Shown: positions 1-64,000, counted from the stretch's first letter. The stretch: 64,000 nucleotides of DNA from Callorhinchus milii (GCF_018977255.1 NW_024704778.1:248001-312000); one strand, 5' to 3'. A program made the numbers and translations. The notes: a model not told the origin generated them from the sequence alone.

Positions 1-54
1 CAATTATCAAAACAAAGACGCACGACGTGACGAGGCTCAGACACACAAACTCAC

Positions 55-2234
55 CAATGTGGGCGCGATCTGAGATCACCGTCCTGGACTCCCAGCCCTC
101 CAGCCCTGCGGTGGAAGAGGAAAAGAATTATAAACCCACGTAGCTCAGTGGTGAGAGGGCTCGCCTCGCGAGCGAGAGGACCTGGGTCCGATTCCCGGCC
201 GGGCAGGAAGAAATCTTAGGCAAGTTTCCTTACTCCACACACCCGCACGCGCACACACCTCTATTTATCCAGCATTGAGTGGAAGCAACCTCCACACATA
301 CGCACGCACACGCACACACTGTTTCACAGGAGAGCTCCAGTTGAGACACTGCTCACCTTTCCCTTTGTGAAGATTCTTCTCAGCTTCCTCAAACAGGCCA
401 GGCAAGTGGATCACCACACCGTTACCTGGGAGACAGGGAGTCAGCAAAACAGCGGTGAATGTTATAATAATAATAATCAGTACAGATTGACGCTCCCAAC
501 AAGAAGGAACTATGGAACCCGGCAGGCAGGGTGGTGCCTCACTGCTTTAAGTCCGTGCTGCGGGAGCTCTGCTTGTTGGAGGGGCTGCTCTACCGATAAG
601 ACTGACAGATGGGACCTCAGTCCATCTGTACCGGATGATAAAGTCGCGTAGCGCAGTGGTCAGAGTCCATCGGTGGCCGCGCTTTCAGCCATACTTCCTC
701 TTCAACCAGTGGCCACCTCCCCCTTCACCCCGGCTTCCTTGGTGTGGAGCTCAGCCGCTGACCAGCGCTCTGGGACGCCGCCTCGCGTGAGGGGCGCCGG
801 GCAAATGCCGTGTTGTGGAGTTGCTGTAAAGATGTAAATCCTTTGTGCTTTCCCCTCCAAACCGAAGCCCCCGGTCTGCCCTCACCCCCATCCCCACCCC
901 CCCCCCACCCCCCGCGGATCTCAGTCACTTCCCAAAGGCCCGTCAGGTGAAGGCGGGACAAACGCGCACACTCGCTCACCGATGAAGGAGATGGCGTTCT
1001 TGTTGATGACTCCGCTGGGCAACAGGTGAAAGTCGTACTCCACGGAGTCCACCACCACGGTGTGGCCGGCGTTGTTTCCACCCTGTGACGCACACGCAGA
1101 CAGACACGGGACAGACACGCGGACAGACACACAGAGGACACGCTGATCAGACCCGCCGGATCCCGGGAATGGCAGTAATAATCATCGATGCGTTTCATAC
1201 AGAGTCTTGGGGTGGAGCGGGAGAGAGTGGGGGTGGGGGGGCGGGGTTGGGGGTTATTGAGAGTGGGTGGTGGTGGGGGGGGGCGCGCGGGGGTGTATGG
1301 GAACGGTTGGTGAGGGGGTAGGGCTTACCCCCATTGACACCTGCGCGTGGGGAATGTGGGGGAGTGGCAGTGGGGGGCGGAGCTGAGGAAGAGGGGGTGG
1401 GTCTGGGGAAGGAGGAGTGGGACTGGGGGAGTGTGTGGGCGGGGCTGGGGGAGTGTGGTCGGGGCTGGGGGAGTGTGTGGGCGGGGCTGGGGGAGTGTGG
1501 GTGCGGCTGGGGGAGTGTGGGCGTGGCTGGGGGAGTGTGGGGGGGCTGGGGGAGTGTGGGTGTGGCTGGGTGTGTGTGGGCGGGGCTGAGATAGTGTGTG
1601 GCGGGGCTGGGGAGTGTGTGGGCGGGGCTGGGGGAGTGTGTGGGCGGGGCTGGGGATTGTGTGGGCGGGGCTGTGGGGGTGGGGCTGGGGAGTGTGTGGG
1701 CGGGGCTGGGGAGTGACATTGTGGGTGGGGCCTTTGGGATGTGGGCGGGGTTTGGGGGGCAACTGATAGTATGGGTGGGGCTGAGGGGGAGTGGGTGTGG
1801 GCGGGGCTGGCGGAGTGACGTTCGGGGCGGGGCTTTGGTGAATGAAGTGGGCGGGGCTGGGAGAGCGATGGTGTGGGTGGAGCCTGGGGGGGGGGCGAAT
1901 GATGGTGTGGGCGGGGCCTAGGGTTGTGGGCGGGGGGCCGGGGTTGGGGGCGGGGCTGACCTCTCACCTGACACCTGCACACCAGCTCGGCGTCCTGCGC
2001 GAGCAGATCCACGACCTTCCCTTTGCCCTCATCCCCCCACTGGGCGCCGAGCACCACCGTCACCAGGTTACCCGGGGCCGGGGCGACAGGAGGCTCCGGC
2101 TTCAGCCCAGGCCCGGATCTCGGCCCGGGCTCCCCCGGCACCGCCTGGGGCTCCAGCTCGGCCCGGGGCCGCTTGCAGCTGGGGGGAGAGGCCGCTGGGT
2201 CGCCGCCATCACCGCCGTTCGGCACCAACGCCAT
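55..2234 (-). CDS. ADSS: Adenylosuccinate synthetase (ADSS1/ADSS2 family), exons 1-4; continues beyond the left end of the window
   Basis: Exons (-): 2234-1968, 1082-980, 425-357, 105-55. All are GT-AG with consistent phase. Translation: MALVPNGG...[32 protein letters not shown]|[34 protein letters not shown]|[23 protein letters not shown]|[17 protein letters not shown]. It contains the GDEGKGK P-loop signature. Paralogue identity is uncertain. Confidence 0.95.
1200..1960. repeat. G-rich minisatellite (ggggctgggggagtgtgtgggc-like, ~20-22 bp) in ADSS intron 1
   Basis: Tandem degenerate units seen directly; source of many spurious Pro/Gly ORFs. Confidence 0.85.
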
Positions 2235-2339
2235 CCGCTCGCTCCAGCCGAAAGCGGAACCGGAAACCAGCCCCTTCCACCCGCGCGCGGTCACCCCGGG
2301 CAACCGGGGGAAAAGGCGCCAAAACAACCCGCCCTGGTT

Positions 2340-2390
2340 CACGCATGCGCGGTCGCGCTCCCGCGGCCTACCGCACTGCGCGTGCGCACA
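2340..2390. promoter_or_regulatory. ADSS proximal promoter with two NRF1-like motifs, in a CpG island
   Basis: acgcatgcgc (2341-2350) and ctgcgcgtgcgca (2376-2388) resemble TGCGCATGCGCA and lie about 110-150 bp upstream of the ATG. Confidence 0.55.
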
Positions 2391-2404
2391 ACCACCTCAT
2401 TGCT

Positions 2405-3497
2405 TTTAATCGCTCATAACTAATTCCATTAATAATAACATTCTTTCAACAATAACTAATTATTTTAATAATGATAACTAATTCTGTTAATAATAACTAA
2501 TTATTTTAATAGTGATAACTAATTCTGTTAATAATAACTAATTATTTTAATAATAATAACTAATTCTGATAATAAAAACTAATTCCATTAATAATAACTA
2601 ATTCTTTTAATAATAACTAATTCCATTAATAATAACATTCTTTTAATAATAACTAATTATTTTAATAATGATAACTAATTCTGTTAATAATAACTAATTA
2701 TTTTAATAATGATAACTAATTCTGTTAATAATAACTAATTATTTTAATAATAACTAATTCTGATAATAAAAACTAATTCCAATAATAATAACTAATTCTT
2801 TAATAATAATTAATTCCATAATAATAACATTCTTTTAATAATAACTAATTATTTAATAATGATAACTAATTCTGTTAATAATAACTAATTATTTTAATAA
2901 TGATAACTAATTCTATTAATAATAACTAATTATTTAATAATAATAACTAATTCTGATAATAAAAACTAATTCCATTAATAATAACTAATTCTTTTAATAA
3001 TAACTAATTCCATTAATAATAACATTCTTTTAATAATAACTAATTCCATTAATAATAACATTCTTTTAATAATAACTAATTATTTTAATAATGATAACTA
3101 ATTCTGTTAATAATAACTAATTATTTTAATAATGATAACTAATTCTGTTAATAATAACTAATTATTTTAATAATAACTAATTCTGATAATAAAAACTAAT
3201 TCCATTAATAATAACTAATTCTTTTAATAATAATTAATTCCATTAATAATAACATTCTTTTAATAATAACTAATTCTATCAATAATCATAAGAATTATAA
3301 TTCCTTATAATAATGGCTAATGTCGATCATAATTGTTTATATTAATAGTTATGTTATTAGTGATAAATGATAAATAATTAATAATAATAATTAGTAATAA
3401 ATAATTAGTAATAAATAATAATAATAATTAGTAATAAAGAATTAGTAATAAATAATAATAATAATTAGTAATAAAGAATTAGTAATAAATAATAATG
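2405..3497. repeat. Extremely AT-rich minisatellite (taataataactaattattt / taatgataactaattctgt, 18-22 bp units)
   Basis: About 1.1 kb of tandem variant units between the divergent ADSS and TMEM179B genes. Confidence 0.9.
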
Positions 3498-4592
3498 ACC
3501 CCCGGGGTGTGACCCCGGCGCCTGATCGCGTCGGCGAGACGTCTCGAAGCGCTCCACGGGACCGCGCTGTCGAGTGTAGTGACTGTGTGTTGCGGCGGGG
3601 AGGGGTGGGGGGGGGGTCGACGTGACCGATTTTTTTTAATTGAAGGATTTATTGCCCCCCCCCCCACCCCCCACCCCTCGGAAAATGTGCAGCTACAGGG
3701 AAATACACAGCGAGCCGGCGGGGGGAGGGCGGGGGGTGGGGAGCGGGGGTGGGGGGGGAGGCGGGGGGTGGGGGGGGGGGGTGGGGGGGGGCGGAAGGGG
3801 GGAGAGAGGGAGGGTCGGAAACCAATCCACTGGGGAGACAGATGGTGTGTCTCCCTTTGTAACGCCAGCTGTGATTTTAAGGCTCTCTCGCTCCCTCTTC
3901 CTCACCGTCGCTCTCTCTCTCTCTCTCTCTCTCGCTCACACTCTCTCTTTCACTCTCTCTTTTTCTCTCCCTCTCTCGTTCTCTCTCTCTCTCGCTCTCA
4001 GCCTCCGTAGGCATTGAACAGAGGACCCCCCCCACCCCCCCCACCACCACCACCACCAGCTGTGATTTAAAGCCGTCTCGCTTTCCCTTTCTCTGTCTCT
4101 CGCTCTCTCTCGTCCTCCCTCTCTCGCTCTCTCTCTCTCTCTCTTGCTCTTTCACGCTCCCTCTCTCCCCTCCCTCTCCCTCCCCCCCTCTCACACTCCC
4201 CCCACTCTCTCCCCCTCCCTCCCTCTCGCTCCCTCCCTCTCACACTCCCCCAACTCTCTCCCCCTCCCTCCCTCTCGCTCTCTCCCTCTCCCTCACACTC
4301 CCCCACTCTCTCCATCCCTCCCTTCCTCCCTCTCTCTTGTTCGTTCTCGGTCTTTCTTACTCTCCCTCTCTCTTTCAGCACCCACCCCACCCCCCCCCCC
4401 CACCCACCCACCCCACCACCCCCCACCCAACCACCCACCACCACCCCAACCACCATCACCACCCACCCACCACCCCAACCACCCGCCCACCACCCCCGTT
4501 GGGAGGTGGAGGACACGCGCACGCCCACGGCCCATCGCCCACGGCCCATCGCCCACGGCCCATCGCCCACGCCAAGGTTGACGTGAGCCGCC

Positions 4593-5551
4593 ATGGAGTT
4601 CCCCAACAAGCTGCTGCTGTGCCAGTGCGTGGCCTACTTCCTGGGGCTGCTGCTCTCGTTGCTGGTGGTCGTGCCCTTGGCCGAGAACGGCAGCCGGTTC
4701 GGGGACCGCTGCCTCCTGTTCAGCGAGGCCTCCTGGCGGCAGGAGAACGCGACCGGCGGCTCCTCGGTCATCTCCCGCTTCGTGGTCGGGGCCTGGGGCC
4801 CGCCGGCCGGCTGCCACTTCTGCACCTTCGTGGGCGTCTTCACCCTCATCTTCTCGGCCGCGCAAGCCTGGAGGACCTTCTTCTACCTGTGCAAGGGCCA
4901 CGACGAGTGAGTCCCAGTCGCTCACGGCGCCCGACAGTAGGGATGAGAGGCGTCCCGAAGCGCTTCCGCGGGGGCAGGCGCGCGCTCCCGAGTGTGCTTG
5001 GCGGGCGAAACGGGGGCCGCACCTCGACGTCCTCGAGGACGTCCCAACGACGGGAGGAAGGCGCTGGGTCAAGTGCGAAGATTGTTGTCATTCTTATTTT
5101 ATTTAATTCAACGCCGCTATGTTGTTTAACGTGGTTTGTTGTCGTCGTTGTTGTTTGTTTGTTTGCTGTTGAATCCTGTGAAGCGCTTTGACGTGGTCGT
5201 CCTTGGTCTGAAAGGCCTTAGTATTATTATTATTATTAATAATAATTATTATTATTATTCATTAATTAATTATTACTGCTACGCCGGGGTTGAGTTGCGT
5301 TATAATTATCGGGGTTCAAATGGATGGACCCCCCCCTGTGTTTGGCCAAATGCTGGGGGCCATCTGTTTGAACCCCGATTAAAAGCCACTACTGTTTGTT
5401 TATTTATTATTTATTCGGTGCAATAACACACACAACACCCCCACCCGCACCCCCTCCACCCCCACCCGCCCCATGTCTGTCCACACACAGGCACCCCACG
5501 CACGCCTCCCGCGATACACCGGCGTAGACACGCTGGGGTGGTGGCGGGGAG

Positions 5552-5588
<37 letters not shown>

Positions 5589-8500
5589 CCAGCGGGGGAA
5601 AATTCGGGGGTGGGGGGTTGGGGGGAATATTCCACTTGAGCAACTTGACCCTCACAGCTGCCACTGTCCATCTGTGCCGTTAGCTGTTGTAATCACAATC
5701 TCTCCGGTGCATCCTCTCTCTCTCTCTCTCACACTCTATCTCTCTCTCGTATCTGTCCGTCTCTCTGGAGAATAGTGCAGAGCTGCGGTGGGTGGGGGGG
5801 GGGGGCGCGGCGGTGGGGGGGTGTTGGGGAAGGGCTGTGTGGTTGGAGATGCTGCCCTTCATCAGACGTTAAGACTCTCTGTCTGTGCTCTGGTCAAGTG
5901 GACGTTAAGTATTCGGTGGCTGGAGCGGTGTGGGGGGGGGGTGTGGGGGGGGGGGCGGGAGAGAGGAGTTTATTCCCTCCTGGGTATCCTGGCCAAAAAT
6001 CGCTCGCTCGCTCGCTTCACGGCTCAGGGGTCAGACCCCTCGCCTCGCAATCCAGAGATACCCGGGTTCCATTCCCGGCCGGGCCGGGTCAGGGCGAAAC
6101 CTTAGGCAAGTTTCCCTACTCCCCCACACGCTCCCCCCACGCACACGGACACACACACACACACGCGCGCGCGCGCGGGCAGGCAAGTTGTCGTTTGCGG
6201 GAACGGCGGGGCTCGGTGGGGGAAAGGGGGTGACAGTCTGCGGGTGTGTTTTTGGCAGCACCCTGCTCTCGGCGTTCCTGAACCTGGTGCTGAGCTGCTC
6301 GGTCCTCTTCCTCACCATCGTGGCCAGCGTGATGGTCAGCGTGGGCTTCAGCTTGTGGTGCGACGAGGTGACCGATCACGGGAGAATGCCTAACAGGTGA
6401 GTGCGGCTTCCTCTCTTACTCACTCAGCTCCTTATCCTCCTCACTTACCCCCCCCCACCCCACCCCCACCCCGATCCACTCCACCATCGGTGGCCGTGTC
6501 TTCAGCCCCTGCGCCCCGAAACTCTGTCACTCTCTCCCTCCCTCAATCATTGAGCAAGTTTCCTTACACCCCCCACCCCCCCCCACACACACACACACAC
6601 ACGCGCGCACACACGCCTGTGTCCCCGGCAGTCAGGAGGAACCCGCTTTTTAGTCCATTGGGGGATCACTTTCCGGGGGTAATAATCCCTTCAATAAATG
6701 ATAATGTGGTCGCTCAATCCACGGCTGTTTGGGTGGGGACGTCGCTGGTCAATATGTTATATTGACCCATTAATAACTAACTAATTGAATATTATATTAT
6801 TAAGATATTATTCTCTTTCCCAGCTGTGAAGAAATGCAGTCAATGAACCTTCACCTGGATGTAGACACCTCTTCCTTCTATATCCATTTCAGGGTGGCAC
6901 AGGTGAGCCTAAAATTCCAACCAGTCTTAGCCTGCACAACACCCTCTCCTTTTCTCCGTATACAGTAAAACTCACATAAGTTGTGTCGGTCGGGACAATA
7001 CTATTTGGAGTCGCTGTGGCTCAGTCATCTCCCAAGCGAGAGGATCCGGGTTCGATTCCCGGCCGGGCAGGGTCAGGGTGAAACGTTGGCCAAGTTTCCT
7101 TACTCTACGCACACACACACGCGCGTGCGCACACACACGCACACACACACACACACACGCGCGCACGCCTCTGTTTACCAGCAGTTAGTAGGAACCCGCT
7201 TGTTAGTCGATTGGCAGATCGCTTTCCAGGGGTAATAATCCCTTCAAAATAATAATAAATTGGTCACTTCAATCCACGTCTGTTTGTGGGGACGTCGTTG
7301 TGCGCAATTGGCTGCTGCGTTTCGCCTGCAAAACACACAGTCACTACACCTGGGTACGATTCCCAGGCAGACTGGGTTCGAAACACTGATTTTTCGATGC
7401 CTTGGGACTGTGTAAATGTCACGTGTTGTTGTTGTGGTTGTGATTGTTGTTGATGTGGTTCTTGTTGTGGTGGTGGTAGTTGTGTTTGGCTTGCAGTTTG
7501 GGCTGTGGAGTATCTGGGTGGTGGTTGTTGTGGTTGGTGTTGGTGTTGGGGTTGGTGTAGGTGTTGGGGTAGGTGTTGGTGTTGGTGTTGGGGTAGGTGT
7601 TGGGGTAATGGCGGCTGTGTTTGGCTTGCAGTTTGGGCTGTGGAGTATCTGGGTTGTTGTAGTTGGTGTAGATGTTGTGGTTGGGGTTGGTGTTGGTGTT
7701 GGTGTTGGGGTTGGGGTTGGGGTTGGTGTTGGGGTAATGGCGGCTGTGTTTGGCTTGCAGTTTGGGCTGTGGAGTATCTGGGTTGTTGTAGTTGGTGTAG
7801 ATGTTGTGGTTGGGGTTGGTGTTGGTGTTGGGGTTGGTGTTGGGGTAATGGCGGCTGTGTTTGGCTTGCAGTTTGGGCTGTGGAGTATCTGGGTGTTGGT
7901 GTTGTGGTTGGTGTTGGTGTTGGTGTAGGTGTAGGTGTAGGTGTAGGTGTTGGTGTTGGGGTAGGTGTTGGGGTAATGGCGGCTGTGTTTGGCTTGCAGT
8001 TTGGGCTGTGGAGTATCTGGGTGGTGGTTGTTGTGGTTGGGGTTGGTGTTGGGGTTGGTGTTGGGGTTGATGTTGGGGTTGGGGTTGGGGTTGGTGCTGG
8101 TGTAGGTGTTGGGGTTGGGGTTGGTGTTGGGGTTGGTGTTGGGGTAATGGCGGCTGTGTTTGGCTTGCAGTTTGGGCTGTGGAGTATCTGGGTGGTGGTA
8201 GTTGGTGTTGGGGTTGGTGTTGGTGTTGGGGTAGGTGTTGGGGTAATGGCGGCTGTGTTTGGCTTGCAGTTTGGGCTGTGGAGTATCTGGGTTGTTGTAG
8301 TTGGTGTAGATGTTGTGGTTGGGGTTGGTGTTGGTGTTGGGGTGGTTGTTGTGGTTGGTGTTGGTGTTGGGGTAGGTGTTGGGGTAATGGCGGCTGTGTT
8401 TGGCTTGCAGTTTGGGCTGTGGAGTATCTGGGTGGTGTGGGCTGTACTGGGTGTCCTCGCCTTCCTGAAGGTCTATCGTAACTACAAGAGGAAGGAGTTG

Positions 8501-8602
8501 GCGCGCTGTCTGGCGCGAGAGAAGGAGCTGCTTCTCGATCATTCCGCGCGACGTCGCCCGGACCAGGAGCAGCAGCAGGAAGCGCCCAGTGTCTTCATCT
8601 GA
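4593..8602 (+). CDS. TMEM179B: Transmembrane protein 179B
   Basis: Exons 4593-4906, 6259-6396, 6824-6902, 8411-8602, all GT-AG and phase-consistent. Kozak gccgccATGG. Translation: [12 protein letters not shown]...CLLF...[14 protein letters not shown]...|[10 protein letters not shown]...VGFSLWCD...|SCEEMQ...SSFY..F.VAQ|[10 protein letters not shown]...FLKVYRNY...EKELLL. This is the four-TM TMEM179 family; the B paralogue is inferred from linkage to HNRNPUL2. Confidence 0.88.
7478..8435 (+). repeat. Tandem array of 8 copies of the TMEM179B intron 3/exon 4 junction, separated by (ggtgtt/ggggtt)n spacers
   Basis: Core (gcggc)tgtgtttggcttgcag|tttgggctgtggagtatctgggt. Post-AG positions: 7497, 7632, 7761, 7872, 8000, 8171, 8270, 8411. 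Confidence 0.95.
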
Positions 8603-9224
8603 TGGTCCTTCCACCCGGACCCCGCCCTCATCACGGACCCCGCCCTCAACTCCTCCCCCACCCGAACCCCGCCCCCGACTCCTCCCCCTCCCACCTGTAA
8701 ACCGCCCACAAATCATCCTCCGCGTCCCTAACTCCTCCCCATTCCACCCCAAGCACCGCCCCGACTCCGCCCCCAGCATTAACCACACCCCAAAATCACC
8801 TCCCGCGTCCCTAACTCCGCCTCATCCCATCCCGAGCACCGCCCCGACTCCGCCCCCAGCATTAACCACACCCCCAAATCACCTCCCGCATCCCTAACTC
8901 CGCCTCATCCCATCCCGAGCACCGCCCCGACTCCGCCCCCAGCATTAACCGCACCCCCAAATCACCTCCCGCATCCCTAACCCCATCCCAACAGGGAGGG
9001 TGGGGGTAGGAGGGTCTTCGCAGAGGCCCTGAGGGTGTGTGGGGGGGCGCGGGGAGAGGGGAATTTCTTCCCAAAGGCTGTGAAACATTACTGTGTGTCT
9101 TTGTGTCTATGTTTTTTTTATTGTGTTCAGGTTTTAATGGGGACTATTTAAGGCTTTTCCTGTTATGATTGTATAAATGTGACTGTGTGCGTCTCTGACA
9201 ACTTTATATTTATTTAAGAGAATG

Positions 9225-9230
9225 AATAAA
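9225..9230 (+). terminator. Poly(A) signal of TMEM179B
   Basis: AATAAA about 620 bp after the stop codon, followed by a GT-rich downstream element. Confidence 0.6.
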
Positions 9231-9384
9231 ATCTCAAGAGTCAGAGATTCCTCCGTCTTTGGCGTGTTCTGTGGGGTGGCTTGCGGTGTTTAGCGTGTGT
9301 GACATGCGTGTGTGATGTGTGACAGTGAGTCTCGCACTCATCCGTGTTTCTGTTATCGTTAGCGACTGACGATAAACTGTTTCA

Positions 9385-10305
9385 TGACCTGGGTTAGAGA
9401 ACGCAGTGAAGCTCCTCTACACTGTGTGTCCGTCCACACTCCCCGGTCAGGGTTAGAGACACAGTAAAGCTCCTCTACACTGTGTGTCCACACTCCCAGG
9501 TCAGGGTTAGAGAACACAGTAAAGCTCCTCTACACTGTGCGTCCGTCCACACTCCCCGGTCAGGGTTAGAGACACAGTAAAGCTCCTCTACACTGTGCGT
9601 CCGTCCACACTCCCCGGTCAGGGTTAGAGACACAGTAAAGCTCCTCTACACTGTGTGTCCGTCCACACTCCCAGGTCAGGGTTAGAGAACAGTAAGTCCT
9701 CTACACTGCGTCCCTCTACACTGCCCGGTCAGGGTTAGAGACACCGTAAAGCTCCTCTACACTGCGTCCCTCCACACTGCCCGGTCAGGGTTAGAGACAC
9801 AGTAAAGCTCCTCTACACTGTGTGTCCACACTCCCAGGTCAGGGTTAGAGACACAGTAACGCTCCTCTACACTGTGCGTCCACACTCCCAGGTCAGGGTT
9901 AGAGACACAGTAAAGCTCCTCTACACTGTGCGTCCGTCCACACTCCCAGGTCAGGGTTAGAGACACAGTAAAGCTCCTCTACACTGTGCGTCCACACTCC
10001 CAGGTCAGGGTTAGAGACACAGTAAAGCTCCTCTACACTGTGTGTCCACACTCCCAGGTCAGGGTTAGAGACACAGTAAAGCTCCTCTACACTGTGTGTC
10101 CACACTCCCAGGTCAGGGTTAGAGACACAGTAAAGCTCCTCTACACTGTGTGTCCACACTCCCAGGTCAGGGTTAGAGACACAGTAAAGCTCCTCTACAC
10201 TGTGTGTCCACACTCCCAGGTCAGGGTTAGAGACACAGTAACGCTCCTCTACACTGTGCGTCCGTCCACACTCCCAGGTCAGGGTTAGAGACACAGTAAA
10301 GCTCT
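9385..10305. repeat. 57/61-bp minisatellite, about 16 units
   Basis: Unit cactcccaggtcagggttagagacacagtaaagctcctctacactgtgtgtcca. Related monomers occur at ~39470, ~42405 and ~51335. Confidence 0.95.
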
Positions 10306-10849
10306 GTGTGTTTCAGTTTCTGTGTGCATCTCTGCATCTATGTGTGTGTGTCTCCCTCTGTGACTGTGTGCGTCTCCCTGTGTGTCTCTGTATCTGTGTG
10401 GGTCTCACCCTGTGTGACTGTGTGTGTATGTGTATGCAAGTATCTGTCTGTGTGTCTCTCTGTCTCTGTGTTTCTCTCCTTCTCTTTGTCTCCCCCGATC
10501 CTCACCCTGATACCCCAGGGACGACAGACACAGAAACTTTCAGCTGTGGCGCTGGCATTTCCGTGGAAACCGGGGCCCTGGAGGACCATCTCGGAGCTGA
10601 GGTCACAGCTGTTCCCGAGTGACCAGACCCTGGAACACAAACTCCCCCCATCCCCCCGCCCTCCCCCCCCCACCGCAAGCCCTGGGACATCCAGAGATCA
10701 ACAACAATGGAGCTTTTCACATCGGGAGGACATCTCTGAGCACGAACAACAAGATGGCATTTCCCCAGCATCTGCCTTTCCCGTCAGGACGGAGGACGAT
10801 ACCAAGGCCTTGGACAGTCAGGGATATGGACCCGAGCTGAACAGGGGAT

Positions 10850-11330
10850 TGGGATCAGGAGGGGGTGGAAGGCAGGAAGGGTCGGGGGAGGAGGGTGACC
10901 GAAGGCGCGGTCAATCGAAGAGGAGGGTCTTGAGACAGGGCTCGAAGGAGGCGAGGGAAGAGAGGGCGAGGTGGAGGGACTGTGGGATGGAGTTCCAGAG
11001 GATGGGGGCAGAGAGGCTGAAGGTCGGGGCGGACATGGAGCAGGCCGGACCCCGCTGAGCGGAGAGAACGGGCCGGTTGATATGGGGTCAGCAGCTCATA
11101 GTGAGGCCGTGGTGGGCTTTGAAGGAGAGGGTGAGGATTTTGAACACTATCTTCTGGGGGATGGGGAGCCAGTGGAGCCGGGCGAGAGAGGGTGGGGGTG
11201 ATGGGGGTCACGGAGCCTGGTGCGGGACAGGACACAAGCTGCAGAGTTCTGGATGATCTGCAGCTTGTGGAGGGAGGGGGAGAGTTGGGAAGGCCGACAA
11301 GCAGGGAGTTACAATAGTCGACATTGATTG
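10850..11330 (-). mobile_element. L2-clade LINE 3' fragment (degenerate ORF2 C-terminus)
   Basis: Minus-strand DYCNSLLVGLP...ITPTL... and RSLRS...LLHV, with frameshifts; typical of the L2 ORF2 tail. Confidence 0.7.
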
Positions 11331-12074
11331 ATGTGTAGTGACTGAGTTTTGTAGATAAACACACATTTAGCATCTTAATTCTCATCCATATTCAAGAAAT
11401 AATAAGTTTTGTGCATTTGATACGAGGAATTAGCACGAAGGCGTGAGGAAGAGGATTCAAAAGGAGTCTCAAACGTCTTCAGGAGAAGGGAAAATTGGCA
11501 GTAATATTTATTGTGTTTACGTATTGAAAAAAAACGGGCCCTCCCCTCCCCATCGCAAGACCCCCCCAAAAAAACACAACAGCAAATTAAATCTGTTTAA
11601 AAGCAGGCTGAGATCACAGTGACAGCACAAAGCCAAGCCCGGGTGATGTGTTTGAAGCATCTGCTGACCATGTCACAGGCAACTATGACACGATAAGTGG
11701 GCAGATGAGGCTGGGACCTGGCCTGCTGGCTAGTCAGTTGACCGACTGGCCCTGTGCTTACACTACGGGAGTCATTCCTTTGGAAAGATAGAAGCAAATC
11801 TGGCCAAGTGCGAGTGAGACGCTGGGAGAAAGTTTTTGATGCAAGAAGGTCACCAAAGGAACATAGTTGAGGGAAAACAGGTAATCAGAGGATACAGTTC
11901 AAGATCCTGGTCCTCATCCTCAAAGCCCACCATGGCCTTGCTCCTCCCTACCTCTGTGACCTCCTAACCCCATGTCAACCTCTCTGCTCAGTGGGCTCCG
12001 GCCTGTTTCTCGTTTCTCCCCTATGCCCAGCCCGCCCACCATCGTCGGTGACCAAAGGCGCAGTCGAAAAGAAA

Positions 12075-12500
12075 GGAAAGCACAGAAGGAGGACATTCCG
12101 CCCATCGTGTCTGTGCTGGCTCTTTGAAAAGAGCTACCCAAATCAATCCCACTCCCCTGCTCTCTCCCCATAGCCCTGCAAACTTGTCCTCCCCAAATAA
12201 TTATCTTAAAAGTTGTTATCGAATCGGCTTCCACCAGCCTTTCAGGCAATACATTCCAGATCCGAACAACTCGCTGTGTGAAATCATTTCTCCTCACCTC
12301 CCCTCTGTTTCTTTTAACAACTATTTTAAATCGGTGTCCTCGGGTTACCGACCCACCCAATCGTCAGTGGAAATAGTTTCTCCTTGTTCACCCTATCGAA
12401 TCCCCTCATAATTTTCAAAGCGTCTATGGTCTCCTCTTATCCTTCTCTGCTCCAAGCAGAATAATCCTAGCTTCTCTAGCCTCTCCTGATAACTGGAGTC
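12075..12500 (-). mobile_element. CR1-clade LINE 3' fragment
   Basis: YQERLEKLGLFCLEQRRIRGD...TRGHRFKIVVKRNRGEVRRNDFTQRVVRIWNVLPERLVEADSITTFK matches the CR1 ORF2 C-terminal motif. Confidence 0.85.
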
Positions 12501-12799
12501 ATAGTAATAATCCTCGCATTTGATAAAGCGTCTTCGAGACGTCTCAAAGCTCTTCACAGGATACCCTTGAGACGTCTCGAAGACATGATAAGGGGATGTA
12601 TCAAATGCGAGGATTATTATTATTATTGGAAAGTGTAGTGACTGTGTGTTTTGTGGGTGACAATGTAACTGCTGTTGCAAGGTGCCATTGAGGCTAGATT
12701 TCTACAGACATTCCACATTGGACCCAGCATTGCCCAGTTCACCCTAATCTGGACCTTGTATCTCCTCAGACCATTGACCCAAAGAGAGGGGACCTTACT

Positions 12800-13280
12800 A
12801 AAGACTACAATTCCCGTCAGGCCGTTCGCAACGCTCCGCCGCCCACCGCACCCGTGCGGTCCGTGTCGGCACTTCCGATTGGTCCACAATTCCCAGCCAC
12901 GCCCGGATCGGCCAGGCCTCACCAATCGTGGCGCGCGACTCAGAGCGTGAAGCAAGAAGGAGCGAGGCAAGGATCGAGCGAGTCCGGTGTCGGCGCACCC
13001 GATTGGTCGACGCTGTCCAGCTACGCCCTGATCGGCCGGTCCTCGACCAATCAGCGCGCGCGATTCAGGGGCTTGAAGCAGGAGCGAGGGGAGCGTGAGC
13101 GAGCGAGTCTGTGCGGGCGCTCCCGATTGGCCGGCGGTCCCTCGTCACGCCCAGATCCGCCGGACCTCGACCAATCACCGAGCGCGTCTCAGGGGCGGCG
13201 GGAAGGAGGAGGCGCCCGTCGAGGCGGCGGAGCGGGAGCGAGGGGAGTTCGGCGAGGCTCGCGACGCCATTTTGTTTTTC
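12800..13280 (+). promoter_or_regulatory. HNRNPUL2 CpG-island promoter: ACTACAATTCCC motif, six CCAAT boxes, YY1-like site
   Basis: ACTACAATTCCC (ZNF143/THAP11-type) at 12804-12815. ATTGG at 12878, 13002, 13126. CCAAT at 12922, 13047, 13171. CGCCATTTTG at ~13265. Confidence 0.75.
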
Positions 13281-13538
13281 AAAAGTTGAGCCGTTAAAAG
13301 CCGTTAAAAGTCGTCGAATCGCCTCAGAGTCGGACTGAAAAGCGGCGGCGGCGAGAGATATCGACGTCCCGTGTCGTCTCCGAGGCAAAGGGGGGAGAAA
13401 AAGCCGCGTTATCCGGCCGTGAGGGGGAGTTTTCGTCTTCCCCCCTCACTCGAGGCGCTGAGAGAGGGGGAAAAAAAAAGTCTTCCCGCCTAAACTCGCC
13501 GACCTCGCCGACTCGCCGCCACGGAACCGACCGCCGCC

Positions 13539-16500
13539 ATGAGCGCGATGGACGTGAAGAAGCTCAAAGTCGCCGAGCTCCGCCAGGAGCTGCAGCGGCG
13601 CGGCCTCGACACCCGAGGCCTCAAGGCCGACCTGGCGCTGCGGCTGCAGGAGTCGCTCGACTCCGACCTCTTGTCCGAGGAAGGCGGCGGCGGCGAGGGG
13701 CCGACTAGGCCCGGCCTGATGATGGCGGCGGCCAGAGGGGGCGACGGAGACGATGCCCTGGACGATGAGGACGAGGAGGAGGAGGAGGAGGAAGAAGAGG
13801 AGGAGGAGGAGGGTGAAGAGGAGGAGGACAAGCTGCTGGCGGAGGATGAGGAGGAGGAGGAGCAGGTCGGCGGCGCGGCCGTGGATGCTGTGCGGCCTAC
13901 CGAGCAAGGCCACAACAGCAGCCGCGGTGTAACGTACTCACACGACGCCGGCAGGACGGCTCAGGCTCAGGGGCCGGAGCAGGAGCAGCTGGCGGCGGCC
14001 AAGGCCCAGGCCCCGGCCCAGGCGAGCGGGGAGGGGGCGAGAGGAGAGGCCGACGGCGCCCACCTGGGCCTTCAGGAGGCGGGGGAGGAGGAGGAGGAGG
14101 AGGCGCCCGGGCATCAGGCAGCCAGAGAGCGCAGCGGCGAGGCCCAGCCGCACAACGGCCAGGCCAGCGAGCAGCCGCGGGCCGGCGGGGAGCTGGAGAA
14201 GGTGGAGCCCGAGGCCCAGGAGGAGATGGAGGCCAGCGGCGGCCCGGAGGAGGAGGAGGAGGGGAAAGAGGCCGCGGGGTCTGGATCAGGGCCAAGGCCT
14301 GGGCCCGACGGGGGAGAGGCGGCCGAGGTGGCATCGTCTGCGGAGGCGGAGGCGGCTGCGGCTGCGTGCGACGGCGGCGGCGGCGCAGGGGAGGAAAACG
14401 GCGGCGAGAAAGCTGAGGCCAGCGGCGCGGAGCCTGGTGAGTGTGAGAGGACCTGGGCGGGAGGGGGAGAGTATCGGGCTGTGGGGTGGGGGGGGGGGTG
14501 GGAGGGGTGTCGGGTGTGGGGGTGAGTGTGTGTGGGGGTGTGTGTGTCGGGGTGTTGTGTGGGGGGGGGTGGGGGGGTGGATGTGTGTCAGGGTGCGGGG
14601 GGTATCGGGGTGGTGGGGGGGTGTGTGTGTGTCGGGGTGTTGTGTGGGGGTGGGTATGTGTCGGGGTGTTGTGTGGGGGGGGGGTGGGTGTGTGTCGGGG
14701 TGTTGTGTGGGGGGGGGGTGGGGGGGGTCGGGGTGGGGGTGTGTGTGTCGGGGTGTTGTGTGGGGGGGGGGTGGGTGTGTGTCGGGGTGTTGTGTGGGGG
14801 GGGGGTGGGGGGGGTCGGGTGGGGTGTGTGTGTCGGGGTGTTGTGTGGGGGGGGGGTGAGTGTGTGTCGGGGTGGGGGTGTGTGGGGCTGGAGGTTGAAA
14901 TCCTGTATAAGCACAGATGGAATCTCGGTTCGAGTCAAAAGATGGCACAGCAATGCAGTCCCGTTCCCCCGTCCCCCCCCCGCAGCCATACTGTATTTGT
15001 CAACAGTCCCTCCAATAAAAAAATTTTGTTGACTTCATGGCTGTGTGCAGAATGGCCGCCCTGTTTGCCTCCCAAGTGTGCACTGTGAAGGAGCTTTACA
15101 TTTTGAGATATCCCCCCCCCCGACCTGAAAGGTGGGGTATCAAACGCGAAGATATTCCTTGAGTGGACCGCCCCCTGTGAAGTATTACTGCCCACAAACA
15201 TACTCTGTTTCTTGTTCTGGAGAACAGTGAATGTTTTGCAACCCTCTGTTTTATTAAAGGGGAAATGAAATCTCAAGGGAGCAACTTTTTCTAAATATAA
15301 AGGGGGGAAAATACATTGTTTTAAACTGAATCTTGTCTGTAAAGCACATTGCTTGTGACCCCAGTTTTCTTGCACTTGATTCCTGTGGTGGTATATATTA
15401 CAGTCCAGGCTTTAGCTGTTTGGGTCGCACTTTAGACAGGTCTGAATCCGGGAATGTTTAGTACTGGGTAGGGTGCGTGGCTCTGTGCCAAGTACATTAT
15501 GTATGAACAGCGGCTGGTTTGGCAAATTATCCTTGCATTTGTTTCAAATCAATCCCAACGGATTTTCTGAATGCCCACAGGTCTTCACTGAATATGTCCC
15601 TGTTCTCTGGAATTCCTTCCTATTTTCAAAATCTTTTAAAATCTTCCTCTTCAGACCTGGCCTTTGGTCACCTCCCACTTATCCTGCTCCCCGCCCTCAC
15701 TTTCCACATTGCTCGGGTATCCACGCCACCCAGTAGAGCACTTTGGTGGGATGTTTTCCTAAATAAGAAGCTCGCTGGGATAACTCATAATTCCCTTGGG
15801 ATTAGCTGAACTAACTGTTTATGACATACCAGGCATGTAGCCACGCATCCCAGCAAAGTTCAGTATGATGCCTCGCTAGAATTGTTATAGAAACATTGTC
15901 CGCCTCCTTTATTTTACCCCCTTCCCATGACCCCCAAAACTTGCTTCATTTAGACTGTGTTTGATGATCTCATGAGTAAAGATGTGACCTGTGTCATCTA
16001 CTACTAATAATCCTTGCATTTGATACACCGCCTTATCACGTCTTTGAAAGCGCTTCACAGGATATACTGTAAAGTGTAGTGACTGTGTTTTGTGGATGAA
16101 ACACATCAGCCAGTTATGCACTGCAAGCAGTAGTTTGTAAGTTGTATTTTTTTTTAAAAAATACTTTGTTTGTATGAAACAAAGTGCAGGAAGTAACTTG
16201 TAACTTTTTCTCCACAGCAGGAGATAAACCAAGCAGTGAGACGAATCTGGGAGAGGGGAGCAGCGAAGCCCGGGGGTCTGATGGTGAGCGGCGGGGAAAG
16301 CGACGTCATGAGGAGCGTGGCCGAGGTTATTATGAATTCAGGGAGGAGACTTACTACAACCGGTGAGTGGGTTAATGTTATTTTTCTCTATAAGTAAACC
16401 AGTAAACTGCCACAGGGTTTATTTTGGGGGCAGGAGTTTCTAAAGCTTTCACTTTGATAAGGAAAATGAAAGTAGCTCTAAGTTAATCTTATCCAGTGAT

Positions 16501-19500
16501 TGGGACGGAGATAAACATTCCTACTTAGAGACATTGCAACAATATCAACGCTGTGCATTGATATCTAACCTAAATTGAATATGCCATATCGACCTGCTCT
16601 CTTGCTCACTCCCTCTGCTAAACGGGCTCTGGCCTTCTCCACCTTCCTCACCATCAGGCCTTCAGCTTCTCTGCCCCCACTCGCCCCCCCCCCCCCACAG
16701 TCCCTTCATCTCGCTGTCTCCTTCAAGGCCCGTCTCAAGACCCTTTTTTCCTCTTCTGATTTCTGCAGCTATCTCTAACATTGCCTGTTGCTCCCTACAG
16801 GGCTCGGTCCCCATTGACTGTGGTGAATGAAGAGGCTGAAGAGGAATTTGACGACAGTTTAGTTTGTCTCGATGCCTGTAAGTGTGACGTTCTGTAAGGC
16901 GAAGGCCAAATGTTTACTCTTAGTGCTTTGCATTTTTAATGGATCAATCAGAAGAGTCTGACCGACCCTAGTCTAGACTGTCACCTTGTGGGACTAGAAC
17001 CCCGATCTGCCAGAAAATCTTGTTGGACGTTTGAGTTGATGTTTTGCCAGATACTTTCATGTCGGAAAGCTTGATGATTTGTGTTGCTAATGCTGTGTTT
17101 GTGACGTAAGCTTGCTTTACGAACATAAGAATTGCTAAGCGAAACCGTACAGTTTGCCTTCCACCATCCTGGCAGTCGCTTGACCTGTCGTGTCTCAAAC
17201 TATACTGTATTATCCCCAGATATTATTTTCTAGCAGAAATTGTTCTCGTTTGTTCTTGAAACAAGCAACACTTTCTACTTCCACTGTCTTTCCCCGAGGG
17301 AGCCTGTGCTGTTCTACACTTTTACTACTCGCTCACTGAACCTTTACATTGTGAAGGGGCGTTGGGTTTGGAGTGCACAATCACGGGCAAGAAAGTTGAA
17401 TGATATTGCCCTGTGGTCTGGATCACATGGTGTAGTTATTAGACTCTAGCAGGTACGAAGCCTTCACTACTCTGCCTCTCAGAATTGGGATCAACCCTGG
17501 GGTTTTAAACGGCTCGAGAGCGACAAAAAAGTAGAGAAATCCGTGTCTTATAGTGTAATCAGAGTGTAAGTTTTTTATGTAAGGCCATATCTTTAGGGTT
17601 TTGTTTGCTCTTTGTTTTTTTTTTCCAATTCTCTACTTTTTCCAAGTCCCTGACTCCCACTGGGTCCAGTTCCTCAGGGACCAGCCCCCCTTTGCTACCT
17701 CTCCAGGTGTGAGCTTGGATAGTCAGTGCTTGCCACTGGTTTGAGTGTGGTGGTGGGGTTGGGGATTCCTACTTGTGACCTAGACTCTTTTCTAGGTCTT
17801 GTTCCTTGTTGGGAGTGTAATTTCTGGGCACGTGCTAAAAGGCTGTCAGTGGGCGCATGCTGATGTTTGTTTCTCTTGAACAGATCACTCTGATATTCAC
17901 TTTGACATGACCAAGGATCGTTATGGGGGGCAGCCACTCTGTCCCGAGAAGTTTGCTTATCTGTGGGCCGGAGCTAGGGCCACGTATGGGGTGGCAAAGG
18001 GCAGCGTTTGCTTTGAGATGGTGAGAGCTATCAGCATTCTTGATGAGTCCTGTACTGGTAAACATGACATTGAGAGCATCCACTATAAATATAATAATCA
18101 TATTAATCTAGTTAGGAAGATATATGTCAGGCTCTTTACAAACCCCTTTTCTTGAAAAACCTCAAGCCTTTAGAAACCTTTTTTGGGCGCTGCACCTCAG
18201 GAAAGATATATTGTCCCTTCAACAGAATGATACCAGGCCTTAAATGGTTAAATTACGAGGGCAGGTTGCATAAACCTGGTCTATATTCCCTTGAGTTCAG
18301 AAGGTTAAGTAAGGGGTGATGTGTTTGAAGTGTTTAAAATGATGATGGGATTCAATAGGGTAGCTCTAGAGAAACTATTTCCTCTGGTGGGTGGGGGGAA
18401 TCCAGAACAAGGGGCATCATCTTAAAATTAGAGCTGGGCTTTAGGAGTGAAATCGGGGGCAGTTTTTCACCCAAAAGCTGGTGAAAATCTGGATCTCTCT
18501 CCTCCAAAAGACTGGATTATGCTGGATTCATTCACATTGTCCAGACTGAGGTGGATAAGTCAGGGTATCAAGGGATATGGAGCAAAGGAGTGAGGGGCGC
18601 GGTGTAAAGGGATGTCGTCTTTAAAGGGAAGTGGAACTTGTCCAATGGCTGCTCACACTCTTGGTTGCAGGTGGCACAGAAGATTGCTGTGAAGCCGGTG
18701 TTTGAGAACGAATGTGAAGGACACATTGTTCGTGTGGGGTGGTCTGTGGATAGCTCCTCCCTGCAGCTGGGTTAGTGACATCCGCGGGTCTCCATGATGG
18801 GGTTTCACACTCCTTTTCAAAAACCCTCCCTACCTTTCCGTCCTGCTTTCACTCGACTGGCTCCAGCCTCCTGCATGTCCCTCGTGTCCTCCATTCCACA
18901 ATTGGCTGCCGTGCTTTCAGCCACTATGCCCAGAGATTCTGGAACACTATCTCTATCCCTCCCTCCACCATGCCCCTTCCTTCCCCATTTCAGGTTCTGC
19001 CTGAAGACCTTCCACTCCGACCCATGTCTACGATCATCTCCTTCTTCCTTCCCCCCCCCCCCCCAGCTTGGCATCATGATCTGCCACCGTTAAGCGCTCT
19101 GGGACGCTACCTGTGTGAGGGGCGCTGTGTAAATACAAGTTGGTGGTGGTGGGGCGGATTAGGCAGGCAACGTGGAAACAGGTGGGTGGTGGGAGGGAAT
19201 GGTCTGCTTCGGGTTTATTGTGTGACCAGTTGTACCGGCTCTAGATGTGGGTTGTCTGGTCGTGGCCAGTAATGCTCTGTTGTTTTCAGGAGAAGATGAG
19301 CTTTCCTATGGCTATGATGGAGTCGGGAGAAAGTGGGAAAATGCCACGTTTGAGGAATTTGGAGAGAAGTTTGGTGAGAATGATGTGATCGGGTGTTTTG
19401 CGGTGAGTATGGCGCTTTGTGATCTCATCTCCTGTGATCTCGTGTGTTCCTTCAGACTCTCTGCCTCATCCCTCTGGAACTCCATCCCATAGTCCCTCCG

Positions 19501-20313
19501 CCTTGCTCCCTCCCTCGCCTCCTACAAGGCCTGTCTCAAGACTCTCTTGGGCCGCACCTATGGTCGGTCGCCCTCCATAGGCATATCAAAAACTTGATAA
19601 GGCTCTACAAGAACAGCAACAAAATTACATTTATAGAGCGCCTTTCGCTTCGGGAGGACGGTATCAAATCTATATCAAATGCAAGGATTATTAGTCACTA
19701 GTTGACGACAATTTTAAATTACATAGTGCCTTCACAGAGGTTAGGGTCTCCAGAGTGCTGCACGATGGTGGGATGAGCCCTCACTGGGCTGGTGGCGGGT
19801 ATTGAGCACTTGCTGTGCGTGGGGAGGGATTTAGTCCATTATAAATGGCCGTCTGAGTGAATGGGGTAAAGAATGGATCATGTGTGAGGGTGTCAGGTGG
19901 CCACTATAACAGGTGCCATGTTTTCTGCCGCAGAATTTCGACGGGGAACAGGTGGAGCTTTCCTTCTCCAAGAATGGCGAGAGTGTGGGCGTGGCCTTCA
20001 CCATCAGCAAGGAGGTGCTTGGTGACCGGGCACTCTTCCCACACGTGTTGACCAAGAACTGCTCGGTGCAGTGCAACTTCGGGCAGAAGGAGGAACCTTT
20101 CTTCCCAATCCCTGAGGATTACACCTTCATCCATACCGTTCCCGTGGAGGACCGTGTCCACGGCTCCCCAGGACCCCAAACCAGAGCCGACTGCGAGGTG
20201 AGGGTCTGCATTTTATTGCTCGCTCATTCGCCTCGAGGCTGACAACGAGATCTTGTTGTGTGAAACGTGACTGCCATGTTTGCCTACAGAAAATGGGCTC
20301 TATACTTGACAGC

Positions 20314-20347
<34 letters not shown>

Positions 20348-23300
20348 CCCCACTGCCCACTGAGTAACTAACACACCTGATGGCTTTGAGCATCTTTCCT
20401 TTGAAGCAAGATGTGTTTTGCCTATGCTAGATTACTGTCACAGAATGTGGGTGGTGTGCGTATGGGGAGTAGGGGCGGGGGGAACGAGAGAGACTGGTTA
20501 GTGGCTTGTGCTACAGTAAGTCTTCTACGAATTGATCTGATCCGTACTGTGCAGTGAGTGTCATTGTCACATATGTGTCACAGGTGATAATGATGGTTGG
20601 GATGCCTGGCTCGGGTAAGACTACCTGGGTGAAGAAACACGTAGCGGAGAACCCAGAGAAGAGGTACAGCGTGCTAGGAACCAACAACATCCTGGACAAG
20701 ATGAGGGTAAGCAACAGAGCAGGTTTTTCCGTACGGTTAAAGAGCGTCATATTATTCCGTGACATGTTTGGCACTTTGCTACCCAGTGGAACGATGGAGT
20801 CCTGCAGGGTTCAATTCCCAAGAGGGCAGGGCGAAACCTCAGGCAAGTTTCCTTACTGTACGAGCTTCTCACGGCGATGCACTGTTTGTTTGCAGGTAAA
20901 GGGGCTGGAGGGCCAGCCCACCCTGACAGAGCCCAAGCACGTGCTCATCCAGCAGGCCACGCAGTGTATGAGCAAGATGATTCAGGTCGCTGCCTGCAAG
21001 AAACGCAATTACATCCTCGATCAGGTGAGCTGTCGCCCGCACCCCTACGCACCAGGTGTAAATTTTGGGAGTCCTGTAGCTCAGTGGCAAGAGCAATCAT
21101 CTTGCAAGTGAGAGACCTGGGTTTGATTCCCGACACACACCCACACAGCTGCCCTATACTCAATTCAACTATGTGAAAAGGCGTATCAAATGCGAGGATT
21201 GTTATTTTCTGCTTTCAGAGCAATGTGTACAGCTCGGCCCAGAGGAGGAAGCTGGTCCCCTTCAAGGGGTTTAGCCGCAAAGCGGTGGTGGTCTGCCCGA
21301 CTGAGGAGGACTGGAAGGCCAGGATGCAGATGAAACTGGAGGAGGGAGAAGATGTCCCTGATTTTGCAGTGCTGGAGATGAAAGGTGAGGGCACACTGGG
21401 GCTTCACAGGGCTGTGTGTGCTTGCTGTATAACACACAGCCTGTAAAAGTGCTCCAGGATGCTATCCTATGTACATGCAAGTTGTTGTAACCTCCTGTAA
21501 CTCAATCAGAACCTGCAGCCTGTATCCTCTCCCTCTATCCTTTCTCCAACCAACCAACCCACCCATTACCCCTGTCCTTGCCAGGGCTCAGACCCTATCC
21601 TGTCAGACCCTGATGCTGTTGGCAGGTGCCAGTGGCTCCCAGATCCCAGTAGATTTTACTGCAAGATAACTATCGAGTCCTGTAGCATCGAGGATAGAGC
21701 AAGAGGACCTGGGTTTGATTCCCGGGTGGAACTGTAGGCAATTTTCCTTATTCCTCAACACCCACACCCACACCACACACACACACACACACACACACAA
21801 ATACGACTGTTTATGGGACACTGCTGTGCGCAATTAGCTGCCCACGAAACACATACAGTCACTGCACTTTACAGTGTATCCTATGAAATGCTTTGAGATG
21901 TCTTGGAAGACCTCATGAGGGGCTGTATCAAATGCAAGGATTATTATGCTTATCCGACTGTTTTCTCCTCCCCCCTCTGCTGCTCTCAGCGAACTACAAC
22001 CTCCCCGAGCCGGGTGACTTGCTGGACGAGGTGATGTATGTGGAGCTGGAGAAGGAGACAGCGGTCAAGCTGGTGGACAAGTACCGAGACGAGGCCAAAA
22101 AATCCCGGCCTCCGCCTGAGAAACGTCAGGATCGCCGTAACAGCCGCAACCGCAACAACAGGGAACGCAACTATGGTACATTAGTCATTGCCAGGCCCGC
22201 GCGTAGCGAGAGTACTCGTCTCGCAAGCAAGGGAACCCAGGTTAGATTCCTGGCTGGGCAGGGTCAGAGCACAATGTTGGGCAGGTTTCCTTACCACAGA
22301 CGCTCGCGCGCACCTCTGACTAGCAGTCAGTAGAACCCGCTTGTTAGTCGATTGGGGGTAATAGTCCCTTCAAACAGGTAATAGTAATGTGGTCACTCAA
22401 TCCACGGCTGTTTGTGGGGACGTCGCTGTGTGCAATTAGCTGCCGCATTTTGTCTACAAAACACACAGTTACTACACTTTCCAGTATATTCTGTGAAGTG
22501 CTTTGAAACGTCTCGAAGGCGTGATCAGGTGCTGTGTCAAACGCAAGGGTTAATTGAAAGCTGCTGTTGTTGTCCTCTGAACGTGAGCCATGTGCGTTTG
22601 GAGACCGGGAAGGGGAGATTGGAACCCGGAGGGGGGCAGGGCAGGGGAAAGGTCTTTGTGGTAAAACTCTTGTTGTCGTGTAGGTGGCAATCGAATGGGA
22701 AGATGGGACAACAGGAGCTATGACCGGCCACCCTATGGCCAGAACTGGCCTGCTGCAGCCTACGGCAACCATCCTGCCTATAGAGAGGTAAAATACAATC
22801 TAATCTTTTTCTCTCTCTCTCTCTCTCTGTCACTCCCTCTCTCTGTCGCGTTCCGTGTGAGCCGCAGAGTTTGAGGAGCAATTGAGCACCAGTGAGCAGG
22901 ACCTGTGAATGAGCAATGCCTGACCCTGTGGAGGGGAGGGAGGTGACGGCAGGTGAGGTGAACTGTGGTACCCGCTAACCGGCCTCGTGTCCCCACAGGA
23001 TTACCACAAGACTTATGATCGGTACAGGCAGCAGCAGCAGTACGAGCGAGCCTACGGGCAGGGGCAGGCCTATGACTACCACAGATACCGAGATTACTAC
23101 CGGGATTACGCTCGTGAGGTACGTACTGCTCCTGACTGGCTGCCTTTAGTGTTCCGGTATCCTGGGTTCGATTCCCGGGCGGGACTGGTCAGGGCGAGTT
23201 TCCTTACTCCACACGCGCGCCCTCGCCACTGATTACCCAGCACTAAGGGGGAACCCAGTTGTTAGTCGATTGGTGGATCATTGTTCTGAGCCAATAAAAG

Positions 23301-24050
23301 AAAATAAGAATTTGGTCACTTGATTTTTCCGTGATCGTTTGCGCGCAATCGGTTGCCACATTTTGCCCACGCAATACTTTCGGTGTATCCTGTGAAACTC
23401 TTCTGAGACGTCTCGAAGTCGTGGTAAGGTAGTGACTGTTTGCGATTCTTTTGCAGGCAAACGCAGCAGCCATTCTGCGTCATCAAGGTGCAACAAACAG
23501 CCAAGAGGTGAGGGACCAGTTCATGTGGGGCATTTTCTCTCTATCCCCCCCCCCCCCTTTGCTCTTTGAAATCCTATGATTAAATGCGTTCTCAAAGCCC
23601 ACCACGGCCTTGCTCCTCCTAACCCCCTACTAACTTGTCCGTTCCCACCCGCCAGGCGGGCTCCGGCATGTCCCCCACCCTGCCCCCGCCGCCCCCCACC
23701 CCGCCTTGCCCGTCCCTCCATCGGCGGGTGGGCTTCCAACCTCTCTGCCCTCACCTTTTGGAACTCCATCCCACAGGCCCTCTGCCTATCCACTTGCCTC
23801 CTTAAGGCAGGCCTCAAGCCCGTCCCCTTCAGCCACCTTCCTGCCCCCACCCATTCCCGCTTCCATCAACCCCCTATTCAGCTCGGGTCCAGAACCCTGA
23901 CTTGTCCATTCCAGCGTGAAAGACGGGCACTGTGTAAATGTCGTGTGTGTGTGTGTGTGTGTGTGGTGACATGTTCCCCCTCTCTTGCAGTGGCAGCGTT
24001 ACTACCAGGAGCGAAATCGTTACTACAGCAGCTACTACGGTTACCGATGA
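13539..24050 (+). CDS. HNRNPUL2: Heterogeneous nuclear ribonucleoprotein U-like 2 (SAP, acidic linker, SPRY, P-loop/AAA_33, RY-rich tail)
   Basis: 14 exons: 13539-14436, 16218(or 16221)-16362, 16801-16877, 17884-18020, 18671-18770, 19290-19402, 19934-20197, 20584-20706, 20896-21024, 21219-21384, 21990-22175, 22684-22787, 22999-23118, 23991-24050. All are GT-AG and phase-consistent. SAP domain [31 protein letters not shown]2-type motifs [17 protein letters not shown] and [23 protein letters not shown]. Walker A GMPGSGKT. Confidence 0.93.
18180..18590 (+). mobile_element. CR1-clade LINE 3' fragment in an HNRNPUL2 intron
   Basis: Degenerate [28 protein letters not shown]...EVFKMMMG...EKLFPLVG...SRTRG... 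motif. Confidence 0.75.
22195..22560 (+). mobile_element. tRNA-derived SINE with Deu-like core and L2-like tail
   Basis: Same family as 58836-59230: B-box-like head, core gtgcaattagctgccgcattttgtctacaaaacacacagt, tail gtgaagtgctttgaaacgtctcgaag. Confidence 0.75.
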
Positions 24051-24505
24051 GCGGGCTGCGGAGAGAGTGTCACAGCCGGGTCTCAGCAGCCTCCAGCATA
24101 ATTCTCATTCCAGTGGGGCAGCGGGTGGCTGTGGGCATTTTACTGCGTTTTGGCATAGTCTAGATGTTCTTTGTCTTTCTTTTTTTTTTTTTCCCCCCCC
24201 CCTCTCTTTCCAATTTTTAAAACCAAGTGAATGCCTGGCTTTATCAGGGGGCAATTTGAGCACCCTCCTCACCAGATATTACCACAGTAATTATACAGAA
24301 TGTATTAAAACAAACAAAAAAGAAAAAAAAAAAAAAAAAATTCCCGGACAAGATCCACCCTCGACTCTCTCTAACTGTAATGTTTTCTGTGCAGGACTCG
24401 GCGTGCAACTGTCTGAAATGGTCGTGGTGGATGGAGGGCGGCCGGGGAGGGAGGGGGGAATTCTTTATTATCCCCCATAGATTGATTCTCTCTCTCTCTA
24501 CATAC

Positions 24506-24537
<32 letters not shown>

Positions 24538-25857
24538 TGGCGCAATAAATTGCTAGCTAGCTCACTGCTTTCTGTAGTTGGTAGGAATATTTTGAAAGCC
24601 CGGGGTTTCAAGTGTTTGTGTGTTCCTTCGGTCCGCGAGAGCCCACCTTCTGTCGTGGCGGGGGACTTGTTTTTGTGAGTGGGGGGGGGTGGGCAGGGAG
24701 TACAATTAACTAACCCCCCATTGCACAGCACGAGCCACCGGTTGCTCGACAGTTCAGCCGTTCCCCGCGCTGGCGTGAAGTGAAGCGAGGGAAAGGTTTC
24801 CGCCCGCGTTTCTCCTCGAGCTCCAGGCTGCAAAACGACACGCAAACAAGAGGCTTCTAACCGTAGCAACCGCCTGTGCCGAGTCCCGTTCCCTCCCCAC
24901 GCTCTCCTCCGTCACGCCTCCTCACCCGAAGCTGAAAGCCAAGAAAACACGAGACCCCCACACCCCGACCCCCCCCCCATCACCCACACGCATTCTTCCA
25001 TAACAACTTCTATTTATATAGCTCCCCTTCACGCACGGTAACATCCTAGAGTGCTTCACAAAGAATTGACGTGTGTCTCCCCGCTCAAAAAAAGCTTCCA
25101 TTCGTTCCCTCGCCCCGTCTTCCCCCAGTTTGTCTTGTGGGTTTTCATTTGTGGGGGGGGGGGGTGGCGTTCCTCCCATCATTTTTGCGTAGGTGTGCGC
25201 GATTGATTGAAAATAAGAGACTCGTTATGTCCACTTGCCATCGGTCAGTCTATACCCTGTGTCCACTATCCCCTCAATCCCCTCCCCTCCCCACCCCCCC
25301 CTCCCCAACGCGAATGGGAAACTAAGGAGTGTGGAGAAAAAACTCTCTAAATCTGCTTTGTTGACAAGGGGAGGAGGGGGGGGGACACGTGTGTGACGTC
25401 GGTGGGAGTCGGCGAGTGAGTGGACCATTTTCTGTTGGGATTTATTTTTATTTTTTTTTCCGAACGAGTCTTAAGATGAGTTTTTACTATTTCATGATTT
25501 TTTTTTTTTTTGCAGTCCTAGTGTGTTAGTCACTGCTTCGGCTCTGCTTCTCTTTTAAATTCTGCGTCAACTCGCGCTTCCAGACCCCCCCCCCCCCTCT
25601 CTCTCCCCCCCCCCCCCCAAAAAAAAAACCCATCCCCTAGTATAATCTTACTCCGCGCGTGATTAGATTAACCACCCTCCTCCTCGCAGGTGATGGTGTG
25701 ATGAAAGGCTGCCCTGGTTGTCAGGGGTTGTGAAATCCCACGATCCTCTCATTTGCCCCCCCCTCCTGCCCCCCCGCCCCCCCCCCCCCCCGGTGGATCT
25801 TTACCACTCTGCCGGCGGAGAAGTCCTGTGACTCGGTGTAAACTTTAATTTTTAAGA

Positions 25858-25863
25858 AATAAA
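25858..25863 (+). terminator. Poly(A) signal of HNRNPUL2 (3' UTR about 1.8 kb)
   Basis: AATAAA followed by T-rich and then GT-rich sequence. Confidence 0.6.
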
Positions 25864-36960: not shown

Positions 36961-38819
36961 GATTCCCCGGAGAGCGAGGAACGGGATTTCAGGAGGAGGA
37001 AGGCTTGGGGTGGGGGGGGGATGGGGAATAGGGCGGAGCAGGAGGAGGGGGAGGTCACCAGCTCAGTGTCGCTCACGCTCCCCTGGGTCTCTCTCTCTGC
37101 CAGTGGTTCTGCCGCCCTCGGTGTCTTCAGTTCAGACCATCCCAGCGTCCATCCCGCAAGAGGCTCACACAGAGGTGCTATGCATTTGCTTTAGAGTAGG
37201 ACTGGAGTTGGGGGGGGGGGGGCGGGGGGGTTTGTGTGCGTAGTCCAGAGTGAGAGGTTCCAGGTCAGGGTGGGAGGCTGTGGGGAGAAAGAGAGAGACT
37301 TCATTCTCTTTTTTCCTCCCCGACATCTTTAAAGTCCGCCCCGAACAACAATGGACAATGTAAACGTAAGCCGAACAGGCTCAGATGGGGGGCGGGGGTG
37401 GGGGGGGGGGGGGGTGAGCGAGGTTTAACGTCTCACCCAAAGGACGGTGGCTCTCTCTCTCCCTCTTTCTCTCCCCAGCACTGGGCCTGTGAGAAAGGGC
37501 CTCAAAGTATCCTTTACCTCAAGGGTCAGTGGCCGGGGTTATGAGCGAAGGACAGTTGAGGCCTGGACACTGGGAGTCCTGGATAGGACGCAGCTTAACG
37601 CTGTCTCGTTGGTGGGCGATGAGAACATAAGAACTTTGTTGGCGTAAGAAGGCCGAGGTCCATCCCGTTCGACTTCCACCATCCGGCAGTCGCTCGACAC
37701 GTCGCGCCCCAAACTGTGCACCGTATCCTCTTTCCCCGGGTATTATTTCCTGACAGAAATCGATGGCATTCCCCCCCTCCCTCCGTCTCCCTCGCGGGCC
37801 GTGTGCCCTGGTTCTGCCGGTCAGTACAAGACACAACAGCTGATATCGTGGTCTCCGCAGGATTCCAGTCGCTCTGGAGTTTCAAAGACGGTGACCCTCG
37901 CGCCCCTCGGGCTTCGGGGAGGATCCTCTGATGAGGTTGAAGAGCATCGAAACATCTCATCGTCAACTCTCTTCTCCCCCAAGTTTGTTCCTCCAACTCA
38001 CTCCCTCATTCCTTTCCCCTTCTTCAACTGATGTAATTGTGTGAAAATGTATATATGGGGAGTGGGAAAGGGAGGGAGGGGGAGAGGAGGGGGGGGGAGG
38101 GGGGGGGGGAGGCGGGAGGGGAAGAGAAGGAGATAGTTTTGAAATTTCAGTGTGGACTCGGAATGATTTTAGGCACATTTCTCTCTCTCTCTCTGTAAAA
38201 ACACTTGTATAAATAGTGACTCACACACAGAATTGGGAGTCTGGTCTCCATGTCGGGTGTGAAAGTGGCTCAGAGTTGATTTCATGAAAATATGAAAGAA
38301 CTGCTATTACTTAATTACTCCGAGTAATAACGAAACGTGGCTTTTTTTTTCCCACTTATAATAATAAAAAGAAGAATCGGCCGCGGGTCTGACACACACG
38401 GACACCGGGGTCAGCGTGAGCAGCTGGAGGCTGATACTCGGCGAGGGGCAGTGGGAGAGGGACAGGGGCCCCTCAGTAAACTCACAGAGATCCCAACACA
38501 CAGGACCGAGTCCCCCAGAGACCTTGTGGGGACTATGGGACACCTCACTGATCCAGGGAGCAGCCATTGCACGATCCACGTGACCACACCAAGTACAATT
38601 AAACGTTTGTGAGAAAAACAATTTCCACGCCTGTGAAAACTTTTGACGGATTTAATTGACGCAAGGCACGAAAATACTGTTTAAATTTACACATTCCCGT
38701 GTGAAAAAGTGAGTCAGGACGCTTAATATTTAAGAGGACTGCGTCACGTTAGTGAGAATTTGCGCATCGAGTGTGACCGCTCCTTGTAAACCCTGACTTG
38801 TAAAGAGAACAACAACAAC

Positions 38820-39125
38820 AAACAGTCCTGGCATTTGATAAAGCGCCTTATCACATCTTCGAGACGTCTCAAAGCGCTTCACAGAATTTACTGTACAGTG
38901 TAGTGACTCTACAGTTTGTGGGCGAAACGCAGCAGCCAATTGCGCACAGCAGCGTCCCACACACAGTCGTGGGCTGAGTAACAAAATTATTATTTTTTTA
39001 AGGGAAAATCGATCCACCGATCGACCAACAACCGGGTTCCTACTCACTGCTGAGTAAACAGAGGTGTGTAGTGTAAGGAAACTATTTTCCCGGCTGAGGA
39101 TCAAACCCAAGGCCTCTTGCTTTCA
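38820..39125 (-). mobile_element. tRNA-Deu-L2-type SINE (antisense); duplicate at ~50675-50980
   Basis: Family tail, core and degenerate head are all present. Confidence 0.75.
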
Positions 39126-39230
39126 AGGCTCTAAATGTTGGAATTTCCTCCGAGAGGCTAAATCGGGAGCAGGGAATGGCGGGGTGTGGGGGGGTGGGGG
39201 GGAGTGGTCAGACTCCCGCTCAGTGAATAC

Positions 39231-40349
39231 CTTTGCTCTCTCACTGTTCCACTTTGCCGTTGGCGAGGTTCTGGCTGGTGGCAGGGAGGCTGGTCTCTCC
39301 TCTGGCACAGACAGGCTGCTCAGCAGAGCTCGGCGTAGGACGTGGGGGCAGGAGGGCCCGGCCGGAATATCCCCAAAACCTGCCAACACGGTGAAAATCA
39401 GCTGCCGCAAAACACACAGTCACCACACTGTACAGTCAATCCTAACTCTGTCTCCAACTCCCGCTGTCACTGACCTGGGGAGTGTGGAGGGACACACAGT
39501 GTAGAGGGAGCTTTACTGTGTGAGAGCTGTAGAGAGGAGGTGATGTGACTCACCTTTCTGCACCACGTCCGGCAGCCCATACGGCTCGTACTCCGTGTCG
39601 TCGAAGGCCACCGACAGGTGCTGTAGAAACCCCCGTCTCTGCAGTAACTTCCGGGCCAACTCTGCCGGCTCCACCTTCAGCCCCAGCTCCGTTGGCTGCA
39701 TTCTCGCTGTGTGTAATCGCACTCCCTGCTCCCCACCTGTCGCCTTCCTGCCGGTCCTTCTGCTCGTATCCTGGTCAACGACGCCTCTCGTGTGGGGGTC
39801 TCGACCTTTTGTGTGGGGGTCTTGGCCTCTCGTGTGGGGTGTCGGCCTCTCGTGTGGGGGTCCCGGCCTCTTGTGTGGGAGTCTCGACCTCTTGTGTGGG
39901 AGTCTCGACCTCTCGTGTGGGGTCTTGCCTCTCGTGTGGGGGTGTCGGCCTCTTGTGTGGGAGTCTCGACCTCTTGTGTGGAAGTCTCGACCTCTTGTGT
40001 GGGTGGTCTCGACCTCTTGTGTGGGGGTCTCGACCTCTTGTGTGGGGTCTCAACCTCTTGTGTGGGAGTCTCTACCTTTTGTGTGGGAGTCTCGACCTCT
40101 TGTGTGGGGGTCTCGACCTCTTGTGTGGGGGTCTTGGCCTCTCGTGTGGGGGTCTCGACCTCTTGTGTGGGAGTCTTGGCCTCTCGTGTGGGGGTCTCGA
40201 CCTCTTGTGTGGGAGTCTCTACCTTTTGTGTGGGAGTCTCGACCTCTTGTGTGGGTGTCTTGGCCTCTCGTGTGGGTGTCTTGGCCTCTCGTGTGGGGGT
40301 CTCGGCCTCTCGTGTGGGGGTCCCGAGAGCTTCTTGAGTCTCAGGCTCT
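39231..40349 (-). pseudogene. Duplicate 3' fragment of the CENPF-like gene (frameshifted, probably an assembly duplicate)
   Basis: Near-identical to 51095-52217. Encodes DDTEYEPYGLPDVVQKG|FGDIPAGPSCPHVLRR, has several 1-bp indels in G/C runs, and ends at an N-gap. Confidence 0.6.
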
Positions 40350-41223
40350 NNNNNNNNNNNNNNNNNNNNNNNNNTCTCCCTCTCACACACACTCTCTCCC
40401 TCTCACACACTCTCTCTCTCTCACACATCTCCTCCTCCCCCTCTCTCTCCTCTCTCACACTGCCCCCCCTCTCCACCCTCTCTCTCCTCTCACACACTCC
40501 CCCCCTCTCCAATCTTCTCTCACCTCACCCCTCTGCTCTCTCTCACACACTCTCTCTCTCTCTCCTCACACTCCCCTCCCCCTCTCCCACTCTCTCTCCC
40601 TCTCACCACTCCCCACTCTCTCCCTCTCTCTACACACACTCTCCCCTCTCACCACACTCTCTCTCTCACACTCTCTCCCCTCCACACGCTCTCTCTCCAC
40701 TCCCCCTCTCTCTCCCCTCTCACCGCTCTCTCTCACCTCTCCCACGCTCTCTCTCCCTCTCCCTCTCTCTCCCTCTCATCTCCTACTCACTCCCCTCCAC
40801 ACGCTCTCTCTCTCCTCTCACACTCCCCTCCCTCGCCCTCTCTCTCCCTCGCACAGCTCCCCCCTCCCGCCTCTCCCCTCTCGCCCTCTCTCTCCTCTCA
40901 ATCCTGCACTGCTCTCTCCCTCCCTCTCACACCCCCCCGCTCCTCTCTCTCTCTCAGCACACTCCTCTCTCCCTCTCTACCCTCTCTCTTCTCCTCTCCA
41001 CCCTCTTCTCCCTCTCCGTCTCTCACACTCTCCCGCTCTCTCTCCCTCTCTGCACGCTCCCCTCTCTCCCTCCCGCCGCTCCTCTCTCCTCTCTCTCTGC
41101 TCTCTCTCACACTCTCCGCGCTCTCCCTCCCCCTCCCTCCTGCCTCTCTCTCTCCTCTCACACCCTCCCCTCTCCCTCTCCTCTCTCACACTCCGCCTCT
41201 TTCTCTCTCTCTCTCTCTCACAG

Positions 41224-42313
41224 GGAGTTCCGTTTCACCTCCGAGGTACCGATCTGGCTGGACTATCACGGCAAACATGTCACCATGGACCAGGTGAGGA
41301 GCGCGGGCCGGGGGGGGGGTGTCTCTCTATCTCCCTCTCCCTCTCTCTCTCTGTCACTCTCATCTCCTCTTCTCTCACCTCTCTACTCTCACTCTCTCTC
41401 TGCTCTCTCACTCTCTCTCTGTCTCTCCTCACTCCCTTCTCTCTCCGACTCTCTCCTTCTCCGTCTTCTCACTCTCTCTGGGTCGTACTACTGCTTCTTG
41501 TCTCTACACACTCTTCTCTGTCTCTCCTCTCTCTCTCTGCTCGTTACACTCTGCTCCTCTCGTCCTCTCTCTCTCTCTCTCTCTCTCTCTCGTCCTCTCT
41601 CTCTCTCTCCGTCGTACGCTCTCTCACCTCTCTCTCTCCCCTCAGGGTACGTTTGCCGGGATCCTGATTGGCCTCGCTCAGCTCAACTGCTCGGAACTCA
41701 AACTGAAACGTCTGTGCTGTCGTCACGGGTAAAGCTCTAACAGGGACACAGTACACGCCGCAAAGTGGGGGCTATACACCCCCTCCCCCCCACCACCACC
41801 GTCTCTNNNNNNNNNNNNNNNNNNNNNNNNNNNNNNNNNNNNNNNNNNNNNNNNNNNNNNNNNNNNNNNNNNNNNNNNNNNNNNNNNNNNNNNNNNNNNN
41901 NNNNNNNNNNNNNNNNNNNNNNNNNNNNNNNNNNNNNNNNNNNNNNNNNNNNNNNNNNNNNNNNNNNNNNNNNNNNNNNNNNNNNNNNNNNACTCTGGCT
42001 TGGTGTGGGCTGGGGTTTGAGTGGTGGGGGTTGACATCACGTCTGAAGACCTTCCTCTGTGACCCACGGTCCGCCCCCCACCCCCCCACCCCTCCCGCCG
42101 GCTCCTGGGCGCTGCCTGTGTGAGTGCCGGCTGAAGTTGTTGTTGTTGTTGGTGTGACAGGCTGCTGGGAGTGGACAAGGTGATAAACTATGCTCTGAGC
42201 GAGTGGCTGACGGATATCAGGAAAAACCAACTGCCCGGGATTCTGGGCGGGGTTGGCCCCATGCACTCTGTCGTTCAGCTCTGTGAGTATCTCCCCCACC
42301 ACCACCCCCCCCA

Positions 42314-42353
<40 letters not shown>

Positions 42354-44525
42354 GATACACACGCACACGCCTCTGGTTACCAGCAGTATGTAGTGTAGTG
42401 TACGCACAGTGTAGAGGAGCTTTACTGTGTCTCTAACCCTGACCTGGGGGTATGGACGCACAGTGTAAAGCACAGTATGGAGGGGTTTGGGGGCTGGGAT
42501 GGGGTTGGGGTTTGGGATGGGGTTGGGGGCTGGGATGGGGTTGGGGGGCTGGGATGGGGTTGGGGTTTGGTGGCTGGGTTGGGGGCTGGGATGGGGTTGG
42601 GGGGCTGGGATGGGGTTTGGGTGCTGGGATGGGGTTGGGGTTTGGGATGGGGTCGGGGTTTAGGATGGGGTTGGGGGCTGGGATGGGGTTGGGGGCTGGG
42701 TTGGGGTTTGGGATGGGGTTGGGGGCTGGGATGGGGTTGGGGGCTGGGATGGGGTTTGGGTGCTGGGATGGGGTTGGGGGCTGGGATGGGGTTGGGGTTT
42801 GGGGCTGGGTGGGGCTGTACAGTGACTGATGTCCTCTCTCTCTCTCTCTCTCCCCACCCCAGTCCATGGGCTCAGAGACCTGTTCTGGCTCCCGATCGAG
42901 CAATACCGTAAAGACGGGAGGATTATGCGGGGTCTGCAGAGGGGGGCAGCTTCCTTCGGCACCTCAACAGCCTCGGCTGCCCTCGAGCTCAGCAACCGAC
43001 TGGTCCAGGCCATTCAGGTACCCGGGAGAGGGAGGGCGAGAGAGGGGAGAAGGGGGAAGAAAGGAAGATGGAGGAGTGCAAGGAGAGAGAGAGAGGGAGG
43101 AGGGAGGGAGGGCGGGCGAGGGGGGGAGAGAAGGGAGGGGAAAGAGAGAGAGTGAAGGAGGGGGCTAGAGAGAAAGAGGGGGAGAGAGAGGCCGGGAGGT
43201 GGGGAAGAGAGGGAGGGAGGTGTGTGTGTGTGTGTGTGTGTGTAGGGCAGGGTGTCTCAGTCTCTGTGTGTCTCAGTCTCCGTGTCTCAGGCTCTGTGTC
43301 TCAGTCTCTCTGTGTGTCTCAGTCTCTGTGTGTCTCAGTCTCTGTGTCTCAGTCTCTCTCTGTGTGTCTCAGTCTCTCTCTGTGTGTCTCAGTCTCTGTG
43401 TGTCTCAGTCTCTGTGTGTCTCAGTCTCTGTGTGTCTCAGTCTCTGTCTGTCTCAGTCTCTGTGTGTCTCAGTCTCTGTGTGTCTCAGTCTCTCTCTGTG
43501 TGTCTCAGTCTCTGTGTGTCTCAGTCTCTCTGTGTCTCAGTCTCTGTGTGTCTCAGTCTCTGTGTGTCTCAGTCTCTGTCTGTCTCAGTCTCTGTGTGTC
43601 TCAGTCTCTGTGTGTCTCAGTCTCTGTGTCTCAGTCTCTCTCTGTGTGTCTCAGTCTCTGTGTCTCAGTCTCTGTGTGTCTCAGTCTCTGTGTGTCTCAG
43701 TCTCTGTGTGTCTCAGTCTCTCTGTGTCTCAGTCTCTGTGTGTCTCAGTCTCTGTGTGTCTCAGTCTCTGTGTGTCTCAGTCTCTGTGTGTCTCAGTCTC
43801 TGTGTGTCTCAGTCTCTGTGTCTCAGTCTCTCTCTGTGTGTCTCAGTCTCTGTGTGTCTCAGTCTCTGTGTGTCTCAGTCTCTCTGTGTCTCACTCTCTC
43901 TGTGTCTCAGTCTCTGTGTGTCTCAGTCTCTGTGTGTCTCAGTCTCTGTGTCTCAGTCTCTCTCCCTCGCTGTGTGACAGGCGACAGCAGAGACGGTGTA
44001 TGACATCCTCTCGCCCACCCCCCCCATTACCAAGGCCTTGACTGATCGCAGACACCTGAGGAGATCGCGGAGAGGACAACAGCCGGCTGACCTGAGGGAG
44101 GGGGTGGCCAAGGCTTACGACACCGTCCGAGAGGTAATCCCTTCAGCNNNNNNNNNNNNNNNNNNNNNNNNNNNNNNNNNNNNNNNNNNNNNNNNNNNNN
44201 NNNNNNNNNNNNNNNNNNNNNNNNNNNNNNNNNNNNNNNNNNNNNNNNNNNNNNNNNNNNNNNNNNNNNNNNNNNNNNNNNNNNNNNNGGGCGTGTTGGA
44301 CACGGCCCTCACCATGTGTGACGTGGCCGCCCGGGGGCACGAGCAGAAGGGGCTGACGGGGGCGGTGGGCGGGGTCCTGAGGCAGATCCCCCCACGGTGG
44401 TCCGGCCTCTGATCGTGGCGACGGAGGCCACCTCCAGCCTCCTGGGGGGCATGAGGAACCAGATCCGACCTGACGCCCGCAAGGACGACAGTTTAAAATG
44501 GCGATCGGAGGAGAACCGGGAATAG
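41224..44525 (+). CDS. ATG2A: Autophagy-related protein 2A, last 6 exons (copy 2)
   Basis: Exons 41224-41293, 41646-41728, 42161-42282, 42863-43017, 43981-44133, 44290-44525: [23 protein letters not shown]|[28 protein letters not shown]|[40 protein letters not shown]... The last exon is 1 bp shorter than in copy 1 (C-run at ~44390), probably a sequencing error. Confidence 0.9.
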
Positions 44526-45490
44526 TGAGCCTGGAAAACCAGCCGGGAATAGCAACCCGTGAAGGCCTCTCCCGGCTCCGACACTGACTGACTCTCTCTC
44601 CTCCCGGGCAAAGCTTTTTTTTCTTTTTTTTTTTGCTGTTCGTATGTTTTTTCCGACACACACGGAAACCCGTCGCCGTGACCGGTCGGGTGTCTGACAC
44701 ACACACACACACGGAAACCCGTCACCGTGACCGGCCGTGTGTCTGACACACACGGAAACCCGTCACCGTGACCGGTCGGGTGTCTGACGCACACACACAC
44801 GGAAACCCGTCACCGTGACCGGCCGTGTGTCTGACACACACACACACGGAAACCCGTCACCGTGACCGGCCGTGTGTCTGACACACACGGAAACCCGTCA
44901 CCGTGACCGGCCGTGTGTCTGACACACTTAAGAGTCTCCAAACCCGACCGAGAATTCCCCACATTCCCGGCTTCACATGGAAATCCCAGAGAGGGATTGT
45001 AGGAATGGAATGCGCTCTCTCTCTCTCTCTCTCCCTGTTGCGCGCTCTCTCCCTGGAGGGCCACACAGGGAGAGAGAGAGAGAGAGAGAGAGAGAGTGAG
45101 CGCCGATGTGGGGCTGAACGTGGGAACTTCGCTGCTTCCCGGACAGCGAGTGAGGGAGTGGGTCAGAGTGACTCACTCCGAGTCAGACTCGGCTAAACTG
45201 TTACCGGTGGCAGTGGGGCTGTGTGTGTGTGTCTGTGTGTCTGTGTGTGTGGGTGTGTGTCTGTGTGTGTGTCTGTGAGACTGAGAGAGTGTCTGTGTGT
45301 ACATGAGTGTGTGCCCCCCCACCCTCTGGAACTCCATCCCACAGCCCTCGCCCCCTTCCTCCCTCCCTCCTTCCCTCCTTACACCCCTCCCTCCCTCCCT
45401 CCCTCCGTCGCCTCCTTCAAGACCCGTCTCAAGACCCTCCTCATCGACCGCGTCTCATAACCCAGGTATCTCAAGTCTGTGTGTGCGCCC

Positions 45491-45522
<32 letters not shown>

Positions 45523-47051
45523 CATGCTGTGCGTGTGCACTGTGTGTCTGTGTGTGCGCGCGCTGTGTGCGTGCGCTGTCTGTGCGTGCGCGCGCGGCGT
45601 GCGTGTGCTGGTTGCGCGTGCGCACTGTGTGTTGCGTGCGCTGTGTGTATGTGCGCTCTGTGTGCGCGCGCTGCGTGTGCGTGTGCGTGTGTGTGTGTGA
45701 GCTGTGTGTGTGTGTGCGCGCTGTGTGTGTGGGGTCGAAAGTGGGAATGGAGTGGGTGGGGTGGGGTGGGTGGGGTGGGGTGGGTGGGGGTGTTTGTGAC
45801 CCGGTGCTGTGTTCATGACTGTGAGATTGATGGGTATTACATGTGTTATTGTGTATAATACAAACCCACTGTACATAAACAATACAATACCTTTAAAAAG
45901 TGCAATTATCAAACAACAGACCAACCGCCTGTGTGTGAAGGTACATTTGTCTCACACTGACCCCATATCAGGAGGTAATATCTGTGGAGTATATTAATGA
46001 TCATTGTAATTCCCTTTGTTATTCCAGGAGACAAAACTATTTATTTTACACGGGTTCTGACCCCAAAACACACACACGGACACCTGTCACCGTGACACAC
46101 GGAAACCGCTGCGTGTCCAGCCCGGACCCCCCCCCCCCCCCGCCAGTCAGTCAGTGGGGGCTATGGCTGTGGGGTTACCAGGGGCTGAGGGGAGGATTCT
46201 CTGCCCCCAGTGACTGGTCGGCCCTTTCCAGGTCCTCCCGTGTCTGGGCCGGACCGCCACCAGCAGTGAGTGCCCGGGGACCCTCGGCCCCTCCGGGCTC
46301 GGGAACCGGGGACCCTCGGCCCCTCCGGGCTCGGGAACCGGGGACCCTCGGCCCCTCCGGGCTCGGGAACCGGGGCCCCTCCGGGCTCGGGAACCGGGGA
46401 CCCTCGGCCCCTCTGGGCTCGGGAACCGGGGCCCTCCGGGCTCGGGAACCGGGGACCCTCAGCCCCTCCGGGCTCGGGAACCGGGGGCCCTCGGCCCCTC
46501 CGGGCTCGGGAACCGGGGGCTCGAGACCCTCACAGAGGGAGGGGGCAGAGACAGAGAGAGAGAGACCGGCACAGACGGGGTGTGGGGGGGGGGGGAGGGC
46601 TGGGGCTCGATCCCCACATACAATCTGTTCGGAATGATAAGTATTTTGCTAAAATTAGTGTCCAAGAAGCTGTAGTGCGTTATACTAAAGGTCATCAGGA
46701 ACACGTGTGTGTGTCCCTGTATGTGTGTGGGTCCGTGTGCGTGTCCGTGTGTGTGTGTGTCCCTGTGTGTGTGTCCGTGTCTGTGTGTCCCAGTGTGTGT
46801 GTCCCTGTGTGTGTGTCCGTGTCTGTCCCAGTGTGTGTGTGTGTCCGTGTCTGTGTGTGTCCCTGTGTGTGTGTGTGTGTCCCTGTGTGTGTGTTTGTGT
46901 CCCTGTGTGTCCATGTGTGTGTGATCTCACCATTCAATGTTCATCGCCCACCCCCTCTTCCCCCCTTTCTCTGGGTGGTGGTGGGGGGGGGGTGGGATGT
47001 GAGATGTCTCAGTGCCACCCCCCACCCCCCCCCCACCCCACCTCTCGCCCC

Positions 47052-49310
47052 TCAGGTTGTCTCGGTGTCTGTGAGCCTCTGCGTCAGGGCCTGGGAGAAG
47101 ATGTCCATGAGGTTATGGAGCCCCAGGAGGTATCCATCCTCTCGGTTCCCCTCCTCCCAGGGAATGTCGTGCCTCAGGGTCTGGCCCTGGGGGAGGGCTG
47201 TGGTCTTCCCAAAGTCGATCAGCCAAACCTCCGGCTTCCCCAGACTCTCGTGGACAAACAGCAGCGAACTCCCGATCACCTACAGCAACAACAACAACAA
47301 CAACAACAACACTGACCACCTCTCGCGGCAGGAGGGAGAACGTTCCCAGGCCCGGGGACAGTCAGGGGCTTGGACCCGAGCCGGACAGGGGGTTGGGATC
47401 GGGAGGGGGTGGAGGGTGGGGGTAGGAGGGTGACCGAAGGCCCGGTTGGTCAGTCGAAGAGGAAGGGGGCGCTGGGAAATGCAAGTTGTCGTCGTTGGCT
47501 TCCACTTACCTCGTGCGTCTTGAAGAAGACCGACCGACCCAAAGCCTCTTCGATGGATCTCAGCTGTTCCAGGTAACCTTTCTGCGAAAGACAATCCCAA
47601 TCCCTCAGCAAACAGTCACTACACTCCATTGCTATCGGGTGAATCCCCGGGAAGCGACAGAGAGAGAGGGAGAGAGAGAGAGAGAGAGACCTCTGTGTGT
47701 GGGAGCCACTGGGCTCAGATGTAAGGATTATTGTTCTTACTAATATTTATTATTGTAATTGTCGGGGCATCGAGGGGCGGTGGGGGGCGGTGGGGGGGGG
47801 GCGAGGGGCGGGTAATTGGAGCCGAGGTACGGATCAGCCATAGAACGGCGGAACAGGCTGGAGGGGCTGAATGGCCTCGTCCTGTTGCTCTATTCCTCAG
47901 GGTCAGACCTCGAAACGCCCACCAGACACGAATAGGAACACGGTAACGTCCTCCGCCCACCCCCACCCCCCCTCCCGCTTCCCCCCTACACCCCCCAACC
48001 CCCCCCCCCCGCTCCCCACCCCCCACCCCTCGGCCTCTCGGTCTCAGCCTCACCAGAATGTCCACCTCACCCCCAGTGAACCTCAGTAACGTGGCTGTGA
48101 TCTGCTCTCGGCTCCGCGTTTGCTTAAAGTCTTTCAGGACTTTCCCATCGGCCGTCTGTAACTCAGACAATAATCACATTACAGCCCACGGTCTGAGCGG
48201 CCGATAGTGTTATTGTTATCATTGTTATTATTGTTATTATTGATGTTATTACTGTTATTATTGATGTTATTATTGATGTTATTGCTGTCATTATTGATGT
48301 TATTATTGATGTTATTACTGTCATTATTTGTCGCTATTAATGTGTTACTGACATTACGATTATTATTTTTGTTACTAATCTGTTTGTGGTGAATATCGTT
48401 ATTAATATTATAATTCCTATTGCTGTTGTTTTATTGTTATTAATGTTGTTGTTGTTGTTGTTGTTGATATCAGACGCCGGGAAACCCTTCGTCGCGGGAG
48501 GTGCCTTCACGGTTTCACGGTCTCGTCTGAGCCAACGAGGGACGGGGTCAGTGATTGGAGAGAGCGAGGGAGCGAGGGAGAGGGGAGAGGTTGAGGGAGG
48601 GGGAGGGAGAGATGAAGGGAGGGAGGGTGATGGAGGGAGAGGAGGGAGCGATGGAGGGAGAGATGGAGGGAGGGAGAGGAGAGAGATGGAGGGAGGGAGA
48701 GATGGAGGGAAGGAGGGAAGGAGAGATGGAGGGAAGGAGGGAGGGAGAGATGGAGGGAGGGTGATGGAGGGAGAGGAGAGAGATGGAGGGAAGGAGAGAT
48801 GGAGGGAAGGAGAGATGGAGGGAGGGAGAGATGGAGGGAGGGTGATGGAGGGAGAGGAGGGAGCGATGGAGGGAGAGATAGAGGGAGGGAGAGGAGAGAG
48901 ATGGAGGGAGGGAGGGAGAGATGGAAGGAGGGTGATGGAGGGAGCGATGGAGAGAGAGATGGAGGGAGGGAGAGAGATGGAGGGAGGGAGAGATGGAGGG
49001 AGGGAGGGAGAGATGGAGGGAGGGAGAGATGGAAGGAGGGTGATGGGGGGAGCGATGGAGAGAGAGATGGAGGGAGGGAGGGAGAGGAGAGAGAGATGGA
49101 GGGATGGAGCGAGAGATGGAGGGAGGGTGATGGAGGGTGGAGGGGCCTCACCGTCAGCCCCTCGATGCGGAAGGCGAGGCTGGAGGTGGAGCTCAGGGTC
49201 TCGCGCCACCTCATGTACTGCAGTTTGGTGACGGCGCCCAAACTGTGGTCCTCAGGACTCGGGGCCTCCGGGTCAACTCTCCTCATCTTCAGGTACAGGT
49301 CCTTCCGCCC
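47052..49310 (-). CDS. ITPKC: ITPKC-type IP3 3-kinase, last 4 exons (copy 2; the most 5' exon is truncated)
   Basis: Exons (-) ~49310-49152 ([52 protein letters not shown]), 48155-48054, 47581-47510, 47279-47052. Confidence 0.82.
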
Positions 49311-50606
49311 TCTTTCTCTCCCCAGCACTGGGCCTGTGAGAAAGGGCCTCAAAGTATCCTTTACCTCAAGGGTCAGTGGCCGGGGTTATGAGCGAAGGAC
49401 AGTTGAGGCCTGGACACTGGGAGTCCTGGATAGGACGCAGCTTAACGCTGTCTCGTTGGGTGGGCGATGAGAACATAAGAACTTTGTTGGCGAAAGAAGG
49501 CCGAGGTCCATCCCGTTCGACTTCCACCATCCGGGCAGTCGCTCGACACGTCGCGCCCCCAAACTGTGCACCGTATCCTCTTTCCCCGGGTATTATTTCC
49601 TGACAGAAATCGATGGCATTCCCCCCCTCCCTCCGTCTCCCTCGCGGGCCGTGTGCCCTGGTTCTGCCGGTCAGTACAAGACACAACAGCTGATATCGTG
49701 GTCTCCGCAGGATTCCAGTCGCTCTGGAGTTTCAAAGACGGTGACCCTCGCGCCCCTCGGGCTTCGGGGAGGATCCTCTGATGAGGTTGAAGAGCATCGA
49801 AACATCTCATCGTCAACTCTCTTCTCCCCCAAGTTTGTTCCTCCAACTCACTCCCTCATTCCTTTCCCCTTCTTCAACTGATGTAATTGTGTGAAAATGT
49901 ATATATGGGGAGTGGGAAAGGGAGGGAGGGGGAGAGGAGGGGGGGGGAGGGGGGGGGGGAGGCGGAGAGGGAAGAGAAGGAGATAGTTTTGAAATTTCAG
50001 TGTGGACTCGGAATGATTTTAGGCACATTTCTCTCTCTCTCTCTGTAAAAACACTTGTATAAATAGTGACTCACACACAGAATTGGGAGTCTGGTCTCCA
50101 TGTCGGGTGTGAAAGTGGCTCAGAGTTGATTTCATGAAAATATGAAAGAACTGCTATTACTTAATTACTCCGAGTAATAACGAAACGTGGCTTTTTTTTT
50201 CCCACTTATAATAATAAAAAGAAGAATCGGCCGCGGGTCTGACACACACGGACACCGGGTCAGCGTGAGCAGCTGGAGGCTGATACTCGGCGAGGGGCAG
50301 TGGGAGAGGGACAGGGGCCCCTCAGTAAACTCACAGAGATCCCAACACACAGGACCGAGTCCCCCAGAGACCTTGTGGGGACTATGGGACACCTCACTGA
50401 TCCAGGGAGCAGCCATTGGCACGATCCACGTGACCACACCAAGGTACAATTAAACGTTTGTGAGAAAAACAATTTCCACGCCTGTGAAAACTTTTGACGG
50501 ATTTAATTGACGCAAGGCACGAAAATACTGTTTAAATTTACACATTCCCGTGTGAAAAAGTGAGTCAGGACGCTTAATATTTAAGAGGACTGGTCCTGTC
50601 GTCACG

Positions 50607-53600
50607 TTAGTGAGAATTTGCGCATCGAGTGTGACCGCTCCTTGTAAACCCTGACTTGTAAAGAGAACAACAACAACAAACAGTCCTGGCATTTGATAAA
50701 GCGCCTTATCACATCTTCGAGACGTCTCAAAGCGCTTCACAGAATTTACTGTACAGTGTAGTGACTCTACAGTTTGTGGGCGAAACGCAGCAGCCAAATG
50801 AGCACAGCAGCGTCCCACACACAGTCGTGGGCTGAGTAACAAAATTATTATTTTTTTAAGGGAAAATCGATCCACCGATCGACCAACAACCGGGTTCCTA
50901 CTCACTGCTGAGTAAACAGAGGTGTGTCGTGTAAGGAAACTATTTTCCCGGCTGAGGATCAAACCCAAGGCCTCTTGCTTCCAAGGCTCTAAGTGTTGGA
51001 ATTTCCTCCGAGAGGCTAAATCGGGAGCAGGGAATGGCGGGTGTGTGGGGTGGGGGTGGGGGGGGGAGTGGTCAGACTCCCGCTCAGTGAATACCTTTGC
51101 TCTCTCACTGTTCCACTTTGCCGTTGGCGAGGTTCTGGCTGGTGGGCAGGGAGGCTGGTCTCTCCTCTGGCACAGACAGGCTGCTCAGCAGAGCTCGGCG
51201 TAGGACGTGGGGGCAGGAGGGCCCGGCCGGAATATCCCCAAAACCTGCCAACACGGTGAAAATCAGCTGCCGCAAAACACACAGTCACCACACTGTACAG
51301 TCAATCCTAACTCTGTCTCCAACTCCCGCTGTCACTGACCTGGGGAGTGTGGAGGGACACACAGTGTAGAGGGAGCTTTACTGTGTGAGAGCTGTAGAGA
51401 GGAGGTGATGTGACTCACCTTTCTGCACCACGTCCGGCAGCCCATACGGCTCGTACTCCGTGTCGTCGAAGGCCACCGACAGGTGCTGTAGAAACCCCCG
51501 TCTCTGCAGTAACTTCCGGGCCAACTCTGCCGGCTCCACCTTCAGCCCCAGCTCCGTTGGCTGCATTCTCGCTGTGTGTAATCGCACTCCCTGCTCCCCC
51601 ACCTGTCGCCTTCCTGCCGGTCCTTCTGCTCGTATCCTGGTCAACGACGCCTCTCGTGTGGGGGTCTCGACCTTTTGTGTGGGGGTCTTGGCCTCTCGTG
51701 TGGGGGTGTCGGCCTCTCGTGTGGGGGTCCCGGCCTCTTGTGTGGGAGTCTCGACCTCTTGTGTGGGAGTCTCGACCTCTCGTGTGGGGGTCTTGTCCTC
51801 TCGTGTGGGGGTGTCGGCCTCTTGTGTGGGAGTCTCGACCTCTTGTGTGGAAGTCTCGACCTCTTGTGTGGGGGTCTCGACCTCTCGTGTGGGGGTCTCG
51901 ACCTCTTGTGTGGGGGTCTCGACCTCTTGTGTGGGGGTCTCGACCTCTTGTGTGGGAGTCTCGACCTCTTGTGTGGGAGTCTCGACCTCTTGTGTGGGGG
52001 TCTTGGCCTCGTGTGTGGGGGTATCGGCCTCTCGTGTGGGGGTCTCGACCTCTTGTGTGGGGGTCTCGACCTCTTGTGTGGGAGTCTCTACCTTTTGTGT
52101 GGGAGTCTCGACCTCTTGTGTGGGTGTCTTGGCCTCTCGTGTGGGGGTCCCGGCCTCTTGTGTGGGGGTCTCGGCCTCTCGTGTGGGGGTCCCGAGAGCT
52201 TCTTGAGTCTCAGGCTCTCGTGTGGGGGACCGGGCCGCCTCCCGCTCTCCAGGGGGATCTACTACGTATGGCCAGTTGCTCTCAGACTGATTGCTGGCTC
52301 CGCTCTCCTCCTCCACCACGATAAGCCCGGTGCCATCCGCAGCCTTTAGACACTCAGTGAATTTACGTCTCACGCTCCCCGGCTCCTCCGTCCCCTGCCC
52401 TTCCTTTAACCTCAGCTCCTCCGCTAACCTCGCGCTCTCCCGGCCACGAGGGTGCGAGATAGAGACAGATGATTCCAGCTCTGCTTCCTCCACCTCCTCC
52501 CCTCGAAAGCTCAGAGCCCACCTGGCCTCGGAATCACCGACCTCTCGCCGTGAAGTACCGACCGTGCTGCTGTTGTGCCTGTGCTGCCCTGAGACACTGC
52601 CAATGTCTCCCTCAAGTCTGTCTGTGCCTTTGGCCACTAACATATAATGGAACACTTCCTCACGGGATCCACGCGGAGCTGCTTGCTCAACTCCGGAGGC
52701 TCCATTGAGCGATCTTGTCCCAGCGCTGACCGTGTGTCAGGACCTTCCCTCTCGCCTTCGTTGTGTTCCCAAATCACCTCCGAGTCGCTCTGCAGCCAGG
52801 ATATGGCCTTCAGGGCTTGGTTTAGCCTCTTGCAGAGGTCGGCTATGGTGCGGTCCTTCCCCTCAACACTGAGCAGCAGGTCCTCCATGTTTTGAGTTTG
52901 GACCTCCAAGGCCGCCGTCAGCTGCTGTATCTCCCTGTGGAGCATGGCCTGGAGTTCCTGCAGCGTGCGCTGGGCCTCGCTGTGCCTTTGCTCTGCCCGC
53001 TCCTTCTCCCTGGTCAGATCCTCACACCTCTTCTCCAGCTCCAGCAGCCGTGCATGCAGCTGGGACCTCTCCAGGTCTCCGTCTGGCGGGCCATCTCCAC
53101 TTGCTCCCTTCTCCATCAGCCGGGCTCTCCTCTCCCCTGAGTCCTGTCCCAACTCCGCCTCCAGCCGGCTTTGCTGCTCGCCCTCCAGCTCACCATTATC
53201 CTTCAGAACCTCCGCTTCCCCCTCAGGTACTGCAGCCCCGCCCACGCTGCAGCCACGCCTGCTGCAGCCTCAGTGAAGGAAGGCACAGCAATGACTCCAC
53301 AAACTGCTCCATTCTCCAGCGGTTGAGCTGCTGCTGGGCTGCCCTCTCTGGCCTCCTGGGCTTGATGGTCGCCGCACTGTGAGGGCAGGACCCCCTGTGA
53401 GGAGACCACCACATGTGGGTCTGACTGGCTGGCCTCCTGCTGGCTCAGGCTGGACGGGCAGGACAGCAGCTGTGGGCCTGGGTTGACAGAGAGACCTTCC
53501 CGCTGCACATTAATCTCTCGCTGAAGAGCCTCGACTTTGACCGATAGAGACAGGTTTTCCCCTAAAAGAGAATATCACAACCTCAGCTCCAATAATAATA

Positions 53601-55936
53601 ACAATGATAATCCTGGCATTTGATACAGCCCCTTATCACATCTTCGAGACGTCTCAAAACGCTTCACAGGATACACTGTAAAATGTAGTGAATGTGTTTT
53701 GTGGGCGAAACGCGGCAGCCAATTGCGCACAGCGACGTCCCACAAACAGTCGTGGATTGAGTGACCACATTATTATTTTTTTTTGAAGGAAGATCTTGAA
53801 AGACCGCCCTGAACAGAGCACTGCGCTGGAACATTATAATCACTGTGAGCTCAAAGTCCTGAACGTACAATACAGAGAGAAAGGTAACGGGAACTATTGT
53901 TATGTTGAAGAAAAGCATTGCCTACCCCTCATCTCCTCCCTGGATGTCTGACTCCAGGTGAGATCCTGTTCCATACGTGTCAGCTGTGCCTCGAGTTGCA
54001 GGAGGCGCTGTGTGCTCTGTCCCTGACATGTGCTGTTCTTCTCCAGTGTAAGCTAACATACAGATAGACAGGATTACACAGCAAACTGTACAGCGAACAG
54101 CCATTCACCCAACTAGCCTGTGCCATACTACACACAATACCCCACTCCTAAACCCTTCTCCTATACCCTCCCAAATACCCCTCTATTCCTCTGTAGGAGG
54201 AGGCAAGTTTTCACATGCACACACAAACAAACAGCAACAACAAAATTACCTCTCTCCCCCAATAGGCTGTGAATTATGGCTGGATCCATTCACATTGTCC
54301 AGACTGAGAAGGAAAGATGTTTGTAGGTCAGGGTATTAAGGATAATTCAAAGGCGCGTAATTCAAGTTGAGGTACAGGTCAGCCATGATCTTGTCGAATG
54401 GTGGAACAGGCTCGAGGGGCTGAATGGCCTCCTATTCCTACGTTTCTACAATTGGTCTCAAGTAGGGATGGAGGTGAAGTGCCAGAGGGCACCAAGATAC
54501 GAGTCCCCCTTGCTGACAGAGAATGGTACCCGGTGACTCCCCCACAATAGAGGGGTGAGCAATGCTTTCCTTCAACATAACTCTTACCTGCTTTTCTCTC
54601 TGCAGATCGGCTTCTCTCTTTTGATAGGCTGCGAGTTCCCCCACCGCCCAGTCAACCTTTTCTTCCAGTTCCTGCAGCTCCCTGTCCACCAGCTGTTTCT
54701 GTGCTGTCACCTTCACAATAATAATAATAATAATAATCTTAACATTTGATACTGCGCCTTATCATGTCGTCGAGACGTCTCAAAGCGCTTCACAGGATAC
54801 ACTGATAAAGTGTAGTGACTGCTTATTTTGTGGGCGAAATGCGGCAGCCATTTGCACACGGCAGCGTCCCCACACATAGTCGTGGATTGAGTGACCAAGT
54901 TATTATTTATTTTGAGGGGATTATTGCCCCCGGAAAGCAATCTGCCTATCAACTAACAAGCGGATTCCTACTTACTGTTCGGTAAACCGAGGTGTGTGTG
55001 TGTGTGTGGAGTAAGGAAACTTTCCTAACGTTTCGCCCTGACCCTGACCAGCCGGGAATCGAACCCGGAATCTCACTCCCAATAACACAGGGCACCGTAA
55101 CTCCTAACGAGAGAGTGAAGGCTTTGGAAACAGTACGTTAGATAGCAGCAGCCTGTGTTACCTTATCCACCGTGGCTTGTAGCTCGAGGTGCTCTCTCTG
55201 CAGCTGCTGTATCTGGTGTGAAGCTGTGCTCTGAGCTTCCCTGCTCTCCTGCTCCAGCATCTGGTACCCAGACTGCTGCTCGGCTAGCTCCTGTAGCTCC
55301 TGAAACCAGGTCACAATCCCGCTGTCCCATCAACAACAACAACTTGCATTTACACAGAGACCCTCACCCAGGGCAGCGTCCCAGAGTGCTTGACAGTGGC
55401 GGATTCGGACACCGAGCCAGGGGGAGGCTTTAGGCGCAACCTGAAGATGGGAAAGCAAGGGGCAAGGTGGAGGGAGGGATAGAGGGAGAGTGTTCTAGCG
55501 TTTCGGGGCATAGTGGGTGGCATGGCCGCCGATGGTGGAGCGGAGGGCACGAGGGACAAGTTCAATGACCTGTTCAATGAACAGGATTGTCCTGCCTGTG
55601 TGTGATGGAGAGTCGACACCAGGAACGGCTTCCCAGCCTCGAAAGACTTTGTGAAACAGGAATAAAAATGTTCTGGAGAGAAGACAGCAGCTCAGCTCGG
55701 AGACGTTACCCGGGGCAGGGTGGGCCTTCACCTGCTGGTGTTCCCTCTCCCGCTGTCTCAGTCTCTGCTCCGCTGAATGCCGGGCGCTTTCTGCGTTCTG
55801 CCTCAGACACCCCAGCTCTGCCGTCACCTGCTTCAGCCTCTGCTCCAGTCCCGCACACTGCAGGTAAAGCACACACCCACAGGCTCCCTCAGTCACAGGA
55901 TCCCCCACATGCACACGCACATATACACACACACGC

Positions 55937-55967
<31 letters not shown>

Positions 55968-58764
55968 TGCCACAACTATTTCACTCTCACAGTGTCACGC
56001 CCTGACACACACAGTCACACACACACACATACAGACACACACAGACCTTGGTGTTGGCGAGCTCCTGTCCCTGGTTAGCTCTGCTCAGGAGTTGTTGACC
56101 GTGGTTCAGGGTTTGCTGTTTTGCTGCCAGCTGTGCCTCGCTCATCTCCAGCCGCGACTGCAGCTCCTGCAACCTGTTGTCGTGGATTTTGATTTCTTTT
56201 TCCTGAGACTGAACCCAAATTTCCAACTCGGTCACTGTGCTTCTCAGCACTGTGCGACACAGGTTGATACCAGGGGCGCAGAGAGAGTGGAGAGAGAATG
56301 CTGGAAAGTTAATATTAATAATCCCTGCATTTGATATAGCGCCTTATCATTTGTGGGCGAACGCGGCAGCCAATGCGCACAGCAATGTCCCACAAACAGT
56401 CGTGGATTGAAAATGACCAATTTTTTTTTTTTTTTTTTTTTTTTATTATTAGGCGTGTGGAGTAAGAAAACTTGCCCAAGGTTTCGCCCTGCCTGTAATT
56501 ATGTTTCATTGCAAGCGATCTAACCACTGACTAAGGACTCCACAGTGTCTCATCTATATTGTAAAGTGTAGCGACTGCGTGTTTTGTGGGCAAACGCGGC
56601 AGCCAATTGGGGCAAGACGGAGGGATAGAGGAAGAGCGTTCCAGAGATTTGGGGCGAAGTGGCGGAAAGCGCGGCCAGCAATGGTGGAACGGGGGGCCAG
56701 AGGTACATGCAGAAGGCCGGAGCCAGTTGCCACACAACTATGAAGTGCCTTACGATGTTTGAAGCTGGAGCTCTTACCCCTATTTTCCTCTCTCAGTCCA
56801 TCCACCTGTGGGCTGCTGCTCTCCTCGGCCCAGCTGAGGTGGGGGTGGGTGGGGTCAGGAGTGAGCGGTCTGCAGGGGGGCTGTTGTGTCGCTCGCTCCT
56901 CCCAGGGCAACACAGACAAGGGGGCTCCCCGACCAGCTGGGGTGCTGGGGGGCTGGTGATCGGGGTTCTGCCAGGGACAGTTAGTCGGGCTGCTCTGTGC
57001 TCTGTTATCCTCTCGTCCATGGCTTCTGTGGCTGAGCTCCAGCGGCTGAACCTGAGGCCAAAGAACATTCAAATAACACCCACTGCTCTCCTGCTGCTTA
57101 AGATGGGTTTAACGTCTCATCTGAAGGAGCACAGCCCCCGCCCCCCCACCCACCCTCCCAGGACACTGGGAGAGAGTGAGAGGAACTCCCTTCCCTTATC
57201 GTGTTGTTCTCGCCCCAGTGTGACCGCTCACCTGTAGCCTCAGAGTGTTGACTTCGGTCCCCAGCCTCTGTCTCTCCTCTGCCTCCCTCTGATATTTCCT
57301 CTGCAGATCCTCCCATTGGGCGCCTTCAACCAAGGAAAGTGTGCAAAGAAATTATTTTTACACTTGCCCTGAGTCTGGAAAATGCCTATCACCCACCCAG
57401 ATGGCCTCGTGTTACTGAGCTCATCAGTTGACAAGAAGGAACTTGAATGTTTATAGCTCCTCGTACAACAACAACTCGCATTTATGTTGCGCCCTTCACG
57501 TGGGGTAGTGTCCCGGAGCGCTTGACAGTGGCAGAGTCTGACACCGAGTCAGGGGGGAGAGGGGCCACGTAGTGACATTTTGTGTCAAATGCAACAGCCA
57601 GCAATAGTAATAATCCTTCCATTTGAACCTTAGGCGAGGGGGGGTTTCACTTGATGCCCCTCATTGCGACGAGGCTAAAGGATTATCCATGTGTTGGGAC
57701 AGTATTTGCTGGTTTGATCACTTACCCTGGTTGTCTCTGGGACAAGGTGAGGAGGTGTTGGACAGACCGGGATAGAGCTGGGAGGCTGAGGGTGAGGGCA
57801 GTGGGCTCCTGAGGTTCCGCTCAAGCTCTGTTTCTAACCTGCGGAAAAGTGATAAAAAGATGTGGTGGAAAAGGAGAGATCGTCATAGGTGTGGAGTGCC
57901 TGTAGCGTAGTGGTTAGAGCTCTTGCCTTGCGAGCGAGGGTTTCTGCGAGTATTAAGCTTGAGTGCATTCGAGGTTTGAGAGAGAAAGAGAGAAAGAGCA
58001 GGGTGGGGGGAGAGAGATGGGGGTGGGGGGAGAGAGATGGGGTGGGGGGAGAGAGAGAGAGAGAGGTACCTCTTTAATTCATGCTCCAGGTTGTCTGTTC
58101 GCTTCCTGGCAGCTACCAGCTGGCCCTCCAGGCTGCACACCAGAGCCTCCTTCACCTGTAGTTCCTGACACAGCCTCTGCCGGCTCCTCTCCCCCTGGCT
58201 GGCCTCGTCCCTCAGGCTCTGTGCCTCTCTCCTCAGGCTCGCGTGCTCGTGCCTCTCATCCTCCAGCTTAAAACAACACAAGAGATGTGAGGTCTACGTG
58301 CCAGCCAACCTTACCCCAAACGCAGCCGAAACCCGTCCATGCATTTGTGATCTCCCGCCTCGACGACTCGCTGGTCTCCCCAACACCTCCCTACCCCTCC
58401 GACATGCTTACTCCCCAACCCACCACCCGCCGCCTCCGCTCGGCTGGCTCCGGCCTCCCGCTTGGCCCTCGTGCTCTCCGCTCCGCCACGGGTGGCCACA
58501 CTTTCAGCTCTGGAACTCTCTTCCCTGATCTCTCCGCCATCCCTATCTTCAGTCCGTGCCAGTTCCCACTCTCTGGCCCCCCGCCCCTCCCACGGCGATC
58601 ACCTTCTGCTGCTGCTTGTGGAAGGTGGATTCCATAGCGTCCAGCTGCAGTTGCCTCTGTTGCCTCTCTCGCCCCAGTTTCTCCAACTGCCTCTCACACT
58701 CTGTCACCTTCCTCAGAGCTTGGCTGGACAGTTCGCCCTTCCACTCCTCCAGGGGCCAACTCAT
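50607..58764 (-). CDS. Short centromere protein F-like coiled-coil protein (CENP-F N-terminal domain plus C-terminal Rb-binding-type motif), about 1,300 aa, two frameshifts in the large exon
   Basis: Exons (-): 58764-58603, 58266-58070, 57838-57726, 57323-57232, 57051-56778, 56249-56047, 55857-55732, 55299-55162, 54710-54588, 54052-53926, 53561-51419, 51244-51095, and tentatively 50654-50607. MSWPLEEWKGELSSQALRKVTECERQLEKLGRERQQRQLQLDAMES, ELQVKE, CLRQNAESAR and TEYEPYGLPDVVQKGFGDIP...PHVLRR match CENP-F motifs as recalled. Confidence 0.85.
51648..52225 (-). repeat. Coding 21-bp tandem repeat (VETPTQE / AETPTRE), about 27 units
   Basis: Plus-strand unit gtctcgacctcttgtgtggga, in frame within ORF 51378..52655. 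Confidence 0.9.
54716..55078 (-). mobile_element. tRNA-Deu-L2-type SINE, near full length
   Basis: B-box gggttcgattccc on the minus strand at ~55053-55065, with core and (att)n tail. Confidence 0.8.
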
Positions 58765-58835
58765 ACCGAGAGCCACTCAGTCACTACCGGAAGCCTGGAG
58801 GGCATCACCAAGAAAAATATCAACAGTCTGCAATA

Positions 58836-59230
58836 TGAAGTCCTGCAGTCCTTAGTAGCTAGAGCACGTGCCTCGCAAACGAGAGGAACTGGGCTCGATT
58901 CCCGGCCAGGGAGGGTCGGGGCGAAACCTTGGGCAAGTTTCCTTACTCCACACACACACGCGTGCGCCTCTGTTTATCTCGGAGTAAGTAGGAACCCGGT
59001 TGTTAGTCGATTGCTGGATTACTTTTCCGGAGGTAATAATCCCATCCAAAATACTAATAATTTGGTCACTCAAACCACGACTGTTTGTGGGACACCGCTG
59101 TGCGCAATTGGCTGTCACAAAATATACAGTCAATTCACTTTACAGTACGTCCTGTGAAGTGCTTTGAGATGTCTCGAAGACGTGATAAGACACTGTGCCC
59201 TATATCAAATGTAAGGATCATTATTATTAA
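58836..59230 (+). mobile_element. tRNA-Deu-L2-type SINE, full length (about 390 bp); family reference copy
   Basis: tRNA-like head (gggctcgattccc), (ca)n linker, core gggacaccgctgtgcgcaattggctg, L2-like tail gtgaagtgctttgagatgtctcgaagacgtgataag...atcaaatg, and (att)n. Further copies or fragments at ~135-290, 6040-6180, 7005-7350, 21070-21210, 21675-21950, 23160-23430, 26200-26300, 53605-53790 and 56320-56520. Confidence 0.85.
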
Positions 59231-60222
59231 AATACCCCAGGCACAGGTGGGGCTTACCAGGCAATTCAGCCTATCGAGCCCATGCTCCACCACTTCATCG
59301 CAGTACTTTCCACCTGCATCAGCTTGGCTCCATCTCTGGCACACTCTATTCTAGGTCAGAAGGTGGGGACTTGAGTTCATAGTCCAGTGCTGCTTCAAAT
59401 GCCTTCATGGCCTGGCATCGCCGTACATCACTGACCTGCTTACTCCCCACTCCACTGCCCACTACCTCGACTGGCTCTGGCCTCCTGCTTGTCCCTTGTA
59501 CCCGCTGTTGCACCAGCAGCGGCCACACTTTTAGCCACTACACCCGAAACCCTGGAACACTCTCCCCCAGTCCCTCCGCTTTTCTCCTTCCTTCCCCATC
59601 TTCAGACCTTCCTCTTCGACAGTGCCTATGCTCACCTCCCCCTGGCTTGGCATCATGCTCTGCCACTGACAAGTGATCTGGAAAGCCTCCCTGTGTGAGG
59701 AGCGCTATATAAATCCAAGTTGTTATTGTTTAATGGTCAGATAAGTGCTTTCCTTACACGAGCACTTGTTGAGGTCCCAAACGTTTGCTCAATTGATTTT
59801 GCAACACTATTGGTAAAATGATACTTTCGTTGAGGCTGATCTCTGGGAATATCCAAGGCTCTGGGAAGATCCCATTCTCTAGATGGTCCCAGTCCATGGA
59901 CTAGTCTCCAGGGATAATCACAGTTTCTCCAGAAGAATTTAGATGATCCGAGTCCCTCAATCACTATCTCAGACGTTTCCAATCCCCGGCTAGTTACTCG
60001 GCTAGTCTCTGGAATGATCTCAATCTATCAATCAAAATGTGGAATAATTCCAGTCTCTCAGCCAGAATCTGGGAAAATCTAGACTCTCAGCCAGAATCTG
60101 GGATGATCCCAGGCTCTTGGTTGGAATCTGGGATGATCCCACTCTCCAAGGCCAGAATCTGAGATCATCCCAGCCTGGGGATGATTGCAGCAGGGGAATT
60201 ATCCCTCAGTCCCTTAATGCCA

Positions 60223-61494
60223 CTAATCCTGGTTTCTTGGAATATCCTGGCTTCTTGGATTGTCCTGGTTTCCAAGCTGTTCTGTAGCATGTTCCTGGGC
60301 TCCAAAACAGATGGGATTGTCACTGGCAAAATCCCAGTCACTTGGCCAGTCACTGGCAAAATCCCAATTCCTGGGCCAGTCTCTGGCAAAATCACAGTCC
60401 CATTCCCTATCTGTGGGACGATCCTTGTCCTTGTCTTTGGGAGGATTACTGTCACTGGCCACAGCACAATCCAGATCCTTGTCCATGGGAGGATCCTTGT
60501 CTTTGAAACGGTCGCACTCTCTGTCTTTGGTGCGATGAGGGTCTTTGGAACGATCAGAGTGTCTGTCTTTGAGACGATCGCATTCCTTGCCTTTGGTACG
60601 ATCAAAGTGTCTGTCCTTGGGACGATTAGATTCCTTGTCTTTGGGATGATCAGGGTCTTTGGGATGATCCGGGTCCTTGTCTTTGGGATGATCCGAGTCC
60701 CTGTCTTTGGGATGATCCGAGTCCCTGTCTTTGGGATGATCCGAGTCCCTGTCTTTGGGATGATCCGAGTCCCTGTCTTTGGGATGATCCGAGTCCCTGT
60801 CTTTGGGATGATCCGAGTCCCTGTCTTTGGGATGATCCGAGTCCCTGTCTTTGGGATGATCCGAGTCCCTGTCTTTGGGATGATCCGAGTCCCTGTCTGT
60901 GGGATGATTCGAGTCCCTGTCTTTGGGATGATCCGAGTCCCTGTCTTTGGGATGATCCGAGTCCCTGTCTTTGGGATGATCCGAGTCCCTGTCTTTGGGA
61001 TGATCCTGGTCTCTGTCTTTGGGATGATCCTGGTCCCTGTCTTTGGGATGATCCGAGTCCCTGTCTTTGGGATGATCCTGGTCTCTGTCTTTGGGATGAT
61101 CCTGGTCCCTGTCTTTGGGATGATCCGAGTCCCTGGGCTGGTCATTGAACTGATCCCAGTAGCTGGAATGGTTTCCATCCCTGATCGATTTTCTGGAATG
61201 ATCCCATCTTCTGGGCTGGTCTCTGTGCTGATCTCTGGGATAATCAACGTGTCTTGGCTGGTCACTGGGCTGGGCTCTGGAATAATCCCAGTCTCTGTGC
61301 TGGTCTCTGGGATAATCACGGTCTCTGTGCTGGTCTCTGGGATAATCCCAGTCTCTGTGCTGGTCTCTGGGATAATTAACGTGTCTTCGCTGGTCACTGG
61401 GCTGGGCTCTGGAATAATCCCGGTCTCTATGGTGGTCTCTGGGATAATCACGGTCTCTGCGCTGGCCTCTAGTATTCTCTCTCTCTCTCTCCCT
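60223..61494 (-). CDS. Putative 423-codon Asp/Arg/His-rich repeat exon (RDRDYPRDQH..., (DHPKDRDS)n), function unknown
   Basis: Stop-free minus frame 61494-60226 (TAG at 60225-60223), codon-for-codon antisense to the + ORF 60181..61524. The ORF track reports only its last 87 aa. Splice acceptors precede 61518 and 61494. Confidence 0.4.
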   Translation of the reverse strand, partial: RERERENTRGQRRDRDYPRDHHRDRDYSRAQPSDQRRHVNYPRDQHRDWDYPRDQHRDRDYPRDQHRDWDYSRAQPSDQPRHVDYPRDQHRDQPRRWDHSRKSIRDGNHSSYWDQFNDQPRDSDHPKDRDQDHPKDRDQDHPKDRDSDHPKDRDQDHPKDRDQDHPKDRDSDHPKDRDSDHPKDRDSDHPKDRDSNHPTDRDSDHPKDRDSDHPKDRDSDHPKDRDSDHPKDRDSDHPKDRDSDHPKDRDSDHPKDRDSDHPKDRDSDHPKDKDPDHPKDPDHPKDKESNRPKDRHFDRTKGKECDRLKDRHSDRSKDPHRTKDRECDRFKDKDPPMDKDLDCAVASDSNPPKDKDKDRPTDREWDCDFARDWPRNWDFASDWPSDWDFASDNPICFGAQEHATEQLGNQDNPRSQDIPRNQD

Positions 61495-61944
61495 CTGTCA
61501 GTCTCCTTCGCTGCTCGACTTTAGAAAAGGAAAAGGGTCGGACGCCGGGGACGGACGGACGCGCGCGCACGCACACGCGTGCAGCGGGACAGGCAAGTGA
61601 ATGCTCAGCGTCGGTGTTACCAGCAGCTTCTCGGTATGTTGAACGAGCCCCGGGGCACTGAGGAGCCACTGGCCTCACCGCTGGGCCTCTGACACCCTCC
61701 CCAGCTGCAGCCCGAGAACCTCGGAGCGGACTTAAAGCAACTTATAGGAACCCTCTTACCTTCAGCATTGAGATTGGGATTCCCCTGTTCACCGCCGTCT
61801 GCTCACCCTCACACTGAGTGGCTCTGTACGGTCCGGATAGACGCCTCCGTGTAGTCTGATAATAACTGTGACACCTTCACGGGTTAACGTGTGTGTGTGT
61901 GTGTGTGTCAGACGCCCGGCCGGTCACGGTGACGGGTTTCCGGG

Positions 61945-62575
61945 CGGGGCCCAGTGGTTGCTATGGGCGAGGCGGGGTAGCTACGGTGGTTGGGAGATGC
62001 TCGGTCGCTATGGGCGAGGCGGGGTAGCTATGGTGGTTGGGAGATGCCCGGTTGCTATGGGCGAGGCGGGGTAGCTATGTGTTGGGAGATGCTCGGTTGC
62101 TATGGCCGAGGCGGGGTAGCTACGGTGGTTGGGAGATGCTCGGTTGCTATGGGCGAGGCGGGGTAGCTATGTATTGGGAGATGCTCGGTTGCTAGGGGCG
62201 AGGCGGGGTAGCAATGTCGTTGGGAGATGCTCGGTCGCTATGGGCGAGGCGGGGTAGCTATGGTGGTTGGGAGATGCTCGGTTGCTAGGGGCGAGGCGGG
62301 GTAGCTATGGTGGTTGGGAGATGCTCGGTCGCTATGGGCGAGGCGGGGTAGCTATGTGTTGGGAGATGCTCGGTTGCTATGGGCGAGGCGGGGTAGCTAC
62401 GGTGGTTGGGAGATGCTCGGTTGCTATGGGCGAGGCGGGGTAGCTATGGTGGTTGGGAGATGCTCGGTTGCTATGGGCGAGGCGGGGTAGCTATGGTGGT
62501 TGGGAGATGCTCGGTTGCTATGGGCGAGGCGGGGTAGCTATGTGTTGGGAGATGCTCGGTTGCTATGGGCGTGGT
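61945..62575. repeat. 45/47-bp minisatellite containing RFX-like and GC-box motifs, about 14 units
   Basis: Unit ggttgctatgggcgaggcggggtagctatggtggttgggagatgctc. Confidence 0.9.
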
Positions 62576-63210
62576 CACCGGGCGGGTGTCAGCCGTTGTG
62601 GGCGGGGCCGAGTGAGGTGGGCGGGGCCGGGTGGGTCACGCGGGGTTGTTATGGGCGGGGCCAGAGTGGCCGTTGCCCGCGCGAGGCGGCAGAGACGCCT
62701 CGCCGCCGCGCGTGCTGTTGACACCGCCCCCCCCCCAACCCATTGGCTGCCCCGCCCCCTCCCTTCCACGCCCACCCCGTCCTTCTCGCCGCCGCTCATT
62801 GGCTGCTGGGCCCGCGCGAGCCGCCTGATTGGACGGGGCGGCCGTCAGTCAAGTCAGTCAGTCCGTCCGTCCGCGAGGCGCCGGCGGCGGTTGGTTTGGG
62901 CGCGAGGCCGTCGAGTCAGTTAGTCCGTCAGTGCCGTGAGGAGCGGCGGACAGCGGCGAAGGAGAGGGAGAGAGAGAGAGGGAGAGGCGGGGAGGGGGTC
63001 GGTCAGGCAGTCACAGACGTTGGTGGCGTTTCCTGCCGCAAGTTGAGCGACTTTACCGGCGGGTGTTCGGTGGGCGACTTACCGTCGTGTGTGTGGGTGT
63101 GTGTGTGGGTGAACCCCGGGCGGCGTCCACGGATTGAGTTGAGGCGGAGACGGCCCACGCGCTGTTGATCCCGCCCCCCCCCCCCTTCGCCGCCCATTGG
63201 CTGCCATGGA
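62575..63210. promoter_or_regulatory. CpG island, probable bidirectional promoter
   Basis: GC boxes (gggcgggg) and ATTGG at ~62742, 62798 and 62828. Lies upstream of the minus-strand CENPF-like unit and of a Kozak ATG (gccATGG) at 63206 on the plus strand. Confidence 0.6.
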
Positions 63211-63319
63211 GGCCCTGGGCTGCCCCGAGCCCACTGATTGGACGCGGCAGCTGTCGCTCGGACCCCTCGTCGCCCGGCGACGGTCTGGCGGAGCGGCCCA
63301 GGCGCGGAGTCAAGCCGCT

Positions 63320-63950
63320 CCAGGGGCCGCCCGGGGACCTGCCCGGAGACCCGCCCGGGGGTCAGGGGCCGCCCGGGGCCAGCCCGGGACAGGGGCTGCC
63401 CAGACCCGCCCGGGGACCAGGGGCTGCCCGGGACCCTCCCGGGGACCCGCCCGGGGGTCAGGGGCTGCCCGGGGACCCGCCCGGGGGCCAGGGGCTGCCC
63501 GGGGACCAGACCGGGGACCAGGGGCTGCCCGGGGACCCGCCCGGGGACCAAACCAGGGACCAGGGGCTTCCCGGGGATGATCCCAGGGACCAGCGGCTTC
63601 CCGGGGACCAGGAGCTTCCCGGGGACCCGCCCGGGGGCCATGGGCTTCGCAGGGATGAGCCCGGGGACCAGGGCTTCCCGGGGACCCGCCCGGGGGCCAT
63701 GGGCTTCCCGGGGATGAGCCCGGGGACCAGGGGCTTCCCGGGGATGAGCCTGGGGACCAGGGGCTTCCCGGGGACCAGCCCGGGGACCAGCCCGGGGACC
63801 AGGGGCTTCCCGGGGACCAGCCCGGGGATCAGGGGCTTCCCAGGGACCAGCCCGGGGACCAGGGGCTTCCCGGGGACCAGCCCAGGGATCAGGGGCTTCC
63901 CAGGGACCAGCCCGGGGACCAGGGGCTTCCCGGGGACCAGCCCAGGCGCC
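63320..63950. repeat. GC-rich ~30-bp degenerate tandem repeat (ccggggaccagcccggggaccaggggcttc)
   Basis: Seen directly; may be part of a coding first exon of an unidentified + strand gene. Confidence 0.8.
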
Positions 63951-64000
63951 AGGGAAATCCCATGGACAAGGAGCTTCCCAGAGAACATGGACTTCCGAGT

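What the first reader, a model, noticed from the sequence alone, without database searches (positions are those of the whole stretch)
50607..58764. Miniature CENP-F paralogue: N-terminal domain and C-terminal motif kept, most of the coiled coil missing, no evident CAAX box
Seen: 10 small exons follow the CENP-F N-terminus, then one 2.1-kb exon leads straight to EYEPYGLPDVVQKG|FGDIP; total about 1,300 codons. The best terminal exon ends SGFTRSGHTRCANSH*, with Cys at -5. Known: human CENP-F is about 3,100 aa, single-copy, farnesylated at CKVQ, and lies on 1q41 in the ITPKB/COQ8A/HNRNPU/ADSS2 region. Inference: a copy beside ITPKC/COQ8B/ATG2A/HNRNPUL2 is a whole-genome-duplication ohnologue lost in mammals, possibly with a different, non-farnesylated role.
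Basis: partly seen in the sequence, partly recalled or inferred. Interest (0 to 1): 0.7.

Follow-up and report, generated by a model that had tools for sequence, protein, structure and literature searches.

The report
Ancient short CENP-F twin, mitochondria-type
This elephant-shark gene is a spliced, shortened second copy of the cell-division protein CENP-F, shared by sharks, bony fishes, amphibians, turtles and lizards, which kept the motif that in human CENP-F binds the mitochondrial protein Miro but has no lipid-anchor tail and no detectable chromosome-targeting region, so it likely tethers mitochondria to microtubules.

Summary
Mostly confirmed, with two corrections. The gene is real: 12 coding exons, about 1,279 codons, Pfam CENP-F_N and CENP-F_C_Rb_bdg. 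A database labels it Callorhinchus milii 'centromere protein F-like'. Correction 1: the 2.1-kb exon is not open as assembled. Two 1-nt deletions break it, and an older public model reads through both. Correction 2: the proposed last exon is not supported. RNA-like contigs read through a stop inside the FGDIP exon, so the protein ends ...KVEQ with no CAAX. An N-terminal tree puts the gene in a second CENP-F clade (100/99) that follows the species tree from holocephalans to amphibians; turtle and lizard members fall in it too. Mustelus and Chelonia carry both copies, and orthology to canonical shark CENP-F is rejected. The clade keeps the residues that human CENP-F uses to bind Miro (28 of 28). 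It lacks the Nde1-binding repeats, an intact kinetochore-targeting core, the basic cluster before the motif, the C-terminal tail and CAAX (40 of 41). Likely function: a non-farnesylated link between Miro and microtubules (inferred, untested). Genome-duplication origin is likely. Loss in mammals and a canonical copy in this genome were not tested directly. No paper on this paralogue was found in ten searches.

The parts
58603..58764 (-). Coding exon 1 (ATG; start of CENP-F_N)
   Evidence: 100% match to P0001
58070..58266 (-). Coding exon 2 (CENP-F_N)
57726..57838 (-). Coding exon 3
   Evidence: present in P0001/P0003
57232..57323 (-). Coding exon 4
56778..57051 (-). Coding exon 5
56047..56249 (-). 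Coding exon 6 (coiled-coil-like)
55732..55857 (-). Coding exon 7
55162..55299 (-). Coding exon 8
54588..54710 (-). Coding exon 9
53926..54052 (-). Coding exon 10
51419..53561 (-). Large coding exon 11, 2,143 nt as assembled, with two 1-nt deletions (near 53,244 and 52,672) that are likely assembly errors
52784..53074 (-). Internal helical block shared with shark and ray orthologues (about 42% identity)
51650..52195 (-). Coding minisatellite, 21-nt unit x 26 (TPTQEVE-like), lying where shark orthologues have a coiled-coil-like segment
51419..51554 (-). Clade-specific conserved block and first half of the Miro/Rb-binding motif
51245..51418 (-). 174-nt GT-AG intron, spliced in contigs of runs X3 and X4
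51095..51244 (-). Last coding exon: F (51,242), D, C-P, VLR of the Miro motif; stop TGA 51,107-51,105; donor after 51,095 to an unplaced non-coding exon
50607..50654 (-).
37461..40349 (-). 98% duplicate holding a second, indel-rich copy of the gene's 3' end, ending at a 25-N gap; likely a false (haplotype) duplication

Best explanation
This is an expressed member of a second, jawed-vertebrate-wide CENP-F lineage (here 'CENP-F B') that likely arose in a vertebrate genome duplication and likely works as a non-farnesylated adaptor linking Miro on mitochondria to microtubules rather than as a kinetochore protein. Shown: exon structure, splicing and stop position in contigs of two RNA-like runs, clade membership, which regions are kept and which are undetectable, invariant Miro-motif residues, no CAAX. 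Inferred: (1) the C-terminal motif docks its Phe into Miro's ELF pocket, with the Asp salt bridge and the V/I-L/V-R strand, as reported for human CENP-F; (2) the conserved N-terminal region still binds microtubules; (3) with no intact kinetochore core, Nde1-binding repeats, basic import-signal-like cluster or CAAX, the protein would be cytoplasmic and not loaded on kinetochores; (4) the invariant Ser-to-Cys change would remove a mitotic-kinase-type Ser-Pro site from the Miro motif.
For: Tree on the N-terminal 520 aa only: B is one clade, 100/99, in species-tree order (holocephalan, ray, sharks; amphibians; bichir, sturgeon, teleosts), and A is separate (27 rows). The 66-row quick tree gives the same split, with 26 of 26 rows labelled B by their C-terminal motif on one side, including turtle and lizard rows. 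AU test against orthology to canonical shark CENP-F: log-likelihood 125 lower, p 3e-116. Both copies in one species: Mustelus 3,300 and 1,737/1,778 aa; Chelonia mydas 2,942 and 536 aa. G2988, F2989, D2991 and R3003 equivalents in 28 of 28 B rows, at the human spacing (residues from PMC6428352 and PMC10897228). The 38-aa motif block is 74-87% identical between the window and 13 other B rows, against 47-68% for the first 120 aa. Profile of human region 2792-2887: window 3 bits, held-out shark A 89-98 in 6 of 6. Region 2122-2297: all B 14 or less, held-out A 131-142. Pfam CENP-F_leu_zip in 0 of 6 B and 2 of 2 A proteins scanned. Cys at -4 in 1 of 41 B rows and 119 of 124 A rows. K[KR]x[KR] cluster before the motif in 27 of 27 A and 1 of 24 B rows (pattern chosen after seeing the alignment). 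Ser at 2998 in 27 of 27 A rows, Cys in 28 of 28 B rows.
Against: No binding, localisation or expression-pattern data exist here. The same motif is also the reported Rb-binding motif. Shark B proteins keep a weak match to the kinetochore core at the right position (19-22 bits; rays 8-9; bony vertebrates 5 or less), so the loss is graded. The region profiles also fail on all 7 outgroup rows, so they cannot see very diverged domains. The C-tail profile is a weak control (16-31 bits in 5 of 6 held-out A, 0 in one). The N-terminus evolves much faster in B than in A (branch lengths), so microtubule binding may be lost. One turtle B row ends in C-x-x-x and one fish B row is 3,766 aa. Lamprey placement is unresolved. 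The two spliced runs come from one study and their RNA status is a guess by the tool. The assembly is error-prone and locally misjoined.
Confidence: 0.6

Rival explanations
1. Same ancient paralogue, but it works as a Miro-anchored scaffold or competitor for the ELF pocket with no microtubule role; the N-terminal region serves only to dimerise.
For: The Miro block is far better conserved than the N-terminus. Reptile members are 536-924 aa and match CENP-F_N only over about 130-147 profile positions in the two scanned. [quoted passage not shown]
Against: CENP-F_N, the region at the microtubule-binding N-terminus, is kept in all 6 B proteins scanned, with similar K+R content in the first 130 aa (18-25 in B, 24-26 in A).
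Confidence: 0.2
2. It is a partly redundant mitotic CENP-F (kinetochore or Rb-related role) whose targeting sequences have diverged beyond detection.
For: Remnant kinetochore-core match in shark B rows (19-22 bits). The kept motif is also the Pfam Rb-binding domain. Farnesylation is reported to have only mild or no effect on kinetochore localisation in recent studies (PMC6428352).
Against: In the window protein the corresponding stretch is a Thr/Pro-rich minisatellite. No leucine-zipper repeats. The basic cluster is absent. The cited paper could not detect Rb binding to CENP-F by two-hybrid.
Confidence: 0.13
3. The lineage arose by a local (tandem or segmental) duplication in the jawed-vertebrate stem rather than by whole-genome duplication. 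This concerns origin only and is compatible with any of the functions.
For: Neighbouring ITPK and COQ8 exons score slightly closer to ITPKB (summed 175 vs 165 bits for C over three exons) and COQ8A (192-200 vs 188 for B over two exons), the paralogues recalled to lie on human 1q with CENPF.
Against: The differences are small. The same pattern is expected if the segment is the sister ohnologue of 1q41-44 (pairing of 1q41-44 with 11q12-13 is recalled, not tested). Several neighbour families appear to be duplicated together.
Confidence: 0.15
4. The window gene is a pseudogene, or the only CENPF with its middle lost in assembly.
For: Two frameshifts as assembled; the current database model stops at 637 aa. 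The neighbouring ITPK/COQ8 block is misjoined. No Callorhinchus canonical CENP-F among the 120 listed of 448 hits.
Against: The older model reads through both breaks. The duplicated blocks differ by 22 and 20 gap openings in 4.0 and 2.9 kb. The transcript is spliced. The layout is collinear with shark and ray orthologues. The AU test rejects orthology to A.
Confidence: 0.04

Closest known systems
Canonical vertebrate CENP-F (mitosin/LEK1; Pfam PF10481 + PF10473 + PF10490)
   Same: CENP-F_N region (about 35% identity over the first 545 aa to shark and human-like A), Miro/Rb motif with the key residues, intron inside the G|F of the motif.
   Different: About 1,280 aa against a median of 3,079; no PF10473 repeats, no detectable kinetochore core, no basic cluster before the motif, 44-aa tail instead of 73-147, no CAAX, Cys for Ser at 2998; own conserved block before the motif.
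Database 'centromere protein F-like' / 'uncharacterized' proteins of sharks, rays, bichir, sturgeon, electric eel, caecilian, axolotl, turtles and alligator lizard
   Same: These are its orthologues, so the gene is already in databases under automatic names.
   Different: The names do not separate them from canonical CENP-F; one is labelled 'early endosome antigen 1-like'. The window copy is shorter than shark and ray orthologues (1,720-1,778 aa) and has a minisatellite in place of their last helical segment.
Miro ELF-pocket clients (CENPF, TRAK1/2, MYO19, MTFR1/2/1L; PMC10897228)
   Same: Carries the F-x-D-I motif and the downstream three-residue strand at the CENPF spacing.
   Different: Binding not tested; no motor domain; long coiled-coil-like body.

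Membership tests
CENP-F family (broad) | CENP-F_N domain PF10481 | tested here: met
   (64.1 and 67.3 bits, cut-off 37.7)
CENP-F family (broad) | C-terminal Rb/Miro motif PF10490 | tested here: met
   (both halves above 21 bits)
Canonical CENP-F orthologue | Groups with canonical CENP-F of sharks | tested here: not met
Canonical CENP-F orthologue | Leucine-zipper repeats PF10473 / Nde1-binding region | tested here: not met
Canonical CENP-F orthologue | Kinetochore-targeting core (human 2792-2887) | tested here: not met
   3 bits in the window protein, 89-98 in held-out shark A; weak remnant (19-22) in shark B
Canonical CENP-F orthologue | C-terminal CAAX box | tested here: not met
CENP-F B clade (this report) | N-terminal tree placement, EP[YC]GLP and C-P in the motif, tail of 33-46 aa | tested here: met
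Miro ELF-pocket client | Phe/Leu anchor, Asp at +2, strand at +12 to +14 | tested here: met
   against PMC10897228
Miro ELF-pocket client | Direct binding to Miro | not testable with these tools
2R ohnologue | Duplication older than the cartilaginous/bony fish split | tested here: met
   both copies in Mustelus and Chelonia
2R ohnologue | Neighbours are ohnologues of the genes flanking canonical CENPF on another chromosome | tested here: inconclusive
   families confirmed; paralogue identity unresolved
2R ohnologue | Canonical copy present elsewhere in this genome | not testable with these tools
   no genome held; not among 120 listed of 448 hits

The most novel reading that the evidence does not exclude
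Non-mammalian jawed vertebrates carry an unrecognised, dedicated Miro client: a genome-duplication twin of CENP-F that shed its mitotic targeting modules, swapped a kinase site in the Miro motif for an invariant cysteine, gained its own conserved block beside it, and couples mitochondria to microtubules outside mitosis. It would be a natural separation-of-function allele of CENP-F, kept since the origin of jawed vertebrates and lost in mammals.
Probability: 0.4. Interest if true: 0.7.

Novelty: new variant of a known kind. Interest (0 to 1): 0.52.

Why it matters
CENP-F's many roles are hard to separate, and the physiological purpose of its mitochondrial pool is stated to be unknown; Miro-binding mutant mice develop normally (PMC6428352). 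A paralogue that kept this motif under the strongest constraint while losing the kinetochore, Nde1 and farnesyl modules gives a ready test of what the CENP-F-Miro link is for. It could be studied in a fish or amphibian by finding where it is expressed and knocking it out. It also warns that fish and amphibian CENPF models may have a hidden partial back-up, and that databases mix the two genes under one name. The current elephant-shark model (637 aa) is truncated by a likely assembly error.

Tried and rejected
No genome is held, so no search for a canonical copy in this species. A small tree to see whether unnamed canonical row P0060 could be a holocephalan copy was uninformative. No solved structure matches a B protein or the last exon. 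A single-sequence fold of P0003 was submitted and had not finished at the last poll; nothing rests on it. No complex prediction was run, since no Miro sequence was among the session's results. A scan for C-x-x-x-stop frames downstream of the motif found three in the main copy and two in the duplicate, none joined to the gene. Donors at 51,117 and 51,109 were considered and rejected because the contigs read through them. tblastn of three canonical proteins against the whole window found only N-terminal exons, so no missing-middle exons lie in the window. Classifying the short fragments showed B-like pieces resembling the fish, shark or reptile-type groups only, but they are unnamed, so this is no test of loss in mammals or birds. 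No listed run is on record as RNA. Run X9 covered only 51,471-51,645 of the gene. Five look-ups in earlier findings returned nothing. An Atlas search with a COQ8 exon did not separate paralogues. Two zebrafish clone names were recalled and used as search terms: one appeared once, in a G2/M marker list, the other not at all; which CENP-F lineage either belongs to was not established.

Full report
Observation. On the minus strand, ten GT-AG exons run from ATG 58,764 to 53,926 and are open for 518 codons. They are followed by a 2,143-nt exon (53,561-51,419), a 174-nt intron and the FGDIP exon. Pfam finds CENP-F_N in exons 1-2 and CENP-F_C_Rb_bdg in two halves across the last intron, all above the curated cut-offs; none of the 12 pieces scanned matched the CENP-F leucine-zipper family. 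Exon 1 matches one database protein exactly, 'centromere protein F-like [Callorhinchus milii]', 637 aa.

Frameshifts. The large exon is not open as assembled: the first stop falls at codon 638, where the 637-aa model ends. Two single-base deletions, near 53,244 and 52,672, restore the phase. An older public model of the same gene (P0003, 1,009 aa) reads through both and is 99.2% identical over 965 aa without gaps to my model, which has X at the breaks and is 1,279 aa long. The assembly is noisy here. Positions 29.2-40.3 kb repeat 42.5-52.2 kb at 95-99%, bounded by 25-N gaps, and the two longest blocks differ by 22 and 20 gap openings in 4.0 and 2.9 kb. The breaks are therefore likely errors. 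A 21-nt coding minisatellite of 26 copies lies at 51,650-52,195.

C-terminus. I laid 4 of the 24 listed runs on 49,990-51,645. Contigs of X3 and X4 (one study; RNA status is the tool's guess) skip the 174-nt intron with canonical ends; a contig of X1 runs unspliced from the exon into that intron. Both spliced contigs match without a difference through TGA 51,107-51,105 and leave the stretch at 51,094/51,095, a GT donor 10 nt after the stop. The protein therefore ends ...KVEQ, 44 residues after the motif Phe, the same length as shark orthologues (43-46). About 3.0 and 1.2 kb of those contigs are unplaced, likely a non-coding last exon (not tested). The laid stretch left out the minisatellite and exons 1-10, so read support for the link between the two halves is not shown; it rests on the assembly, on P0003 reaching the repeat, and on collinearity with orthologues.

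Relatives. A search of the 50%-identity library gave 197 hits, 150 listed. The long ones fall into two types. Type A ends in C-x-x-Q 110-147 residues after the motif; type B ends 33-46 residues after it. A tree built only from the N-terminal 520 aa put all 26 rows labelled B by their C-terminal motif on one side (SH-aLRT 99; 66 rows, quick method) together with the window gene. Named B rows are Mustelus, Mobula, Hemitrygon, Erpetoichthys, Acipenser, Electrophorus, Rhinatrema, Ambystoma, Chelonia, Platysternon and Elgaria. A careful tree of 27 chosen rows (long-branched reptile B rows left out) gives B 100/99 in species-tree order and A 88/86, with lamprey unresolved. Forcing the window gene in with canonical shark CENP-F costs 125 log-likelihood units (p-AU 3e-116). 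Mustelus asterias and Chelonia mydas each have both an A and a B protein. The duplication thus predates the split of cartilaginous and bony fishes. No B row was named as a mammal or bird, but most rows are unnamed, so loss in mammals is consistent with the data and untested.

What was kept and lost. Profiles were built from 28 canonical proteins (no chondrichthyans), in windows along a human-like reference whose numbering matches the papers (P0259). The window protein scores on human 1-450 (57-138 bits), weakly on 451-600 (17) and on the Miro region 2977-3020 (41). On the kinetochore core 2792-2887 it scores 3, against 89-98 for 6 of 6 held-out shark A; shark B rows keep 19-22 bits at the right position, rays 8-9, bony vertebrates 5 or less. 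On 2122-2297 (bounds recalled; PMC7199848 places most Nde1 binding in 1882-2292) all 27 B rows score 14 or less, against 131-142. The 7 outgroup rows fail these profiles too, so very diverged domains would be missed. In the window protein, however, the place of the core is taken by the minisatellite. Pfam PF10473 hits 0 of 6 B and 2 of 2 A proteins scanned. Cys at -4 occurs in 1 of 41 B rows and 119 of 124 A rows. These counts include isoforms, and one canonical isoform mis-binned as B was removed. Most B rows are 1,300-2,200 aa (range 536-3,766).

The motif. PMC6428352 (part 1 of 7 and passages read) maps Miro binding to 2977-3020, with G2988 and F2989 essential. PMC10897228 (parts 1-2 of 8) adds a D2991 salt bridge and an ILR 3001-3003 strand. 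G, F, D and R are present in 28 of 28 B rows at the same spacing; one of 28 A rows was dropped because it has Leu for Phe. This 38-aa block is the best conserved part compared: 74-87% identity to the window in 13 B rows, against 47-68% for the first 120 aa. B-specific features are an invariant Cys where 27 of 27 A rows have the Ser of a Ser-Pro pair, and a conserved block upstream of the motif. In A that position holds a basic cluster (27 of 27 A, 1 of 24 B; post hoc pattern). PMC12086802 (passages) says CENP-F has a bipartite import signal; that it is this cluster is recalled, not checked.

Mechanism. Canonical CENP-F binds microtubules at both ends, Bub1 through the core, Nde1 through the repeats and Miro through the motif (PMC7199848, passages; PMC6428352). 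B keeps the N-terminal region and the Miro motif only. The most likely reading (0.6) is a cytoplasmic, non-farnesylated adaptor that ties Miro-bearing mitochondria to microtubules. Every functional step is inferred from homology. The rivals are a Miro scaffold with no microtubule role (0.2), a hidden mitotic role (0.13) and a pseudogene or artefact (0.04). On origin, local duplication (0.15) remains possible.

Neighbours. Pfam and PDB confirm an adenylosuccinate synthetase, an hnRNP U-family gene (SAP, SPRY, AAA_33), ATG2, COQ8 and an inositol-trisphosphate kinase. By recall, human 1q41-44 and 11q12-13 are a duplicated pair, and this mix would fit the 11q-type sister segment; this was not tested.

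Novelty. The proteins exist in databases under automatic names. Ten paper searches (listings seen, five papers opened in part, no supplements read) found no description of a second CENP-F lineage. The library lacks most subscription journals, and genome-wide ohnologue tables in supplements may list the pair. Verdict: a real, ancient, apparently uncharacterised variant with a clean separation-of-function layout; new variant of a known kind; interest 0.52.

Noticed in passing
window 29,228-40,349 vs 42,526-52,218: Near-identical tandem block (95-99%) holding ATG2 3' exons, ITPK 3' exons and the 3' end of the CENP-F-like gene, bounded by 25-N gaps; likely a false duplication.
   Followed up: partly
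window 34,986-37,461 vs 48,272-49,308: The two copies have different middles: COQ8 3' exons (plus strand) in one, a single ITPK exon and a GGGA repeat in the other. Both seem to lack the 5' parts of these genes, so the block is probably misjoined.
   Followed up: partly
window 33,800-37,000 and 47,050-49,310: The ITPK and COQ8 genes score slightly closer to ITPKB and COQ8A than to ITPKC and COQ8B; they may be further retained ohnologues without a human counterpart.
   Followed up: partly
window 51,095 onward (minus): Spliced contigs leave at a donor 10 nt after the stop, with 1.2-3.0 kb unplaced; possibly the old CAAX-coding last exon turned into 3' UTR, or an overlap with the COQ8 3' UTR on the other strand.
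   Followed up: no
window 60,165-61,520 (minus): 451-aa open frame with 24-nt and 30-nt repeats, also open on the plus strand (453 aa); weak Cornifin match below cut-off, no convincing Atlas hit.
   Followed up: partly
window 1,257-26,630: ADSS exon 1 and an hnRNP U-family gene (Pfam); TMEM179-like, TMEM223-like and TTC9-like exons recognised by eye (recalled, not tested).
   Followed up: partly
proteins P0094, P0062, P0257: A turtle B protein ends in C-x-x-x while its Chelonia orthologue has Gly there; one fish B protein is 3,766 aa; Heterodontus canonical CENP-F has Leu in place of the Miro-anchoring Phe.
   Followed up: no
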